Virus record (IMG/VR): IMGVR_UViG_3300042997_001465
Coordinates: 6,778 to 70,777 of that record
Length of the DNA: 64,000 bases
DNA from: a virus
Taxonomy: Duplodnaviria; Caudoviricetes
Reading direction: 5' to 3' (one strand)
Of this stretch, positions 1 to 64,000 are shown in pieces. The notes beneath the pieces were generated by a model. The model was not told where the DNA came from, made no database searches, and saw only the letters and a list, made by a program, of their open reading frames with translations. Positions within the stretch are counted from its first letter, which is position 1. Every line of letters begins with the position of its first letter. Position numbers and translations under genes: made by a program.

Positions 1-147
1 CCAATGATTCAATTGTGGCGAGCTCTTAGCGAATGCCCAAGCTGCCAATATAACAAATGTTGTCATAGGTACACCAGGAACAATAGCTCCTATGTAAGCG
101 CAACCTACGAACAATAGTCCGAGTAATCTCCATAACCAAATTTTCAT
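1..147 (-). CDS. YbaN/DUF454-like inner-membrane protein, truncated by window edge
   Basis: Not in ORF track. Manual translation from ATG at 147: MKIWLWRLLGLLFVGCAYIGAIVPGVPMTTFVILAAWAFAKSSPQLNHW, matching the YbaN pattern PxxPTTxFxxLAAxxFxxSSP. Confidence 0.7.
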   Translation of the reverse strand, partial: MKIWLWRLLGLLFVGCAYIGAIVPGVPMTTFVILAAWAFAKSSPQLNHW

Positions 148-162
148 AACTTTTCTTTTTAA

Positions 163-291
163 TTACTTCCCCTGTCCTTTGTACCTTTTAGGTGCTTGGG
201 ATTTAGGGCCGTATGATTTTCTACCATTAATCTTTCCAGTCTTTCTTTTACCGAAAGATATTTTGTTAGCTGAACCTACTGACTTTGCCAT
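163..291 (-). CDS. small basic protein (42 aa) ending YKGQGK
   Basis: Manual translation MAKSVGSANKISFGKRKTGKINGRKSYGPKSQAPKRYKGQGK*; A-rich leader; K/R/G-rich. Confidence 0.6.
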   Translation of the reverse strand: MAKSVGSANKISFGKRKTGKINGRKSYGPKSQAPKRYKGQGK

Positions 292-347
292 TTGTTGTTA
301 CATTTTTTTGTAAAGTGTAACGTAACCTATTGACGTATATTTCTATA

Positions 348-599
348 CTATTTTGTTTTCTTAGCTGCTGGCTTCTTTGTAGCTTTCTTTTCAACTACAA
401 CAGTCTTTGCAACCTTAGTAACTTTCTCAGCAACTGCTTTTACTTTCTTAGCAACTTCTTTAACTTCCTCTACTTTTTCTTCGATAGCATCAGGAATGTT
501 GTTGTTGTTTGCATCTTTAACCTTACCGGTTTTCATAGCGATAAACGTAGCGATACCTGCAACAGCCAATACCAATACTACAATAGCGAATGTACTCAT
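348..599 (-). CDS. single-pass membrane protein with Lys-rich C-terminal tail
   Basis: N-terminal hydrophobic helix FAIVVLVLAVAGIATFIAM; tail KKATKKPAAKKTK; TATTTATA motif upstream. Confidence 0.7.
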   Translation of the reverse strand: MSTFAIVVLVLAVAGIATFIAMKTGKVKDANNNNIPDAIEEKVEEVKEVAKKVKAVAEKVTKVAKTVVVEKKATKKPAAKKTK

Positions 600-652
600 A
601 ATTTTTGTTTTTTAAATTTTATATAAATATAGTGTTTTTTATTAAACGAATA

Positions 653-910
653 CTAATCCTCACCATATAGGGAGTATTTAGTGATTTGCTTCTCAACCTG
701 AACCTCCTGTGTGTGGATAACCTCTACAGTCCCCCTTCTAGCAGAAAGGAAAAATTCGGTTTGTCCTGTGTTCTGGAAGTGGTATTCTAATGCATCAGTC
801 AAACTATCTAAAGTTACCGATGGAGAACCAACAGGTGACCATCTGTCACCCGGTGGAACTCTTTTCATTATCACTTCTTTAACTTCTTCGATTTTTGTTT
901 CGATTCCCAT
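653..910 (-). CDS. hypothetical protein
   Basis: 85-aa ORF, start overlaps upstream stop (TAATG). Confidence 0.65.
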   Translation of the reverse strand: MGIETKIEEVKEVIMKRVPPGDRWSPVGSPSVTLDSLTDALEYHFQNTGQTEFFLSARRGTVEVIHTQEVQVEKQITKYSLYGED

Positions 911-1143
911 TATTTCTTTTTACTTTCAATTACTTGAATGATTTTACTCTCTCTAGCAGCAGATACTTCATATTCAACGGAAATACCCGCTGCTTCGAAT
1001 TCACCTACTACTCTAGCTTCTGCTTCCGTAACGGTCATAGCATCTACTAAATAACTTTCTTTAACTTTCTTAATTTTTGTACCGCCCTTACCACCATCTA
1101 CTTCGTGATGTACAGTGACAGTTACTTCAAAATACTTTGCCAT
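910..1143 (-). CDS. DUF4494-like protein
   Basis: Motif ESYLVDAMTVTEAEARV resembles the Bacteroidota/crAss-like family signature YLVDAxSxTEAEAR. Confidence 0.7.
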   Translation of the reverse strand: MAKYFEVTVTVHHEVDGGKGGTKIKKVKESYLVDAMTVTEAEARVVGEFEAAGISVEYEVSAARESKIIQVIESKKK

Positions 1144-1168
1144 AATTTATAATTTTAAATTGTTTACA

Positions 1169-1200
1169 CAAATATACGATAATTTTTCCAAACTACCAAA
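1169..1200 (-). promoter_or_regulatory. Bacteroidota-type sigma70 promoter
   Basis: Minus strand TTTG (1200-1197), 20-nt spacer, TATATTTG (1176-1169), upstream of ORF 910..1143. Confidence 0.8.
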
Positions 1201-1203
1201 TTT

Positions 1204-1767
1204 TTAATACTCATATTCTTTTTTAGGACCTGTAAGATTACCATTTATTAGGAATGAACAGTTAAAACATAACATTCTAAGGTTGTCATAGGTAAAATTC
1301 TTACGATTACCATCCAAAAAGTCCAAAACCAATGGAACTCTATGGTCAGTAACCCTTCTTTCACAAAATCCACATCCATTGCATTTTTCCTCCATATACC
1401 CATTTAAAAGCAATCGCTTTTTTAATTTCCATATTGGATAATTTGGATACTTGCCATTCAATATTTCATCCAAAGAATGAAATCCACTTGTCATTTGGTT
1501 ACCCTTACGAATACCAATACCATGTGGATTTTTTAAATCCTCAAATATTTTGTACTCCTTTGCGTATTTTTTATATGTGTTGTAAGATACCCCTAATAAT
1601 CGGGCAGCTTCGGCTGCTGAACGAGCCTTTGTTTGTATTCCCTTTATCTCACTCTCAAGTAAAGGCCTTGCACCTAATCCTCTTTTAGTTCTTCTCTGAG
1701 GTGCTAATGATAAATCTTTTGTTGGGTCAAAATTGGGAAATTCCCTCACTTCTTTTTCTTCGTCCAT
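1204..1767 (-). CDS. HTH + HNH-like zinc-finger protein (catalytic His apparently absent)
   Basis: HTH SAAEAARLLGVSYNTYKKY; CxxC...LVLDFLDGNRKN...NLRMLCFNC. Confidence 0.7.
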   Translation of the reverse strand: MDEEKEVREFPNFDPTKDLSLAPQRRTKRGLGARPLLESEIKGIQTKARSAAEAARLLGVSYNTYKKYAKEYKIFEDLKNPHGIGIRKGNQMTSGFHSLDEILNGKYPNYPIWKLKKRLLLNGYMEEKCNGCGFCERRVTDHRVPLVLDFLDGNRKNFTYDNLRMLCFNCSFLINGNLTGPKKEYEY

Positions 1768-1826
1768 AACTTATATTTTGATATACTAATCGTATTTCTT
1801 TATATAAGTATATCAATTTTATTTTT

Positions 1827-2252
1827 TCATAATTTATCAATATCCCTTAGATAATGTATCAATCGAGTGAATGACTGTGTTGGATTATCGGATGTTGTAT
1901 CTAAATCAAAAAAGTTTTCAGTTGGTGACTCATATCCTGCTACCTTTGGTAAATCTTTAGTTTTTTTACGATTATTGTGAACATATATTTCAATAATATT
2001 ACTATTGATAAGTGATTTGAATTCTTCTCTATGTTGTTTCGATGTGTCCGTCATAGCAACTACAACATCGCAATTATTTTCCAATAAAAAGCTTGAAATA
2101 ATCTGAGCCTGTCCCAGTTGAGAATGATGTGGGAAATCAATAAAGAAAACATCCTTTCTCCAGTTTCTTTTTTCGGTTTGTAAGAAGTCTCTTAACTTAG
2201 TACCCAAAACCGTCTTACCTGCGCCCGTTTGTCCTGTAAACCAATATATCAT
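1827..2252 (-). CDS. degenerate adenylylsulfate-kinase-like P-loop protein
   Basis: MIYWFTGQTGAGKT Walker A, IEIYVH and YESP motifs; the DGDxxR segment is missing. Confidence 0.55.
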   Translation of the reverse strand: MIYWFTGQTGAGKTVLGTKLRDFLQTEKRNWRKDVFFIDFPHHSQLGQAQIISSFLLENNCDVVVAMTDTSKQHREEFKSLINSNIIEIYVHNNRKKTKDLPKVAGYESPTENFFDLDTTSDNPTQSFTRLIHYLRDIDKL

Positions 2253-2304
2253 AACTTAGTTTTTTATAAGTATCTTTTTTTTAATTATTTAAAAACGTAG
2301 TTAC

Positions 2305-2952
2305 CTACGATTCTTTTTCAGATGGAACTCTATTAATAACATATATTGGAATTTCATGACTACCATATCCCGCATTAATTAAATAATGATAATCTTTTAT
2401 ATATTGATTATGACAGTGTGAATATACATTCTCAGGTATCTCGCACAAATCATCATAAAATTTTTTTAACAAATTATATGGTAAAAAATAAAAATTATCA
2501 TCCCAATATTCCACATCATTTCCCATTTTTGATTTACAAATAAGATTTATCTTTGTATAATCGAATTCATAATCAAAAACACTTTTTTTATAAAATAAAT
2601 CAAATCTTTGAATTATAACGTAATCATATTCAACGCCATCTTCTAAAATTAATTTAATTGTTTCTTTAAATCTTTTATTACGTTTTGTCCATCTAACACC
2701 CAAATCAGTTTCCGTTTCATTTACCATATGAGTGAGTTGTAATTTTTTAAACTTAAAATCATCAATAAGTTCTGGTAATTTTTCTGTAAAGTATGTTGAT
2801 GAATAGAATGTTATATCATTCTCTCCGTAAAGATATTCTTTATTATTTTCTAATACATTTTTATAATTTACATCTAATCCCTCCCATCCCGGCATCCAGT
2901 GTTTTAAATTCTTTTGATAATGTATTCCAAATAAACCTATTGCGTATTTCAT
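2305..2952 (-). CDS. putative glycan-modifying protein (RxDL family paralogue)
   Basis: Likely start MKYAIGLFG at 2952, directly after upstream stop; DYVIIQRFDL and DDNFYF motifs. Confidence 0.55.
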   Translation of the reverse strand: MKYAIGLFGIHYQKNLKHWMPGWEGLDVNYKNVLENNKEYLYGENDITFYSSTYFTEKLPELIDDFKFKKLQLTHMVNETETDLGVRWTKRNKRFKETIKLILEDGVEYDYVIIQRFDLFYKKSVFDYEFDYTKINLICKSKMGNDVEYWDDNFYFLPYNLLKKFYDDLCEIPENVYSHCHNQYIKDYHYLINAGYGSHEIPIYVINRVPSEKES

Positions 2953-2953
2953 A

Positions 2954-3985
2954 TTAGTTTTCAAATATAGCGGAAGCACATCCTCTACATATAGTATCGT
3001 ATGATTCCTGTACTTTTTGTTGATGTAACGCAGTCCCCCAAAAATCTTTTAATTCCTGTGTTTTAAAATCCCCAAACTCAACTTCCATATCATAATCGTT
3101 GCAACATAAAAATGTCTTTCCGGCTGCATTTACATGGACCCATCCAACAGGTCTTCCACCTACTTCTCTACCATTACCACACCCAATTACTTTTTTAGTT
3201 TCATCACCTCTTTGTAAGTTTCGTTTTATTGCTTCTTTGTTGGTCATTATATGGTCTAACAGTCCAGCTCTATCAATTAAAGATGGTACATCAAATATTT
3301 GCAAACCAGGAAATAATTCTTTTGCCTTATTTGTTTGTGTTGCCAACTCACCCGTTATAGGGTCTAAATCCATATCAATAGGAAATTCAGGTCCTTTATC
3401 CAACCAACCACCCCTATCGCTAAATGAATTATTATTAGAACCATTGACTTGTATTGAAAACGATTTGTTTATAACCATATCAGGTAGTTTCTCCATTGCA
3501 TAATTTATATTTGAAATTAACTTATCAAATTGCTTTATGTTTATACCACTTCGCAAACTCCAAACTTCAGGCTCAAATGCTGGGATATTCAAACATATAC
3601 CATTTACTACACCTTTATATTTTATAAGTAAATCTACTCTTTCCGGTGTCAAAGGAACTCCATTTGATAATACCATAAAACACAATCTATACTTTTGGCA
3701 TATTTGCAATAATTCCTCAAAGTGGGGATATAAAAGAATTTCGTTATAGTGTGCGGTATAAAATCCTCCAAAGTTTTTATGAACTAGTCCATCTGGCTTT
3801 TCTCTTTCATCTATTAAGTTTTTAATTATCTTTTCTAATAATTCAGGACTCATTACCTCTTTACCACTTGCTGGATTGCCTTTATATTTTACTGGGCAAA
3901 ACCAACATCTTGCATTACATACCCCATATGGGTCTAATTGCATTTGGTGGATTTTATAAGTTTCGAATTGTTCTTTTACTGTCAT
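2954..3985 (-). CDS. radical SAM protein with SPASM/twitch-like C-terminus
   Basis: CNARCWFC (CxxxCxxC); C-terminal VNAAGKTFLCCND...CRGC; start at 3985 forms an ATGA overlap with upstream stop. Confidence 0.85.
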   Translation of the reverse strand: MTVKEQFETYKIHQMQLDPYGVCNARCWFCPVKYKGNPASGKEVMSPELLEKIIKNLIDEREKPDGLVHKNFGGFYTAHYNEILLYPHFEELLQICQKYRLCFMVLSNGVPLTPERVDLLIKYKGVVNGICLNIPAFEPEVWSLRSGINIKQFDKLISNINYAMEKLPDMVINKSFSIQVNGSNNNSFSDRGGWLDKGPEFPIDMDLDPITGELATQTNKAKELFPGLQIFDVPSLIDRAGLLDHIMTNKEAIKRNLQRGDETKKVIGCGNGREVGGRPVGWVHVNAAGKTFLCCNDYDMEVEFGDFKTQELKDFWGTALHQQKVQESYDTICRGCASAIFEN

Positions 3986-4926
3986 ATCAATACTGATTTT
4001 TTTGCTGTATTTTGTATTAGTTTCCAATATTCATAAGAAGTAGTTCCTTCTCTAATATCTAATACTTCGTTATATGGTAATTTGTTCATATACTCTGCTT
4101 TATAAAATAACCCACTTGTTGAATTTACAACTCCTGCATTATGAAATATATTGCAAGTTTCCCACAAATTTTCAGGAGATGTAGCCCAACTAAATTCCAT
4201 ATTAGGATGGCACTCTGTTTTATACCCCTTTTTCCACGCGTTCCATAATACCGCCCACATATCAGCACACCATATTTGTAGTGTGTGGTATTTTGGGTTT
4301 TCCATTAGTTTAATTCTATTTAACTCAGTAATATTAACGAATAGTTTTTCACATTCAATTTCTACATTATTCCAAAATTCATAGTCAATTCCTTTCATTA
4401 TGTATTGTGCACCAATTCCATTCAATTCATTTTCTTCAACAACCTTTTCGTCAATTCCCATAATAGAACACATTGCTTGTAGGATATCATCTCCTTTTGA
4501 TTTTATATAAGAGTGAGATATATACCATCTACAATCCGAACCATACCAGTTTTCATCATTTACCATTTCTTTACTTATCCATTGGCCAATCGGCTTTGTG
4601 AACGCAATATCGCAATCATGATAAAAAATTACATCATTATGAATTTCCGGTCTTGCAGCCCAATGTTGTTTTAATATATTTGGACGAATTGAAGACGTGT
4701 ATCCTTTGTTTCTTCTCGTATCATTGTAAAAGAAAAACCTAACATAATTGTATTTTTCCGCTAATTTGGTCCATTGTTCTGGAATTACTCCATTTTCCGC
4801 ATAACAAACTACATCCATGTTATTTGGATTAACTCCCATTTCAATAAAATTGTGTATCATTACTTCAACCTGCCATGTATAATATGGAATTGCGGGTTGG
4901 GCACATACGAAACGTAAATTCTTCAT
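3982..4926 (-). CDS. HPAT/SERGT (GT95/GT96)-like peptidyl O-glycosyltransferase
   Basis: Ordered motifs PYYTWQVEVM, GYTSSIRP, YHDCDIAFTKP, WCADMWA and IFH parallel plant HPAT motifs (PYxxWQxxxM, GYxxxNRP, EPDHxFxxP, WVLEMY, IIH) as recalled from the family. Confidence 0.65.
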   Translation of the reverse strand: MKNLRFVCAQPAIPYYTWQVEVMIHNFIEMGVNPNNMDVVCYAENGVIPEQWTKLAEKYNYVRFFFYNDTRRNKGYTSSIRPNILKQHWAARPEIHNDVIFYHDCDIAFTKPIGQWISKEMVNDENWYGSDCRWYISHSYIKSKGDDILQAMCSIMGIDEKVVEENELNGIGAQYIMKGIDYEFWNNVEIECEKLFVNITELNRIKLMENPKYHTLQIWCADMWAVLWNAWKKGYKTECHPNMEFSWATSPENLWETCNIFHNAGVVNSTSGLFYKAEYMNKLPYNEVLDIREGTTSYEYWKLIQNTAKKSVLI

Positions 4927-4967
4927 AACCTTTATTTGTATATATAATTATTACATTTTTATATTTT

Positions 4968-6353
4968 CTACGAACAAACTCCAGATACATATTCAATTAA
5001 TACAGTATCACTTGATGTGAATGTTTTATTTGTAAATGTATGTTGGCCAGTTGCATCAACTTGCACTTGTCCACTTAATCCACCATTGATATATAAAGAT
5101 AAACATGATGTTGAAACGAAGCTTGATATTTCTACAATTATATCCGAACCAGTTCTACTAGCTCCCTCTGCATCTACTTGTTGACCCGTTGATATTGGGA
5201 AAGTTCCTGTGGTAGTTACATAAAAATATACACCGCCAGGACCATAAACATCGCTAATCAATCCACTACCAGATGTATTTTTTATTGTAAATGTTCCTGC
5301 AGGAGCGGTTGTTGTAGTTGTAGTTGTTGTAGTTGTTGTTGTACTCGTTGTACCCGTAATACAACTTATCACAACCGCTTCATTAGTTACGTTTGATGTA
5401 TTATTTTTATCTCTAACCGCAACATAATAAGTTCCGTTTGTTGTAATTACTGGGTATATTGTATCCAATCCATTTCCAATATCATCAAATCCTCCAGCCA
5501 ATGCGTTTACAGCCGATGTATGTACAACTGATGATGCTTGATACACACCACTACCACCACTTATACTACTCCAAAGTATTGTAGGATTGGCTTGGTTGCT
5601 TACACAAGGTGCGGTGAATCCAAATTCAACAGGTACCGCGGAAATCGTTGTTGTAGTTGTAGTCGATGTAGATGTAGTTGTGGTTGTTGGTGCCGCAGTT
5701 GTTGTTGTAGTTGTCGTTGTTGTAGAAGTTGTAGTTGTAGAAGTTGTAGTTGTAGTAGTTGATGTTGTTGATGTAGTTGTTGTAGATGGTGGTAACGTTG
5801 TAGTTGCCGAAATACAACTTGCCTTATCAGTCAAAACCCCTCTATATGAAACGATTGCATAATTAGTTCCATCCGAATAATATCCATTTGGTGCAACCGT
5901 TGTCAATCCACTATTTGTAAATAATTGAGTACTATTAACGAATTGGTTATTATTTTTTACATAAAAAGTTCCAGTAGTTCCAGCACATGCCGATGATACT
6001 GCTATTGCATCGTATCGTAAAATTAATGTGGTTGATGGTGCTAATGTTGTAGTTGTTGTTGATGTTGTTATTATCGGTGCCGATGTTGTTGTGGTTGTAA
6101 GATTTTCAGAATTACCCGTACCAGAACAATCAGAAGCTCCATCACCAATTATTTCAATAGTTGCTGCTGAAGATTTTGATATTGAACAATCTACTCCAGG
6201 AGTTATCCCAGTACCCTGTGCCTCAAACCCAATTGATTTTAAGCGTGAATTTATTAGTTGTGCTGGTGGGGTATAACCACTACAATCTACCCATTGAACG
6301 TATGAACTATTATTACCGGTAACAGATACTCTATAAATTTTAACAGCTGGCAT
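4968..6353 (-). CDS. mucin-like poly-Thr modular protein, putative virion fibre/decoration
   Basis: Three Thr tracts separate Cys-bracketed beta-rich modules; no signal peptide. Confidence 0.7.
   Translation of the reverse strand: MPAVKIYRVSVTGNNSSYVQWVDCSGYTPPAQLINSRLKSIGFEAQGTGITPGVDCSISKSSAATIEIIGDGASDCSGTGNSENLTTTTTSAPIITTSTTTTTLAPSTTLILRYDAIAVSSACAGTTGTFYVKNNNQFVNSTQLFTNSGLTTVAPNGYYSDGTNYAIVSYRGVLTDKASCISATTTLPPSTTTTSTTSTTTTTTSTTTTSTTTTTTTTTAAPTTTTTSTSTTTTTTISAVPVEFGFTAPCVSNQANPTILWSSISGGSGVYQASSVVHTSAVNALAGGFDDIGNGLDTIYPVITTNGTYYVAVRDKNNTSNVTNEAVVISCITGTTSTTTTTTTTTTTTAPAGTFTIKNTSGSGLISDVYGPGGVYFYVTTTGTFPISTGQQVDAEGASRTGSDIIVEISSFVSTSCLSLYINGGLSGQVQVDATGQHTFTNKTFTSSDTVLIEYVSGVCS
5647..5790. 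repeat. ACN-codon low-complexity tract encoding poly-Thr
   Basis: Plus strand (gttgta/gttgtt/gtcgat)n; encodes TTTTSTTSTTTTTT... Confidence 0.85.
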
Positions 6354-6400
6354 TACTTATTCTTATGTTTATCAATTACTAATAAGTATATATTGTTTGA

Positions 6401-8293
6401 TTATTGTGATATATAAACAATAGTATCTGTACTTGATAATTCAGTAATTCGGATACCTGCTCCCCTTTCTTGCGTTGGGTATGTTAATGATGTTATTGTT
6501 TTTGTTTTTCCAGAATTAATCATAGCTCCCATCGATTTGGTTAAAATACAATCAGTCCAATATATATAACCCCCTCTATTAGCTCTACATATATATTCAG
6601 TGCAAGTTGTTACTATTGGTATCGGTGCTAGAGTGGTTGTGGTTGTGGTTGTTGGAGCTGTAGTTGTTGTTGTACTTGTTGTAGTTGCTGCCGAAGTTGT
6701 TGTAGTTGTTGTAGTTGGAGCTGCAGTTGTAGTTGTACTAGTTGTAGTTGTACTAGTTGTTGTTGTACTAGTTGTTGTAGTTGTTGCGGCAGATTGGTAA
6801 TTTGCGTATAGAAAATATTGAGATGAACCTAATAAACTTCTAGTACTACTCCAATCATTACTTAATCCGGTTGTATATATCGTTGCTGTTGCCTGTGCCA
6901 ATAAAGCCGATTTAACTTGTGCCGGTGTATATGATGGATTTAATTGTAATACCAATGCGGAGACCCCAGCTAATTGAGGGGATGCCATTGATGTACCACT
7001 AATGTTACATTGCTTATATGATGCGTTTAAATAATATGATTGTCCACTCTTTGTATTTGTATTAGATGTTGAACTCATTATATCAGTACCAGGTGCATAT
7101 ATAGTAACACCCGGTCCAGCTTCACTATAAGTTGCCTTTTGGTCTAAAGTTGAACTATATGCAGTACTATCAGAAGAACCAACTATTATTGCATTTGGAC
7201 TCATAGGGGATGAACCTCTATGATAATATTTTGTACCTTGGTCAGTAACTACATAGTTGTTATAATCAGTTCCACCAGATACATCTATTTTATGAGAACG
7301 ATTACCGGCTGCTATACAAACTACAACACCTGCTGTAATCAATTCCTCAATATCCACATCAACCGAACCTACTCTAACATTAGTAGCGTATGTAAAACCA
7401 ATATTTGCACCAGAAGATGGATACAGTCCATAGTTAGATAAACGATAACTTGAGTTTCCAGTTGTTGATGCATCAGTATATGATGTACCTCTATAATTTA
7501 ATGAAGTTACTGAATTATAACCAGTCAAATATCCCCAACTCATATTAACTACCGTTGGTCTACTTCCTGCTTTTGCAGTATGCCAAATTTTTATACAATC
7601 AAATGCGTATGTAGTTGATATACCAGTACTACCATCACCACTTCCTTCCAATCCATTTAACTTAACAGAATATATTCTTGCTTCTTTGGCCCAACCATAT
7701 GTTTTACCGGCAGCAATACCTGCTACGTGAGTACCATGTCCATCGTAATCTCTATAATGATTTGCGTTTTGTGTAAATAATCCACTTGTAGTTCCCCAAT
7801 CTATTTGATAAACTCTACTATTTCCTAATGAGTCTTGAAATTCCGGATGGTCTACTTGCAATCCACTATCTTGAATTACAACATCTACTCCCGTACCATC
7901 TAATGTATATTGATAACTACTTGTTGTTGTAGTACCAGTACCATAAACATTTGTTGCATTTGATGAACGAATCAATCCCCAGTTAAGATACGCCCCACTA
8001 TCCGATGTTGTTTTTGTAAAATCCCCAGTTTGAGTAACTCTGGGTGCCATAATGATATCCGTTCTGAATTCCGGTGGTATCTCTACACAATAAACTCTGT
8101 CATCTCCTCTTAATAATTCTGCTTCTTCATCTGTCAGCAAATACCAACATTGACGTAATGATGCCGGTCTTTCATTTGTAAATTCTATTCTACGATTTGG
8201 AATATAAAGTAATCCATCGGTTTCGGATTCCATGTCATCCCAAAACCCATCGTAATCTATATCGGCCTTTAACGCGACATTGTATTGTTTCAT
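6401..8293 (-). CDS. S8 subtilase with prodomain, poly-Thr stalk and C-terminal Cys module
   Basis: Triad motifs VVIQDSG, DGHGTHVAG, SGTSMASP; oxyanion AAGN; ~50-aa Thr tract; no signal peptide. Confidence 0.9.
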   Translation of the reverse strand: MKQYNVALKADIDYDGFWDDMESETDGLLYIPNRRIEFTNERPASLRQCWYLLTDEEAELLRGDDRVYCVEIPPEFRTDIIMAPRVTQTGDFTKTTSDSGAYLNWGLIRSSNATNVYGTGTTTTSSYQYTLDGTGVDVVIQDSGLQVDHPEFQDSLGNSRVYQIDWGTTSGLFTQNANHYRDYDGHGTHVAGIAAGKTYGWAKEARIYSVKLNGLEGSGDGSTGISTTYAFDCIKIWHTAKAGSRPTVVNMSWGYLTGYNSVTSLNYRGTSYTDASTTGNSSYRLSNYGLYPSSGANIGFTYATNVRVGSVDVDIEELITAGVVVCIAAGNRSHKIDVSGGTDYNNYVVTDQGTKYYHRGSSPMSPNAIIVGSSDSTAYSSTLDQKATYSEAGPGVTIYAPGTDIMSSTSNTNTKSGQSYYLNASYKQCNISGTSMASPQLAGVSALVLQLNPSYTPAQVKSALLAQATATIYTTGLSNDWSSTRSLLGSSQYFLYANYQSAATTTTTSTTTTSTTTTSTTTTAAPTTTTTTTSAATTTSTTTTTAPTTTTTTTLAPIPIVTTCTEYICRANRGGYIYWTDCILTKSMGAMINSGKTKTITSLTYPTQERGAGIRITELSSTDTIVYISQ

Positions 8294-8332
8294 TGATTAC
8301 TATTTAACGTATCTAACTATTATTTTTATATA

Positions 8333-9691
8333 CTAAGGACAAGCACCGTCATTCGCGTAAACACTAATTGTTGTTCCTAAAGTTATAGTTGCTCCAGTTA
8401 TTGTGAATGTACCTCCGGATGGACTTGCTGAATGGCAGGTATCAACACTATTACTATCGGTAAATATTATGTGTCCCCCAACTGTATTACTACCATAAGA
8501 AATAACTACATCCTGTGTTCCTGTTTCTGTACTTGTAAAGCTTCCATTATCTCCACCTGTAAGAGTGAAATCAGGACCCGCACCACTCCAAGTTACGGCC
8601 ACCCCATTAATAGTCATACCTGTAATTGGTATATCAAATGAACTTACGGTATTAATATAGATATCAACGTTTGGCGATAGTGTGGTTGTGGTTGTTGTAG
8701 TTGTAGTTGTTGTCGATGTTGTAGTACTTGTTGTCAAACCTGCACAAGCGGTGTAATCCGTAATTTCTCCGTCAGTTGTTACTACTGCTGCGTATTCAGT
8801 TGCCCCCTGTGTCAATTTTCTCCATCCAGTACCGCCTATATACGGAGTTGATAAACCGGTATTAGTATATAAAATCATAGTAACATACGGTACAGTGTTT
8901 CCAGGAGCTGCGTAAAGAGGAATCGTTGGATTACCGGTAGTACATGCATCGTAAGCAGTACCAGTAGATGTACTATCAATTGTATATGCCACAGGCGCAG
9001 CGGTAGTTGTAGTTGTAGTTGTAGTTGTAGTAGTTGTCGATGTTGTTGGTGGTTCAGTTGTTGGCGGTGGTTCAGTCGTTGTAGTTGTAGTTGTAGTTGA
9101 CGTGGTTGTGGTTGTGGTTGATGTTGTAGTACTTGTTGTTGAAGTTGTTCCAGGACAATTACCACCCGCAGTTATTACCGCACCATTTGTTCCTATTTGA
9201 AATGCGAGTTTAGGGTCAGTTCCACCAGAAGTTAATGCCACCCATAAGCTTCCACCATTCGTTGGAGTTCCTGGATATACATCATATATAATATCAGTTG
9301 GTCCAATTAAATTAAGATTAGACTTAGTTGAATAATAAGGTCTAACAGTAGCATAGTTTGTACACGCATCCGATAGTGTTGAATAAGTAGGTGAACCATT
9401 ACCTAAATATTCGTAAACTGGAGGAGCGGTCGTTGTAGTTGTGGTTGATGTTGTTGTAGTAGTTGTGGTTGATGTTGTTGTAGTATTTTGTAAATCCTGA
9501 TAACGAGGGCATCTTAGTGATGTATATCCCGCATATGCAACTACCGTTGTATCTACAAACCAATAAGTATCTATTTCACCCTTGGTCATTATTTTATTTG
9601 CATTATATCCACCAGGATAAGATGCCTTTGATGTAAACCCCATAGTTGCCACATCACCAAATGTTATAAGATAATTATTAGCTTTACTCAT
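8333..9691 (-). CDS. mucin-like poly-Thr modular protein, putative virion fibre/decoration
   Basis: Three Thr tracts (one with TTEPP repeats) and two DAC...C modules; start overlaps upstream stop. Confidence 0.7.
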   Translation of the reverse strand: MSKANNYLITFGDVATMGFTSKASYPGGYNANKIMTKGEIDTYWFVDTTVVAYAGYTSLRCPRYQDLQNTTTTSTTTTTTTSTTTTTTAPPVYEYLGNGSPTYSTLSDACTNYATVRPYYSTKSNLNLIGPTDIIYDVYPGTPTNGGSLWVALTSGGTDPKLAFQIGTNGAVITAGGNCPGTTSTTSTTTSTTTTTTSTTTTTTTTEPPPTTEPPTTSTTTTTTTTTTTTAAPVAYTIDSTSTGTAYDACTTGNPTIPLYAAPGNTVPYVTMILYTNTGLSTPYIGGTGWRKLTQGATEYAAVVTTDGEITDYTACAGLTTSTTTSTTTTTTTTTTTLSPNVDIYINTVSSFDIPITGMTINGVAVTWSGAGPDFTLTGGDNGSFTSTETGTQDVVISYGSNTVGGHIIFTDSNSVDTCHSASPSGGTFTITGATITLGTTISVYANDGACP

Positions 9692-12288
9692 TATTTACCT
9701 TCCAAAATATTTATTCTATTTTCCAATTCAGCTATACGCTTTTCTAAATCAGCTATCTTCAAAGTATGTACATCCGAATAGTTTACACTATATTTCTCAT
9801 TATCATAATTAACTACATCTGGAAATAGCTCTAACAATTGTTGTGCCGAATAACCATATCTTATTTTGTCTTTATTACTATCTGTACGAGTAAATTTAAT
9901 TACGTCAACTCCTCTAAGATTTACTATTGGATTTAATTGAATTATATTTTTAAATCTAATATCCGAACTTTCATTGAATGCACCTGCTGTGATAGTAGTT
10001 CCACTAATAGAAACGCCGGTCTTTGCGGTTGCAGTATTAGCTGTACCATTAGCTGTTAATATAAGGTCTGCTGTTGTTGGTGAGATTGAAGTAAATCCGG
10101 CTCCACTTGTTCCAGATGAACCACTTCCACCCGGTGCTCCATTAACTCCACTTGTTCCAGAAGTTCCCGAAGAACCACCACCACCACTTATACCTGACGT
10201 TCCAGATGAACCATTTCCTCCAGGTGCTCCACTAACTCCACTTGTCCCTGATGAACCAGATGTACCAGATGTTCCGCTACTTCCAGATGTTCCAGAAGAA
10301 CCAGATGTTCCTGATGAACCACCGCTTCCTGCAGTTCCCATTGTTCCAGAAGTTCCGGATGTACCACTACTTCCTGAAGTTCCCGATGAACCAGATGTAC
10401 CTGATGTTCCACTACTACCAGAAGTTCCTGATGTACCAGATGTTCCGGATGTTCCACTACTTCCGCTCGTTCCTGATGTACCAGATGTTCCGCTACTTCC
10501 TGAAGTGCCACTTGTACCCGATGTTCCTGAAGTGCCACTTGTACCCGATGTTCCTGAAGTGCCACTTGTACCCGATGTTCCTGAAGTGCCACTTGTACCC
10601 GATGTTCCACCAGTACCATGTGTACCAGCTGCATCTATCCATATACTACCATTGTATCTATAAATGTTAGTATCTGATGTATTATAATAAATTTGTCCTG
10701 CAGAAGTACCAGACGGTGATGAACTATATGCTGGTATTTTAATTCCAGTTGTTATATCAACAGATCCTGTAAATTCATGCTTATCATCGGTAGTGTTACC
10801 AAATTTAGATGAACCACTTTGAAATAACACAGATGATGTTGTATAAGTTGTATGAATTTCTTGTGCAGTTATTTTTCCAATGATTTCAATATCAGCTCCA
10901 TTTACAATAATTGCTCCTTTTAACGATGCGGTATATGCTTCGATGCCACCTATCTCAGCTCTAAATGATGATGTTACAATTGATAACGTACCATCCTTTC
11001 CAATTTGAGATGCTGTGAATGAATTTAATGCACCAGTTATATACAACATCCTAGTATCATTTGCCAATTGTGAACTGGTAAATGCGTTTATTGATGAAGT
11101 TACAACTGAAAGTGTAAAATCTTTATTTATTTGAGAACCGGTAAATGCGTTAATTGATGCTGTAAATGTCGATACGGTATTCGCTTGTCCAATTGTAGAA
11201 CCAGTGAATGCATTTAATGAAGCAGTTACTATCGAAAGTATAAAATCTTTACCAATTTGAGATTGTGTAAAAGCATTCAACGAAGATGTTACTACCGCCA
11301 ATGTACCATCTTTACCTATCTGCGATGCAGTAAATGCATGTAATGATGAGGTTGTTTGGTAGAAGTATCTTAATGAAGATGTCACTTCTGCTAATGTACC
11401 ATCTTTACCTATCTGCGATGCAGTAAATGCGTGTATTGAAGAAGTTGTTTGGTAGAAGTATCTTAATGAAGATGTCACTTCAGCCAAAGTTCCATCTTTG
11501 CCTATCTGCGAACCAGTAAATGCGTTAATAGATGCTGTAAATATTGATAACGTATTCGTCTGTCCTATTTGAGATGCGGTAAAAGCATGTAGAGATGAGG
11601 TTGTTTGGTAGAAGTATCTTAATGAAGATGTCACTTCTGCTAATGTACCATCTTTTCCAATTTGAGATGCGGTGAAATCATGTATGGATGAGGTTGTTTG
11701 ATAAAAATACCTTAACGAAGATGTTACTTCTGCCAATGTACCATCCTTACCTATTTGAGATGCGGTGAATGCATGTATTGAAGAAGTTGTTTGGTAGAAG
11801 TATCTTAATGAAGATGTCACTTCCGCCAATGTACCATCTTTTCCAATTTGAGATGATGTAAAGAAATTTAATGATGCAGTTGTTTGTTGTAATCTTTCTA
11901 TTGTATTTGAATCGATGTTTGTTACAAGTACTCCATTATAATTTAAAGAACCAGTTATATTAACTGAACCCGTAAATAGTTGTGTATCGGTAAGTTCGTT
12001 ACCAAAAATATTACCCCCTTCGGAATATATTATACTTGCAGTTTCATATACAGCAACTATCTCGTTCACCGTTAATTTTCCGGTAATAATAACATTATTG
12101 TTAATAGTTTGAGGTCCGGTGAATGTATTACCCGCAGAACCCGTATGTGCGGAGTATTGACTGGTGTATTTACTAAAATCCTGTATTGTTATCTTTTCGG
12201 TAATACCATCGTGTACAATCGGTACATATACAATAGAACCTGATACCGTACTTATTAACGGTAATTCGGATATCTTCTTATCTGCCAT
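9691..12288 (-). CDS. tail-fibre-like protein: helical repeats, GTS collagen-like tract, C-terminal peptidase S74 chaperone
   Basis: GSVNITGSL motifs; 21/31-aa repeats; long G-X-Y tract; SDIRFKNI...YGYSAQQ...coiled coil. Confidence 0.8.
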   Translation of the reverse strand: MADKKISELPLISTVSGSIVYVPIVHDGITEKITIQDFSKYTSQYSAHTGSAGNTFTGPQTINNNVIITGKLTVNEIVAVYETASIIYSEGGNIFGNELTDTQLFTGSVNITGSLNYNGVLVTNIDSNTIERLQQTTASLNFFTSSQIGKDGTLAEVTSSLRYFYQTTSSIHAFTASQIGKDGTLAEVTSSLRYFYQTTSSIHDFTASQIGKDGTLAEVTSSLRYFYQTTSSLHAFTASQIGQTNTLSIFTASINAFTGSQIGKDGTLAEVTSSLRYFYQTTSSIHAFTASQIGKDGTLAEVTSSLRYFYQTTSSLHAFTASQIGKDGTLAVVTSSLNAFTQSQIGKDFILSIVTASLNAFTGSTIGQANTVSTFTASINAFTGSQINKDFTLSVVTSSINAFTSSQLANDTRMLYITGALNSFTASQIGKDGTLSIVTSSFRAEIGGIEAYTASLKGAIIVNGADIEIIGKITAQEIHTTYTTSSVLFQSGSSKFGNTTDDKHEFTGSVDITTGIKIPAYSSSPSGTSAGQIYYNTSDTNIYRYNGSIWIDAAGTHGTGGTSGTSGTSGTSGTSGTSGTSGTSGTSGTSGTSGTSGSSGTSGTSGTSGSSGTSGTSGTSGTSGSSGTSGTSGSSGTSGSSGTSGTSGTMGTAGSGGSSGTSGSSGTSGSSGTSGTSGSSGTSGVSGAPGGNGSSGTSGISGGGGSSGTSGTSGVNGAPGGSGSSGTSGAGFTSISPTTADLILTANGTANTATAKTGVSISGTTITAGAFNESSDIRFKNIIQLNPIVNLRGVDVIKFTRTDSNKDKIRYGYSAQQLLELFPDVVNYDNEKYSVNYSDVHTLKIADLEKRIAELENRINILEGK
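10105..10625. repeat. Gly-Thr-Ser triplet coding repeat, includes four exact 27-bp units at 10499-10606
   Basis: cctgaagtgccacttgtacccgatgtt x4 contiguous; roughly 55-60 uninterrupted G-X-Y triplets. Confidence 0.9.
10962..11860. repeat. coding tandem repeats of 63 bp and 93 bp (21-aa and 31-aa units)
   Basis: TASQIGKDGTLAEVTSSLRYFYQTTSS[IL]H[AD]F x5 interspersed with about seven 21-aa variants. Confidence 0.9.
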
Positions 12289-12364
12289 TTTTCTATATTA
12301 TTTTATAAAGTTGGTCTTCAACTCCTATAAATATTGAAAAAATGAAATAAACCAATACTACACA

Positions 12365-12892
12365 TTAGAAGTGTTTGACTTGTTGGATTTTTTGCTTTAT
12401 ATCGTAGTTCTTAAGCCTTTTGCGGACCGCATCTATATTTTTAGGAGAATCATCCACAAAGAACACATCATCAAATCCTGCTTTTACTTTGTCCTCAATC
12501 CAGTCAGCTTTCTTTTCAGGGTTATTATCACCCAATGCTACTACTGTTACACCCCTTATACCTAAATCTTTTATGAATTGTGAAACTGGTCTTTCAGCGG
12601 AACGAGCAGTTAGGATAAATACCTCCCTACTACCACCACTATTAACCATTCTTCTCAATAACTCCACATATCCTTTGATAAGTTGTGGGTTTGTTACTTG
12701 CTGAAAATCTTTGTAATCAAATTTGTCACCTGGTTGTTCTTTGTAAACTGCATATTGACCGGGACTTAATTTAGATGTTTTACCATCCTTATGCGTTACA
12801 TATATAAATGAGTTGGTTTTGACAAGTGTATCATCAAAATCAAAAATTCTTAATTTCTTATCTTCCGTAAACAGTGTTCGTGCTAATGGCAT
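12365..12892 (-). CDS. HAD-family phosphatase (cap-less, PNKP/nucleotidase-like)
   Basis: IFDFDDTL, ILTARS, K, FVDDSPKN = HAD motifs I-IV. Confidence 0.8.
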   Translation of the reverse strand: MPLARTLFTEDKKLRIFDFDDTLVKTNSFIYVTHKDGKTSKLSPGQYAVYKEQPGDKFDYKDFQQVTNPQLIKGYVELLRRMVNSGGSREVFILTARSAERPVSQFIKDLGIRGVTVVALGDNNPEKKADWIEDKVKAGFDDVFFVDDSPKNIDAVRKRLKNYDIKQKIQQVKHF

Positions 12893-12893
12893 C

Positions 12894-13217
12894 CTATCCG
12901 TTTATTTGTCTCTTAGTCTTTGGGAGTGCTTTCTCTAACTTATCGTTCTCTTTGGTAAGGTATTCAACTTTAACACCCAATGCTGCCACTTCTTTTGTAA
13001 GTTCTAACACCATCATACGAAGTTCATCCTTTTCTCTACCAGCTGCTTCTAGCAATCCTTCTAATTTAGAGATACGGTCTTTACAATCATGTCTGATAAA
13101 TTCATCATCTCTTTCTTTACTTAGTGCTCTCTTTTCATAATATCTCCAAGCACCCGTTCCACCTAATACGGTGATAGCTGTGATTATTACTGAATACATA
13201 TTTTCCATACTTAACAA
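12894..13217 (-). CDS. membrane-anchored coiled-coil protein (holin-like candidate)
   Basis: N-terminal helix VIITAITVLGGTGAW then heptad-rich region; likely start at 13208. Confidence 0.55.
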   Translation of the reverse strand: MLSMENMYSVIITAITVLGGTGAWRYYEKRALSKERDDEFIRHDCKDRISKLEGLLEAAGREKDELRMMVLELTKEVAALGVKVEYLTKENDKLEKALPKTKRQING

Positions 13218-13813
13218 GTTTTACATTCGTTTACCGATTCTTTTATACCATTTTTAAAATTCCATCTAGCTCCTCTATGTGTAGTTGCCCTCAATGTATT
13301 TCCTTGCTTATCAGTTAATGGTTTTCTTGTTTTGGAATCATATACCCAACCATCAGTATTAGATGATGTATAACCATTATATCCGTTCATAACAAAAGCA
13401 TTTCCAGTATATGGCTTTTTGTTTAAATAAATTGTATTTGGTAATTTCAAATCATGGAATCTATCTACAATATCAATTACTTTTGCTTCGTTTACAGGTT
13501 CTTCTTCCGTTTGAGGTAACGCTGCAGCTACATGCTCTACACCTTTCTTGTCAACGTATTCTATTTTTAATTTAAAATGCTTCATTATATCCTGTATATC
13601 ATTATAATTCATTTCCATCAATTCATCAACAATATCATTTCTACGTGCATTTGGTTTACGAAATAGGAATAAAGATATTGCTTTCTTAGCATTTGATGTT
13701 CCCTTATCGTAGAATTTCATTATTGCTTTGAAATTTACATCGTTTTGTGACATCTCATCTATGAATTGTTCTCTAATTACTGAACGAATTATCTCTTTTA
13801 ATTGGGTTTCCAT
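13211..13813 (-). CDS. hypothetical protein, possible internal head protein
   Basis: N-terminal QLKEIIRSVIREQ motif; TATTTATA motif upstream. Confidence 0.55.
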   Translation of the reverse strand: METQLKEIIRSVIREQFIDEMSQNDVNFKAIMKFYDKGTSNAKKAISLFLFRKPNARRNDIVDELMEMNYNDIQDIMKHFKLKIEYVDKKGVEHVAAALPQTEEEPVNEAKVIDIVDRFHDLKLPNTIYLNKKPYTGNAFVMNGYNGYTSSNTDGWVYDSKTRKPLTDKQGNTLRATTHRGARWNFKNGIKESVNECKTC

Positions 13814-13849
13814 TATATTTCTTTACTTAATAGATATAAATATAAACAT

Positions 13850-14740
13850 TTATGAATTAGAATGATTTTTTATTAGTTTTCTAGCAAAATTGATAACTTC
13901 CTGTTGTCCCAAATTATTTGCGTTTGTCCAAAACTCTACCTTTCTATCAATCGGTTTGATTTTTCCATCAAATGATGGTTTTCTATTAATATAATCTTCG
14001 GTGATATAAATACCATCCATATATACTTGTTGTATATCATGCCCCATCTTTATTGCAACTTCGGCTGCTGACATTGCGTATGTGTCTTCCGGACCATATC
14101 CTCTAAACGATTCCGGTATTCCAACAAATTCCCAAAATGATTTGGAGTATAAAGTATGCATACCACATCCAAATTTAATGACGGGTGTTCTTTTTACATT
14201 AATTTCTTTTATAGTCTGCACCGTTGTGTTTTCTATGGCTTCTCTTTCGGTTGAATATCCAATGTGTTTATCCATATAATCCGAATGACATATTACATCC
14301 CAACTCTCATCCCAAAACTTTGCCAATGATGGTGATATAATATACATACCATCCATTTGATATGATACATCCAATTGATATCGTAACATATGTTCATGGA
14401 ATAAAATATCGGTATCACAGAATATGAACTGGTCATAATCCAATTTAATAGCTTCTCTTTTTTGTTGAGTAGTTCCCCAACAGGATGTGTCTAATATAAT
14501 TTCATTTACGTTTTTAATTCCATTGAATAGAATAGCAAATCTATTTACAAAATGACCGTTTTTTAGTTCACTATTTTCCCAATCGGTTAATTCCGGATTT
14601 AGGTTTAGAGTTACCTTTAACGTCACATCATCTCTTTCATCTAAATAAAGAAATGCTTTTCTAAATAATTGCACTTGTCTTTCAAACATTTCAAGTTCCG
14701 ATGGCATTACATGAATGCAAATTAGTGTTCTTTTTTTCAT
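13850..14740 (-). CDS. GT-A fold glycosyltransferase-like protein
   Basis: FIFCDTDIL (DxD); FRGYGPED motif. Confidence 0.65.
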   Translation of the reverse strand: MKKRTLICIHVMPSELEMFERQVQLFRKAFLYLDERDDVTLKVTLNLNPELTDWENSELKNGHFVNRFAILFNGIKNVNEIILDTSCWGTTQQKREAIKLDYDQFIFCDTDILFHEHMLRYQLDVSYQMDGMYIISPSLAKFWDESWDVICHSDYMDKHIGYSTEREAIENTTVQTIKEINVKRTPVIKFGCGMHTLYSKSFWEFVGIPESFRGYGPEDTYAMSAAEVAIKMGHDIQQVYMDGIYITEDYINRKPSFDGKIKPIDRKVEFWTNANNLGQQEVINFARKLIKNHSNS

Positions 14741-15966
14741 TAAAATATATTTTTAAATAATGGTAATGTCATATCCTTTGTTCTTAAATTAAATACATGC
14801 AGTTGGAATATATCCCATTCAAAACTTCCAACCGAATCCGTTTGCTGAATAATGAATGGTATGTTCTTTATAAATTGTGTAAAGTTTTCATTTGTTAATT
14901 TAGAACCATCAAACATTATATGTACATCACCTTGCATCTCATCGCCAATTTGATGTATCTTATCGGATAAATCAAACATTGTTTCCGTTTGTTCTTTGGT
15001 TACATAACTTTGATATTCACAATCAACATACAATCTGTCACACCAAGGTTCTAACGCTTGCAATAAGTGTGGTTGACAATTATGTACCACTAATGTTGTA
15101 TCGTATCTATTAGGTACAATCGGCATCATTAACTCATCATGCAAAACATCAGTATGCCATTTTCTCCACCACTCTTTAAATTTGTTTTGTCTTAATTCTA
15201 GATACTCTTTTGAGTCTTTAGGTTTAAACCAAATAGTTCCATCCGGTAATGGTATCTCCTTTTCAATCTCAATACCATCTTTGAATCTACTACCTCTACA
15301 AGTCATATGATATACAAACGCGTCTCTACTCTGAATTAATTTATATTGCTGTAAATGGAATCTATTGAATATGTCCGAATCTTCCAACTCCATAGGTGCG
15401 AATAATTTATCATGCCCACCTATTTGTGCAAAATCTTCTTTATATAACATCCAAGGTGCAAAGATACCATTAGTAGTTTTACCCTCCATTGCATATTCGG
15501 TTTCATATACAAATTTTTGGAAAGCCGAATTATCAAATGTTTCAGGCTCCATACCAAAATCCTTAACATACTTTTCAGGACCGGGGGGATGTAGTGGTGG
15601 TTCAATACGAGTAGCACTTACAACTGATAATGGTGTTAAGTTCTTTAACATATTACCCACATAGTTTGGTGTAACAATCATATCCGAATGTAAGATAGTA
15701 ACAACAGGTGTTTCTGCTAAACTAATACCAATATCATATAATACAGTATGCCCAATTCTATCAGGACCTTCGTTTCTATATGTTTTGATATATGGTTTAT
15801 TAAGTGATTCAATCCACTCCCATGTCCCATCGTTTGAAGCATCGTCTAATATCACTATTCGATGGTAATCGTTATAATTATCTTCTATACTATGAACCGC
15901 TTGCTTTAAATATTTTAAATTATTTCGACAAGGTATAATAAATGTAATTGGTTGATATTCTGTCAT
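14740..15966 (-). CDS. GT2-family glycosyltransferase with C-terminal extension
   Basis: ITFIIPCRN, ILDDASNDGT, LHSDM, EDSD, VYH motifs. Confidence 0.85.
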   Translation of the reverse strand: MTEYQPITFIIPCRNNLKYLKQAVHSIEDNYNDYHRIVILDDASNDGTWEWIESLNKPYIKTYRNEGPDRIGHTVLYDIGISLAETPVVTILHSDMIVTPNYVGNMLKNLTPLSVVSATRIEPPLHPPGPEKYVKDFGMEPETFDNSAFQKFVYETEYAMEGKTTNGIFAPWMLYKEDFAQIGGHDKLFAPMELEDSDIFNRFHLQQYKLIQSRDAFVYHMTCRGSRFKDGIEIEKEIPLPDGTIWFKPKDSKEYLELRQNKFKEWWRKWHTDVLHDELMMPIVPNRYDTTLVVHNCQPHLLQALEPWCDRLYVDCEYQSYVTKEQTETMFDLSDKIHQIGDEMQGDVHIMFDGSKLTNENFTQFIKNIPFIIQQTDSVGSFEWDIFQLHVFNLRTKDMTLPLFKNIF

Positions 15967-15967
15967 A

Positions 15968-16585
15968 TTATGTAAATCTTAATAGTTTATAGTTTAATAT
16001 AAATGTTTCTAAATTAATATTTGATTGATATAAATAATGTCTAAGCATTTCTTCCATACCAATCAACTCACCGTATAACTCATTCGCACCGGGTATTCTT
16101 TCAAATGGTAAATTTATTCTATATGGTAACTCAAAATATAAATTCATAACATTCTTATATCCATATAAAATTTGGTCATTACAAAGTATTCTAGAATCAT
16201 AATAGGAAGGTGTTATACCATGCCCCGCTTCAATTGGAGTTAATATTGTATTTTCTCTTGGATTTAAATCAAATGTAGAAAACGCCAAATCGTTTCGTAA
16301 TTTTACAATAACATCGTCATCAGAAAAAGTGTGTTTAAAATGATTATAACATTCATATAAAGAACTCCATTGTGATATGTAATTTTCTTTATGTGGATGA
16401 TTTGAGTTATTTAACATTGTATCGGTTAATATCTTTGTTTGAATAAACTCACTATCAATTCCCCAACCCCATTCATGAGTAGACCCAATATATATTTTAG
16501 CATTATGATGTTCTGCAAACTTTTTTACATTTTGCCAAGTTTCATAAGTACCTCTCTGCTGCCCTGCTAATATAACCCGTACCAT
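15968..16585 (-). CDS. putative glycan-modifying protein (RxDL family paralogue)
   Basis: MVRVILAGQ, DVIVKLRNDL, NDQILYG. Confidence 0.55.
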   Translation of the reverse strand: MVRVILAGQQRGTYETWQNVKKFAEHHNAKIYIGSTHEWGWGIDSEFIQTKILTDTMLNNSNHPHKENYISQWSSLYECYNHFKHTFSDDDVIVKLRNDLAFSTFDLNPRENTILTPIEAGHGITPSYYDSRILCNDQILYGYKNVMNLYFELPYRINLPFERIPGANELYGELIGMEEMLRHYLYQSNINLETFILNYKLLRFT

Positions 16586-16599
16586 TTATTTTATATTTT

Positions 16600-17283
16600 T
16601 TAAATTGTTTCTAATTGATATACACCACCTTCTCCAGTTGGTCTAGTAACTCCATTGTGATTTTTATTATATAATATATTATCAATTCCTTTTATCGTTA
16701 TGCCATTTTCATGTAACCATATTGTCAAATTACTCTCGTTTGAACCAATCGAATACGATACTTCATTTAACCCATGTCTTTCTTTATTATAATATTTTGT
16801 TGGGAATTTTGATATCACATCCATAACTCTGGCATCGCCGATATAAAATTGGTCATTTGCAGTAGATTTATTAGGTAGTCCCGCCGTCACTCTATGCATT
16901 GAAGTATATAATGTATTTGGTTGTAACGTTGAAAAAAAGTATTCAGATAATTCACCGGATTGAAAATCCAAATCACATCTACTTTTTATATACCAATCAT
17001 AATCTTCTTCAATGCTATTTATTACATTTTTCAAATTCCAAAATTGCCAAAATCCAGATTGTCCTGGATCATTATTTCTATATTTGAACCAATTAGTATC
17101 TTTTAATGAAACGGTTGGTGTTGAAAATATTTTCTTTAGTGGCCACCTACTCTGTATCCAATCATATTTATAATGTTCAAAACAAGATACATAGGTATCA
17201 TAGTTACCAACAATTTTTAAATGATTATCAATTATAGTTTGGTTGCCCCTATATGGACCAGCTAAAAGTATTGCTATTTTCAT
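16600..17283 (-). CDS. putative glycan-modifying protein (RxDL family paralogue)
   Basis: MKIAILLAG, DWYIKSRCDL, NDQFYIG. Confidence 0.55.
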   Translation of the reverse strand: MKIAILLAGPYRGNQTIIDNHLKIVGNYDTYVSCFEHYKYDWIQSRWPLKKIFSTPTVSLKDTNWFKYRNNDPGQSGFWQFWNLKNVINSIEEDYDWYIKSRCDLDFQSGELSEYFFSTLQPNTLYTSMHRVTAGLPNKSTANDQFYIGDARVMDVISKFPTKYYNKERHGLNEVSYSIGSNESNLTIWLHENGITIKGIDNILYNKNHNGVTRPTGEGGVYQLETI

Positions 17284-17286
17284 AAA

Positions 17287-17985
17287 TTATTTTATACAAT
17301 TGAAATAAATCCAATTTGGATGAATATCACCAGGTCCAACTGGACCAATTATGAATTGGAAGTTAGTAAATCCAATTTCAATTAAATCCTTTTCTAATTG
17401 CTCAGTAGATTCTATACAAACATCACAGGTTCTATTAGTACCTTGGGCATTGTAATAGTTTTCATAATAACCAACCGTTGCGGGTGATGGAGAACCAAAC
17501 CCCATTTGAGCCGTAAAAACTCCTCCATTTTTTAAAATACGATATATGTCTTTCATAATTGAATATCTTATATCATACACACATATATGTTGAAGTGCAA
17601 TTGTGCTCATTACAAAATCATATGTATTTGATTCTATGCAATCAACTCCCACTCCATTTGAAACATATAAATTACATCCGATTCCATTTGAAGATATATA
17701 TTCTTTAGCATTTTGTATATTAACTGGACTTATATCAACACCATCCAATCTTTTAAATCGGTTTGAATATTTTACTATATTTCTACCAGGACCACATGCG
17801 AAATCTAAACCTATTTTTTCATTCTGAGAATCTATTGGGGTAAATAAATTTTCATAATCTTTCCACTCATTGTGTAAATCAAAACTACCAACCACGGGGT
17901 CTCTATTTTCTTGAGACCAACCAGATGCCAAAGAGTTATATTGATTTAACTGCATTTGAGTGTATTTGTTTGTACTATCTATCAT
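17287..17985 (-). CDS. class I SAM-dependent methyltransferase
   Basis: LDFACGPGR, GVDIS, YDFVMSTIALQH, LKNGG. Confidence 0.85.
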   Translation of the reverse strand: MIDSTNKYTQMQLNQYNSLASGWSQENRDPVVGSFDLHNEWKDYENLFTPIDSQNEKIGLDFACGPGRNIVKYSNRFKRLDGVDISPVNIQNAKEYISSNGIGCNLYVSNGVGVDCIESNTYDFVMSTIALQHICVYDIRYSIMKDIYRILKNGGVFTAQMGFGSPSPATVGYYENYYNAQGTNRTCDVCIESTEQLEKDLIEIGFTNFQFIIGPVGPGDIHPNWIYFNCIK

Positions 17986-17986
17986 T

Positions 17987-19360
17987 TTATTTTTTATTTT
18001 CTAAGTAATATTTTAAATCTTCCGGTGTTCCCAATCCCCACATTTTATCAATGTTAAATGTTTTGAATTTTTTACCATCTGCTATTCCTTCATTGTAAAC
18101 AGGACATACATAGAATTCATTATTAACTCTCATATTTTTTTCAATCATTTGTTCTGCATACTTTACATAATCAGAACCTTTGGCCCAATAGTAAACACCA
18201 ACAGTTGCGATATCTGAAATTGGATTCTTCTCTTGTACTTCAGTTACATATCCATATTCATCCACTTTAGCGAATGACCATTTAGGATGTGTTGAATGGA
18301 ATGATAAAATACCTCCATCAACTTTTTGCTCAATCATCTTATACATAAACTCATTTGAATCCCACTCTAAGAATTGGTCAGAGTTTGCCATAAGCAATGG
18401 AGCATCTGAATCAATAAATTCTTTTGCTAATAGAGTAGTACAAGCCGCTCCCTCAGTCAACCCATCAACTTCCACAATCTTACAATTAGGAGTGATTAAA
18501 TTTAATAGAGTATCTAAGTTGTACTGCTCTCTATGTGATTTCTGAACTACATAAATAAATGTGGCATCTATGTTTAGGTTATCCACTACAACCTGAATCA
18601 TTGGTTTACCTTCTACTTCAATGAGTGGTTTTGGAAATGTATAACCTGCTTGTGCAAATCTACTACCAGCTCCAGCCATTGGGATAAGAACATTCATCTT
18701 ACCACCTTGCCATTTTGGAATACTCATACCTTTATTTTCGTTTAATTTGTTTTCTATTTTTTCCAACGTTAAATCATGCGGATTATCCACTCTTAATACA
18801 TTTGCTCTACTTCTACTTGCCGCTAATAACCCATGTGGCGAATCTTCCACAATTAGAGTTTCTTCCGGCAAACATCCCATCATACTCATTGTCTTCCAAT
18901 ACATCTCAGGATGTGGTTTAGAGTTCTTTACGTCCTCATTAGAGATGATTAAGTCCATATACTCAATTATACCTATTTTTGCTAACATAACCAACACAGA
19001 CCTTCTAATTGAATTTGATGCACATGCCAATTTATAACCTTTGTTACGAAGTTCTTTGAATACTTCTATCAATCTAATATCAGGTTGTAATTGAGATATT
19101 GCTTCAATTGTTAGGTGTTGCTTTCTATACCAAATATCATCATAAAAATCCGTATGCAATCCTTTGTTCTTTGTAAGCAATTCTAACTTTTGCGTTGTCT
19201 TTAATCCATCGTATATCGACAGATGTTCAGCTTCAGTAATTACATACGAATTACCAGTTATAATTTCTATTTCTCTTAAAGATTGGTTTAGAGTATCGTA
19301 GTGGATTTGCTTAGCCTCTACCAATACACCATCCAAATCAAAAACTATTAATTTTGTCAT
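17987..19360 (-). CDS. HAD phosphatase fused to sugar/polyol-phosphate nucleotidyltransferase
   Basis: VFDLDGVL...KPHP...VEDS followed by MNVLIPMAGAGSRF...KPLI...NSDQ...GTPEDL. Confidence 0.85.
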   Translation of the reverse strand: MTKLIVFDLDGVLVEAKQIHYDTLNQSLREIEIITGNSYVITEAEHLSIYDGLKTTQKLELLTKNKGLHTDFYDDIWYRKQHLTIEAISQLQPDIRLIEVFKELRNKGYKLACASNSIRRSVLVMLAKIGIIEYMDLIISNEDVKNSKPHPEMYWKTMSMMGCLPEETLIVEDSPHGLLAASRSRANVLRVDNPHDLTLEKIENKLNENKGMSIPKWQGGKMNVLIPMAGAGSRFAQAGYTFPKPLIEVEGKPMIQVVVDNLNIDATFIYVVQKSHREQYNLDTLLNLITPNCKIVEVDGLTEGAACTTLLAKEFIDSDAPLLMANSDQFLEWDSNEFMYKMIEQKVDGGILSFHSTHPKWSFAKVDEYGYVTEVQEKNPISDIATVGVYYWAKGSDYVKYAEQMIEKNMRVNNEFYVCPVYNEGIADGKKFKTFNIDKMWGLGTPEDLKYYLENKK

Positions 19361-20049
19361 ATTATTCCTCTTTCAAATGGGTTTATATTATATTCTTCAA
19401 ACATCGGATTTAATTCATTTGCATACTCCATCATATTCCATTTACCTTTAGTAATTGCTGATGACATGAATGGAAAAACAAAAGAGTCATAATGATACAT
19501 TCCTCTCTTTGGCTCACCTCCTAATTTTACCATATAATCCAACGCATCTAAAGTTATACATCCTTCAAGTTGCCATATATTTTGGTTAGGATAATCAGTA
19601 ACTATTTTTTGTAGAGTTTCTTTTCTAAATATAGTAGGTTGAATTGAAAATCTTGCTAATCCATTTTGAATCAATGTTTCATCGTATTCATATGTTACAC
19701 CACCATCACCGGCATATATTAATTTAACGGTATTTACTTTTTTATCATTTACATATGATGCATATTTTTCAATCAAATCAAATTTTGGAAAATCTATTAA
19801 AAGCATATCTTCATGTAAGAATAATAATAAGTCATCTTCTATTTTTGATAAAATTTCAACCCATCTCTCTGTATAATTATTCGTATCATTGTAAATGATT
19901 TGAATGTAATCATTTGGTATAGACTCATTAGGTGCATCCAAACACACATATACTTTATAATCTTTTATATATTTTTTCAATTGGCCAAAACATATTGGCC
20001 ATACATCTTTTACATCCGTATGAGTGTATATAACTAAGCTTGGTTTCAT
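19357..20049 (-). CDS. glycosyltransferase-like protein
   Basis: LLFLHEDMLL acidic motif; context in glycan cluster; ATGA overlap. Confidence 0.5.
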   Translation of the reverse strand: MKPSLVIYTHTDVKDVWPICFGQLKKYIKDYKVYVCLDAPNESIPNDYIQIIYNDTNNYTERWVEILSKIEDDLLLFLHEDMLLIDFPKFDLIEKYASYVNDKKVNTVKLIYAGDGGVTYEYDETLIQNGLARFSIQPTIFRKETLQKIVTDYPNQNIWQLEGCITLDALDYMVKLGGEPKRGMYHYDSFVFPFMSSAITKGKWNMMEYANELNPMFEEYNINPFERGII

Positions 20050-21170
20050 ATTATTATAACGTTTTTATTTATTTTTTTAAGTTGTTTTTCAATTTCAGAT
20101 TTATAAACACTCATATGACTTATCATTACAACGGGTTCATCAATGTTAGCTATTATATCCGGTGATTGTACAACGATATCATATCCATATAAAAATTTAT
20201 TTTGTTTATCAATACTATTGTCTAAAAAATTTACAACATCGTTAGTATTAATGCCCATAGAAAGTATCGATTGTGTCGATATATGACACCCAAATATAAA
20301 TTTATTTTTACTGGTATTTTCGTTGAACATCTGAACTATACTTTTTGAATTATTATAACTTTTAAAAAGTTTATCGGAAACATCATTCGATGAAAATTTA
20401 TACTCTATACTATTAAATTCAATTTCATCCGATACTTTGGTACATTTAAAAAATATAGAGTGTGTTTTATAATCAACAACACTATCTATGTTAAATCCAA
20501 ATAAATTTAGTAAATTTATTAAGTCATATTTTTTATAAAAAAACGTATGTTCAAAATGTAATACATTTCCAGGTAAAAATCCATTATCAAGTATATATTC
20601 CAAATTAGGTACGGAAAAATACATAGTACCACCTTCATTTAAACATTCATTCATTTTTGTTAATCCCTCTATTGGGTTAAATAGATGTTCAAAGAAATGA
20701 CTATGTATTATTGCATCATATTTTTCACTATCAAATGATGCATCAAACCATTTTTTTATAAATTTCACTTTTGGCAATTGTATATTATCATTGGGATTAT
20801 ATTCAACAATATCCCATCTATTAGAATATTCACTTATATGCTTTGCTATTTTACAAGATGGGTCAGCCAATTCTAATACTGTTTTATTCAAAATACCATC
20901 TTTTATAAATTCGGAGAATTCCAAATAATGTAAATTCCACAATTCACCAACGGTTTCTATATTATGATTATTTTGATAAAGAATTTCAGGATTTATTAAT
21001 TCTTTTATTTGAACACACCCACATTGTGTACACTCGGTGAATGTCATATTACTTTTTGAAAAATTATTATCAAAATTAGTAACGGCTCCCATAAACGTTG
21101 GCATGTTTTTTATAGAAAAAATACTGTCCAAATCACCTTTACAAAATACACAATTATTTTTTATTCCCAT
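20046..21170 (-). CDS. NDP-sugar C-methyltransferase-like SAM enzyme with Zn ribbon
   Basis: CVFC...CTQC; HSHFFEH; YFSVPN; FEHTFFY; C-terminal Rossmann-like segment FLDNSIDKQNK. Confidence 0.7.
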   Translation of the reverse strand: MGIKNNCVFCKGDLDSIFSIKNMPTFMGAVTNFDNNFSKSNMTFTECTQCGCVQIKELINPEILYQNNHNIETVGELWNLHYLEFSEFIKDGILNKTVLELADPSCKIAKHISEYSNRWDIVEYNPNDNIQLPKVKFIKKWFDASFDSEKYDAIIHSHFFEHLFNPIEGLTKMNECLNEGGTMYFSVPNLEYILDNGFLPGNVLHFEHTFFYKKYDLINLLNLFGFNIDSVVDYKTHSIFFKCTKVSDEIEFNSIEYKFSSNDVSDKLFKSYNNSKSIVQMFNENTSKNKFIFGCHISTQSILSMGINTNDVVNFLDNSIDKQNKFLYGYDIVVQSPDIIANIDEPVVMISHMSVYKSEIEKQLKKINKNVIII

Positions 21171-21889
21171 ACCGTATCCAAATTTACTCTATTATTCCAC
21201 AAATCAGTTTTAATCATCCACCATTTATAAAATGCTATCGCGTTTGAAAGGTCACCTTTATTGCCTTCTATATCCGTTGCGAATTTATGAAATTCAGAAT
21301 CTATTTTCAATTGCTCATCTAAAAAATTAAATAGGGTTGTGAATTCAACCATAACATCAGGCGAACCATAAAACCACATATCAGCAGGTCCCATATTGAA
21401 ATGATTCCAATTCGCATTGTATATTTTATCATTTACAATATCAGTTTGGAAATTAATACATTGAACAGGATATGGATTTCCTAAACCAGGTCCTGATGTA
21501 TTACGATTGATTCTACCTAAATCAAAACGAGCTTTAATAATGATATCATATTTTACACCGGTTTGTTGATGTGGTAACTTCATTACTTCGGTCACACTAT
21601 ACAAATGCGATAGAACTGATTGTGGTGAACGAGGACAACCTTCTAATTTATCCAATCCTCTTTCTTTAATCAATTCACTAAAATCTTTTTGTGGTTCGAA
21701 TATAGCTTTCTTAGGTTGATACATAGCTTCTATCAATCCTTGCTTTTCCAAATCCCAACTGTGAATGAATACATCAACGTCACCCTTATCCATTATGTGC
21801 TTTTGAATATACTCTCTACCATCCAATCCATTTGATGTCGTATCCATAGGGGAATCAAACATCCCATGTAAACAAAGTGCTATTTTCAT
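21161..21889 (-). CDS. putative glycan-modifying protein (RxDL family paralogue)
   Basis: MKIALCLHG, DIIIKARFDL, ADMWFYG. Confidence 0.55.
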   Translation of the reverse strand: MKIALCLHGMFDSPMDTTSNGLDGREYIQKHIMDKGDVDVFIHSWDLEKQGLIEAMYQPKKAIFEPQKDFSELIKERGLDKLEGCPRSPQSVLSHLYSVTEVMKLPHQQTGVKYDIIIKARFDLGRINRNTSGPGLGNPYPVQCINFQTDIVNDKIYNANWNHFNMGPADMWFYGSPDVMVEFTTLFNFLDEQLKIDSEFHKFATDIEGNKGDLSNAIAFYKWWMIKTDLWNNRVNLDTVWE

Positions 21890-22521
21890 TATTCTATTAC
21901 TTTATTATTTTTGAAAACAGTGAATTCTGTTAAATCTCTATAACCATTTAATTCACCTTGGTCTGAATTATGAATTGATAAATTTTGGAACATTGCCAAT
22001 CCATGTGCCGCTTGTTGTGGAGTCATATACATATTCCATCCTAAGAATGTGATATCATCATCTTTATAATACTTCTCGCTTCTACCTTCGTAACGAGCTT
22101 TCTTAAACCAATCAGCTGCCTCAGCGTTATCAGTTAGAATCATACCACCTTTCCAAATTGGAAGAATCTTTTTAATGTGAAATGATAATCCCATAAATGT
22201 TCCGGGCATATACATATCCTTTGTTAATCTCTTAGCTGCATCCCAAATTGGATATGGTTTCAATTGGTATGCACCTACCCAATGATTTGTTTCTGACCTC
22301 TTATCAAAGATAACTTCACCACCTGCATGTATAATTGATTGTGGTACTGAAAGATATGTTTTGGAAGGTATTGTAACTTCCTTAACCTGATTGTATTTAC
22401 ATATAAGGAATAGTGCATTAGTGCAACTATCAATTGAAATAGCGTATGGTGCTCCCGTATAAGCTGCTATTTCTTCCTCAAACATTCTAACGATTTTGTA
22501 CGGATTGTGTAACATTGGCAT
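21889..22521 (-). CDS. short DegT/DnrJ/EryC1/StrS-family PLP aminotransferase
   Basis: FEEEIAAYTG, SCTNAL, WDAA, SFHIKK, GGMILTD; only 210 aa. Confidence 0.8.
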   Translation of the reverse strand: MPMLHNPYKIVRMFEEEIAAYTGAPYAISIDSCTNALFLICKYNQVKEVTIPSKTYLSVPQSIIHAGGEVIFDKRSETNHWVGAYQLKPYPIWDAAKRLTKDMYMPGTFMGLSFHIKKILPIWKGGMILTDNAEAADWFKKARYEGRSEKYYKDDDITFLGWNMYMTPQQAAHGLAMFQNLSIHNSDQGELNGYRDLTEFTVFKNNKVIE

Positions 22522-22523
22522 AA

Positions 22524-23150
22524 TTAATTATTTTCTTCGGTTATTATTTCGATACATAATACATTCTTATCATTAACCATTACCAATCTACCGTCTTTTG
22601 TTTCAAACTTAGTAAATTGACCTTGCTTAATTGAATGCGTATCTACATTGTTAAAGGTTCTTTTCTCACCACCTACAAAATGTAATATTTGTGAAACGTA
22701 TCTTCCTTTAGCTATGATTGAACTCTTTAAGTTTACCATCTTTTTTTGTGCTTGTATGTAATAAGTAAATTTATCATCAGTACCTTGCAATTCAAATCCA
22801 CAAGATAAGAACAATTTATCACTAGCCGTATTACCATGCTTTACTTTAGCATATGCGGTAGGCCATATCTTAACACACTCATTTATCATAAACTTACCAA
22901 CACCTAATCCCTGAAAGTCTGGGTGGGTGCATACTCTAATATCATCTTCAATAACACCAACGTATCCTGCTGGCTTTCCATCAACTAAACATATACGATA
23001 GTATTTTGAATTATCTACCATATATCTTTCTTGCTGTTCTTTTGTAATTGGACTAGTTTTCAAAAAACCATCAATTACTCTTTCATCCATTCGTAACTCT
23101 CTTACAAATTCCCAATATTCTGAACTACATGCTACTATTACCATATGCAT
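22524..23150 (-). CDS. GNAT acetyltransferase with extra C-terminal domain
   Basis: HPDFQGLGVG acetyl-CoA loop; NTASDKLFLSCGF. Confidence 0.75.
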   Translation of the reverse strand: MHMVIVACSSEYWEFVRELRMDERVIDGFLKTSPITKEQQERYMVDNSKYYRICLVDGKPAGYVGVIEDDIRVCTHPDFQGLGVGKFMINECVKIWPTAYAKVKHGNTASDKLFLSCGFELQGTDDKFTYYIQAQKKMVNLKSSIIAKGRYVSQILHFVGGEKRTFNNVDTHSIKQGQFTKFETKDGRLVMVNDKNVLCIEIITEENN

Positions 23151-23914
23151 ATTTGATTTAAACTTTGAGAACCTCTATAACTCCAAAATCCTTTTAAGTA
23201 ATCTCTTTCAGTTGGCATACTCATCATTGGAGTTAAACACGTTCCTATATCAACGTAAGAATTATTTGGAAACTCTTTGAATAGTTCATATATTGCCAAA
23301 TTAGAAAACGTTGAAGCTGAGAATAAGAATAGATGGTTTTCAATGTTGTTTTCTTTAATCCAATTTTTAATGTCCTCAATTTTTCCATAATCATTTATCA
23401 TTGCATTATAACCCACTCTAAAATCTTTTACAAAAAATGGTAACGTAGATAAATCTGCTTTTTCATGTCCAATAAATACACAATCCTTACTATAAAAAAT
23501 TGGAAGTGTATTCATTATAAATGCTGGATAGTTTCCATTCACCCATAAATTTGCCCATGTTAAACTTTCATCATCACCACCATGTAATTCAACCTGCCAA
23601 TCAAATGCTTCCTTACCAACACAACAACTGCAACTAATACCTTTGTAATAATTTACTTGTCTATGTTTATAGGCTTCTATTAATTTTTGTTGATAAAACC
23701 CATGCTGTTTTGGGTCATAGTGTTTAAAATCAGGAGCTTGATATACTCCGGGGCTCTTTGCATCTGCAACTTGAATCACATCTGCATCTAATTTTAATTC
23801 CTTATTTTGAAGTATGAATAATTCACCATCTGAATATCTTGCAAATGCAAAGTGTTCATCGTTACGAATCATATCCGTAAACTTAGCAAAGTGTTGTCTA
23901 AAGTTCTTCTGCAT
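23138..23914 (-). CDS. GT-D-fold (DUF1792-like) glycosyltransferase candidate
   Basis: FARYSDGE near N-terminus; VDIGT near C-terminus. Confidence 0.55.
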   Translation of the reverse strand: MQKNFRQHFAKFTDMIRNDEHFAFARYSDGELFILQNKELKLDADVIQVADAKSPGVYQAPDFKHYDPKQHGFYQQKLIEAYKHRQVNYYKGISCSCCVGKEAFDWQVELHGGDDESLTWANLWVNGNYPAFIMNTLPIFYSKDCVFIGHEKADLSTLPFFVKDFRVGYNAMINDYGKIEDIKNWIKENNIENHLFLFSASTFSNLAIYELFKEFPNNSYVDIGTCLTPMMSMPTERDYLKGFWSYRGSQSLNQICIW

Positions 23915-24899
23915 CTAATATCTTTTTAATTTGTTTTGCTGCGTATCCATCTCCATACGGACAAGGTTTACAAATATACGAATCTTTTTCCAAAGTAACA
24001 AATAAATCTTTTAATTTATCCGTTGTTTTGCAAAGATGTAAATGTCCGGTATAAATTGCTTCAGGTCTTTCCGTTACTTCTCTACATACAATTACTTTCT
24101 TATTAAGGAAAGAAGCTTCTTCCTGTATTCCACCACTATCGCTTATTACCAACTTACATTCTAATAATATAGATATCAGTTCATCATGTGAAAGTGGTTC
24201 TACTACTTTAACGTTAGTTAGTAAATCTCTATGTTTTTGTACATTTGGATTTGGATGTATTGGAAGTATAAATTCTAACTCTGGATATTGTCCTGCTAAA
24301 TCATTTACTTCTTTAAACCACTCATACATTATAGGATGATTCTCTCTACGATGTAATGTAACTAATACTTTGTTTCCGTATGTTGGCGTAGGCAAATCCA
24401 CTAAGTTATCTAACACAGTGTTACCAACTAACCAAGTATCACCTAAAGATTTTTCTTCGAATAGATTAACCATTGATATTTGAGTTGGAGCAAAGTTTAC
24501 ATCAGAAATACGAGCTATCATTTGTCTATAACCTTCTTCTGGATATGGATGTTTTAAACTCTTACTTCTTAATCCTGCTTCTAAGTAATAAATTCTCAAT
24601 CCTCTATGATATGCTCCAATTGCACAAGCGAAAGCAGATGCGGTATCACCTTGAACCATAACACCTCTAAACTCACCTTCAGGCAAATCCAAACACGCTT
24701 TTACTACTTCATCCAATCTATTAGAACCTTCTTTGATAGTTGCTTTATAATCAACATCAACTTCTTTAAGTAAATCTTCATGCTGACCTGTAAAGAATAA
24801 TTTATATTCACTACGGTCCATTATTTTAATTAAAGGCTTTATCTTTAACCACTCAGGTCTAGTTCCGAAACATATTAATATGGGTAACTTATTTTTCAT
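23898..24899 (-). CDS. wecB: UDP-N-acetylglucosamine 2-epimerase
   Basis: FGTRPE, TGQH, VQGDT, EAGLRS, PEE, GNT..D, TLHRREN, DSGGIQEEA, TERPE, YGDG. Confidence 0.92.
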   Translation of the reverse strand: MKNKLPILICFGTRPEWLKIKPLIKIMDRSEYKLFFTGQHEDLLKEVDVDYKATIKEGSNRLDEVVKACLDLPEGEFRGVMVQGDTASAFACAIGAYHRGLRIYYLEAGLRSKSLKHPYPEEGYRQMIARISDVNFAPTQISMVNLFEEKSLGDTWLVGNTVLDNLVDLPTPTYGNKVLVTLHRRENHPIMYEWFKEVNDLAGQYPELEFILPIHPNPNVQKHRDLLTNVKVVEPLSHDELISILLECKLVISDSGGIQEEASFLNKKVIVCREVTERPEAIYTGHLHLCKTTDKLKDLFVTLEKDSYICKPCPYGDGYAAKQIKKILDAEEL

Positions 24900-25656
24900 T
24901 TACTAACCTCCATCCTTTTACTCTTTGTTTGTGAAAGTATTCATTCATCAATTGCTTAAATGGAGTACCATCTATACCGACTTGATTTGATTCCCATAAT
25001 GAAGCGGAATCACCACCATACGCACCTTTAATACTTCCCCACATTTCTATATCAGAACGAGGATGTGGTGGTACATATGTTTTAATACCAGCATACTTTT
25101 GTAACATATATGAGAAGTGCATATCCTCACCACAGGTATTGTATTTAGGGTCTGGCAATTCTCTAAACATATGAGATAACCATTCTTTTTTAAAGAACCA
25201 ACTATGGCCTACTAAATCAACTTCAACAGTCTTATCATTGTTACCCAATTCAGGCCATCCAAATCTTAAATAGTGTTCGTAATAAGATGAATGTTGAGGT
25301 GGTAATGGGGCTGGGTATAATAATCCCACCGTACCTAATAAACCCTCTTTCTCGTTCATTGTGTTCATACAATTCTCTAACCATTTCTTACCAGGAATTG
25401 TATCATCATCAAATACACATACATAATCATTTTTAGCATTGAGTGCAAATGCAAATCTAGCCCACACCCCAAAGTTATAATTACAATATGCCCCTGCAAT
25501 TTCAGTACCAATATCATAATTAATTAAATCGTTATCACCAGGATTGTTATACCAAAAAAGTATTTCATCGGGTGGTATAGTTTGATTTTTCAATGCTTCT
25601 AATTGTTCATTAAGATTTTCAGGTCTCTTATAACCATTTAATATAACCGTTATCAT
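24889..25656 (-). CDS. GT-A/GT2-like glycosyltransferase
   Basis: ITVILNGYKR, VFDDDTIPG, GEDMH. Confidence 0.75.
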   Translation of the reverse strand: MITVILNGYKRPENLNEQLEALKNQTIPPDEILFWYNNPGDNDLINYDIGTEIAGAYCNYNFGVWARFAFALNAKNDYVCVFDDDTIPGKKWLENCMNTMNEKEGLLGTVGLLYPAPLPPQHSSYYEHYLRFGWPELGNNDKTVEVDLVGHSWFFKKEWLSHMFRELPDPKYNTCGEDMHFSYMLQKYAGIKTYVPPHPRSDIEMWGSIKGAYGGDSASLWESNQVGIDGTPFKQLMNEYFHKQRVKGWRLVNEK

Positions 25657-25658
25657 AC

Positions 25659-26372
25659 TTATTTTTTAATAGTGAACGCCCAAATCATATTAGGAGTATA
25701 TGGGTTGTTAGCCTGTGAATATTGTGGAGATGTTATTGATATATCACTTTCAAACCAATCATTGAAGTTTTCGGAATAGAAAAAAGTATTTTCAATTTTC
25801 ATTGTATTTTTATTTATCAAATCCTCTATCAATTTAATTCGCATCTCATCATATCTACGAAGGAATGGCATTTTATTTCCGGGATTGATATCTCCAGATA
25901 ATACGGGTTGACCGGCTGGAACGGTGATAATTATTTTACCACTTTCTTTTAATAATGTAATCATTTTTTCAATTGCTCTCAAATCATGATTCCATCTAAT
26001 ATAATCATCACCGGCATATTCACCAGCAAATCCAGAGAATTCAGCAAAGTTCATACCAAAATGTTCTAATACATTTATGCAAATAATATAATCATATTTA
26101 GTTTCTTCTCCAGCTAATATAAAATCTTGCTGAACAAATGTAACTCTTTTATCAGCATCTATTATTCTTTCCAATGTAGAGCCGGGTCCCATTGGCATAA
26201 TATCGGTACACAGACATGATGTAAATGGTCGTTTTAAAACAGCTTGTAATATACCTTCCGTTGCAATTCGTTCGCCAACAATTAATATTTTATCAGATTC
26301 TTTTTGGTCTGATAACTCTCTTTCCAAATAAGGTATTTCTACCAACTTAGTTCCTTTAATTTCAAAGTCCAT
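25659..26372 (-). CDS. SAM-dependent methyltransferase-like protein
   Basis: YDYIICINVLEHFG, IIITVP; likely start MDFEIK at 26372. Confidence 0.65.
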   Translation of the reverse strand: MDFEIKGTKLVEIPYLERELSDQKESDKILIVGERIATEGILQAVLKRPFTSCLCTDIMPMGPGSTLERIIDADKRVTFVQQDFILAGEETKYDYIICINVLEHFGMNFAEFSGFAGEYAGDDYIRWNHDLRAIEKMITLLKESGKIIITVPAGQPVLSGDINPGNKMPFLRRYDEMRIKLIEDLINKNTMKIENTFFYSENFNDWFESDISITSPQYSQANNPYTPNMIWAFTIKK

Positions 26373-26373
26373 A

Positions 26374-27384
26374 TTATAATTGATTTTTAAAATTTTCCTT
26401 CCATACTTCAACTGAATAAAATTGGTGATAATGCTTTTTTGCAGTATTACTACAATTATTATAAAATTCTTTATCTTCCTTTAATCGTATTGCCAATTCT
26501 CTTGCTGCTTCTAAATCATTTACAGCCACCGATAATGATGGATGGCAAAGTAATTGAGTATCTACATCTTGGTTTCCAATACAAGGAATACCAAAGTATG
26601 CACAATTCAAAGCAAATGTACCAGCTGCTACCGTTGGCATCATATGAATACCATATTTGAACGTTGATAATACTGCCATCCATTCACACCACATCATTCT
26701 TGGTAAGTGAGTTAAGTTATCAACTATATTTTCATTCTCTCTCATAGCATGTGATGTTTGAGCCCAAATAGGAACTTCAAAATTACCAGCTATCATATAA
26801 CTTTCAAATCCACCATACCATCTTGCAAAGTTACCACCTATAATTACTTTATCTTCTTTTGTAGGTTGGATATCTCTAACCAACGTATCAATCATTAGTG
26901 TGCCAATAGGTCTTACCTTTTTATTAGGAAACAACCCTTTATAGTAATATGAATCGGAATCATTATGTGTGAATATTGAATCACATGATTGTAAGAAATT
27001 ATAAAAGTATATTTGGTCTTCTACACTATAATCGTTTTGAAACCAATGGGGACCTTCCTGTACATAGTGAACTGAGCCATTACCTTTTGATTTTATTGTA
27101 CCAACGATATCTTGTTGAAGTATTTCTGATATTGGATTAATTCCTTTTATCAATTCTACCGCAGTTGAATTTAAAAATGGTTTACCTTTTGGAAATATAA
27201 TGAAGACATGGTCATATCCTGTCAAATTTTTATCACAACCAAATAAATTAATATTATAATGGTCCGCATCTAAAGCATGCATCCAAGCAAACTCAGTTCT
27301 CATATTTGGATGATTAGCTGGAACTTTACCAACAAATCCCATTTCAGTAAGGAAAGCTATCTTAGATTGTATCATAGTAATCAT
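26374..27384 (-). CDS. GT-B-like glycosyltransferase
   Basis: C-terminal GTFALNCAYFGIPCIG...NDLEAA resembles the GT-B donor-binding helix; likely start 27384 or 27375. Confidence 0.6.
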   Translation of the reverse strand: MITMIQSKIAFLTEMGFVGKVPANHPNMRTEFAWMHALDADHYNINLFGCDKNLTGYDHVFIIFPKGKPFLNSTAVELIKGINPISEILQQDIVGTIKSKGNGSVHYVQEGPHWFQNDYSVEDQIYFYNFLQSCDSIFTHNDSDSYYYKGLFPNKKVRPIGTLMIDTLVRDIQPTKEDKVIIGGNFARWYGGFESYMIAGNFEVPIWAQTSHAMRENENIVDNLTHLPRMMWCEWMAVLSTFKYGIHMMPTVAAGTFALNCAYFGIPCIGNQDVDTQLLCHPSLSVAVNDLEAARELAIRLKEDKEFYNNCSNTAKKHYHQFYSVEVWKENFKNQL

Positions 27385-27994
27385 TTTGTTTTTCTTGTCT
27401 TTCAATTTGCTTATGATGATATAGACAATAGTTTTCTTCTGCTGGTAATACCGATAGTGTATTATACCCAACTACTCTTTCATGCACTTTACCTTGCCAT
27501 TCAATTTCGGATGTTCTCCTATAAAGACGAGTTTGATAATCAGGAAAATTTACCCAACCCAACTCATTCACATTCCATTTCCATTTTTTAATGTGTTCTT
27601 TTGTTAATCCATCAACTGTATTAATTCTTGGTATAAAGAAAAGGTCTACATCTTTATTATATTCCAAAAATTCATGTATGTTCTCCATAAGATACTCCGA
27701 TGGAATTTCATCCGCATCAATTTGAAATATAAACATACCATTTGCATGATTTTTCAAATTATTTTTATAAGATGCAAAATCATTATTAAGAGGAAAACTG
27801 ATAACCTTTATATTGGTATTGTGTAATTGAGATATTATCTTAAGATAATCTATAATTGGCTTCGTAGTTGCATCTGAATCATACTGTATTAGAATTTCAT
27901 CTTCCTTATCAATTCGATTATTTAAAAAATCTATTAGTTTTGTAATTTCATCCAATTCGTTACAAACGGTAATTGCATATGTAATATTAATCAT
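27362..27994 (-). CDS. GT2-family glycosyltransferase
   Basis: ITYAITVCNE, FQIDADE, FPDYQTRLY, KVHE. Confidence 0.85.
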   Translation of the reverse strand: MINITYAITVCNELDEITKLIDFLNNRIDKEDEILIQYDSDATTKPIIDYLKIISQLHNTNIKVISFPLNNDFASYKNNLKNHANGMFIFQIDADEIPSEYLMENIHEFLEYNKDVDLFFIPRINTVDGLTKEHIKKWKWNVNELGWVNFPDYQTRLYRRTSEIEWQGKVHERVVGYNTLSVLPAEENYCLYHHKQIERQEKQNDYYDTI

Positions 27995-28011
27995 AGTATT
28001 TTAATTGAATA

Positions 28012-28043
28012 CAAATATACAAAATTTTATTCGTTTTACCAAA
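28012..28043 (-). promoter_or_regulatory. Bacteroidota-type sigma70 promoter of the glycan cluster
   Basis: TTTG (28043-28040), 20-nt spacer, TATATTTG (28019-28012). Confidence 0.8.
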
Positions 28044-28098
28044 TATATCTTTGTATATGTATATATAAATATAAATATACAATTTTAAAAGAAAACAC

Positions 28099-28131
28099 AA
28101 AAAAAGGGATAGTTTTTTTAGAACTATCCCT
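28099..28131 (-). terminator. intrinsic terminator
   Basis: AGGGATAGTT-loop-AACTATCCCT followed by T-run on minus strand, 23 nt after stop of 28155..30284. Confidence 0.85.
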
Positions 28132-28154
28132 ATTATATTTTTTATTAATTTTTA

Positions 28155-30284
28155 CTATGGACCTACAGCTACCGTAATCCAATTTGAACCATTATAAAAT
28201 AATAAAGCTCCTCCACCAGCACCTGATGCAGATACAACCAATGTACCAACAACGGCACTTATAGTTGCAGGTGCAGATGCTCCATTAAACGTAGTTGTTC
28301 GTATTCTACTTGCTGCATATATATCGGTAGAACCACTTATTGTTAATACTCTAGTTGTACCATCATACGTCATAGATGTATCAATAACTCCTTGTGCTAA
28401 AGCGTTGTTATATCTAATAACTCCATCGTTTGTAGTACCATTTAATGATAATAATCCAGATGTACCGGATGTTCCGCTAGTACCACCCACCCCATTACTA
28501 CCATTTTCACCATTAACGCCATTTGTACCATTTGTACCATTTGCTCCAGATGTACCGGATGTTCCTCCAGCCCCATTTATTCCAGATGTACCATTAACTC
28601 CATTAGTACCATTTGTACCCGCACTTCCTATTCCTGAAACTCCACTACTTCCACTTACTCCCGATGTTCCACTTGTACCAGGATCACCAGGTGTTCCTGG
28701 ATTACCACTTACCCCACTCGTACCACTGCTTCCGCCTGTCCCATTTATACCAGCAGCACCTGGACTTCCACTTACTCCACTTGTACCAGATGTTCCAGAT
28801 GTACCGGATGAACCAAACCCATTTACTCCAGAAGTTCCATTTGCACCACTTGTACCAGATGAACCAATACCGCCATTTGCACCACTTGTACCAGATGAAC
28901 CCGCAGAACCAACTCCACCGGTTATTGATACAGTAACTGCGCCACCTCCATTATTTGTTAGTGTTGCGCCACTAAAAGTTATTTGATTAACTGCCGATAC
29001 AGGAACGTTTGGTACTGAATCTGCGATTGTTAATGATGCACCTAATGATGATGTTGCTACTTGTACTATATTCTTGTTTCCTACACCACCTACCCAAGCA
29101 TATCCTTGTCTTAATGATGCCGTTAAAGGACCATTTATATCCAATGAACCTGTTATTTGTAAATTATTTGTAGTTGCGTATATTGAACCGGTTTGTGCAA
29201 ATATTCCACCAACTGCTGCTCCCGTACCAAATGATGAAGTTGCTACCAATGTTGCTCTATTACCAGCACCACCAACCCAAGTATATCCATTTGCCAAAGA
29301 AGCAGTAAATACTCCCGATGCAGATATTCTACCGGTTACCGCTAATAAACTACCATCAAATGTAAGATTATCTTCAACATTAAATCCACCAGGTGCTGCG
29401 CCAACAAGAGTTAAAATACCATGATCAGTAGTTCCACTATAAGATACACCTGCACCATTTGTACCAGATGTACCAGATGTACCCCTTGATCCAGAAGTTC
29501 CAGATGTACCAGACGTTCCAGATGTACCAGACGTTCCAGCTCCACTTGTACCAGATGTACCGTTTGAACCAGAAGTTCCTGATGTTCCGCTTGTTCCAGA
29601 TGAACCACTTACTCCAGATGAACCACCCGTTCCACTTACTCCGGATGTTCCAGATGAACCACCCGTACCATTTATTCCAGATGTACCATTTATACCACTA
29701 CTTCCATTAGCACCTGATGTGCCACTTGTCCCGTTAATACCCGATGTACCCGCTTGTCCAGTTGCACCTGCCGTATTTATAAACCAAGATGTTATCCCAC
29801 TACCACTACCAACAACAGACCCAACATTTACGATAAACTGACCTGTACCACTATCATATGATGTAACAGTAGCTGTCATATAATTGCTACCATTTTGAGA
29901 TATAATTGTTTGTTGGCCAGGTGTCCAAGAAAGACCCGTTCCTATTGTGAATGTCTTAACTCCAATTGTAATTGATTCTGATGTTGATGATGTTGATGTA
30001 AACAAATCACCTTTCACACCAGATGTACCTGATGTACCTGATGTGCCAGAAGTTCCTGATGTTCCAGAAGTTCCTGATGTTCCACTTATTCCCGATGTTC
30101 CAGATGTACCTGCTGTTCCTGATGTACCAGAGGTACCAGAAGTACCAGATGAACCAGATGTTCCACTAGTACCAGCAACACCATTTGTACCGGCTGATAT
30201 CTGGGCTTGCAAAAAATCTAGATTAGTATCCATTTCCAATGCGGTTAATGGAGAACCTTTCGTAAGTCTTTTAACTAATGCCAT
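28155..30284 (-). CDS. collagen-like (GTS/GTN) fibre protein
   Basis: N-terminal LVKRLTKGSPLTALEMDTN (phage fibre attachment-type motif); three G-X-Y tracts separated by beta-rich modules. Confidence 0.75.
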   Translation of the reverse strand: MALVKRLTKGSPLTALEMDTNLDFLQAQISAGTNGVAGTSGTSGSSGTSGTSGTSGTAGTSGTSGISGTSGTSGTSGTSGTSGTSGTSGVKGDLFTSTSSTSESITIGVKTFTIGTGLSWTPGQQTIISQNGSNYMTATVTSYDSGTGQFIVNVGSVVGSGSGITSWFINTAGATGQAGTSGINGTSGTSGANGSSGINGTSGINGTGGSSGTSGVSGTGGSSGVSGSSGTSGTSGTSGSNGTSGTSGAGTSGTSGTSGTSGTSGSRGTSGTSGTNGAGVSYSGTTDHGILTLVGAAPGGFNVEDNLTFDGSLLAVTGRISASGVFTASLANGYTWVGGAGNRATLVATSSFGTGAAVGGIFAQTGSIYATTNNLQITGSLDINGPLTASLRQGYAWVGGVGNKNIVQVATSSLGASLTIADSVPNVPVSAVNQITFSGATLTNNGGGAVTVSITGGVGSAGSSGTSGANGGIGSSGTSGANGTSGVNGFGSSGTSGTSGTSGVSGSPGAAGINGTGGSSGTSGVSGNPGTPGDPGTSGTSGVSGSSGVSGIGSAGTNGTNGVNGTSGINGAGGTSGTSGANGTNGTNGVNGENGSNGVGGTSGTSGTSGLLSLNGTTNDGVIRYNNALAQGVIDTSMTYDGTTRVLTISGSTDIYAASRIRTTTFNGASAPATISAVVGTLVVSASGAGGGALLFYNGSNWITVAVGP

Positions 30285-30357
30285 AATCTATATTTTACTA
30301 TTATAATTGTAATATTATAAGAATAAATATAAATATTTAGAGAAAAGTGAATGTGTA

Positions 30358-30831
30358 TTAGCTATAATAAGATTTTAGAACATCTTTTTTGAATTTAACC
30401 TCCTCAATTTGCTTTATACCAGTCAAATTGTATGTTCTGTATAGGTTTGGATTATCTCCGTATATAACGGCATCAGGTTTTACAAAAGAATTAAATATTT
30501 TATTTCCTTTCATATCAGCTTCAATTATTAAATCTTCTAGCTTTTCCGCCTTTGTCCATTTTTCTTCGGTTAATCCTTTTATGTATAACTTAGTAAGCCA
30601 CTTAAAAAATCGCTCTGGCTTTATATCACTAATTTTTATACAAGATAATTTCTTATCAGGTGTTTTTCCTATAACAAATACCAAAGTGGACGATGTACCA
30701 CTTAATGTTTTTTGTTTACCATCTGAATATTTGTATGAGTTAATTCTATAAATATTTCTAGGTAAGACTAGAGTTTTTGATACACTAGTCTCACTTTCAA
30801 TCAATGGTTTATATTGTAATGCAAATGGCAT
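30358..30831 (-). CDS. hypothetical protein
   Basis: 157-aa ORF, start next to upstream stop. Confidence 0.7.
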   Translation of the reverse strand: MPFALQYKPLIESETSVSKTLVLPRNIYRINSYKYSDGKQKTLSGTSSTLVFVIGKTPDKKLSCIKISDIKPERFFKWLTKLYIKGLTEEKWTKAEKLEDLIIEADMKGNKIFNSFVKPDAVIYGDNPNLYRTYNLTGIKQIEEVKFKKDVLKSYYS

Positions 30832-30832
30832 C

Positions 30833-32125
30833 TTATATTTTATTTAGTTTAGGTATTTGCATTTTTGATGAATTCACCTTTGGCATATTAAATGGAACTA
30901 ATTTAGGTTGTGATTTAACATATCGTTCCATCGTTTGAGTAAATTTATCATTCATTTTATCCAATGTAAAATTAGATAACGTATTTGTTCGTAAACCTTC
31001 CGATTTCTTTAAATAAGTATCATAATTTTTATATACATCATAAATTTTATTTGCCGCGGATGAATAGTTAGCGGTAAACCATTGTGCTTCTTTCATACAA
31101 AATTGGTCTGCTGCTGAATCATGTACCGCTGTCAAACTTCCTTCCAGTAAAACCGAATGTTCGGGAGGTAGGAAATCCAACTGCCCACTCCAACCACTAG
31201 CTATAATTGGTTTACCGGTTAAAGTAAACTCAGCCATTGGTCTACCATATCCTTCACCTTTGGTAAACGATAGCATTGCCTTAACTTTGGGGTGATGGTA
31301 TAAATTACTCATATCAGTTTCTTCCATATCACCGTGTACCAAATACACCGATGGGCACTTATCTCCAAGTGGTTTTAATAGAGAGTCAAGTTTTTCTCTA
31401 GTTCCTTCTCTATCTATAACACTAAATCCGGCATGCGAAGTTTTAACGATAAGACCTGGTCTTTTATCTTTTGGTAGATATTGAAATACCGTAGCAAATG
31501 TTTTAATTGCCATACCAATATCTTTTCTATCTTGTCCTAAATCTCCCTTCAACCAATGTCCTACAATTAGGAAGTTAAAATCTTCTTTTACATTTGATAA
31601 TACATCCTTACCAGTTCCTTTGGAAAATATTTCAGTATCAACTCCTTCAAAAAGAACTTCAATGGGTTTTGTTACTCTAATTTCTCCAACAATTTGTCCA
31701 GTTGTCTGGTCTTTTTGCTGATACACAGTTCCGCCAATATTTTGTTTTGTAAAGTTTGACGGTACTATTATCAAATCCATATTATTACATCCGTCAATAA
31801 AATCTTTTGGACAAATTGTAGTTTCAACGCCGGCGGTTATCCCAATGTTATACCCACCTTTTGCAGTAAATTCATTTGCCACCGATACTTGAATGAATAC
31901 ATCAGGTTTTTCAGTAACTTCGGTAATAACTCTTTCCAACATCCAGCGGCCGAAATCACTTTCGCCATCAACATTATTTTGTGGAGTATTACCCCAACGT
32001 AGTGGTATAATTTTAATATCATACTTGTCCATTTTACGAAGTGATTTTAATAAATCACGACTATGGTCCCCATATCCAGAACGGGTAAAGCATGGGCTTT
32101 GAAATACTAATGTTGGTTTATTCAT
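30833..32125 (-). CDS. GT-B (GT4-like) glycosyltransferase
   Basis: TRSGYG, GEGYGRPMAEF..TGKPII..GWSG. Confidence 0.8.
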   Translation of the reverse strand: MNKPTLVFQSPCFTRSGYGDHSRDLLKSLRKMDKYDIKIIPLRWGNTPQNNVDGESDFGRWMLERVITEVTEKPDVFIQVSVANEFTAKGGYNIGITAGVETTICPKDFIDGCNNMDLIIVPSNFTKQNIGGTVYQQKDQTTGQIVGEIRVTKPIEVLFEGVDTEIFSKGTGKDVLSNVKEDFNFLIVGHWLKGDLGQDRKDIGMAIKTFATVFQYLPKDKRPGLIVKTSHAGFSVIDREGTREKLDSLLKPLGDKCPSVYLVHGDMEETDMSNLYHHPKVKAMLSFTKGEGYGRPMAEFTLTGKPIIASGWSGQLDFLPPEHSVLLEGSLTAVHDSAADQFCMKEAQWFTANYSSAANKIYDVYKNYDTYLKKSEGLRTNTLSNFTLDKMNDKFTQTMERYVKSQPKLVPFNMPKVNSSKMQIPKLNKI

Positions 32126-32135
32126 ATATTATAAC

Positions 32136-33518
32136 TTATTTTATTTTAAAAACTTCAAATCTTTCTCTTGGTTTCCAATTTTCAAAAACCGATTCGATTC
32201 CATTAACTAATGTTTGACACATATTCGTATGAGTCAATCCCATCTCACCGATAAACGCCTCTCTACCCTTCAATGCGTTTGTTTTACGAACTTCTTTTGG
32301 TGTGTTGTACGCTTTCTCAATCGCTTCAGCAACATCCTCTATATCAACTCTATCATCCCAAATATAAGGTGTAGGAACTGAACCTGCTAAAGCTTGTGCT
32401 CTGCTCCATACTGGAATTGACCAAGGACCAGGTTTTGCTTTGGTTTCCCATATTCTCCACTCATGCAAAGAACCAATCTTAATGTAATCGTCCGCAGTTA
32501 GTAATTTACCATCAACTTTAAATCCACATTGGTCTTGCAATCCACCAGTTACGTTTACAATGATTGGAGTACCAGCCATAATAGATTCTGCAGTCGCTAA
32601 TCCAAATCCTTCATTGTTAGCTATATTGATTGTTGCATCTACCATATTGTAGATAAGATTCAATTCTTCCTGAGGTCTTCTCTTTTCTGAAAATATAATA
32701 TTACACTCAGGTGCCATTACATCTATTACTGCAGGTAAATCAGTTCCATTCTCATCCACAGGTTGCGTATGCATTACTAAACAAACTTTATCCGCTTTTT
32801 CTTTACCAATTCTATCACAAAACTTTTTAAATGCTACGATAACATCTGCGGGTTGTTTTCTTCTGATATTACGATTACTCCAATATAGAACAAAATCATA
32901 TTCCTTGCCACCTAAAATCTCTTTACGAAATTCTGCAGGCACATCCGCTGGTTTATAAATATTTGTATTAATACCATGTGGTACATAACTCACTTGCCAA
33001 TCTTTTTTAGGCTTCCATGTTGGTTTAGTATCTAATGCCGATAATCTTTTAATGATACCATATGTTTGACGAGATATACAGCCAATCCAATCACAACTCT
33101 CATAGTAGTTACGATTGTATAACGGGTCTGGTAAATCATCCCAAATTGCATAGAATAAAAGAGGAACGTTTTGTCTGATTTCATGTTCGATATCATACAA
33201 CCATGTCCAATAACGAGGGTCAGTAAAGTGTAGGATAGCATCAGGCTTTTCTGAATTGATAAGTTGTCTAATCAAATCAGCATTACCATACCCATTCCAA
33301 GGAAGTATTTTAACATTAGCATCAGCGACACCATATGTATTTTTTATATCTTCACTTACATCCAAAACCTTACCAGCTTCAGGATGATTAATAGCCGCTC
33401 CCACCTGAAACCAATCGTATTTATGTACTGTACCAAGTACTAATTCTTTTGACATAGTAGCGATACCACTTGCCATTCTTAAATCATCCGAAAGTAAAAG
33501 GATTTTCTTTTTTGCCAT
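32136..33518 (-). CDS. GT-B (GT4-like) glycosyltransferase
   Basis: LLLSDD...SG, VPHG, NRNIRRK, NEGFGLATAESIMAGTPII...TGGL. Confidence 0.85.
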   Translation of the reverse strand: MAKKKILLLSDDLRMASGIATMSKELVLGTVHKYDWFQVGAAINHPEAGKVLDVSEDIKNTYGVADANVKILPWNGYGNADLIRQLINSEKPDAILHFTDPRYWTWLYDIEHEIRQNVPLLFYAIWDDLPDPLYNRNYYESCDWIGCISRQTYGIIKRLSALDTKPTWKPKKDWQVSYVPHGINTNIYKPADVPAEFRKEILGGKEYDFVLYWSNRNIRRKQPADVIVAFKKFCDRIGKEKADKVCLVMHTQPVDENGTDLPAVIDVMAPECNIIFSEKRRPQEELNLIYNMVDATINIANNEGFGLATAESIMAGTPIIVNVTGGLQDQCGFKVDGKLLTADDYIKIGSLHEWRIWETKAKPGPWSIPVWSRAQALAGSVPTPYIWDDRVDIEDVAEAIEKAYNTPKEVRKTNALKGREAFIGEMGLTHTNMCQTLVNGIESVFENWKPRERFEVFKIK

Positions 33519-33533
33519 AACTTATTTTGTTTC

Positions 33534-33734
33534 TTAAAATTGTGAACCTGAAATTTGTAATTGTAGGTATTCATTCATTTCCTTTCTAAACTCATCGTCT
33601 TTTACATATCTCTCTACTGTTCTATTTACCAGCTTTTGAAGTGTAACATCCGAATCGAAAGAAACCTTTTTAAATGATGAATATACATCTTTCAGTATTT
33701 TCACAGTTGTTAGTTTTGTGTTGTCTTGATTCAT
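33534..33734 (-). CDS. small ribbon-helix-helix-like DNA-binding protein
   Basis: Likely start MNQDNTKLTTVKILKDVY at 33734; beta strand then two helices; the longer track ORF crosses an AT-rich promoter region. Confidence 0.5.
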   Translation of the reverse strand: MNQDNTKLTTVKILKDVYSSFKKVSFDSDVTLQKLVNRTVERYVKDDEFRKEMNEYLQLQISGSQF

Positions 33735-33786
33735 TATAAATATATTTGTATATATAAATATAATAAAATAAAAAAAACATAATTTT

Positions 33787-34659
33787 TTATTTTGTAGCCT
33801 GTTTATCACATATTCCCCTATTTCCGAACTCACAAAACTTGCAATTCTTTTTAGCGGGACCAGGTACTTTAGGAAATGGGATATCCCTAAACTTACCCTC
33901 ATCATCAAATACGGTATTAATAAATGCCATAAATTCATCATATACTTTGGTTACCGATGGTGCTCCATTTGATGGAATGTGTTTTGAAATATACGGTATC
34001 GGAAATGCGGAATCTTCGGGTAATTTCCTACGAAGAATTTGATATTCTACTCTAATTTTGTTTAAAGAAATATTAAATAATTCTGAATAGTACTTTTTAT
34101 AAAGAAGAATTTGAGAGTTCTTCATCTTATCCGCTTTTTGGTATTGATTCCATCCCATTGTAGATGTCTTAAGGTCAATAATAATAATTTCATTAGATGC
34201 CAAATCTCTCAATACGATATCTATGAATCCAATAAAATGCACACCCTCTTTAATGGTTGCGTTTAATGGAATCTCAATACCTACTAATTCAAATCCACTC
34301 TTTGAGTAAAATTTACTAGAATATTTTTTAAACCACGTAAGTATCCTTCTACCATCTCCATAAAATTCTTCTAATTGTTCTTGGGTACAAGGAGTTCCTT
34401 CACTCATTTTTTCAACTTCTCCCTTATACGATTTTCTCATATTTTCCAATAAGAGACCATCCATACTAATTTCATCAGCCTGCTTTTTGGAAACACCATA
34501 CATTACCGATAAGTAGTGTTGAATAGTTTCATGCATAGCACTACCAAAGATTGTATGGATGTTAGATGAACTTTCACCTAACTTATCTATGTAGTTTAAC
34601 TTATATTGATGAGGGCAGTTACTCCACATTGAGTACTGCGAAAATGATACTTTTGCCAT
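33787..34659 (-). CDS. Cas4/RecB-like PD-(D/E)XK exonuclease
   Basis: SFSQY...CP, FGSAMHE, GFIDIVL, IIDLKT, QILLY, CKFCEF...C. Confidence 0.85.
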   Translation of the reverse strand: MAKVSFSQYSMWSNCPHQYKLNYIDKLGESSSNIHTIFGSAMHETIQHYLSVMYGVSKKQADEISMDGLLLENMRKSYKGEVEKMSEGTPCTQEQLEEFYGDGRRILTWFKKYSSKFYSKSGFELVGIEIPLNATIKEGVHFIGFIDIVLRDLASNEIIIIDLKTSTMGWNQYQKADKMKNSQILLYKKYYSELFNISLNKIRVEYQILRRKLPEDSAFPIPYISKHIPSNGAPSVTKVYDEFMAFINTVFDDEGKFRDIPFPKVPGPAKKNCKFCEFGNRGICDKQATK

Positions 34660-34673
34660 TATGTTTATTTATG

Positions 34674-34705
34674 TAAAGATACGAAAAAATGGTGATATTA
34701 CCAAA
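34674..34705 (-). promoter_or_regulatory. Bacteroidota-type sigma70 promoter
   Basis: TTTG, 20-nt spacer, TATCTTTA variant. Confidence 0.65.
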
Positions 34706-35155
34706 TTAAACTTTGAGTTTTAACTTAGTAATTAACTTAGGGTCAGTACCATACGCCTCTGCGATTCGTTTAATTTCTTCTCGACCTATTGCACTTTCGT
34801 ATAATATATCAAGATATTCGGAGGCCTCATTGGTTGAAATTCCAAACCATTTGGCTACTAAATCAATAATCCATTGGTCATAATCTTTAACGGATTTACC
34901 TTTCATGTATTTAAGATATGTTTTACCTTTTGGTAAAATTCCAATCAATGCTTTATAAACTGCACGAGGTGGGGCTTCTTGTATGTATGGTTGTATTTCC
35001 GCTATCGTTTCAATCCAATCCGGATTCATAGACATATAACGAATGATTAACCAATTACTCCAAGTCTTTTTATCCGCATCATCTAACTTATCCCAATACT
35101 TTGGGTCCTGGTCTTTTGTTATTGCGTTAATATGGTCAAATAATCCTTTTGCCAT
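34706..35155 (-). CDS. clamp-loader small subunit (T4 gp62-like)
   Basis: LFDHINAI...WLIIRYMSMNPD; adjacent to loader ATPase. Confidence 0.7.
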   Translation of the reverse strand: MAKGLFDHINAITKDQDPKYWDKLDDADKKTWSNWLIIRYMSMNPDWIETIAEIQPYIQEAPPRAVYKALIGILPKGKTYLKYMKGKSVKDYDQWIIDLVAKWFGISTNEASEYLDILYESAIGREEIKRIAEAYGTDPKLITKLKLKV

Positions 35156-35415
35156 TAGTCTTCTACTTTTAAACCCGGAGGTAATAATTCATTAAGTACT
35201 TCACCACAATCCCCACAAAGGAATAGTTCAACCGGCAGTACTTCATCTTTTGGTTTACCAGTTAATAACTTTGAAATCTTACGGAATCCAAACCCTTGTA
35301 CGAAAATCTCACCACCACATTTCTTACATCCGATTGCTTCTGTTTTTTCTAATGGAATTGGTTTTTCTTCTTGTCCTCCGATTGGTTGTCCACCTGCTCC
35401 TAAAATGTTAGCCAT
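35155..35415 (-). CDS. small zinc-ribbon protein
   Basis: CKKC...CGDC. Confidence 0.65.
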   Translation of the reverse strand: MANILGAGGQPIGGQEEKPIPLEKTEAIGCKKCGGEIFVQGFGFRKISKLLTGKPKDEVLPVELFLCGDCGEVLNELLPPGLKVED

Positions 35416-35416
35416 G

Positions 35417-36355
35417 TTAAATAATATTTAAAATTTGAATTAATGTAGCTGCTGCGATAATTTCTTTATCAATTGCTACTGCTGATTTACTTACACCATC
35501 TCCTAATACAAGAATAACATTGGAAGTATTTTCTCCCGCATATTCATCTACTTTATCGTATAACAATGTAAATAATTCCGTAAAATCAGTTGTTTTTGCA
35601 TCCAAAATTGTCTGTCTTACTTTCATGTATTTATTTCTCTTATCATCCTTTGATTTAAGTATTTCCAAAACTTTCATCTTATAATCATTATCTAAAAGAT
35701 TTTGAATATCTACATGCAATTTTCCTTTAAGAGAATTTAATTGACAAGTGTTGATTGATTTACGGATATCTGGATAACAAGAATCTATAATTGGAACTAA
35801 ATCTTTAATATCAAATTCAACTCCTTCCGCTTTCAAAATTTTACTCATCTGCATTGCAACATCTTTCTTAGTTGGTGGGATAATTTGAAAAGTTTGACAA
35901 CGGCTTTGAATTGGTTCAATGATTTTCTCAATGTAATTACACGTTAAAATGAAGCGACAATGTGCTGAAAATGTTTCCATCAAGTTTCTTAAGATAGCTT
36001 GTGCGTTTGGTGTCATATAATCAAACTCATCCAATATAATAATTTTATATTTTTTAAATCCCATTGATGATGCGAAGTTCTTTACTTTATTTCTTACAGT
36101 CTCAACGTTGTTCTCATCAGATGCGTTGATAATCATATAATCACATTCAATTGATTTTACAATTAATTTTGCCAATGTTGTTTTACCAGTACCGGCTTTT
36201 CCAAATAATAATAAGTGTGGTACGTCTTCGGTTTCCAAATAACCCGCTACTTTACCTTTTAAATGCTCATTACCTACATAATCATCTAATTTAGATGGTC
36301 TATATTTTTCTACCCATAAAGAATGGGTTATTTCTTCTTGTTTATATTCAAACAT
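35417..36355 (-). CDS. clamp-loader AAA+ subunit (gp44/RFC-small-like)
   Basis: WVEKYRP, GKAGTGKT, INASDE, ILDEFD, SRC, PDIR. Confidence 0.93.
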   Translation of the reverse strand: MFEYKQEEITHSLWVEKYRPSKLDDYVGNEHLKGKVAGYLETEDVPHLLLFGKAGTGKTTLAKLIVKSIECDYMIINASDENNVETVRNKVKNFASSMGFKKYKIIILDEFDYMTPNAQAILRNLMETFSAHCRFILTCNYIEKIIEPIQSRCQTFQIIPPTKKDVAMQMSKILKAEGVEFDIKDLVPIIDSCYPDIRKSINTCQLNSLKGKLHVDIQNLLDNDYKMKVLEILKSKDDKRNKYMKVRQTILDAKTTDFTELFTLLYDKVDEYAGENTSNVILVLGDGVSKSAVAIDKEIIAAATLIQILNII

Positions 36356-36366
36356 ATTTTATTTTT

Positions 36367-36840
36367 TTATTTTCCAGTTGAACCAAATCCACCTTCACCT
36401 CTTAACGTTTCCGATAATTCATCTACTTCAATTAAATCTACAGTAGGATGTGGGATAATCATAATTTGACAAACTCTATCACCTACTTTATACCAATCAT
36501 TAATATTAGTATGAGATGCACTATTCACTTTCATTTCATCGTACATAGCCTCACCACCAAATAATTTATTGAATGTAGCTTGCAATTCTCCTCTATATCC
36601 ACTATCAACTACACCAACCGAATTACTTAATTGTAAACCTGTCTTTCTAATCGATGAACGAGGAAATATCAATCCCACAAATCCTTCAGGTATTTCTAAT
36701 GCTATACCCAACCCATATGTTATTTGCTCCGGTGTATCTGATATAATTGATGTTGCCACCAAGTCCATTCCAGCATCGCCTTCTTTAGCGTATGTTGGTA
36801 TCGTTGCTAATGGATTAAGCTTCTTTATTCTCACTTTCAT
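36367..36840 (-). CDS. dut: trimeric dUTPase
   Basis: AGMDL, PRSS, GVVDSGYRGE, Q, RGEGGFGSTG. Confidence 0.95.
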   Translation of the reverse strand: MKVRIKKLNPLATIPTYAKEGDAGMDLVATSIISDTPEQITYGLGIALEIPEGFVGLIFPRSSIRKTGLQLSNSVGVVDSGYRGELQATFNKLFGGEAMYDEMKVNSASHTNINDWYKVGDRVCQIMIIPHPTVDLIEVDELSETLRGEGGFGSTGK

Positions 36841-37180
36841 TTTCTAAATTTTGTTTTGTTAATTCCAATTGTTTATTTCTAAGTTGTTTACCTTCATCTG
36901 TCAATTCTCTAGCGAATAATTTAAATGATTTGCCGCTTTTGTGAGTAAATGTAATATACGATTCCTTTGTATTTGCAATAGTGAATATTACTTTAGGTTC
37001 TTCGTCATTACTATCATTTTCACCAGTCCAAGCAAATATCTGAGGTTCATCTTCATCGAATTGAAAACACCACTCACAATTTTCTAATTTTTCAGGTTCG
37101 CGTAATTTAATTTCACCCAATTGTTCCAATGGTTGTATTTCAACCACTTCTTGTTTTTTTACTTTTTTATTTTTTGCCAT
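36815..37180 (-). CDS. hypothetical protein
   Basis: 121-aa ORF directly downstream of a promoter. Confidence 0.65.
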   Translation of the reverse strand: MAKNKKVKKQEVVEIQPLEQLGEIKLREPEKLENCEWCFQFDEDEPQIFAWTGENDSNDEEPKVIFTIANTKESYITFTHKSGKSFKLFARELTDEGKQLRNKQLELTKQNLENESENKEA

Positions 37181-37208
37181 AATTTTATTGTTTGTTTGTT
37201 TATTTATA

Positions 37209-37239
37209 CAAATATACGAAAAAAAGTTTAGAATTCAAA
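37209..37239 (-). promoter_or_regulatory. Bacteroidota-type sigma70 promoter
   Basis: TTTG, 19-nt spacer, TATATTTG. Confidence 0.7.
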
Positions 37240-39780
37240 AAACTTTTTTGCATTTTGAGAATCCGCCGATGCCATTTCCCACTTCAATGCACCATAGAAA
37301 TCATTTAATTTATTTTCTAATTCCGCTTTATAAATTCCATCTCTATCAACATATTGATTTATAAAATCTAAAATTTCTTTTGGGTCATTATAATCTCTAA
37401 ATGCAGCGGTTTCGATTCCTAATGGATTGCTTTTGAGATATACCCACTTAACTTTCTCACCATCTCTAATTGGTTCGTGTTTAAACGGACACTCAAAGAA
37501 TTTAAGTAATCGATTATAAGTGATTCCGGCCTTAACGTGCGCAGGTGTTCCTTTTTCAAAGTTAGCAATTGCCAACCCACTATCCTTTCTCCATTTACCT
37601 TTATCATATTTACTTAATTCTTTAATAGCTCCGCCTTTAGCGATTTTATTAATATGTAGGGTTGGTAAATTCTTTTTAAATTCTAAAAGTGATTCATTTA
37701 TCTCTTGATTCGTTTTACCCATTAGGATATCTTTTAACATCTGAGCCATAAAATCCTGAAACGCTTTGGGGAATGAGCTTCTAACTACGTCTAATCCTTT
37801 AACATCCAACTTATCACATGGTATTCCATTTTTCAAAATCATCCATTGTGCATATCGTTTCTTTGCTACCCAAAATCCAGCTTTACTAATATATTCTTTT
37901 TTAATCTCAAATCTATGTTTGTCTTTTGGAATACAAAAAAATCTTTCGGCTAATAGGTCATAAAACGAATTTAAAAATGCCTGCGTTTCATCTGCAATAA
38001 TATTTACTTCTTGCGCCATTCTATTTTGCTCAAACGTTTTATATTCCGGATATCTATGTTTCACCAATGGTTCGGCCATCATATAAATTGAGTCAGTATC
38101 AATATAAACATTATAATCTTCCTTTGTACCCAATTCTTTCTGATATTTGAGATTAGCCATCTCAGCGGTTTTCTTAATTACAGTTTGTCCAGTAATTGTA
38201 ACTGCCTCTGCGTTATCTATATCATAGAAACGGAATGCAACTAATCCCAATACACCATACATCGAATTTAAAAGAATCTTTTGTACTAATTGACGTTTGC
38301 CATAGAACTCATATTTTTCAGTATCACCCGCCTCTCCATACTTTTTTTCCAATTTTCTGAACTCAACTCTTTGTTTGAACCAATTATCCAAGATATCAGC
38401 AATCAAACCCGGTTTCTTTTGAGTGTATAATACTCCATTTGCAGCAACTCCCAATTGATTATCGGCAATAACTTCTTCTAATTCTTTTCGGTTATATGAA
38501 AATTCTTTTGTTTTCCCTACTATCGTATATTGCCTATCTTCTCCTCTAACCCAAGATTCAGGATTCCAATCGGCAATCTTACCAACCTTTGTTTCAGGAC
38601 TAATGTTTAAGGTCATAATGATTGATGGGTATAGGGATGTTAAATCCAAATCATATATCCAATCATACTTTCCAACGATGGGTTCTTTTACATATGCCCC
38701 AATGAATTTTTCTTCACCAGCTTCAGTTTGTTCTGCAAGTTTATCTTTGTGATTCTTTGGTTTATTTGGTGCTACTAATCCTTTCTTTTTAAGATAAGCC
38801 AAGCATGCTCCTTCTAAATACTTTGATGAAAAGATATAATCTTCATATGGAGTAAATCCGGAATGACAAATCGCTCTAGATAAATCTATAAATTGTAATT
38901 TCGCATCCATCTCTACTATCAATTCAACATCGACAATATTATACTCGATAAACTTTTCCAAATCATTTTCAAATAAGTCATCCAAACTTCCTTCATATTC
39001 AATCTTACCTCTGCCTAATTCTTTTGTTGCAATATGATTAAGTGTATATGAACTCTCTAATCCAAAGTTATAACGTTTATATAAACCAATATAATCCATA
39101 ATACTCACACCAGCAACGCTATAACGATTACGGTATGGTGACCAATATGTCTTACCTATACAAGAAAGACGACTTGCGTGTCTTTCACCACATACATTCT
39201 TAATACGATTGAAAAGATATGGAACGTCAAAGAAATCAATATTCCAACCCGTCCATATTGTTGGATTAACACCTTCGTAATAAGTTAGATATCCCATAAT
39301 AAGACCATGTTCATCATCATATACATGCATATGAACATCTCTACCATTTTTATTAAATGATTTACCTTTTACTTTTTGTTTCTTATCAACAACAAATACG
39401 TGATATTCTTTTGAAGCGTTGTCATATGCCGCGATTGAAGTAATTTCATTTTCGGCTTTTTCAATACTTGGAAGTCCTGTTATCATTTCTACCTCGATAT
39501 CAAATGTTAAAACGATATGCCCTTTTGATGGCACATCATCGCCATATAGGTCAACTAAAACTCTAGTAGTTTCAGGTACATCTGATTCAAACAGTTCTTC
39601 TCCACTATCCTTTTCCCATTTAAACACTTTGGTTAATTTATCACCATACATCGATTGATGTTGGCCGTTAGGGTCTTTAACATAAGCATATCTCTGATAT
39701 GGAAATGTGCGATACCCTAACGTGTCATCCCATAGGTGTATTAAATTTTTTTGTCTTTCGAAAAATATGTTTTGGTACAT
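37228..39780 (-). CDS. family B DNA polymerase (T4 gp43-like)
   Basis: Exo FDIE, GWNIDFFD, YNIVD; pol DLTSLYPS, KILLNSMYG, YIDTDS, KKRY. Confidence 0.95.
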   Translation of the reverse strand: MYQNIFFERQKNLIHLWDDTLGYRTFPYQRYAYVKDPNGQHQSMYGDKLTKVFKWEKDSGEELFESDVPETTRVLVDLYGDDVPSKGHIVLTFDIEVEMITGLPSIEKAENEITSIAAYDNASKEYHVFVVDKKQKVKGKSFNKNGRDVHMHVYDDEHGLIMGYLTYYEGVNPTIWTGWNIDFFDVPYLFNRIKNVCGERHASRLSCIGKTYWSPYRNRYSVAGVSIMDYIGLYKRYNFGLESSYTLNHIATKELGRGKIEYEGSLDDLFENDLEKFIEYNIVDVELIVEMDAKLQFIDLSRAICHSGFTPYEDYIFSSKYLEGACLAYLKKKGLVAPNKPKNHKDKLAEQTEAGEEKFIGAYVKEPIVGKYDWIYDLDLTSLYPSIIMTLNISPETKVGKIADWNPESWVRGEDRQYTIVGKTKEFSYNRKELEEVIADNQLGVAANGVLYTQKKPGLIADILDNWFKQRVEFRKLEKKYGEAGDTEKYEFYGKRQLVQKILLNSMYGVLGLVAFRFYDIDNAEAVTITGQTVIKKTAEMANLKYQKELGTKEDYNVYIDTDSIYMMAEPLVKHRYPEYKTFEQNRMAQEVNIIADETQAFLNSFYDLLAERFFCIPKDKHRFEIKKEYISKAGFWVAKKRYAQWMILKNGIPCDKLDVKGLDVVRSSFPKAFQDFMAQMLKDILMGKTNQEINESLLEFKKNLPTLHINKIAKGGAIKELSKYDKGKWRKDSGLAIANFEKGTPAHVKAGITYNRLLKFFECPFKHEPIRDGEKVKWVYLKSNPLGIETAAFRDYNDPKEILDFINQYVDRDGIYKAELENKLNDFYGALKWEMASADSQNAKKFFEF

Positions 39781-41351
39781 TATGGCTTATAAAATATAAA
39801 AATTGGTTCGTATTTGTAAAATTGTCCTTCTATCTGCATGCTATTCTTTGCCTTTGATAAATCCATTCCGGTCATTGGACTCATTGTCATTCTTAGTTTT
39901 CCTTTGTATTCACATCCTAAACTTGTAAGAATATCAATACTATCCTGTTCTAACGGATAAAACTTATCGGGCCCTACTTTGATATCTGCAATATTCCAGC
40001 AAATATATCTGTCATTGCGAAGATACTCATATATAGTTTCAAGTGTTGGTCTTAAAAAACCATCTCTCCAACTTTCATAGTTTCCGAATTTCTTAAATGA
40101 CTGAGAGTCATCATCGGAATATCGTTCTCTATCAAAGTACGGTGGTGAAGTAAATGCAAAATCTAGTTTTCCTTTATACTTTTGAAATCTAACTTCATCT
40201 TTGATTACTTCAGAACCGGTTGTAAATATTTCGTATGTGTTTGCGTGTCCCCAAAATGCGTTTGCCGCACCAGGTACTTTATTGTTAAAGAATTCTGCCA
40301 AATACTCATATCTACTCTTTCCAATTTCTTCAATCCAGTTTTCAGTATTGGGGTCATTTCCTATGTAATGTATATTTCTATCATCCACACTCAATGCTCC
40401 CAATATTCTACCACCCCAACCCGCTGATGGGTCATATATGTTGATTACATCCTGTTCTTTGATGTGTTGAGTGAATCTTTGGTATAGATACTTTGCAGTC
40501 AATGGTGGAAAGTTTACAACAGCTTGTGTTCCCATTCCAATACGAAATGCAGCAGTTGCTTCTGGAAATATTCGTTGTCCTAATGGATATATTTTAATTT
40601 GAATTGGTTGTTTTGGTACATCCACTAAATTATCAATATTTTCTCCCCAATCAGCGGTTTTTAATGAAGATATGTTTTCATATTTCAATATACCGGCATT
40701 ATACAGGTCTCTAACCTCTTGTGCAGTAATTGGTGGTGATGGAACTTTACTATCTGCTTGTGAAAGGCAAAATCCATAACCCTCTTTCTTATTACCAGCT
40801 ACCCATTTTTCAATCCACTCTTTGCCACTTTGGATATGTGAGTTATGAAATTCAGGATTATCCAAATGCAATGTTTTAGAAAAACGATACATACCGTCTT
40901 GCCTAGTCAATCGTCTCATTTGTTTAATAAACTCTGACAAATATAAATCATCCGAAAACACATCATATATGGATGGCTTTGGTTTATCATATGCACTTCC
41001 ACCGATTCCGGTTTTATACATAGCTGGAAAAAATTGATTTACCGGTGTTGCAAATTTATTGAAGTTAAAGATGACTTCGTTTCCGTCATCATCTTTTTCT
41101 TCAAATTTATTTACTTTATAAGTTTGTAACTTTGAAAATTGTTCAATCATTTCTGATTCATCTACTCCAATTCTAGGTGGTGCACCGGTCTCGTTCCACT
41201 TTCGTACAGCCAGCTCTCTAAAAAATGCCACCCACTTTTCAAAATCGGCGAATGGCATTTTGAGAACATCTTCATACAATAAGTTTACTTTTGGTTCGTA
41301 CAACCATTCATTCTTTTCGTAGAAATATTTTTTTTCGTAATTAAAACTCAT
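39780..41351 (-). CDS. SPPY-type amino-methyltransferase, paralogue 3
   Basis: YDPSAGWGGR (motif I), FTSPPYF (motif IV), WNIAD; long N-terminal region. Confidence 0.85.
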   Translation of the reverse strand: MSFNYEKKYFYEKNEWLYEPKVNLLYEDVLKMPFADFEKWVAFFRELAVRKWNETGAPPRIGVDESEMIEQFSKLQTYKVNKFEEKDDDGNEVIFNFNKFATPVNQFFPAMYKTGIGGSAYDKPKPSIYDVFSDDLYLSEFIKQMRRLTRQDGMYRFSKTLHLDNPEFHNSHIQSGKEWIEKWVAGNKKEGYGFCLSQADSKVPSPPITAQEVRDLYNAGILKYENISSLKTADWGENIDNLVDVPKQPIQIKIYPLGQRIFPEATAAFRIGMGTQAVVNFPPLTAKYLYQRFTQHIKEQDVINIYDPSAGWGGRILGALSVDDRNIHYIGNDPNTENWIEEIGKSRYEYLAEFFNNKVPGAANAFWGHANTYEIFTTGSEVIKDEVRFQKYKGKLDFAFTSPPYFDRERYSDDDSQSFKKFGNYESWRDGFLRPTLETIYEYLRNDRYICWNIADIKVGPDKFYPLEQDSIDILTSLGCEYKGKLRMTMSPMTGMDLSKAKNSMQIEGQFYKYEPIFIFYKP

Positions 41352-42070
41352 TAGGCGCTTAATTGTTGTTCTACTAAGAAATATTTTGCAACAAAATCAT
41401 CAACTTTAAATTCAACATGCGAAATACCTTGTGTTGATACTTTTAATACCACCGAAGTAGCTTCTTTGTTTGCAGTTAAAATTTCTTTTAGATATTTTGC
41501 TGAGAACGATATTGGTTTAACTTCAACGTCATATGCATCGTTTACTACAAACGTAACTCTAGTTGCATTGATATTTGAATATCCCAAAACAACGTTTAAT
41601 TGCTTCTTCTCAGTTAAAACGGTAAACGTATCAACTTCACTCAATGCGTTTTTAGCTTTAATGAACTTATCAATAAATGCACCATCGAAGTTGATTTCAA
41701 TATCAAACTCTGGTAATTTTTTCAAATCTGGTACATTTGGGATAACTGCTAAATCTGCCAATGGGAATTGGAATTTTGTAGAACCATTTTTAACAAAAAG
41801 ATTTACAGCTTTGTTTTCAATTTGTTGAACATCTAATTCAATATCTTCTCCAACTACTGAAAGTAGCTTTGATAATTGAGATGTTGTGTACACTCCTAAA
41901 TCAGGTGCACTAAATGCGAAATTATCTAATTGTATTTCACCTAATACAGTCTTGTCATCGGATATAAAACGAGTAACTAATTTGTTATCTTCTGTTTTCC
42001 ATGTAACCGATTCTACCAATCCACCCAAACTGTACTTTTGGATGAACCTTGTTAATTTTGCTTTGTTCAT
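41351..42070 (-). CDS. sliding clamp (gp45-like)
   Basis: 239 aa, two-domain beta/alpha pattern; position next to PolB and loader. Confidence 0.7.
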   Translation of the reverse strand: MNKAKLTRFIQKYSLGGLVESVTWKTEDNKLVTRFISDDKTVLGEIQLDNFAFSAPDLGVYTTSQLSKLLSVVGEDIELDVQQIENKAVNLFVKNGSTKFQFPLADLAVIPNVPDLKKLPEFDIEINFDGAFIDKFIKAKNALSEVDTFTVLTEKKQLNVVLGYSNINATRVTFVVNDAYDVEVKPISFSAKYLKEILTANKEATSVVLKVSTQGISHVEFKVDDFVAKYFLVEQQLSA

Positions 42071-42101
42071 TGTGTTTATTTTAAATTTTAAATTGTTACT
42101 A

Positions 42102-42133
42102 CAAATATACGATAATTATTTTAAATTACCAAA
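42102..42133 (-). promoter_or_regulatory. Bacteroidota-type sigma70 promoter
   Basis: TTTG, 20-nt spacer, TATATTTG upstream of the clamp gene. Confidence 0.8.
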
Positions 42134-42134
42134 T

Positions 42135-43349
42135 TTATTTTTCCCAAACCCATATTGGTTCTCCAAATGCGTGGTTTTTGGTTTCTTCGGCTTTTTCTTT
42201 CAATTCATCCGAATAATATTCCGATACAGCCATCCCAGCACCCCCACTATTGGGTCTTTTTGTCATTTCCATACCTATACACCCTTTATAAGTTAATCCC
42301 TTAGATTGAAGGAAATCGTTCATAGAATTGGTTATATCCACATACCCCTTATCCGGTGCGGAAAATACATCCGCTATATTAACTGCAAGTATTCCACCTT
42401 TCTTAAGTGTAGGTATAATTTTTTCTAAAGTTGCATGAAAGAATCCTTTATTCCAATCATCAAACTTCTTATATCTAACCCAACTCTGTGTATCATCTAA
42501 GCTATATTTTTCCGTATTGAAGTATGGTGGCGATGTAAAGATTGTATCAAAAAAGTTTTCATATTCCGAATAATCCACATCTTCAGCTGCCATTTCTAAC
42601 ATTTTTGCATCCTTATCATCTTCAAAAAATGTTTTATGTTTTTTATAAAATTGTATTTGTTTTTCGTAGTTAGCGTGATTGTTACTATTCGGGTCAATTC
42701 CTAAATAGAATTTTGTTGTTTCGCCTGCAAAAAAACCACACAATCTATCACCCCATCCAGCAGAAAAATCTAATACATTTTCACTTTGAAATTTATCATA
42801 GAAAGCTTTTGCAATAACCGGTTTAAATTGAGATGCTACATATTTTCGTAAAACGGTTGCCATCCTTAATGTTTCCTGATTTACCTCTAATAACATTTTA
42901 TCTAAAGTAAAATACGCTCTTACTATTGTTTTAATACCATCTACTGTTTGCCATGCTTTCCAACCAGAAGGAGTTCTCACCCAATCAACTTTCCAACGAG
43001 TTTCAATGTGAAATGGATTTGATGCATTATTACCAACATTTGTTCTTTTAAAATAATAATTACTATTATCGTATGTAAGTGGATAGTTTGATACTCTTTC
43101 ATTTCTAGGAAACCACTTGCCTTCAATTAATATATCCGGCCACCAAGTTCCTTTTAATTTTTTATACGCATCAATTGTATCTTGTTCCGTTATAATTGGT
43201 ATTGGAGCGGGATATGTATGTAATACTTCTGATAGTTCGTTTACAATCTCCTCTTTAGTATATGTTTTTATAATATCTTGCCACTCATCTTTATTTATAT
43301 AAAGATATGGTTTCATATTATAAAACTTTTTAAAATGTTCTTTTATCAT
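42135..43349 (-). CDS. SPPY-type amino-methyltransferase, paralogue 2
   Basis: LDFSAGWGDR, FTSPPYF, VNIAD; start at 43349 forms ATGA overlap with paralogue 1. Confidence 0.85.
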   Translation of the reverse strand: MIKEHFKKFYNMKPYLYINKDEWQDIIKTYTKEEIVNELSEVLHTYPAPIPIITEQDTIDAYKKLKGTWWPDILIEGKWFPRNERVSNYPLTYDNSNYYFKRTNVGNNASNPFHIETRWKVDWVRTPSGWKAWQTVDGIKTIVRAYFTLDKMLLEVNQETLRMATVLRKYVASQFKPVIAKAFYDKFQSENVLDFSAGWGDRLCGFFAGETTKFYLGIDPNSNNHANYEKQIQFYKKHKTFFEDDKDAKMLEMAAEDVDYSEYENFFDTIFTSPPYFNTEKYSLDDTQSWVRYKKFDDWNKGFFHATLEKIIPTLKKGGILAVNIADVFSAPDKGYVDITNSMNDFLQSKGLTYKGCIGMEMTKRPNSGGAGMAVSEYYSDELKEKAEETKNHAFGEPIWVWEK

Positions 43350-44575
43350 AATTTTTTCCAAATCCAAATGGGTTCACAAAATGTTTTATCGCCGGCCTCA
43401 GCGGCTTTTGCTAATGCTTCTTCACTAAATCTACTTTCATCACCTTCTATAATAGAAGCCGCACCTGCACTACCTGGTCTTTTAGCCATCTCCATACCCA
43501 AACATCCTTCGTATTCCGCTCCCAATGTTTTTATAAAATCATTCATTGGATTACATATTTCTTTATATCCTTTACCATCACCTTTTGAACTTGCATAAAC
43601 ATCTGCTATATTAATAGCCAATATTCCACCTTTCTTAATTGTAGGCCAAACATTTGCAATTGTTTTATGAAGAAATTGTTTATTCCATGCATCTATGTTT
43701 TTGTATCTTACCCAACTCTGTGTATCATCATAAGAATATCTTTCCACGTTAAAATATGGTGGTGAACTAAATACAATATCAAAGTGGTTTTCATATATTG
43801 ATAAATCCGCGTCTTCGGCAGGTGATTCGATAAAATCTGCCTTCTTATCGGTTTCAAAAAAACTATTATGTTTTGTATAAAATTGAGCCTGTTGATTATA
43901 AATTGGATGGTTTTCTTTTCTAGGGTCGATACCTACATAATGTTCTCCGAATTCAGATGCAAAGAAGCCACATAATCTATCACCCCATCCCGCTGATATA
44001 TCTAATACATTCTTAGCTTCGTAAAAATCATATAGAACTTTTGCAGCATTTGGTTTAAATTGTGAACATATGTACTTTCGTAATGATAAACATACTCTTA
44101 ATTGGTTTCTACCAACTTCATCAAATTTAAGAGTGTATAATCCACCCATAAGAGTTGTCATAAATTCTTTACTTGCCCAAGTCCTTTTTGGACCAGGTGA
44201 TACTGTACCATCTACACTCCAACGGTTTGCTTGTTGAAAGTGATTTGATGAATCATTCCCTGTATTTAATCTACGAATGTATTGTGGTTTTCCTTTAAAA
44301 TCTAAAGAATATCTAAATTCCGATGCTTTTCTAGGAAACCATTCACCTTCGGTAAATAATTCATTCCAACGTATTCCTTTTAATGCCAAATATTCTTTTC
44401 TAGCATCATCCTCACTTATATCTGCATAAGGAAGTGGATATTCCATACAAATTGTTGCCAATGAATCTTTAACATCATCTCTATTAAAGGTGGATTTAAT
44501 ATGTTTCCACTCTTGTGAGCTAATATGAAGGTATGGTTGCATACCTTTGAACTTATCAAAATAATCTAAATACAT
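43346..44575 (-). CDS. SPPY-type amino-methyltransferase, paralogue 1
   Basis: LDISAGWGDR, FSSPPYF, INIAD. Confidence 0.85.
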   Translation of the reverse strand: MYLDYFDKFKGMQPYLHISSQEWKHIKSTFNRDDVKDSLATICMEYPLPYADISEDDARKEYLALKGIRWNELFTEGEWFPRKASEFRYSLDFKGKPQYIRRLNTGNDSSNHFQQANRWSVDGTVSPGPKRTWASKEFMTTLMGGLYTLKFDEVGRNQLRVCLSLRKYICSQFKPNAAKVLYDFYEAKNVLDISAGWGDRLCGFFASEFGEHYVGIDPRKENHPIYNQQAQFYTKHNSFFETDKKADFIESPAEDADLSIYENHFDIVFSSPPYFNVERYSYDDTQSWVRYKNIDAWNKQFLHKTIANVWPTIKKGGILAINIADVYASSKGDGKGYKEICNPMNDFIKTLGAEYEGCLGMEMAKRPGSAGAASIIEGDESRFSEEALAKAAEAGDKTFCEPIWIWKKL

Positions 44576-45087
44576 ACTGTTTCTATATTTTTATCGGCAA
44601 CTAGTCTTAGTCTGAAAACTATACCATTAATAATACCATCGGTTTTACTGGTCCAACTTATATCACTATCTTTTACAAAACCATATCGTTCATAAAATAA
44701 TACAGCTCTATAATTGAATGCTCTAACGGTTAAAAATAGATTTTCTGCATGAACTGATTTACAATATTCCACAAATTCATCCAATACTTCTTTAGAAGAA
44801 TTTGATTTAGAATGATTGGTTGCAATTTGATGAAGAATAAAATCTCCTTTCTTTTTATATGTAGTTGCATTTCTGCTCATTCTACCATGTGATTTATATC
44901 TACCAAAAGTGATAACAACGCCATCTTGCAGTATCATTCCACCTTTTTCAATATATTTCTCCAACTTAAAACCCTGTTTATGAAGGTGTGGAAATATTTC
45001 TGGGTACAAATCTATGATAGAAGATGCTTGATTTACCGCTTCTATCATTTCAGCCGAACCCCTTTCTGCTTTTACAAAATTAAGCAT
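44566..45087 (-). CDS. GNAT-family acetyltransferase
   Basis: ILHQIA, LTVRAFNYRAVLFYERYGF (GNAT motif B); overlaps both neighbours. Confidence 0.8.
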   Translation of the reverse strand: MLNFVKAERGSAEMIEAVNQASSIIDLYPEIFPHLHKQGFKLEKYIEKGGMILQDGVVITFGRYKSHGRMSRNATTYKKKGDFILHQIATNHSKSNSSKEVLDEFVEYCKSVHAENLFLTVRAFNYRAVLFYERYGFVKDSDISWTSKTDGIINGIVFRLRLVADKNIETVCI

Positions 45088-46537
45088 TTTTAAAAAATTT
45101 ATTTTGGTTTATTTGGTCTTTATACAAAGATATGGATTTTAATTGAGATTTCAAAATATCTTTTCTGGCTTCCATCATATCACCGGTTCTACATCCTTTA
45201 GCGAAATATACTTTAGGTCTATATAATAGTTCATCGGAAATCTCTCCTTTAAAAGCTGCTCTTAATAAAGGTTTCATATGATTATTTTCTTTCTGATATA
45301 AAGGTGGTATGTTCAATGTATATTCTACAAAGGGTCTCCAACTATACGGTGTTCGTACTTCAACGGTACCACCCCACATTATGGATTGGTTGGTAGTTAA
45401 GAAGTTTGTTTTATGAACATCCTCTACTAATTTTCTTCTAGCTTTATCATAATCTTCCGGTCTCCAATGGAACGCCTGAATGTGTCCATAACTACCCCAT
45501 ATTTCATCTGAAAGGTCACCACTAAAGACAACTTTAAATCCCAATTCATTAATCTTTTTAGATAACGCAATTTGAGCTATTGCTGAGCCTACGTTTTGCC
45601 ATCTACTTTGTTCAATAACATAAAGTGTTTCATTGATTGAATCTTCAACATCTTTCTCAGTTAGAATAATTTCATGTAGTTTTACACCAAATTCTTTTGC
45701 AGCAATTCTAGCATATTTTATATCATCATTCTTAGTATCACCGTCTCCCATTGAAACCACAAATGCTTCAATATTAGGGTTTATCTTTGAAAGTATGTAA
45801 GTTGTTATCACCGAATCAATACCCCCACTCAAAATGGTGCAGATTGGAACGTCAGATACCATTTTTACTTTAACCGCTTCTTCCAACATTTTTCTAATAT
45901 TCTTAACAATAGTTTCTCTATCATCATTTATTATTTCATTTGGAAGTTTATAATATGTTACGGTATTATGTTCTAATGTTTTATAGTTGTAATCTAAGAA
46001 TGTACCTGGATAAATTGCCTTTATTTGTTTTTCATATAAATCTGAAATTGGCAATCCTTTCTTTTCCGAACAAAATACTAATTTACCATCGTTATCAATT
46101 GCATACCATAATGGCAATTCTCCAACATAATCTCTAACAACAATTATTTTATTAATTTTAGTATCAACTATTGCAAATGAGAACATCCCATCCAAATCTT
46201 TGAATGAATCAGTTCCAAATTCACAATAAGCATTAAGAATTATTTCAGTATCAGATTTTGTTTTAAATGGAATTGTAATTTTATCTTTTAATTCTTTTGT
46301 GTAATTACTACCCCACAACTCTCCATTATATACAATACACACAGTCTTGTCACCATTCCACATTGGTTGGTTTGCTGTTGAAGATAAATCTTGAATTGAA
46401 AGACGATTGTGTCCAACAAAGACACTGTCTATCTCGTCTACAATAGAAGCATCTCTGCCTCTATGAATTATTTTTTGTAAATGGGTATGGGTCTGCTTAC
46501 TAGAAGTAAACCAATTACCGCCTATTATTCCACACAT
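45080..46537 (-). CDS. asparagine-synthetase-B-like glutamine amidotransferase
   Basis: N-terminal MCGI (Ntn Cys), HRG.D, HNRLSI, QPM, NGE, LSGGIDS, SGD.SDE..GSY. Confidence 0.9.
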   Translation of the reverse strand: MCGIIGGNWFTSSKQTHTHLQKIIHRGRDASIVDEIDSVFVGHNRLSIQDLSSTANQPMWNGDKTVCIVYNGELWGSNYTKELKDKITIPFKTKSDTEIILNAYCEFGTDSFKDLDGMFSFAIVDTKINKIIVVRDYVGELPLWYAIDNDGKLVFCSEKKGLPISDLYEKQIKAIYPGTFLDYNYKTLEHNTVTYYKLPNEIINDDRETIVKNIRKMLEEAVKVKMVSDVPICTILSGGIDSVITTYILSKINPNIEAFVVSMGDGDTKNDDIKYARIAAKEFGVKLHEIILTEKDVEDSINETLYVIEQSRWQNVGSAIAQIALSKKINELGFKVVFSGDLSDEIWGSYGHIQAFHWRPEDYDKARRKLVEDVHKTNFLTTNQSIMWGGTVEVRTPYSWRPFVEYTLNIPPLYQKENNHMKPLLRAAFKGEISDELLYRPKVYFAKGCRTGDMMEARKDILKSQLKSISLYKDQINQNKFFKNA

Positions 46538-46541
46538 ATAA

Positions 46542-46573
46542 CAAATTTACGAAACTTTTTTGATATTACCAAA
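46542..46573 (-). promoter_or_regulatory. Bacteroidota-type sigma70 promoter abutting the AsnB-like ATG
   Basis: TTTG (46573-46570), 20-nt spacer, TAAATTTG (46549-46542); ATG 5 nt downstream. Confidence 0.75.
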
Positions 46574-46574
46574 T

Positions 46575-46844
46575 CTATTTTATTGCCTCATTGATAGCAT
46601 TTGTATATGCTATCTTAGAAGTTAATCCTTGAAATCTTTCAACAACTACACCATCCTTCTCAACAATTACTAATGGAATAGATGTAACACTATATTGTTG
46701 TGCTTCTTCAGGTGAATTATCAACATCATATTCAATGAATGTTGCTTTACCATTGAAATCATTTTTTAAACCTTCCAATACTGGTTGTAATGCCCTACAA
46801 GGTCCACACCATACTGCTCCAAATTTTTTAACTACTACACTCAT
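46575..46844 (-). CDS. trxA: thioredoxin
   Basis: WCGPC active site; cis-Pro motif SIP. Confidence 0.92.
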   Translation of the reverse strand: MSVVVKKFGAVWCGPCRALQPVLEGLKNDFNGKATFIEYDVDNSPEEAQQYSVTSIPLVIVEKDGVVVERFQGLTSKIAYTNAINEAIK

Positions 46845-47028
46845 CTTTTTTTGTTTTATATTGTTTTTCTAATTCTATGTTTCCTTTTATGTGATTTGGT
46901 TCATAAGGACAGTGTCTACAACCGCTACCACAACAATATCCACGTTCTATGTGATAATTGGGTGTAAACACTACCTTACTACCTTCAAAATAATATAAGC
47001 CTTTATCTATTTGTTCGAATTGGGGCAT
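46828..47028 (-). CDS. small Cys-rich protein (DUF5522-like)
   Basis: RGYCCGSGCRHCPY. Confidence 0.75.
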   Translation of the reverse strand: MPQFEQIDKGLYYFEGSKVVFTPNYHIERGYCCGSGCRHCPYEPNHIKGNIELEKQYKTKKDECSS

Positions 47029-47069
47029 ATATTGAGTTTATTATATTTTGAACCAAATTATCGTGCATC

Positions 47070-48926
47070 TTATTTCACTTCACAAGCTCCACCGGCACAT
47101 GCCAACTCACCACTTAAGTCAGTTGTATCTTCCAATTCTATAACTTTACTTAAGTCAACATCGTTTAATGTTTTCATAAGTTCTTCATATTTTTCTTTTG
47201 TACAATCTTCAAATGGTGCTTGAATATAAGTACCACCATCATAAGGCAATACCGATAATCCATTATAGAACTCTTTGTTTTCCCACATCCACTCACCAAC
47301 TGCTTTCCACTCATGCTCTCTAATAGATATAGTTGCTGATACATTGTGTGAATTGCTTCCAGTTCTATGTCCAGGTTTAATCCATTCACCATGTACTTTT
47401 TTAACTCTCTCTAATAATTGAATTGGTGATTCAGTTCTAAAGATTGCAGTATCAGGTGCTTTTTGTGGAATGCCAATTACAGCAGTATCATGTGGTCTGA
47501 AATATTCATCTTCTACTAATTCAGGATGATTTAGCACTAAGTGAGAATACATCGATTCGTTCTTACCAACTCTTACTCTACGAATATAATAATCGTTATG
47601 CCAAGCATGAATTCCAGATGAAGTTCCTAATGTCAATGAAGTAGTTCCAGCAGGCTTAACCGTTGTACATCTTGCCGATGCGTTAATACCTAATATTTCT
47701 GCTACTCTTTTGTTTTCTATTTTCACAACTTTTGCTGCTTCTTTCATATCTAATTTCAAAACTGCACCACTTCCGATTCCTGTCATTGATATTCCTATTA
47801 AGGCATCCTTTTCAGTTGTTCTTTGCCAAATTGGTCTTAAGTAATGAAAATCAGTATATCCAGCCTGCAATGTTCCAACAAATGCCGCTGCTTTAACTCT
47901 TGCATTCAAATCGTCTTGGTCTACTACATCACTTACATTCACCTCACATAAGTTACAGAATTGGAAAGGTCTTAATGCAATCTCACAACATGGATTAGTT
48001 CCCCAATCTTTATCATTTGATAAGTAGATACCAGGCTCACCTGCTCCACTTGCTTCAATTCGTTTCCATAAGTCCATAAAATACTCTTTAGTAATTTTAT
48101 GTCTCATTAATACTGCTGAGTTATTTGCTCTACCTCTTTGTGGATTTGTTTCCCACCACGCGCCACTCTTACAACTAATCATTTGCTCATCACTTGCAGA
48201 GAATAGAGCGATTAATGCTGCTCTACGGATACCACCTGCTAATACCGCATCAGCAATGTGACAAACCATATCGTGCACTTCAATTGGTTTTAATTTCTCA
48301 CCATCTTTTTTTGCATCTAAGATACCTTCTAATTTGATAAGGCATTCTTTCAATGGTTGAGGACCTGGTGCTTTACCACCTGATGTTACCAATCGTGCTC
48401 CTTTCTCTCTAATATCTCTAAAATCAAATACCGGCTTACTACCACCAAAGAAATATGCTTTTACAATTACTGAAACTGCATCAGCCCATCCTTCAATAGA
48501 GTCACCAATTAAAAATCTTCTTGTCTTATCAGTTGATGGCTTTCTGATTTCAGGTAAACAATCAACGTGATGTTGTTGTACTGAATAACCTACTCCAGTT
48601 CCACCCAATAGTAAGAACATAATTTCTGAAAACACTCTCCAATCATCTACCGGTGCAAATGCACAATTATAAATTCTATTTGGTGATAATTCAATTGGTT
48701 TACCTGCGAACTGCATTGAACGCATTGATGGTAATATTTTTTTATTCGATACGAATTTATATACTTCTTTTATTTCCTCTTTTAAATTTGGATATGTTTT
48801 TATATGCATATCCATATTTCTTTTTACCAACTCCTTCCAAGTTTCTCTCCTTTTTAATTCCGGTCTGTACTTTGCGTACTTCATATAAACCGTAATGTCC
48901 GATAAAATTCGTGTTGAAATGTCCAT
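47070..48926 (-). CDS. nrdJ: class II (adenosylcobalamin-dependent) ribonucleotide reductase, monomeric RTPR type
   Basis: NCAF, GVGY, IRR.A, NPCCEI, CNL, VKPAGT, C-terminal CAGGAC; no beta-subunit gene nearby. Confidence 0.9.
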   Translation of the reverse strand: MDISTRILSDITVYMKYAKYRPELKRRETWKELVKRNMDMHIKTYPNLKEEIKEVYKFVSNKKILPSMRSMQFAGKPIELSPNRIYNCAFAPVDDWRVFSEIMFLLLGGTGVGYSVQQHHVDCLPEIRKPSTDKTRRFLIGDSIEGWADAVSVIVKAYFFGGSKPVFDFRDIREKGARLVTSGGKAPGPQPLKECLIKLEGILDAKKDGEKLKPIEVHDMVCHIADAVLAGGIRRAALIALFSASDEQMISCKSGAWWETNPQRGRANNSAVLMRHKITKEYFMDLWKRIEASGAGEPGIYLSNDKDWGTNPCCEIALRPFQFCNLCEVNVSDVVDQDDLNARVKAAAFVGTLQAGYTDFHYLRPIWQRTTEKDALIGISMTGIGSGAVLKLDMKEAAKVVKIENKRVAEILGINASARCTTVKPAGTTSLTLGTSSGIHAWHNDYYIRRVRVGKNESMYSHLVLNHPELVEDEYFRPHDTAVIGIPQKAPDTAIFRTESPIQLLERVKKVHGEWIKPGHRTGSNSHNVSATISIREHEWKAVGEWMWENKEFYNGLSVLPYDGGTYIQAPFEDCTKEKYEELMKTLNDVDLSKVIELEDTTDLSGELACAGGACEVK

Positions 48927-49085
48927 TTTTTGTAAATTTGTGTTTAGTGTGTGAAAATATTTTAGGAAATCCCTAAAATGTAAGAATAAATATACGGCCT
49001 GACACTAAACGATACAGGTCTGTGGATAAAAACTCCACTTTTTTTGAAATTTATTCATGTCAAAATACATAGTGTATTAAAACAT

Positions 49086-49109
49086 AATAAAAGGGGTGTC
49101 GCCACCCCT
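49086..49109 (-). terminator. intrinsic terminator
   Basis: AGGGGTG-GCGA-CACCCCT then TTTATT on minus strand, 6 nt after stop at 49116. Confidence 0.8.
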
Positions 49110-49115
49110 ATCATA

Positions 49116-49289
49116 TTATGCTGTTTTTTGCTCTGCAGTAGATGCTTGTCTATATGCAGTAATCAATTTCTTCAAATCACCAATAGCTTTTCTAGCTCTT
49201 GATTTGTTTACTTTCTTAGTTCCGTTGTGCTCTGTTTCAAATTGTGTGAAAAGAGTCTTCATTTGTTCGAATAGTTCTTGACTGTTCAT
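49116..49289 (-). CDS. Hc1-like (histone H1-like) small basic protein, 57 aa
   Basis: Not in ORF track. MNSQELFEQMKTLFTQFETEHNGTKKVNKSRARKAIGDLKKLITAYRQASTAEQKTA; RARKA...LxKL...R..S pattern; followed by a terminator. Confidence 0.65.
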   Translation of the reverse strand: MNSQELFEQMKTLFTQFETEHNGTKKVNKSRARKAIGDLKKLITAYRQASTAEQKTA

Positions 49290-49312
49290 GTTTTTTGTTT
49301 TTAATTGTTAAT

Positions 49313-50710
49313 TTATCCTAATCCTGTAACCATTTGCGGTTTGTTTCCAACCGGCATTGTTTCAACGTATTTTTTATGCAAAAGTTGTCTTTCAATTTCT
49401 ACACCACCCGCACTGGCTTTTTGTGCCAATACTCCATCGGATGATGTTGCGGTATAAATATCCAAAGTACCATATGTAGTATCCATCTTTGCTGGGAAAG
49501 TAATACCATCCTGTCCAAATCTATTTTTCATAACATGCACTCTTGCGGTGTTACTCAACTTATCTTTAGCTTTTCTACTTAAACTCATAATAAAGTCAGC
49601 GTTCATTACTTTAGCGTAACTATCTGCTATCTTATCAGCTTCAATAACTTCACTATCAATTGCTGAACGATTTGTTTGTGATGCTGTCCAAATTGGTATT
49701 CCTAACTCACCACTCATTCCTCTTAAATCAATATACACTCCACCTTGCTCAGCGTATGTACTATCGGTTTTGTTTGAATGTGATAATAACAAATCAGCGT
49801 AATCCACAATAATTAAATCGGGTTTGTTGCCGGCTGCTATCATTTTTTCTAAGTGAGCCTGAATTGTTTTGGATGATGCTCCTTTTGGTGGAAAGTATTT
49901 AACTTTCAATTTACCTTTTAGTTTTTTCAATGAAGTCAATACTTCATCTTTTCTATTCACCAATTCATGTGATGCTATATGAGAAAATACGGTATCGTAT
50001 CTCAATCCAACATACTCTTGTGATAATTCCATTGAATAATGTGCCACGGTCTTTCCCGCTTTTACAGCAGCCGCACCTAAAGCACATAACACCCAAGTCT
50101 TACCAACACCAGACGGTGCAACTACAACTCCTAATTCTCCAGAACCCAATCCACCATTCATCAATTCGTTAATACATTCCCAATCAGTTGATACAGTATC
50201 TCGGGATGATTCATCATATCTTTTTTCAAAATCAATAAGATAATCCATACCTAAATCCGAATCAACGCCCACTTTCATTGCCCTATCAACTAACTCTTTA
50301 ATTCTGTCATAATTGCCAGCTTTTAGTAAATCGATTGATTGTACAATTACATTTTTTAAATTTTGATTTATACAAAACTTTGTGAATTCGTTTTTAATAT
50401 ATTCAAAATCTTCGTGTCCAATTGAAGTATAAACTACTTTGAGTTGCTCTACTACTGCTTTCTTTAAAGACGGATTATCTAGTTTCGATACTTGCCCCTT
50501 GAATACATCCAATGTAGGTTCTTTTTTATACTCATCATAATAATCTTTAATCTCTTGTACTATCCATTTGTTAGCATCTGATTCGAAAAACTTCTTATCA
50601 ATGATTTCACACAATGTGTCCATCATTCTAACATCGGTAAGTAAAGCAGATATTACTTTAGCTTGAAACGATTGCCCATATTTAGAGAGTGTATCTACTT
50701 GCTCTGACAT
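49313..50710 (-). CDS. DnaB/gp41-like replicative helicase
   Basis: APSGVGKT, SMEL, IIVDYAD, TASQTNR, DSY, KNRFG. Confidence 0.92.
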   Translation of the reverse strand: MSEQVDTLSKYGQSFQAKVISALLTDVRMMDTLCEIIDKKFFESDANKWIVQEIKDYYDEYKKEPTLDVFKGQVSKLDNPSLKKAVVEQLKVVYTSIGHEDFEYIKNEFTKFCINQNLKNVIVQSIDLLKAGNYDRIKELVDRAMKVGVDSDLGMDYLIDFEKRYDESSRDTVSTDWECINELMNGGLGSGELGVVVAPSGVGKTWVLCALGAAAVKAGKTVAHYSMELSQEYVGLRYDTVFSHIASHELVNRKDEVLTSLKKLKGKLKVKYFPPKGASSKTIQAHLEKMIAAGNKPDLIIVDYADLLLSHSNKTDSTYAEQGGVYIDLRGMSGELGIPIWTASQTNRSAIDSEVIEADKIADSYAKVMNADFIMSLSRKAKDKLSNTARVHVMKNRFGQDGITFPAKMDTTYGTLDIYTATSSDGVLAQKASAGGVEIERQLLHKKYVETMPVGNKPQMVTGLG

Positions 50711-51754
50711 CTATTTTACTATTATATTTGTGTAAGTTGATTTCAACCAATCGTTTATATCCTTCCAATTTTGAAGTATTTTGTACTTCATTGCTGCTTT
50801 AATAAAATCCATCTTATCAAACTTTTTATTAGGTTCGTTGAAACGGTCTAATATTTTAAGAGTTTGGTTTGTATTGATATGTGCTTCTTCTAATTGCATA
50901 AGATGTCTATTTCTTAATACCTCATTTCTTTGTGAAAGGATATCAGCGTATATTTTTGCATCATCTTTCTTAGCTTCACATATATCAAAGAATTCATCAA
51001 AGGTAATTAATCTATCTTCCTCTAATTCAGGGAATCTTTTTAATACAGTCTTTAAACCACATCCTTTAACGCCAGGAATATTATCTGAATTATCACCATC
51101 CAATGTTCTGAATAGTAAAAGGTTTTGTGGGTACATTCCCCATTCTGCTTTTACTAACTCTCTATCATAAAGTTTCTTTTTAGTTGGTGAATAAACTTTC
51201 GTCTTATCATCTACTAATTGTAAGAAATCTTTATCCGTTGATACAATAATACATTCTTCATCTTCACCTAATATTTGTCTAGCTATATTAGCTATCACAT
51301 CATCGGCTTCGATTCCATCATATATCATTGTTGTAATTGGAAGTGAATCTAACAAATCAACTAACCAAACAAATTGGCGTTTCATTGAAAGTTGTTCTTC
51401 TTCCTGTGACATCATTTCAGGGTATTGTCTATTAACTCTAAAACGATTTTTACCTCTATCAGCTTTATATCCTTCAAACACTTCCTTTCTACCTTTAGAA
51501 CCACCCTTACCATCAAAGATAAGAACTACTCTAGTTGGATTGAATTGACGTATTTGAGAACCAATTGAATTTAATGAACCAATAACTCCACCCGTATGGT
51601 CACCATCCTCATTCATTGTAGGATTAGTGGTCCAACTACGGATGAAGGTATTTAGTCCATCAATGACAAGAACTCTACTATTACGCACTCTTAAGTGGTT
51701 GGTTTCATGTTCTGATTCTACTTCGTTAAGAAGCTTTTTGTATAATTCTTTCAT
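50711..51754 (-). CDS. 5'-3' exonuclease / flap endonuclease (T4 RNase H, PolI N-terminal-like)
   Basis: IDGLN, FDG, YKADR, EADD, STDKDFLQL, GDNSDNIPGVKGCG. Confidence 0.92.
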   Translation of the reverse strand: MKELYKKLLNEVESEHETNHLRVRNSRVLVIDGLNTFIRSWTTNPTMNEDGDHTGGVIGSLNSIGSQIRQFNPTRVVLIFDGKGGSKGRKEVFEGYKADRGKNRFRVNRQYPEMMSQEEEQLSMKRQFVWLVDLLDSLPITTMIYDGIEADDVIANIARQILGEDEECIIVSTDKDFLQLVDDKTKVYSPTKKKLYDRELVKAEWGMYPQNLLLFRTLDGDNSDNIPGVKGCGLKTVLKRFPELEEDRLITFDEFFDICEAKKDDAKIYADILSQRNEVLRNRHLMQLEEAHINTNQTLKILDRFNEPNKKFDKMDFIKAAMKYKILQNWKDINDWLKSTYTNIIVK

Positions 51755-51774
51755 TTGTTTTTTTGTAACCTTTA

Positions 51775-52899
51775 TTAATCACCAATCACTTCCGAATCTA
51801 CTACGAGATTATCCGTGTCTAATGAATCTTTTTTGTATCTTAAAATTGTTGATTCACAAATCCTTTTATAGATTTGCTCTCTAACACCAGGGTTAGAATC
51901 TAATGTAAGTGGGAAATCTTTCGCTTGGAACTTAATCACTTCGCCTGAATCAATATCAATATATTCATACCAAGCTCCACTTTGTTTCACAATTGCGTTT
52001 TCTTTCATACTACCTAACCATGCACCGTAGTTATCAATACCCCTATCAAAGAAGATATCAAAATCTGCTGAACGTAATGGTGGGCCCATACGATTCTTTA
52101 CAACCTGGCATCTTACTTTGATACCAACAATTCTTTCGTTACCACTACCATCTTTAGCTTTAATCGTTCCCATACTCTTTAATCTTAAACGAACAGACGC
52201 GTGGAAAGCGATTGCTTTACCACCCGAAGTTGTCCAAGGGTCAGAGAATGGCATTGCGTTCATCTTTTGTCTTAATTGGTTTGTGAAAACTAGAGTGATT
52301 TTCTGTCTACCAATAAGATTTGTGATTTTACGCATTGCTTTGGAAATGATAATTGCTTTATCCGTAGCGTAACCATCCTTACCATAATCAGCTTCCATCT
52401 CCTTTTCAGTTGATGCTGCTGCTACTGAATCCACAACGATTGTTACATACTTATCTTTAGAGGAAGTTCTTACCTTCTCAATAATAGTTTCAGTATATTC
52501 GAAACATTGTTCAACAGTCTCAGCTGCTACATAAAGTAATTTGGTTGTATCTACTCCAATGGCTTCTAAGAATTCTCTACTTACGGCGTTTTCCGTGTCA
52601 ATCAATACTGCCAATCCACCTAGCTTCTGCGTTTCCGCAAGTAAGTGAGCTGATACTAATGATTTACCACTTTGTTCTAATCCCGTAATTTCGGTGATTC
52701 TTCCAACAGGTAATCCACCATAAGGGCGATTTGATATTGCCACATCCAACATAGATGCTCCGGTCGAAACCCAGCCTTCTACATTTGTTGGTGCATCATC
52801 ATTATCTAAAAAGAATGCTACCTTTTGGTCTTTTGATTGTTTGTTAAGGGACTCAACGAGTACTTCCGCCAAGTCAACCTCTTTAGTTGCTTTTGCCAT
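51775..52899 (-). CDS. recA: RecA/UvsX recombinase
   Basis: GLEQSGKS, IDTE, VVDSVAA, FTNQLR, TSGGKAIAFHASVR. Confidence 0.93.
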   Translation of the reverse strand: MAKATKEVDLAEVLVESLNKQSKDQKVAFFLDNDDAPTNVEGWVSTGASMLDVAISNRPYGGLPVGRITEITGLEQSGKSLVSAHLLAETQKLGGLAVLIDTENAVSREFLEAIGVDTTKLLYVAAETVEQCFEYTETIIEKVRTSSKDKYVTIVVDSVAAASTEKEMEADYGKDGYATDKAIIISKAMRKITNLIGRQKITLVFTNQLRQKMNAMPFSDPWTTSGGKAIAFHASVRLRLKSMGTIKAKDGSGNERIVGIKVRCQVVKNRMGPPLRSADFDIFFDRGIDNYGAWLGSMKENAIVKQSGAWYEYIDIDSGEVIKFQAKDFPLTLDSNPGVREQIYKRICESTILRYKKDSLDTDNLVVDSEVIGD

Positions 52900-52914
52900 A
52901 TTAACTTATTTATT

Positions 52915-53733
52915 TTACGAATTGAAAAGGTCATCAAATGCCGATGCCACATCATCTAATTTCTTAGCCGGTGCTACTTCTGGTTTCGATGGAGTTGTAT
53001 CGAATGGTGCTTCATCATCATTATTGGCAGTTGATGAAAGTGTTTCAGCGGATGCTGATTTTTCATCTTCTGATGCTGCTGATGGGTTTAACCAACCTTC
53101 TAATACATTTTTCAATTCTGCATAAGTTAATTCAGAATACAATTCAGTAATTTCTTTCTGATTGTTTAAGTACTTATCCGTATCTTCCTTAGAAGCTGCC
53201 AATGGAGTTTCTTTTGGTTTAACACGGATTGTTGTTACAGGGTAAGAAGTACCACTGTCTTCAGCTGATACTACTTCAACAGTAATATCTCTACCTTCAT
53301 TTGGGTCAGTAATATCACCATAATCGGCATCTGCCATATAACCAAGAATCTCTTGATATACAGTTTTACCAAAGCCCCAGAATTTTACACCTTCACCTTC
53401 TTCACCTCTTACCAATACTGGTACGAATGTTCTAAGTTTCGGCTCCATTTTCTTAGCAGCTTTCCAATCTTCCTTATCGCCCATTCTTTTAAGTTTGTCA
53501 GCAAACTCAACAATTGGGTCAGGTCTACCGAATGACATCGGAGATAGATAAGTTTTGTTGTTAATGTTGTAGTGAAAGTACAATTCAATGAAAGGATTCT
53601 CTTTGTTGAATTTGTAAGGGACTAAACGAATAGTGTGTTTTCCCGGTGCTGGTTTCCAAAGTTCTACAGTTGTTCTTTGGGTGTTTTGCAGTTTGTTAAG
53701 TCTGCTCTTAATTGCGTCTAAATTAATAGCCAT
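52915..53733 (-). CDS. single-stranded DNA-binding protein (T4 gp32-like)
   Basis: WKP...IRLVP, PF..LYFHY, WGFGKTVY, DP.EGRD; acidic tail DDVASAFDDLFNS. Confidence 0.8.
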   Translation of the reverse strand: MAINLDAIKSRLNKLQNTQRTTVELWKPAPGKHTIRLVPYKFNKENPFIELYFHYNINNKTYLSPMSFGRPDPIVEFADKLKRMGDKEDWKAAKKMEPKLRTFVPVLVRGEEGEGVKFWGFGKTVYQEILGYMADADYGDITDPNEGRDITVEVVSAEDSGTSYPVTTIRVKPKETPLAASKEDTDKYLNNQKEITELYSELTYAELKNVLEGWLNPSAASEDEKSASAETLSSTANNDDEAPFDTTPSKPEVAPAKKLDDVASAFDDLFNS

Positions 53734-53820
53734 TGTTTTAAGGTTTTAAGAGTTTATGTTTTATGGTTTTATTTAGGTGAGTGTCCTTCACCCTCTATGT
53801 ATATAAATATAAAGAGATTA

Positions 53821-53852
53821 CAAATATACAACAAATTATTGGACTTTCCAAA
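53821..53852 (-). promoter_or_regulatory. Bacteroidota-type sigma70 promoter (proximal SSB promoter)
   Basis: TTTG, 20-nt spacer, TATATTTG. Confidence 0.8.
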
Positions 53853-53911
53853 TCTTTTTTGAAGTATATTTTATAACCGAATTAAGCATTTATATGGGTT
53901 TGAGATTTACT

Positions 53912-53943
53912 CAAAGATACGAAAAATATTTGATTCCACCAAA
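53912..53943 (-). promoter_or_regulatory. Bacteroidota-type sigma70 promoter (distal SSB promoter)
   Basis: TTTG, 20-nt spacer, TATCTTTG. Confidence 0.8.
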
Positions 53944-53944
53944 T

Positions 53945-53976
53945 AAAAAAGGGAGAATTTTTAGTTTCTCCCTTTT
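53945..53976 (-). terminator. intrinsic terminator downstream of endolysin
   Basis: AAAAGGGAGAA-loop-TTCTCCCTTTT with T-run on minus strand. Confidence 0.85.
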
Positions 53977-53980
53977 GTTA

Positions 53981-54817
53981 TTATGCTAATAAATGATAAT
54001 ACTCTTTGAAGTGTTTGATTCTATCAGGTAATCCAATTGTACCACCATTTACTCTTTTAGTAATAGATGTTACAACTGCATCAGTAGAACCACCATCAGC
54101 CATTTTATGTAATCCGTTTTTAGAGAAGAACCATGCTGCTGATAATAGGGCGTATTTCTCAGCTACTACTTGTGGGTTAGCACAAACATCTTCGCCAATT
54201 GATTTACCAAATGCAGTATAGTTATCCTTTCCTGTCAATTGAATATACCCTCTACCACAAAACTTTGCACCATCTCCAGTTGATTCAGGTCCGTTACCCA
54301 TTCTGCCACCATATACTTTGTTTGCAATCTTCTCCGGCTTTCTTTCGTAAGGTAGAGCTGATTCTAAAGTTGGGAAATATTTCTTAAAGATACCATTCAA
54401 ACCTTTAGCTGAATAGTTTAAGTTTTCTTTTGTCAAACGGAATCCCCCACTCTCATGTCCACATTGTGCTAAGAAGTGTGCTAATCTTAATGCCGAATCA
54501 ATTTGAAACTTTTGTGCTACTGCAGGTATCATTGCGATAACTGCATCAGGAATATGTCCTTTTAGTTTTTCTAATTTCAAACCAGTAGAGTTAGCTACCG
54601 CTACTGCTTGTTGTTTTACTTCGGTATGCTCTTGCTCACCCATAATCATTGCCCAAGTCTTATCACCTACCATACCATCTGCTGTTAAACCATGAGCTGC
54701 TTGCCACATTTTAACTGCTTCTTCGGTTTTAGGTCCAAAGTTACCTACTGGGTCTAATTGTAATTTAACTTGAAGTTGTTTTACTTGTTCGTTGTTATCA
54801 CCTTTTTTTAATAACAT
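53981..54817 (-). CDS. endolysin: peptidoglycan-binding domain + GH19-like lysozyme
   Basis: Likely start MLLKKGD at 54817; VKQLQ..L...G.FGP.T..AV..WQ...GL.ADG.VG; AHFLAQCGHES, ENLNY, GRGYIQLTG, INGG-like VNGG. Confidence 0.92.
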   Translation of the reverse strand: MLLKKGDNNEQVKQLQVKLQLDPVGNFGPKTEEAVKMWQAAHGLTADGMVGDKTWAMIMGEQEHTEVKQQAVAVANSTGLKLEKLKGHIPDAVIAMIPAVAQKFQIDSALRLAHFLAQCGHESGGFRLTKENLNYSAKGLNGIFKKYFPTLESALPYERKPEKIANKVYGGRMGNGPESTGDGAKFCGRGYIQLTGKDNYTAFGKSIGEDVCANPQVVAEKYALLSAAWFFSKNGLHKMADGGSTDAVVTSITKRVNGGTIGLPDRIKHFKEYYHLLA

Positions 54818-54824
54818 AATCTTC

Positions 54825-55256
54825 TTATTTAGGTTGTTCTTCCGTAACTTCTTTATTTCCTTGTCCGAAATCAATTACTTCAAAAACTCTTGTCTGAATT
54901 TTCTTAGTACCTTCGGCATTTGTTAATATGATTGAATTTTTGAACTTCTGCCAATTGATGACAAAAGATGTATCTAATACCCCACCATTCTCCTCTTTAA
55001 CTAATTCGTTAAGAGCATTGATAGTGTAAAGTGAATTAGATTCTTTCTTTCTATGTATTAGGATTGTGTTTTCCAACGGAGTCTCCGGTTGGAATTGTGT
55101 ATCTATATTGTATGTCACAAACAATTCCTCTAAATTGGACTTGTTTTGTAATATATAGATATAGTTGTAGACTATGTGATAAGTCTCTCTTATTTGTTGT
55201 AGAGTGTTTTGCAACTCCTCCTTTGTTGTAAATGTACAAAGTAACTGTGTCTTCAT
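54825..55256 (-). CDS. hypothetical phage protein
   Basis: 143-aa ORF between TATTTATA motif and endolysin; HRKKESNSLYTINALN. Confidence 0.7.
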   Translation of the reverse strand: MKTQLLCTFTTKEELQNTLQQIRETYHIVYNYIYILQNKSNLEELFVTYNIDTQFQPETPLENTILIHRKKESNSLYTINALNELVKEENGGVLDTSFVINWQKFKNSIILTNAEGTKKIQTRVFEVIDFGQGNKEVTEEQPK

Positions 55257-55314
55257 TCTTCCTCTTATTTCGTTTATTACCTATAAATATCAAAAATCGA
55301 AAGGAAGGATATTT

Positions 55315-58300
55315 TTACTTATTTTTACTCTTAAAACACTCTTGCATTGCAGGAGAATATTGCATTGTTGTATTTGTTCTACCAGATTTGCCGGTTTTTG
55401 GCCTATATGTTTTATACCCAACATCTGTTTTTTCTTTACTTTTCTTATCGATAGCGTATGTGAATACATTCATTCCAGTTACGTTTCTAGCATCCGCTAT
55501 TTGTTCAGGTGTTGGTTTTTTAATACCAGCATTGGATAATTTTGCAATAGCCTGTTTTTCATTAAATTCATACGTCAATGTAGCTTTTTCTTGAACACTA
55601 AAGTTTTGTAAGAATTCTCTAGATGAAGATACCCCAAAACAACTTTTCAGTACATCTCCATTCACTACCGTTCCACCCATATTAACATCTAAAGTTGAAA
55701 ATACCAAACTTCCAGGTTTTCCTGGTTCGTAGTTTCTCGTATCGCCATCCATCATTTTTAAATGGAATGAATCAACTACATCAATACCTTGTAAATATGT
55801 TCCAAGTCCCATCTTTTTACCTCTATAATTTACGGTTGTTTTATCCATTTCTCTAAATTGTTTAAAATGAGATTCAACAACTTTTTTACGTTGGAAAGAT
55901 AATACATTATTTACATCAATTCCACTTACAGGTTTTTTACTTTCTCTGATTGATTTGGAAACTAACATTTTTGAAACTTTAACAACAACTTTATTATACG
56001 CTTCACCACCACCGTCTGCCGCAACCGCTCTTATCATAAAATATTTATCTTGCAATTCGATAGTATCCGCATTCAACCCTGGTTTAGGATTTCCGTCTTT
56101 ATCTTTATATTTTGCTGGAAGATGCTTGATAGCTTCAGATTTTATACCTTTTTTACCAAATAATGCATCATCTATATTCTTTAATATTGTTGGCTCTGCC
56201 CCACTTTGAATGACATCAACTTGTTCTTTAAATGATGCTCCTTCTTTTTTATCACTCTTAATTAGATTCTGTGCAACTAGTGCAACTCCATCGTTATAAG
56301 TTGATTCAACTTCTTCTACATCTTTAGCATGTGCTAAAATAATTGATTTAATTCTTTTAGATTCTCTATCAGTAATTATTCCTCTAGCAACCATACCATC
56401 AACTTGTTCTAATTTTTTATCAATTTCCTTTTTAAGAGTTGAATTGTCTTGAATATCACCAGTTGAAGTTTTATCAGAATGGAATTGTAACATTAAGTTA
56501 CCCTTTTCATCGGTAACAAATGTTGCAGTATCAGATGGATTTGCTCCGCCGCCACCCATCATTACAAATGCAATAGCATCTTCTTTAGTAACCACATCAC
56601 CTTTTGGTGTTAAAATTCTTTTAGCGTTTTGTATAGCTTTAACTTGCGCATCCAATGATTCTTCTGCACCATAATAAGTTTCTAAATTTCTTTGTTTTCC
56701 AAATAATCCTTTTTCAGTTAAACCATTTGCTCTACTTATTGAATTATCATATTTTTTTCTAGCTGACCTTGCACATATTAATGCTTTAGATGCACACGGA
56801 ACTTTTTTCAAATCATTTGGCAAATCTTTAACAACCGTTTGTGTTACCGTTTGCTCTTTTCCTAATTTAGTTCCACAAAATTGCGATGTTATAATTCTTG
56901 TCAATTCTTCTTCAGATACATCAGGATTTTTTTGAAGTAATTTAGCTGCGGTACCGGAGATAATTTCATTAAATGCCGAACCTTCTGATCCAGGTGCTGG
57001 TTTTTTACCCGTTGCTTTTAGGTATCCCTTATATCCAAACTTTAATAAATTATTTTTTACATCATTATCAGCCGCTCCTTTTTCACCTACAACAACTCCT
57101 TTCTTATCACCAAATGAACTTGCTCTTATCAATTCTAATTCCTGTGGTGTTCTTTCTACTTTAGGTTTTTCGATTTTTGCAGTAGTTGGTTCTAATTCTT
57201 TTTCTTTAGTTTTTCTAAAGTCACCTGCTCCTAATTTTTTAGCCGGTGGCGTTGTGGGGGTATCTCCTTGTTTTGCTTTTAATTTTTTATCAACATCAAC
57301 GTGAGAACCACTACTTATTGCAGCTTGCTTTTTATCTTTACTACCAAAATATACTATCTTACCTTCTGGACCACCTTTTCTTGCTGCTAATTTCCAATCC
57401 CCACTCTGGGTAGATGCTTCAGCTACGATTTCAGCAATAATTTCTTTTATCAACGATTCTATTTTCATTTCGGTTTTTGGGTTTTGTTTTTCATTAAATG
57501 AATCTACCATTTTTTCCATCATCTCAGGATCCATATCAGCCGTTGCCATTTTTTCTGCAATCATATTAGCAAACTTTTCCATCATTTTATCCACATCTTG
57601 TTCTTCATCTCCAGCAAATAATGCAGCTTTACCAACACCACCTGCTATTAATTCACCAACGGTATGTGGTATAAATTCTATTGCAACGTGTTTAGCAAAT
57701 GCGGCTGCTCCATGTGCCATGCCACCAAATGCGGCTCCTGTCAATGCAGTAACTGCTATTTTAATACCCACTGCTTTTAATGCTTTTTTCTCATGCTCAC
57801 TTACCGGTTTGCCACTAAAGAAATTCTTAGCTCCAATTCCAGCAGCTTTGAATTCTTCCACTTCGTGCTTAGCTCCTTTTTTAATAGCTTCCCATGCACC
57901 TAATCCTTTATCTTTAATCGCCTGTCCCCAACTTCTTCTTTCAGGAGAATTTCCCTTATGTACTTTCTCTTTAAAAAATGATTTGTTTTCTTCCGCCCAA
58001 TCTTTTGTTTTATTTTTTATATTAACAACAGCCTCTTTAGCTTGACGACTTAACCCCTTTTTAGCCGAGGTTGGTTGTTCGGGTTCTGATTTTTGTGCAT
58101 CTGCTCCAGTTTGTTTACCACTCTTAGCTGCAACACCGAATTCGTTTGCAAAGGTATTTGATGTTTCAATCGCATCATCAATTGGTTGGTCGATAATCAT
58201 TGTTTTTAATGGTAATGGATTATCAGGATGTTCCATATTATATGCCGTAATTGCTGCCCATCTATGGTGACCATCAACTACATATCCATCGTTACTTACA

Positions 58301-61300
58301 TAAAGTGGTGCAGTCATTTTCTTATATGCCGGATGTGAAGGTCCTGCATCTAATACTGATTTCATTCCTAATACTTTATCACCAACTAACTCACTTTGCG
58401 TTGCTTTTAATGATTCGGATGGAACGGATGCATCGGTTACTTTAATTCCTTTATCCGCCAACATTTGTCTGAAGTATGGTTGACCATTTGCTTCAGTTTC
58501 ATTTGGGTCTGTTTCTTTTGCTTTTTGTAATACATCCCACGCTTGCGAACCTTCAACCGGTTCACCTGTAAATTGTGGCATCTTTGCTCTAGGAATTCCT
58601 TTATTACCAGAACAAAATAAGTTTGAATTTGGTAATGATACTTTACATAAATTATATGTTGGTTGTTGATTCTTTTTTACTTCCTTATCATATGCTGATT
58701 TTTCTTCTCCTTTCAATCCTTTAACCTGCTCCTCACTATATCCCATCTTTTCTCTAGCAATACCTTCAGCTTTTTTCTTATCTTGTTTAAATTCATCATA
58801 GTACTTATTCATTTCAGTACTCTTTTGCTTTAAGAATTCAGGATTTATATTTTGTAACGATGGTTCAGTTTTAATTGTTGTTCCGGCTATTTTACCATCT
58901 TTCTCAACACCTTTTTCATTTGTAGGTGGTGGAGTTTCTATTGGGGTGAACTTACCAGGAACATCAGTGCCATCAGTCTTTTTAGCTGCAGGTTGTTCAG
59001 CCGGCGTTTCAGTTGATGAAGTTGGTTGTTGTGATGGTTCTTCTTTTGAAGATGCAGCTGCTGCTTTTGCTCTTTGAGTTGCCTTTTTAACTGCTCTTGG
59101 AGGAAGTTCTTGTACAGTTATCTTTTCACCATTTTGTAAAGTACCTGTAATTGATTTTTCAAATAGGGCAAAAACATCTTCATTTAAAGAATTATCAAAT
59201 GCCATTTCAAGCACCGATTCAGTTCTTACATATTTTGCAGGTCCATTTGGTTTATCGGAATAATAACCCCCACCAACGGAATACAATGAACCACCACTAT
59301 CAGTTTTAGCTTCTTTACCGGGCTTCTCTTTCTTTATATCATCCTTAGTTGCCTTTGGAGTTTCATCATCTTTAGTTGGTTCGTCTTTAGCGGGTTCTTT
59401 CGGCTTTACATCTGCTGCTTTAGTATCAGCTGGTTGTTGTTCAGGCTTATCTTCCGGTTTAGTATCGGTTGGTTTAACTGGTTCTTCTTTTGGCTTATCT
59501 TCCGGCTTAGTATCAGTTGGTTGTTGTTCAGGTTTTTGTTGTGATTGCATTCTCTGTCTTCTCATATCAACATGCGAATTACCAACGGGTGCAATTACTG
59601 TATATCCTTTATCTTCAGCTTCTTTAACTTTTCTATCTAATTCTTTTTGACGGAAACCATTATACGCCTCTTGACCTTTCATAATTTCGTTATCACCCAT
59701 CTTACCTTCATCATTATAATTTAATTCATAAAGGTCTTTCTTTTCGCCATCAGTTAAATTATTAAAATCAGTTTTATCAGTTATATTAGTTGCTCCAGCT
59801 TTTTTAGCTTGGTCTATAATCCATTGCTTACCTTCATCATCCAAATATTCATTTGGATTCATAATATCATTTTGCCCAGCCATATTAGCCCATACAGACG
59901 CTCTAGCTTTGGCTGGACTACCTAACTCCTTTTCTATTTCTTTGAATACAGGAGAACTATCATTAGTTACATCTGCATTCTCATCCCAACTACTTTCTTC
60001 TACATTATCAAAATGTCCTTTTACGCCATCTCTAATTTCAGCTTGCTCTCCACCAAATTCAAACTTACCATCCTTATCTTTAGTCATACCACCTTCCCCA
60101 ACAAACATTACTTTTGTTCCTTTAGGTAGTTTTTGTATTTGCTCAATAGTTTGCTTTGTACTTTCAAGTTCATCACCATGCTCAACACCAATAATCAATG
60201 AACCGTTTGGAGTTGTATCAATATCCAATTTTTCACCATCTGCAGTTTTTCTTTTACTTAATCGAGATGCTGCTTTTGTAGTTTGTTCTTTGGTTTTTGC
60301 TTTTTCTGCGTTTTGTTTGAATTTTTTTCTTATATCCTTTGTATTGTTTACCTGTGCTACTAACTCAGGATCTGGCTTATCCCAATCAATCCCCATATTA
60401 TTAAATAGGGAAGGGAAATCATCTCTTAATTTTTTTAATAATTCAATATCATCTAAATCTTGCTCAGCTTTATCTAAAATAGCATATGTAGCAGCTGTTG
60501 TTTTATCTATTTTTGTTTCTTCGGGCTTATCACCTAATGCAGCTGGTGGTTCTTCTCCATCTTTAGGTTCTTCTGCATCGGTTGGTGGAGTTGTATCAGG
60601 CTTAGATGGTTCGTTTGCTGGTGGTTCTGCATTAGGCCCTGCTTCAGGTCCTGTTGGTTCTTCACCTCCCCATTTTGCAGAAGTTCTTTCACCACCATCA
60701 CTATCTGGATATGGAATATCGGCTTCGTATGGTTCACCATATTTTTCCTCATATGCCGCTTTTCTTTTTTGAAAATCAACACTCATTGAGTTAGCTATCT
60801 GTTTATCTCCAGCACTTTTAGCCCCTCTCATTTCCTTCTCTATCTTATGTTGTTGATATTCAATTCTAGCTTTATCAAAAGTTTTAGCATCACCACTTTT
60901 TTGAGCTAGATGCATTTTTTGTTCAGCTTCATATTTTGCCTTATCCAATTGGTCATCACTCATTGCATGTAGTGAATCATCATATCCGTTTTTATTTGCT
61001 TCTTCCTTGTCCTTTGCTACTTTATCAGCCTTATTTTTCCAATCTTCAGGACTTCCAGGAGTTGGTGCTTTTTCAGCTTCACTATCTTCTTTATCTTTTT
61101 GTGCTAATTTATCATTTGCAGCTTTCTCTCTATCCATTCTTGCTCCCATAGCAGGGTCTGCTTTTGGGTCAAACATTGCTGCAGCTGCTTTTGCTTTTTC
61201 TTCCTCACCAGCTCCTTTCTCTTTTTCACCTTCTTTACCCTTCTCGTCCTCTTTACCTTTTTCTTTATCACCACCGGTACTCTTACCATCTTTTTCACTT

Positions 61301-61665
61301 CCCAAATCTTGCATTGCCGAATCTCTTTCTGGAGAACCCTCAGGTGGCATTAACTTTTCAGCTGCCTTTCTACCTTCTGAATCTTTTGGTAATCTTAATA
61401 GGTTACCTACTATTCCTTTCTTTTGAGTACCATCTGCTGCTTTATATGGAATTTCTTTATTAAGGATTGGATTTGTAAAGTTCTTATCAGCTTCTGTAAT
61501 GTTTTCAAATAATTCTGCTTTGATGTCAGATAACCCCATTTCGGAAAGCACACTTGATAATTCAGCTAAATGCTTTTCATTTTTTGGGTTAGGTTGCCCA
61601 TCATCCACTCTATAAGCCCATTCGCTTAGTATCTCATTAATTAATTCAGATAAATTCATATTCAT
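55315..61665 (-). CDS. giant 2116-aa multidomain protein, putative virion-internal/ejected effector
   Basis: Uninterrupted ORF; TraB/Tiki-like, ParB-like (DGHHRW), hydrophobic hairpin and PD-(D/E)XK-like segments joined by P/E/K/D-rich linkers. Confidence 0.75.
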   Translation of the reverse strand: MNMNLSELINEILSEWAYRVDDGQPNPKNEKHLAELSSVLSEMGLSDIKAELFENITEADKNFTNPILNKEIPYKAADGTQKKGIVGNLLRLPKDSEGRKAAEKLMPPEGSPERDSAMQDLGSEKDGKSTGGDKEKGKEDEKGKEGEKEKGAGEEEKAKAAAAMFDPKADPAMGARMDREKAANDKLAQKDKEDSEAEKAPTPGSPEDWKNKADKVAKDKEEANKNGYDDSLHAMSDDQLDKAKYEAEQKMHLAQKSGDAKTFDKARIEYQQHKIEKEMRGAKSAGDKQIANSMSVDFQKRKAAYEEKYGEPYEADIPYPDSDGGERTSAKWGGEEPTGPEAGPNAEPPANEPSKPDTTPPTDAEEPKDGEEPPAALGDKPEETKIDKTTAATYAILDKAEQDLDDIELLKKLRDDFPSLFNNMGIDWDKPDPELVAQVNNTKDIRKKFKQNAEKAKTKEQTTKAASRLSKRKTADGEKLDIDTTPNGSLIIGVEHGDELESTKQTIEQIQKLPKGTKVMFVGEGGMTKDKDGKFEFGGEQAEIRDGVKGHFDNVEESSWDENADVTNDSSPVFKEIEKELGSPAKARASVWANMAGQNDIMNPNEYLDDEGKQWIIDQAKKAGATNITDKTDFNNLTDGEKKDLYELNYNDEGKMGDNEIMKGQEAYNGFRQKELDRKVKEAEDKGYTVIAPVGNSHVDMRRQRMQSQQKPEQQPTDTKPEDKPKEEPVKPTDTKPEDKPEQQPADTKAADVKPKEPAKDEPTKDDETPKATKDDIKKEKPGKEAKTDSGGSLYSVGGGYYSDKPNGPAKYVRTESVLEMAFDNSLNEDVFALFEKSITGTLQNGEKITVQELPPRAVKKATQRAKAAAASSKEEPSQQPTSSTETPAEQPAAKKTDGTDVPGKFTPIETPPPTNEKGVEKDGKIAGTTIKTEPSLQNINPEFLKQKSTEMNKYYDEFKQDKKKAEGIAREKMGYSEEQVKGLKGEEKSAYDKEVKKNQQPTYNLCKVSLPNSNLFCSGNKGIPRAKMPQFTGEPVEGSQAWDVLQKAKETDPNETEANGQPYFRQMLADKGIKVTDASVPSESLKATQSELVGDKVLGMKSVLDAGPSHPAYKKMTAPLYVSNDGYVVDGHHRWAAITAYNMEHPDNPLPLKTMIIDQPIDDAIETSNTFANEFGVAAKSGKQTGADAQKSEPEQPTSAKKGLSRQAKEAVVNIKNKTKDWAEENKSFFKEKVHKGNSPERRSWGQAIKDKGLGAWEAIKKGAKHEVEEFKAAGIGAKNFFSGKPVSEHEKKALKAVGIKIAVTALTGAAFGGMAHGAAAFAKHVAIEFIPHTVGELIAGGVGKAALFAGDEEQDVDKMMEKFANMIAEKMATADMDPEMMEKMVDSFNEKQNPKTEMKIESLIKEIIAEIVAEASTQSGDWKLAARKGGPEGKIVYFGSKDKKQAAISSGSHVDVDKKLKAKQGDTPTTPPAKKLGAGDFRKTKEKELEPTTAKIEKPKVERTPQELELIRASSFGDKKGVVVGEKGAADNDVKNNLLKFGYKGYLKATGKKPAPGSEGSAFNEIISGTAAKLLQKNPDVSEEELTRIITSQFCGTKLGKEQTVTQTVVKDLPNDLKKVPCASKALICARSARKKYDNSISRANGLTEKGLFGKQRNLETYYGAEESLDAQVKAIQNAKRILTPKGDVVTKEDAIAFVMMGGGGANPSDTATFVTDEKGNLMLQFHSDKTSTGDIQDNSTLKKEIDKKLEQVDGMVARGIITDRESKRIKSIILAHAKDVEEVESTYNDGVALVAQNLIKSDKKEGASFKEQVDVIQSGAEPTILKNIDDALFGKKGIKSEAIKHLPAKYKDKDGNPKPGLNADTIELQDKYFMIRAVAADGGGEAYNKVVVKVSKMLVSKSIRESKKPVSGIDVNNVLSFQRKKVVESHFKQFREMDKTTVNYRGKKMGLGTYLQGIDVVDSFHLKMMDGDTRNYEPGKPGSLVFSTLDVNMGGTVVNGDVLKSCFGVSSSREFLQNFSVQEKATLTYEFNEKQAIAKLSNAGIKKPTPEQIADARNVTGMNVFTYAIDKKSKEKTDVGYKTYRPKTGKSGRTNTTMQYSPAMQECFKSKNK

Positions 61666-62267
61666 TAAAATTTGTGGTCTTTTGCTTCACATACCATTTC
61701 CAATTCTTCCCAAGAAAATTTAGGTTTTTCATTTAGAAATACATAACACTTCCATTTCTTTTGTTTTTCAAAATAGATATGTTTTTGTAAGTGGGATGGA
61801 ATTGCTGCTCCAGTTGCTACCTTTTTTACAGGTTTATCAAAGAATGTTTTTATTAATACTGTAATATTTTCAGTATCATCCCATTTACGAATTTCTTCTT
61901 CTAACATTCTCCATTCACCTCTATTAAGATATTTGTCCTGCATTATACAATTTAGATAAGAAAACGTTTGTTTTAAATTTACCATATTATCAGAAAACGT
62001 TGCAGCTGGTGCACCATGTCCTTTATCGTATATGTTTGCTTTATAATCATCCGCATCTGATGTTTTGATATTTGGTTCTTTGTAAAAATCCATAGCTCCT
62101 CTATTCACATTTGTAGGACGGTTAGTCGAACGGTATTTAATAATTAAGGGTTGTTCTAATGATTGTGAATAAAGTACATCAAACACTTCATTCTTTATTC
62201 TTACATTTTGTCCAAAAGAAATCAGAGAAACGATTAAAAAACTAAAAAGGATAACGATTTTCTTCAT
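61665..62267 (-). CDS. DNA/RNA non-specific endonuclease (NucA/EndoG family) with signal peptide
   Basis: Likely start MKKIVILFSFLIVSLISFGQN at 62267; DKGHGAPAA, TF.Y.N..MQ...LNRG.W..LE. Confidence 0.88.
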   Translation of the reverse strand: MKKIVILFSFLIVSLISFGQNVRIKNEVFDVLYSQSLEQPLIIKYRSTNRPTNVNRGAMDFYKEPNIKTSDADDYKANIYDKGHGAPAATFSDNMVNLKQTFSYLNCIMQDKYLNRGEWRMLEEEIRKWDDTENITVLIKTFFDKPVKKVATGAAIPSHLQKHIYFEKQKKWKCYVFLNEKPKFSWEELEMVCEAKDHKF

Positions 62268-62305
62268 ATTATAGCATATTTTTGTATATACTATAAATAT
62301 CGTAT

Positions 62306-63589
62306 CTATAACTTTCCGTAATCCAAACCCCAATTTGCTTTAATAGGAAACCCACCATCCTCAATGATTTCTTTCAATCCTCTAATCAATTCTTTATCAA
62401 CATCAGTAGGAACATCAAAAAGAAACGAATCATATGTATATAAACAAAATCGAATTTCACTTCCCCCAATCCAATCCAATATCCTTCTCATCTTATCCAC
62501 ATTCATTTCAGTTTCTACCGCTTGAAGTAGATAGTTGAATACTTTTTGTGGGTTAGGTTGTTCAATCCAGCTCAACGGAATCTCTCTATGTGGTGTTTGT
62601 AAGTAACCTCGCTTTTGTGTTTCAATCCATAATCCATCAATATAATCAGCCACAGCATTTAAGTAAGGTATCTGTCTAAAATCATCATCAATGCCACCAT
62701 ACAATAAACGAAACGTAATTCCCTTTCCTTCACTCACATCACATCCATATTGTTCTGCCAACCATTCGTGCACATTACCTTCCGGCATATCGAACTTAAT
62801 CAATTTACCAATTAGACGGGGGTGATATGCGTTATAATCCATTTGTAGGAATATCCCATCCGCTACAAACACATCTCTACTACCATCGGTTTTGTTTAGG
62901 GCGGCATAGTTCACACCACCATGTCTATTGGATGGTCTACCTGTCACCGTAAATGGATTGTATTCGGTGTGTACTACGTTATCGGTTGAAAGTTGTTTTT
63001 GGACTTGTGGCCATCTATCAATAAATTTTTCTCTATCGACACGAATTCCGAATTGTTCAATATCTGAAAGGGTAGGTATGAATATATCATTGTACCAATT
63101 ATAAGTTTTAGATTTTTGATTTGTGTGTTTTAATAATTCGGGTTCAATTGCTTCACACAATTTAAGAATAGGTATAGATTGAATGATATCTTCTTTGTAA
63201 CCTTTGTGTAAAAGAGGATTTATCAAATGTTGTATTGGACGGGAATAATCTATTGTTTCTCCAGTTTTTAAGAAGTACGCAGTATCAACATCATTCAACC
63301 CTTCTTTTGGATTTTCAAATGATTGTAATAGTTTTTTCTTTTGGAATACCCATTTTTCTCCGGTAGTATTTAAGATACCCTCTATAAGTGATTTAGAGAG
63401 TGATAGGGAGTCTGTGTGTTTATGGGATAGAATGTACTTGTCCGTATGGGTTCGTACCAATATAAAGGATATATGTGTGTTTTGTGGGTGTTTTTCATTA
63501 TCTACCCACATTGGATACCAAATGGATACTTCCGTTTCAAGTTTTTCTCTCAATTCGATTAGTTCCGTATCATTTTCTACAAATATCAT
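62306..63589 (-). CDS. miniature family A DNA polymerase-like protein with degenerate exonuclease domain
   Basis: TGRPS, MDYNAYHPRL (motif A), KGITFRLLYG (B), LLQAVE, YDSF (C). Confidence 0.8.
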   Translation of the reverse strand: MIFVENDTELIELREKLETEVSIWYPMWVDNEKHPQNTHISFILVRTHTDKYILSHKHTDSLSLSKSLIEGILNTTGEKWVFQKKKLLQSFENPKEGLNDVDTAYFLKTGETIDYSRPIQHLINPLLHKGYKEDIIQSIPILKLCEAIEPELLKHTNQKSKTYNWYNDIFIPTLSDIEQFGIRVDREKFIDRWPQVQKQLSTDNVVHTEYNPFTVTGRPSNRHGGVNYAALNKTDGSRDVFVADGIFLQMDYNAYHPRLIGKLIKFDMPEGNVHEWLAEQYGCDVSEGKGITFRLLYGGIDDDFRQIPYLNAVADYIDGLWIETQKRGYLQTPHREIPLSWIEQPNPQKVFNYLLQAVETEMNVDKMRRILDWIGGSEIRFCLYTYDSFLFDVPTDVDKELIRGLKEIIEDGGFPIKANWGLDYGKL

Positions 63590-63834
63590 TTATTTTTATT
63601 TTGTGCTGCTTTTGCTTTTTCTAATATCGATAATGATTTTTCCAACTTAGCTTCCGTTTGTTGTTTTTTTAAAATTTTCTCGTAGCCAGTTGGATATTTG
63701 TTCGTTACTTCAATTGGTCCATTTGGAAATTTCTTTAAATCATATTTCCACACCGATTCAAACCCATCATCATCTTTATAGACGTGTTCAAATTTTGTAG
63801 GTTTATCTATTGGTTTATCAGGCCACCTTCCCAT
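63586..63834 (-). CDS. hypothetical protein
   Basis: 82-aa ORF downstream of promoter 63856-63887; ATGA overlap with next gene. Confidence 0.7.
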   Translation of the reverse strand: MGRWPDKPIDKPTKFEHVYKDDDGFESVWKYDLKKFPNGPIEVTNKYPTGYEKILKKQQTEAKLEKSLSILEKAKAAQNKNK

Positions 63835-63855
63835 ATCATTAAGATTTGATTTGTG

Positions 63856-63887
63856 TAAAGATACAAAAAAAACCCCAAACTACCAAA
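63856..63887 (-). promoter_or_regulatory. Bacteroidota-type sigma70 promoter overlapping the tmRNA terminator
   Basis: TTTG, 20-nt spacer, TATCTTTA. Confidence 0.65.
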
Positions 63888-63906
63888 TTAATGTAGAATG
63901 GGATTT
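63865..63906 (-). terminator. intrinsic terminator after tmRNA
   Basis: AAAUCCCAUUCUAC/GUAGUUUGGGGUUU imperfect stem ending in U8. Confidence 0.6.
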
Positions 63907-64000
63907 TGGTGGAGATGAGGGGAATCGAACCCCTGTCTTACAAAGTAATCATAATACCAGCATATCACACGTTTAGGTAAAGTTTAATCTTATTCACTTT
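63907..64000 (-). ncRNA. ssrA: tmRNA 3' portion (5' part outside window)
   Basis: Minus strand ...GTAAGACAGGGGTTCGATTCCCCTCATCTCCACCA: T-arm, Ala-type acceptor strand and CCA. No tRNA 5' half ~76 nt upstream; CTAAACGTGTGA resembles the tmRNA 3' helix. Confidence 0.85.

Follow-up and report, generated by a model that had tools for sequence, protein, structure and literature searches.

The gene analyzed here lies in a 64-kb stretch of phage DNA (referred to as the window), which makes up most of an IMG/VR record of 70.8 kb that is itself estimated to be ~37% complete. The predicted genes of the window are on the minus strand, and the features relevant to this study are listed in Table 1. A Bacteroidota host, which an earlier note on this DNA had assigned to the phage, is suggested rather than established.

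The gene for a collagen-like tail fiber protein heads the operon that the glycosyltransferase gene closes. The fiber protein contains Gly-Thr-Ser triplets and a C-terminal S74 intramolecular chaperone, and the end of its gene is overlapped by the start of the gene for the 452-aa poly-Thr protein, in which there are four S/T runs of 15 to 25 residues. The subtilase carries a C-terminal poly-Thr linker of ~50 residues and then a terminal Cys module. In the 461-aa protein, Cys-bracketed modules are separated by S/T runs, five in number and up to 30 residues long; the protein lacks a signal peptide and matched no family in Pfam, PHROG, or NCBIfam. When the window was translated in six frames, all 13 S/T runs of at least 6 residues fell within these three genes. 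From operon position, and from this only, we assume that the three poly-Thr proteins are located in the virion. The glycosyltransferase gene starts 41 nt past the stop codon of the last of them, and the spacing given in the earlier note is thus borne out by the sequence.

On the other side, the ATG of the radical SAM/SPASM gene (positions 3985 to 3983) overlaps the stop codon of the glycosyltransferase gene as ATGA. The radical SAM/SPASM enzyme, for which NCBIfam gave only weak similarities, accompanies the glycosyltransferase as an accessory partner in some of the relatives: its gene adjoins the glycosyltransferase gene in 9 of 80 related viral loci and is fused to it in P0203. Of the 80 loci, only 2 also contain the two genes downstream of it, which encode the 224-aa and 141-aa proteins. 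The window also harbors an operon with genes for three GT2 enzymes, a UDP-GlcNAc 2-epimerase, a DegT aminotransferase, a GNAT protein, four methyltransferases, and an HAD-nucleotidyltransferase. This operon possibly supplies donors or elongates the glycan, and its content is consistent with the assembly of an elaborate glycan on a soluble acceptor.

Table 1. Features of the glycosyltransferase locus and of the glycan-building operon in the window
Position	Strand	Feature	Basis
1827..2979	-	224-aa protein (no known family) and 141-aa P-loop protein (weak APS-kinase similarity)	Pfam, PHROG, NCBIfam
2954..3985	-	Radical SAM/SPASM enzyme	PF04055, PF13186
3982..4926	-	Predicted soluble GT-A glycosyltransferase, phrog_4417 member	ORF, motifs, PHROG match, AF2 model
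4927..4967	-	AT-rich spacer, 41 nt, from last poly-Thr gene to glycosyltransferase gene	Sequence read
4968..6353	-	Poly-Thr protein, 461 aa, 36% Ser+Thr; candidate acceptor	ORF, S/T runs
6401..8293	-	Subtilase (Peptidase_S8); candidate acceptor	PF00082 (E=1.1e-34), phrog_9158
8333..9691	-	Poly-Thr protein, 452 aa, 37% Ser+Thr; candidate acceptor	ORF, S/T runs
9691..12288	-	Collagen-like tail fiber protein; possible further acceptor	PF01391, PF13884, tail-fiber PHROGs
13850..27994	-	Glycan-building operon, 14 kb	Pfam matches

Conserved motifs, predicted fold, and family relationships

The glycosyltransferase gene starts with ATG and encodes 314 aa, with the motifs PYYTWQVEVM, GYTSSIRP, YHDCDIAFTKP, WCADMW, and NIFHNAG in this order. 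Conservation was scored on three alignments of diverse relatives, comprising 57, 69, and 78 sequences. All five motifs pointed out in the earlier note are present and turned out to be the conserved core of a large family; given their conservation across such diverse relatives, they did not arise by chance. Y76 (GYTSSIRP), D104 and D106 (HDCD), M223 (WCADMW), and H262 (IFH) show no or almost no variation in the three alignments. D104-x-D106 and H262 are strictly invariant among the 57 and the 78 sequences; among the 69, this holds for D106 and H262, and D104 is retained in at least 90%. Q10 and W18 of the first motif, as well as W219 and A221, are also kept in at least 90% of the aligned relatives.

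The protein is a full-length member of phrog_4417 (E=1.8e-60, residues 5 to 307 against profile positions 2 to 291 of 293), a PHROG family without an assigned function. Neither Pfam (E<=0.1) nor NCBIfam provided a family for it, and searches of PDB chain sequences with the single protein or with a profile of the 57 sequences returned nothing meaningful. Candidates sharing sequence words with the protein fell into 2639 clusters at 90% identity, and 1040 representatives of 50%-identity clusters matched at E<=0.001, 623 of them at E<=1e-30. Relatives with ~29-34% identity are carried by 77 isolate phage records, whose hosts are Lactobacillus, Enterococcus, Staphylococcus, Lactococcus, Clostridium, and Chryseobacterium. 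In other proteins the family domain is fused to GT2, GT6, GT25-like, or methyltransferase domains. About 45 homologs are chromosomal (Chitinophaga, Pedobacter, Sphingobacterium, and relatives), one of which carries a second, fused transferase domain and is encoded beside a LanC-like gene.

The AlphaFold (AF2) model (pLDDT 97.2) predicts a GT-A fold, that is, a Rossmann-like alpha/beta/alpha fold in which most of the domain matches solved GT-A enzymes. The sequence is consistent with this prediction, with a DxD motif after the fourth strand (D104/D106) and a C-terminal His (H262) as putative metal ligands. The N terminus (MKNLRFVCAQPA) corresponds to the first beta-strand of the fold and lacks a hydrophobic segment, and neither sequence nor model displays a type II membrane anchor.

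The closest solved structures are retaining enzymes of GT8 and GT24. The top matches were LgtC, glycogenin, an Anaerococcus GT8 enzyme, GlyE, and LARGE1 from GT8, the glycogenin-like Skp1 alpha-galactosyltransferase, and UGGT from GT24. GlyE is an enzyme of the pneumococcal serine-rich-repeat protein pathway. LgtC, glycogenin, the Skp1 alpha-galactosyltransferase, the catalytic domain of UGGT, and GlyE are only 6-11% identical to the phage enzyme, with TM-scores of ~0.5, and the phage enzyme differs from them in an extra helical insertion (residues 182 to 232). By fold, the enzyme is thus placed with GT8 as the closest among solved structures; the sequence model Glyco_transf_8 gave no match in the 57, 69, or 78 relatives at E<=10, and the phage enzyme itself matched neither this nor any other glycosyltransferase model of Pfam. 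Judging from its GT8/GT24 structural neighbors, the chemistry would be retaining alpha-hexosyl transfer.

The earlier note had described the enzyme as similar to plant HPAT/SERGT (GT95/GT96). This assignment was not confirmed, as the Pfam HPAT model (PF23452) did not match the protein and the nearest solved folds are those of GT8/GT24. PF23452 gave nothing above its cut-off (23.9 bits) with the protein or its relatives, and on this phage genome neither PF23452 nor PF23741 (DUF7164) gave a match even at E<=10. Among the relatives, PF23452 matched none of the 57, 2 of the 69 (best E ~0.05), and none of the 78 genome-encoded sequences. In five genomes with family members the sole match was spurious (8.7 bits, elsewhere in the genome), and in 401 Bacillota genomes there were no matches above the cut-off and no bridging proteins, the four weak matches (E ~0.07) being in unrelated long ORFs. 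HPAT is the only glycosyltransferase family that matched more than one scanned relative, through the two matches in one of the three scans. In the ESM Atlas, ~10% of the members of sibling clusters are labeled PF23452, and 19 of the 30 nearest named clusters carry this label, again on ~10% of their members. GT95 is predicted to be GT-A-like and related to GT96 (PMC8476585, PMC8012813). A distant relationship between the phage enzyme and plant HPAT/SERGT is plausible but unproven, and we treat the HPAT link as a lead only.

Linkage of the enzyme to poly-Thr tracts

The linkage with Thr-tract genes that the earlier note had raised from this one locus is found widely. A strict poly-S/T ORF is present within 3 kb upstream on the same strand in 55 of 80 related aquatic viral contigs, usually ending 4 to 100 nt before the start of the enzyme gene, and a poly-Thr-encoding stretch lies upstream of the enzyme in all nine isolate phages examined. 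Downstream, a strict tract within 3 kb was found in 0 of the 80, and a poly-Thr tract or tail is almost never located there. The upstream poly-Thr proteins vary in length from 209 to 2231 residues and are mutually nonhomologous, and for each of the poly-Thr proteins of the window, matches were confined to 2 of the 80 loci. It is the tract that is conserved, and not its carrier protein. Inherited synteny alone was rejected as the cause of the linkage, since the upstream proteins are nonhomologous and the linkage recurs in unrelated phage groups.

The carrier proteins in isolate phages are diverse. Two poly-Thr proteins are encoded directly upstream of the enzyme in Chryseobacterium phage MA9V-3. 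The major capsid protein of Enterococcus phage 4995_1 and the capsid-position protein of Lacticaseibacillus phage R3.3 each end in two Thr runs, the tail tube protein of Clostridium phage phiCTP1 has Thr runs at its end, and the major tail protein of Staphylococcus phage SA2 ends in Thr8, after which comes an overlapping Thr-rich stretch in a different frame. The major capsid genes of Enterococcus phages VPE25 and 9183 end in a region where the -1 frame is open and Thr rich, and VPE25 has, in addition, a Thr-tailed major tail protein. In Lactobacillus phages Semele and SAC12B, the carrier is an Ig-like protein whose repeats are Thr rich. Phage 4995_1, with a complete genome of 39 kb, has no S/T runs in any reading frame other than those of the capsid tail beside the enzyme gene. 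In Bacillota prophages, the capsid, connector, and major tail proteins all end in poly-Thr, and the enzyme gene follows the tail gene.

The major tail protein of one prophage was searched against 401 evenly sampled Bacilli genomes. Of 22 loci with homologs, 2 encode a poly-Thr tail followed by the enzyme and 20 have neither, including two whose tail proteins are 60-61% identical to the query. A profile of the enzyme family identified exactly the same 2 of the 401 genomes, one of them the seed genome. The poly-Thr tail and the enzyme appear and disappear together among close relatives, on the basis of two positives.

A poly-Thr ORF is absent within 10 kb in roughly 30% of the aquatic relatives, and none was found with the ~45 chromosomal homologs. 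These tract-free contigs and chromosomal homologs indicate that the family is not restricted to poly-Thr acceptors, and it probably also serves other, perhaps peptide, acceptors.

Proposed function and alternative explanations

We consider it likely that the protein is a soluble GT-A enzyme that glycosylates Thr/Ser residues of the phage's own poly-Thr proteins, most likely with the first sugar, and the enzyme very probably sugar-coats the virus particle. The analysis shows the fold, the invariant catalytic residues (DxD and His), and a gene neighborhood whose link to poly-Thr genes is tight, recurrent, and directional in unrelated phages; we infer which proteins are the acceptors, that the enzyme initiates, and that the virion is affected. 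The proposal of the earlier note, in which the enzyme O-glycosylates poly-Thr proteins of its own phage in the cytoplasm and probably initiates, is strongly supported by the fold, the catalytic residues, and the neighborhood; what was not confirmed is the assignment to HPAT/SERGT.

According to this proposal, the enzyme would be soluble and metal dependent and would act in the cytoplasm of the infected cell, moving a sugar from a nucleotide sugar onto the Thr (and Ser) hydroxyls of the poly-Thr tracts. The acceptors in this phage would probably be the two poly-Thr proteins with Cys modules and the poly-Thr-linked subtilase, all encoded directly upstream. After the first sugar, which this enzyme most likely would place, further steps may fall to the 14-kb operon, with its three GT2 enzymes and its sugar-modifying enzymes lengthening and decorating the glycan, and the translationally coupled radical SAM/SPASM enzyme would be an accessory modifier.

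The question of which enzyme adds the first sugar can be approached from the gene content of carrier phages. No Glycos_transf_2 or Glycos_transf_1 genes were found in five complete carriers of small or medium size (4995_1, R3.3, phiCTP1, VPE25, and SA2), and no further glycosyltransferase appears in the PGAP annotation of 4995_1. With no GT2 or GT1/GT4-type gene in these five phages, the family enzyme seems to work alone in such minimal systems, which favors an initiating role; host enzymes and other transferase families remain candidates. The enzyme might instead elongate a glycan whose first sugar is added to the Thr tracts by a host glycosyltransferase or another phage glycosyltransferase. 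GlyE, LgtC, and LARGE1, which are among the closest solved relatives, are glycan-elongating GT8 enzymes, the family domain is often fused to other glycosyltransferase domains, and the three GT2 enzymes of this phage could initiate. However, glycogenin and the Skp1 galactosyltransferase are equally close in fold and act directly on or next to protein, and it is the family enzyme that comes and goes with the poly-Thr tail. Together with the gene content of the five carriers, this makes an elongating role unlikely.

Fold alone does not fix the acceptor, because GT-A enzymes of phages, some of them GT8-like, build and extend glycans on 5hmC DNA (bioRxiv 10.1101/2023.12.21.572611). The enzyme could thus glycosylate hydroxymethylated bases of the phage DNA, or a polymer of the host envelope, with its position next to poly-Thr genes merely reflecting placement in a late operon. 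Genes for nucleotide metabolism and methyltransferases are present elsewhere in the window, and VPE25 has a gene of the thymidylate synthase family. No match to this family was found in 4995_1, R3.3, phiCTP1, or the sequenced part of this genome, and 4995_1 is temperate, as an integrase is present. A Tet/JBP search of the same genomes gave no match, and its control likewise gave none in any genome. The enzyme has neither a membrane anchor nor lipid-carrier machinery, and operon placement does not explain why the association with Thr tracts on nonhomologous proteins is upstream only. We regard these acceptors as very improbable, and DNA glycosylation was set aside on the grounds that the small carriers do not have thymidylate synthase family genes and that the gene sits in head and tail modules, not in replication modules. 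Least probable of all is that the protein is an inactive assembly factor or chaperone with a glycosyltransferase fold that binds poly-Thr tails, since ~200 diverse relatives show little or no variation in the DxD aspartates and the late His, as expected of a working metal/nucleotide-sugar site.

Returning to glycosylation of poly-Thr proteins as the favored function, we tentatively raise the possibility that a poly-Thr tail and a single enzyme constitute a portable glycosylation tag in phages of Bacillota, Bacteroidota, and other groups, with an enzyme that shares ancestry with plant/algal GT95/GT96. A capsid, tail, connector, or fiber protein would gain the Thr run of such a tag by C-terminal extension or by a frameshift, and any protein so tagged would then receive its sugar coat in the cytoplasm of the bacterium. 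If both the tag and the ancestry hold true, glycosylation of phage virions would be linked to the biosynthesis of plant cell wall glycoproteins.

Implications and comparison with known glycosylation systems

To our knowledge, demonstrations that phage particles are glycosylated are essentially limited to some mycobacteriophages, in which the glycans shield the virions from antibodies. Our literature search on phage poly-threonine glycosylation, HPAT in phages, and glycosylated capsid or tail proteins of Enterococcus and Lactobacillus phages found no description, in agreement with the earlier note, which knew of no description of such a route for Bacteroidota phages. An unnamed GT8-like family tied to poly-Thr tags in phages of Bacillota and probable Bacteroidota phages, including well-studied Enterococcus and Staphylococcus phages, appears to be undescribed. 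If our reading of the gene context is correct, virion O-glycosylation would be widespread, extending to phages of Enterococcus, Staphylococcus, Clostridium, and lactic acid bacteria, some of them relevant to therapy or to the dairy industry, and to abundant aquatic phages. Immune recognition, stability, adherence to mucus and surfaces, and the mass-spectrometric annotation of phage proteins would all be affected. A small soluble enzyme with a simple Thr tag could also serve cytoplasmic glycoengineering in bacteria. As several of the carrier phages are cultured, the claim is directly testable.

Among viral enzymes, A064R of chlorovirus PBCV-1 is a much weaker structural match to the phage enzyme than GT8 is. 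A064R is a glycosyltransferase for the major capsid protein of a eukaryotic giant virus, whose atypical glycans are N-linked, and it has no poly-Thr acceptor. Plant/algal HPAT (GT95) and SGT1/SERGT1 (GT96) initiate O-glycosylation on hydroxyl residues of repetitive tracts, as we propose for the phage enzyme. The candidate acceptor residue is Thr in the phage, whereas in plants it is Hyp, or Ser in Ser-Hyp4 repeats. HPAT and SGT1 are membrane bound, the plant GT95 enzymes being type II membrane proteins of the Golgi (PMC8012813), in contrast to the phage enzyme, which is predicted to be soluble.

The closest parallel in arrangement is found in mycobacteriophages Che8, Corndog, and Myrna, whose virions are reported to be glycosylated by phage-encoded transferases (Freeman et al. 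2023, Cell Host Microbe 31:1216). In the Che8 type, the glycans are reported to be on the C termini of capsid and tail tube subunits and the phage-encoded glycosyltransferases to be cytoplasmic. The phrog_4417 carriers likewise have a glycosyltransferase gene genetically linked to structural proteins with a candidate acceptor tail, and the major capsid and major tail proteins of the Bacillota relatives bear poly-Thr C-terminal tails. The hosts differ, with Actinobacteria for the Che8 type and Bacillota and probably Bacteroidota for the phrog_4417 carriers. The enzymes differ as well, that of the window being a phrog_4417 member without a Pfam match whose predicted acceptor is a nearly pure poly-Thr tract. 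Finally, the tracts of this phage lie inside proteins encoded in the fiber operon, as internal linkers, and are not capsid tails as in the Che8 type.

Poly-Thr stretches at the ends of structural genes

In Enterococcus phages VPE25 and 9183, a Thr-rich open stretch of 40 to 52 codons overlaps the major capsid gene at its 3' end, immediately ahead of the glycosyltransferase gene. Because this stretch lacks a start codon and lies in the -1 frame, a programmed frameshift is suggested, leading to a capsid isoform with a poly-Thr tail. The major tail protein of Staphylococcus phage SA2 has Thr8 as its C terminus, and its gene is overlapped by an out-of-frame ORF, annotated as hypothetical, that encodes almost exclusively poly-Thr and is probably an extension of the tail protein by frameshift. 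In a prophage of Salinibacillus aidingensis, a poly-Thr tail is present at the end of three different consecutive structural proteins, which are capsid sized (398 aa), connector sized (106 aa), and major-tail sized (224 aa).

Loci and features discussed in this section
Feature	Location	Remark
Thr-rich stretch, VPE25	L003:5725-5883	-1 frame relative to major capsid gene
Thr-rich stretch, 9183	L089:5770-5892	-1 frame relative to major capsid gene
Major tail protein end and overlapping poly-Thr ORF, SA2	L085:5649-5930	
Three poly-Thr-tailed proteins, S. aidingensis prophage	L153:2610-5986	glycosyltransferase next
Fused chromosomal homolog, Chitinophaga niastensis	L104:5995-8934	
Relatives with extra N-terminal domain	P0063, P0045; L015, L064-L068	394-417 aa (P0063, P0045)
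Radical SAM/SPASM gene	window 2954-3985	ATGA coupling to glycosyltransferase
Small P-loop protein	window 1827-2252	weak adenylyl-sulfate-kinase similarity (E about 7e-5)
Second collagen-repeat protein	window 28155-30284	four Collagen matches

Other genes of the window

Translation of the radical SAM/SPASM gene is coupled to that of the glycosyltransferase gene, and in the relative P0203 the two enzymes are fused into one protein. Candidate substrates of the radical SAM/SPASM enzyme are the Cys-bracketed modules in the neighboring poly-Thr proteins. The small P-loop gene is the second gene downstream of the radical SAM gene; if its product is a kinase, the substrate may be a sugar, a protein, or a nucleotide. 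The second collagen-repeat protein (709 aa) is encoded immediately upstream of the 14-kb glycan operon.

Variant forms of the glycosyltransferase

Many close relatives harbor an extra N-terminal domain, approximately 80 to 100 residues long, that resembles a zinc ribbon and has abundant paired cysteines (CxxC ... CxxCGC ... CP). No poly-Thr ORFs are found near the loci encoding the 419-aa form. The C. niastensis homolog (582 aa), with no poly-Thr gene in its vicinity, carries a second, Glyco_transf_7C-like domain, and the next gene encodes a LanC-like protein; this locus may represent a context of peptide (RiPP-like) glycosylation.

What the first reader, a model, noticed from the sequence alone, without database searches (positions are those of the whole stretch)
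42135..46573. AsnB-like amidotransferase + GNAT + two amino-methyltransferases: candidate new DNA hypermodification cassette
Seen: four overlapping genes (8-, 10- and 4-nt overlaps) bounded by their own promoter (46542-46573) and the next promoter (42102-42133), embedded between RNR/thioredoxin and clamp/PolB. Established: AsnB chemistry converts a carboxylate to a carboxamide (ATP, Gln); the GNAT-fold Mu Mom protein yields N6-carbamoylmethyladenine; SPPY enzymes alkylate exocyclic base amines. Inference: the cassette installs an acyl or carboxyalkyl group on a base and amidates it, giving an anti-restriction base I do not know to be described. Simple asparagine supply would not explain the coupling.
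Basis: partly seen in the sequence, partly recalled or inferred. Interest (0 to 1): 0.88.

Follow-up and report, generated by a model that had tools for sequence, protein, structure and literature searches.

The report
Phage amidotransferase-acetyltransferase pair beside DNA methyltransferase-like genes
An uncultured giant phage carries, inside its DNA-replication genes, a removable two-gene unit (an asparagine-synthetase-like amidotransferase and an acetyltransferase) next to virus-specific methyltransferase-like genes; it probably decorates the phage's DNA bases with an undescribed amide-bearing group, but no chemistry has been measured.

Summary
Four overlapping minus-strand genes lie between two copies of a recurring Bacteroidota-type promoter, flanked by RNR/thioredoxin and clamp/PolB. 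A third methyltransferase paralogue lies just outside the given coordinates.

- **Not plain asparagine synthetase:** the AsnB-like protein keeps its glutaminase and ATP sites, but the aspartate-pocket residues are replaced and the C-terminal part is missing.
- **A tight, removable pair:** it is fused to the GNAT gene wherever this could be tested (about 60 contigs). Two phages with 94% identical flanks differ by a clean 1,960-bp indel that holds exactly these two genes.
- **Methyltransferase-like genes are core:** they occur without the pair, so all four genes are not obligately coupled.
- **Swappable cassettes:** sister lineages carry other AsnB-like cassettes at the same spot (thymidylate-synthase-like + PLP enzyme; 2-hydroxyacid dehydrogenase + PLP enzyme). 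This points to nucleotide or DNA hypermodification.
- **Closest cultured-phage homologue:** it sits in a CmoX/CmoY/CmoA-type cluster.
- **GNAT:** it looks like an ordinary acetyl-CoA N-acetyltransferase, not Mom.

Complete relatives have no CmoA, C5-methylase, hydroxymethylase or DpdA, so the handle being amidated is unknown. The scan reported this cassette twice before, in other genomes. Verdict: new variant of a known kind; interest about 0.6.

The parts
46542..46573 (-). Host-type promoter-like motif (TTTGG...GTAAATTTG) that drives the four-gene operon
   Evidence: One of 5 copies in the window against 0.04 expected by chance. It lies 4 nt upstream of the AsnB-like ATG. In relatives that lack AsnB/GNAT the same spacer precedes MT1 directly.
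45080..46537 (-). AsnB-like glutamine amidotransferase (485 aa). It has an N-terminal Cys glutaminase domain and a PP-loop adenylating domain with a remodelled acceptor pocket.
   Evidence: Pfam and NCBIfam hits. Alignment to E. coli AsnB and 1CT9: C1, R49, N74, G75, E76, D98, SGGxDS, K429 and K449 are kept. TTxR becomes QNxG, E348 becomes D, D384 becomes N, R387 becomes T/S, and the C-terminal 70 residues or so are absent.
44566..45087 (-). Small GNAT-fold N-acetyltransferase (173 aa), translationally coupled to the AsnB-like gene
   Evidence: Weak Pfam GNAT hits. A profile of its family hits Ard1, RimI, Naa50 and PaiA in the PDB. AlphaFold model pLDDT 91; Foldseek top matches are PaiA, Ard1, RimI and ArsN-type N-acetyltransferases. 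It is adjacent to the AsnB-like gene in every locus that reaches far enough.
43346..44575 (-). MT1: virus-specific class I SAM-dependent enzyme (409 aa) with motif I (DxSxGWGDR), an SPPY motif IV and a conserved helical N-terminal domain
   Evidence: invariant residues D192, G196, G198, R200, D217, E254, S271, P272, P273. Model pLDDT 92. Nearest folds are the TrmN/Trm11/Trm14 m2G and METTL5 m6A amino-methyltransferases, Z 15-16. Atlas look-alikes are all viral.
42135..43349 (-). MT2: paralogue of MT1 (47% identical). The likely start is the ATG at 43349, giving a 4-nt overlap; an alternative TTG lies at 43367.
42102..42133 (-). Second copy of the promoter-like motif, which starts the clamp/MT3/PolB unit
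39780..41351 (-). MT3: third SPPY paralogue (523 aa) between the clamp and PolB. It lies outside the finding's coordinates but belongs to the same enzyme family.
   Evidence: It is conserved at 78-95% next to clamp/PolB across relatives.

Best explanation
The operon joins two separable parts.

(A) AsnB-like + GNAT is an accessory two-gene tailoring module. It moves laterally and sits in a variable modification island between thioredoxin/RNR and PolB.
- The AsnB-like enzyme hydrolyses glutamine, adenylates a carboxylate that is not free L-aspartate, and converts it to a carboxamide.
- The GNAT N-acetylates a primary amine using acetyl-CoA.
- Most likely both act on a substituent carried by a DNA base, or by a deoxynucleotide before incorporation. 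The result would be a neutral, bulky, amide-bearing base that blocks host nucleases.

(B) MT1, MT2 and MT3 are core SAM-dependent transferases for exocyclic amines, found only in viruses. They work without the pair and most likely N-methylate phage DNA.

Shown: gene structure, domain integrity, the remodelled acceptor pocket, obligate AsnB-GNAT pairing, the clean presence/absence polymorphism, alternative AsnB-like cassettes at the same locus, and the absence of the known handle-making enzymes.

Inferred: that the substrate is DNA or a nucleotide, the chemistry of the product, and its anti-restriction role.
For: - **Catalytic machinery intact, aspartate pocket changed.** Positions conserved from E. 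coli to human and wheat are replaced throughout the phage family (PMC6748925, PMC5775275).
- **AsnB and GNAT overlap and are adjacent in every locus long enough to test**.
- **Clean indel.** L084 and L086 share about 94% nucleotide identity in the flanks. They differ by a 1,960-bp segment that runs exactly from the AsnB ATG to the MT1 ATG.
- **Lateral exchange.** AsnB is 89-90% identical between lineages whose PolB is 57% identical.
- **Alternative cassettes at the same island in sister lineages:**
  - TS-like (PF00303 28.6 bits; TIGR03283 2e-22) + AsnB-like of 501 aa + PLP enzyme (phrog_7093), in 9 loci.
  - AsnB-like of 541 aa + 2-hydroxyacid dehydrogenase + PLP enzyme, in 2 loci.
  - TS-fold enzymes act on pyrimidine nucleotides.
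- **Best cultured-phage homologue.** TurkishDelight gp124 (29% identity, 1e-47) lies between a C5-DNA methylase and a CmoA-like gene, behind ParB-like genes. This is the CmoX/CmoY/CmoA layout of PMC12783734. The Motura homologue lies inside a 7-deazaguanine cluster.
- **Published precedents.** A GNAT that acetylates a DNA base adduct (PaMx11 gp48) and amidotransferases seen in thymidine-hypermodification clusters are both reported (PMC8989533).
- **Genomic setting.** The operon has its own host-type promoter inside the replication and nucleotide-metabolism block.
Against: - No enzyme that could place a carboxylate or amine on a base was found in three complete relatives or in this contig: no CmoA, no C5-methylase (72), no TS-like hydroxymethylase (73, 87), no DpdA/TGT (93).
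- Phages that lose the pair keep an unchanged MT1, so nothing ties the pair's chemistry to the methyltransferase-like genes.
- The AsnB-like protein passes NCBIfam's asparagine synthase cut-off (281.9 against 267.1).
- Overall it is as close to E. coli AsnB as to the phage CmoY-like protein.
- The phage also carries a large glycan-synthesis region, where amidotransferase plus acetyltransferase pairs are common. S-SCSM1 keeps its AsnB-like gene among glycosyltransferases.
- All evidence is comparative. No modified base has been measured.
Confidence: 0.5

Rival explanations
1. Auxiliary metabolism of a free small molecule. The pair makes asparagine, or an N-acetylated amino-acid amide or osmolyte-like compound, to support infection. 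Its position next to DNA methylases is incidental.
For: - TIGR01536 cut-off is passed.
- The glutaminase and ATP sites are intact.
- The GNAT resembles enzymes that acetylate free amino acids, amino-acid analogues and polyamines, such as PaiA, ArsN and phosphinothricin-type enzymes.
- Loss of the acidic residue that binds the alpha-amino group (D384 to N) would fit an N-blocked amino acid as substrate.
- The pair is dispensable.
- The AsnO plus GNAT pathway for N-acetylglutaminylglutamine amide is a known precedent (from my own knowledge).
Against: - The aspartate-site residues and the C-terminal part are missing.
- The same TIGR01536 cut-off is passed by paralogues wired to TS-like and PLP enzymes, so it does not certify asparagine synthesis.
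- The score for the AsnO-type model is far below its cut-off (178 against 570).
- The gene sits in the replication block and is replaced in sister lineages by cassettes that contain a nucleotide-specific TS-fold enzyme.
Confidence: 0.2
2. Glycan tailoring. The AsnB-like enzyme amidates a uronic acid, or forms an acetamidino group, and the GNAT N-acetylates an amino sugar. The target is the phage's extensive glycosylation system, or a sugar attached to DNA.
For: - The window carries many glycosyltransferase and sugar-modifying genes. Two GT genes at 30833-33518 were checked here; the 13.8-28 kb glycan operon is reported in scan notes e1-5849009 and e1-5849013 and was not checked.
- Synechococcus phage S-SCSM1 has an AsnB-like gene inside a glycosyltransferase/methyltransferase cluster.
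- Uronate substrates lack an alpha-amino group, which fits the changed pocket.
Against: - The pair is not in the glycan operon. It is 14 kb away, under a different promoter, inside the replication genes.
- In all relatives it travels with thioredoxin, RNR, MT1 and PolB, never with glycosyltransferases.
Confidence: 0.12
3. RNA or protein modification. The MT-like enzymes methylate tRNA or rRNA (m2G/m6A type), and the pair modifies a tRNA nucleoside or a protein side chain.
For: - The closest solved folds of MT1 are tRNA m2G methyltransferases (TrmN, Trm11, Trm14) and rRNA m6A METTL5.
- JGI annotates homologues as RsmD-like.
- The GNAT resembles protein N-terminal acetyltransferases.
- Relatives carry large tRNA arrays a few kb away.
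Against: - MT1 lacks the THUMP domain of Trm11/TrmN and has a virus-only helical N-terminal domain instead.
- Homologues are fused to HTH domains and to canonical N6/N4 DNA methylases.
- MT3 is fixed between the clamp and PolB.
- This window has no tRNA genes.
Confidence: 0.08

Closest known systems
CmoA/CmoX/CmoY pathway of Synechococcus phage S-B43 (5-carboxymethylcytosine and its glycine amide; PMC12783734), including its uncharacterised cluster of CmoY-like ligases that carry a glutaminase domain
   Same: An asparagine-synthetase homologue encoded beside DNA methyltransferase-family genes in a phage. It is expected to adenylate a carboxylate and form an amide. The window protein's best cultured-phage hit (TurkishDelight gp124, 29%) sits in a C5-methylase / AsnB-like / CmoA-like cluster. 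Both share D384 to N and loss of the TTxR motif.
   Different: No CmoA and no C5-methylase in this contig or in three complete relatives. The partner methyltransferase-like genes are SPPY amino-transferases, not SPPC C5 enzymes. A GNAT is the obligate partner. SpCmoY itself was not among the tblastn hits. That paper states it found no N6/N4 carboxymethyltransferase candidates.
Thymidine hypermodification pathways of phages M6, ViI and PaMx11 (PMC5889632, PMC8989533)
   Same: Combinatorial, swappable tailoring enzymes that act on amino-acid-like adducts of DNA bases. These include a GNAT that acetylates a DNA adduct (PaMx11 gp48) and PLP enzymes. Amidotransferases were noted there as uncharacterised associates. 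Sister lineages of this phage carry TS-like + AsnB-like + PLP sets at the same locus.
   Different: The window lineage has no TS-like hydroxymethylase. No 5-hmdU DNA kinase or aGPT-Pplase was identified, though these were not specifically searched. The GNAT shows no detectable similarity to the P-loop/GNAT fusion of the sister cassette.
Asparagine synthetase B (E. coli AsnB, human ASNS)
   Same: Same two-domain architecture. The Ntn glutaminase residues, the PP-loop, K429 and K449 are conserved. 163 bits to 1CT9; TIGR01536 cut-off passed.
   Different: The aspartate and beta-aspartyl-AMP pocket residues are replaced (TTxR, E348, D384, R387). The C-terminal 70 residues or so, including the region of Cys523, are absent. 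The PRK09431 cut-off is not reached (285 against 499).
Phage Mu Mom (GNAT-fold, Gly-tRNA-dependent N6-adenine modification; PMC13219725)
   Same: A GNAT-fold enzyme in a phage that could act on DNA; the product is an amide-bearing base.
   Different: No sequence similarity. The structural neighbours are acetyl-CoA-dependent N-acetyltransferases. Mom needs no amidotransferase.
Trm11/TrmN/Trm14 and METTL5 exocyclic-amine methyltransferases; gamma-type N6/N4 DNA methylases
   Same: Class I fold with motif I followed by (D/N/S)PPY. Z 15-16, rmsd 2.6-3.3 A over 173-188 residues.
   Different: No THUMP domain. The N-terminal domain is found only in viruses. The Pfam N6_N4_Mtase score is below threshold and covers only about 60 of 221 positions. 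No sequence-level hit in the PDB.

Membership tests
Asparagine synthetase B (glutamine-hydrolysing) | N-terminal Cys nucleophile and glutamine-binding residues (R49, N74, G75, E76, D98) | tested here: met
   The MCGIIGG start and all five residues are conserved across the family.
Asparagine synthetase B (glutamine-hydrolysing) | PP-loop SGGxDS and the ATP/PPi lysines K429 and K449 | tested here: met
   SGGIDS is present and both lysines align.
Asparagine synthetase B (glutamine-hydrolysing) | Aspartate / beta-aspartyl-AMP pocket: the TTxR motif, E348, D384, R387, and the C-terminal region with Cys523 | tested here: not met
   QNxG, D, N and T/S stand at these positions, invariant within the phage family. 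The protein ends near E. coli residue 480. The roles of these residues are taken from PMC6748925 and PMC5775275.
Asparagine synthetase B (glutamine-hydrolysing) | Curated NCBIfam cut-offs | tested here: inconclusive
   TIGR01536: 281.9 against 267.1 (passed). PRK09431: 284.9 against 499 (failed). The AsnB-like paralogues linked to TS and PLP enzymes also pass TIGR01536.
Asparagine synthetase B (glutamine-hydrolysing) | Makes asparagine from aspartate | not testable with these tools
   Needs an enzyme assay or complementation of an auxotroph.
CmoA/CmoX/CmoY DNA carboxymethylation-amidation system | Asparagine-synthetase-homologous AMP-forming amide ligase | tested here: met
   The closest cultured-phage homologue lies in a cluster of this type.
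CmoA/CmoX/CmoY DNA carboxymethylation-amidation system | [quoted passage not shown] | tested here: not met
   TIGR00740 finds nothing in the own contig or in three complete relatives. The control search rang in E. coli.
CmoA/CmoX/CmoY DNA carboxymethylation-amidation system | C5-cytosine methylase homologue (CmoX) | tested here: not met
   PF00145 finds nothing in the same four records.
Mom-type DNA-modifying GNAT | Sequence or structural kinship to Mu Mom (catalytic R111, S124) | tested here: inconclusive
   BLASTP against Mu Mom gives E 0.026 over an unrelated stretch. The Foldseek list is filled with acetyl-CoA N-acetyltransferases. The catalytic residues could not be mapped.
N6/N4 DNA amino-methyltransferases | SAM-binding motif I and (D/N/S)PPY motif IV | tested here: met
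   DxSxGWGDR and SPPY are invariant in 43 diverse homologues.
N6/N4 DNA amino-methyltransferases | Pfam PF01555 gathering score | tested here: not met
   22.4, 23.9 and 21.4 bits against 26.7. Only profile positions 2-61 are matched.
N6/N4 DNA amino-methyltransferases | DNA is the substrate | not testable with these tools
   Indirect only: fusions to HTH domains and to canonical DNA methylases, and the position between clamp and PolB.
Thymidine hypermodification (5-hmdU route) | dUMP/dCMP hydroxymethylase (TS-fold) | tested here: not met
   None in this contig or in two of three complete relatives. The third has an ordinary ThyA far from the cassette. The TS-like protein of the sister cassette has no match.
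Thymidine hypermodification (5-hmdU route) | 5-hmdU DNA kinase and aGPT-Pplase amino-acid:DNA transferase | not tested
   No dedicated search was run.
7-deazaguanine DNA modification | DpdA/TGT transglycosylase | tested here: not met
   PF01702 finds nothing in four records. The control search rang in all 14 genomes.

The most novel reading that the evidence does not exclude
The cassette builds an N-linked side chain on an exocyclic amine of a DNA base, like an amino acid or a carboxy-acyl group, without any CmoA, TS-like or kinase step. There are two possible routes.

1. An MT1-type SPPY enzyme transfers the 3-amino-3-carboxypropyl part of SAM, as TYW2 and MccD do. The AsnB-like enzyme and the GNAT then cap its carboxylate and amine. 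This parallels TYW4 capping in wybutosine synthesis and MccD/MccE in microcin C.
2. The GNAT adds a dicarboxylic acyl group, and the AsnB-like enzyme amidates its free end.

Either route would be the first natural N-linked carboxyl-handle pathway for DNA. It would also explain why all the swappable partner sets (GNAT; PLP enzyme + 2-hydroxyacid dehydrogenase; PLP enzyme + TS-like) are enzymes that act on alpha-amino-acid groups.
Probability: 0.15. Interest if true: 0.9.

Novelty: new variant of a known kind. Interest (0 to 1): 0.6.

Why it matters
The phages that carry this cassette are abundant in lakes and oceans. The scan recovered 66 contigs with the pair and thousands of MT1 homologues. 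If the pair tailors DNA, it marks an undescribed base modification in a major, uncultured group of large phages that probably infect Bacteroidota.

Such a modification would have three consequences:
- It would affect how metagenomic DNA from these phages is sequenced, cloned and restricted.
- It would add an amidotransferase/acetyltransferase step to the enzyme toolkit for DNA functionalisation.
- It would address the question left open by the CmoY paper, namely what the glutaminase-bearing AsnB-like ligases of phages do.

The natural presence/absence variants give a ready-made experiment.

Tried and rejected
**Searches that found nothing**
- Megablast of the cassette against cultured phages: no match.
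- phmmer and profile searches of MT1 against PDB sequences: nothing significant.
- ESM Atlas feature search for the GNAT: only generic GNAT clusters.

**Routes tested and not found**
- The Cx-SAM route: no CmoA in four records, and the control list did not ring for Bacteroides.
- C5-methylase.
- TS-like hydroxymethylase.
- DpdA, for 7-deazaguanine.

**Comparisons that showed no similarity**
- GNAT against Mom.
- GNAT against the P-loop/GNAT fusion of sister cassettes.
- The HD-like upstream gene of marine relatives against the TS-like gene. The HD-like gene also occurs without the pair, so it is a neighbour and not a member.

**Other negative results**
- Distant MT1 homologues (P0134, P0164) have no AsnB/GNAT nearby.
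- The second indel between L084 and L086 is a 200-aa ORF with no family, inside a tRNA array. Nothing suggests it is a partner.

**Tools unavailable or limited**
- I could not confirm that UniProt A0A7T0Q3R0 of PMC12783734 is TurkishDelight gp124.
- No phylogeny of AsnB-like proteins with cellular outgroups was built, for lack of sequences.

Full report
**What is there.** The window is most of a 70.8-kb IMG/VR contig, estimated 37% complete. It has 33% G+C and nearly all genes are on the minus strand. The region holds a T4-like replication block:
- gp32-like protein, RecA/UvsX, 5'-3' exonuclease and DnaB-type helicase;
- a class II RNR, DUF5522 and thioredoxin;
- the four genes of the finding;
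- a 239-aa clamp candidate, a third methyltransferase-like gene and PolB;
- dUTPase and the clamp loader.

The two promoters are real copies of a recurring motif, TTTGG-N(14-22)-GTAWATTTG. It occurs five times in the window, all on the coding strand in intergenic gaps, against 0.04 expected. From my own knowledge, the -33 TTTG / -7 TAnnTTTG pattern is the Bacteroidota housekeeping promoter, so the host is probably a member of that phylum. The closest cultured relative by PolB is Microcystis phage Mel-JY01 at 48%. It did not appear among the hits for the AsnB-like gene or MT1.

**The AsnB-like enzyme.** It begins Met-Cys and keeps every glutaminase residue, the PP-loop, and the two ATP/PPi lysines of E. 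coli AsnB. These acceptor-side positions differ, and the changes are invariant across 16 family members down to 66% identity:

| E. coli AsnB | Phage family |
|---|---|
| TTxR motif | QNxG |
| E348 | D |
| D384 | N |
| R387 | T/S |
| C-terminal 70 residues or so | absent |

In human ASNS the equivalents of E348, D351 and D384 hold the alpha-amino and alpha-carboxylate end of beta-aspartyl-AMP, and the synthetase site is otherwise almost identical from E. coli to human (PMC6748925). The TTxR residues and Cys523 are assigned to aspartate/ATP binding (PMC5775275).

The protein does pass the TIGR01536 cut-off. However, the AsnB-like paralogues that are wired to TS-like and PLP enzymes in sister phages pass it too. 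That score therefore does not certify asparagine synthesis. I conclude that the enzyme is an active glutamine-dependent amidotransferase whose carboxylate acceptor is probably not free aspartate.

**The GNAT.** Its family is confined to this phage group: 119 clusters, all at 43% identity or more. A confident model (pLDDT 91) resembles small acetyl-CoA N-acetyltransferases for alpha-amino groups, polyamines and amino-acid analogues, namely PaiA, Ard1, RimI and ArsN. It shows no similarity to Mu Mom. Mom is now known to use Gly-tRNA (PMC13219725).

**The methyltransferase-like genes.** MT1 and MT2 are 47% identical, and MT3 shares a 30% identical catalytic core. The family is very large (4,573 representatives at 50% clustering), and its Atlas look-alikes are all viral. 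Motif I (DxSxGWGDR) and SPPY are invariant.

The MT1 model (pLDDT 92) is closest to the exocyclic-amine methyltransferases TrmN, Trm11, Trm14 and METTL5 (Z 15-16). It carries a helical N-terminal domain in place of their THUMP domain. Fusions to HTH domains and to canonical N6/N4 DNA methylases, and the fixed place of MT3 between clamp and PolB, favour DNA as the target. This is not proven.

**Comparative anatomy.** This is the main new evidence.
- Among 66 loci found with the AsnB-like protein, and 80 found with the MT1 family, AsnB and GNAT are adjacent in every case where the contig extends far enough. The seven exceptions all end at the contig edge.
- MT1, often with MT2 and MT3, occurs in many relatives with no AsnB/GNAT within 10 kb (36 loci with MT1 alone).
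- L084 and L086 are about 94% identical on both sides. They differ by a 1,960-bp segment that runs from the AsnB ATG to the MT1 ATG. In L086 the same promoter spacer leads straight into MT1.
- The pair is therefore a discrete, dispensable module, and MT1 does not depend on it.
- AsnB is 89-90% identical between lineages whose PolB is only 57% identical. The GNAT comes in divergent alleles in otherwise similar genomes. Both patterns indicate lateral exchange.

At the same island, other lineages carry different AsnB-like cassettes, each with constant partners:

| Cassette | Loci |
|---|---|
| TS-like (232 aa) + AsnB-like (501 aa, 33-35% identical) + fold-type II PLP enzyme, sometimes with a P-loop/GNAT fusion | 9 |
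| AsnB-like (541 aa, 44% identical) + 2-hydroxyacid dehydrogenase + the same PLP family, with a cupin hydroxylase nearby in L089 | 2 |

All these AsnB-likes share the D384-to-N change and lack TTxR. A TS-fold partner implies a pyrimidine nucleotide substrate. Swappable tailoring sets are the signature of phage DNA hypermodification clusters (PMC8989533).

**Links to described systems.** The best hit in cultured phages, Streptomyces phage TurkishDelight gp124, lies between a C5-cytosine methylase and a CmoA-like gene, behind ParB-like genes. This is the layout of the CmoX/CmoY/CmoA pathway. In that pathway an asparagine-synthetase homologue amidates 5-carboxymethylcytosine in DNA, and the glutaminase-bearing ligase cluster remains uncharacterised (PMC12783734). 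In Achromobacter phage Motura the homologue sits between QueC and a TGT-family gene, within a cluster that also holds QueE and a GTP cyclohydrolase. In S-SCSM1 it sits among glycosyltransferases, which keeps a glycan-tailoring rival alive.

**What is missing.** Three complete relatives (209-274 kb) and this contig hold no CmoA, no C5-methylase, no TS-like hydroxymethylase and no DpdA. In the window lineage I therefore cannot name the enzyme that supplies a carboxylate for the amidotransferase or an amine for the GNAT. Three options remain:
- the pair is self-sufficient;
- an MT1-type enzyme transfers something other than methyl;
- the pair acts on a non-DNA substrate.

**Verdict.**
- My best reading, at about 50%, is an accessory amidation/acetylation tailoring module for a DNA or nucleotide hypermodification, placed beside core DNA amino-methyltransferase-like genes that are independent of it.
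- The rivals are a free-metabolite or asparagine role (about 20%), glycan tailoring (about 12%) and RNA or protein targets (about 8%).
- The scan reported the same cassette before in two other genomes (e1-5595360, e1-5595369), and related cassettes in others, with similar conclusions. Those notes are not independent evidence.

Noticed in passing
window 1169-1200, 28012-28043, 42102-42133, 46542-46573, 53821-53852 (all minus strand): A recurring promoter-like motif, TTTGG-N(14-22)-GTAWATTTG, of the Bacteroidota -33/-7 type. The closest cultured relative by PolB is nevertheless a phage reported on Microcystis (48%).
   Followed up: partly
L014, L016-L021, L026, L027 and L006-L009, compared with the window: The AsnB-like gene is 85-90% identical between lineages whose PolB is 57% and GNAT 47-49% identical. 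The GNAT occurs as divergent alleles (90-93% against 59-60%) in otherwise similar genomes. This suggests lateral exchange and mosaicism inside the cassette.
   Followed up: partly
window 47070-48926; L067 4738-6522: The ribonucleotide reductase at this position is a B12-type class II enzyme in the window. In marine relatives it is a 594-aa enzyme with full class I-type large-subunit domains.
   Followed up: no
L045 10154-11692; proteins P0132, P0145: Homing-endonuclease genes invade the island. An HNH gene lies between GNAT and MT1 in L045. LAGLIDADG domains are fused to or inserted in MT1 homologues.
   Followed up: no
L084 13212-18496: Close relatives carry a tmRNA gene and 19 tRNA genes about 2 kb downstream of MT1. 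The window itself has no tRNA genes.
   Followed up: partly
window 30833-32125 and 32136-33518: Two glycosyltransferase genes (phrog_2170; the second also hits the 'GT4 in conflict systems' family, just under its cut-off). They sit beside a PD-(D/E)XK nuclease (33787-34659) and the clamp loader, apart from the large glycan operon. They might act on DNA.
   Followed up: no
L067 7283-7999 and homologues in about 35 loci: An HD-type metal-dependent phosphohydrolase-like gene (238 aa; phrog_5889 and phrog_28876) abuts the AsnB-like gene in marine lineages. It also occurs next to MT1 without the pair. It may be a nucleotide hydrolase of the island.
   Followed up: partly
locus of P0134 (no DNA held): A distant MT1 homologue (41% identical) overlaps by 4 nt a 223-aa gene with a weak thymidylate-synthase hit, in an unrelated phage contig.
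   Followed up: no
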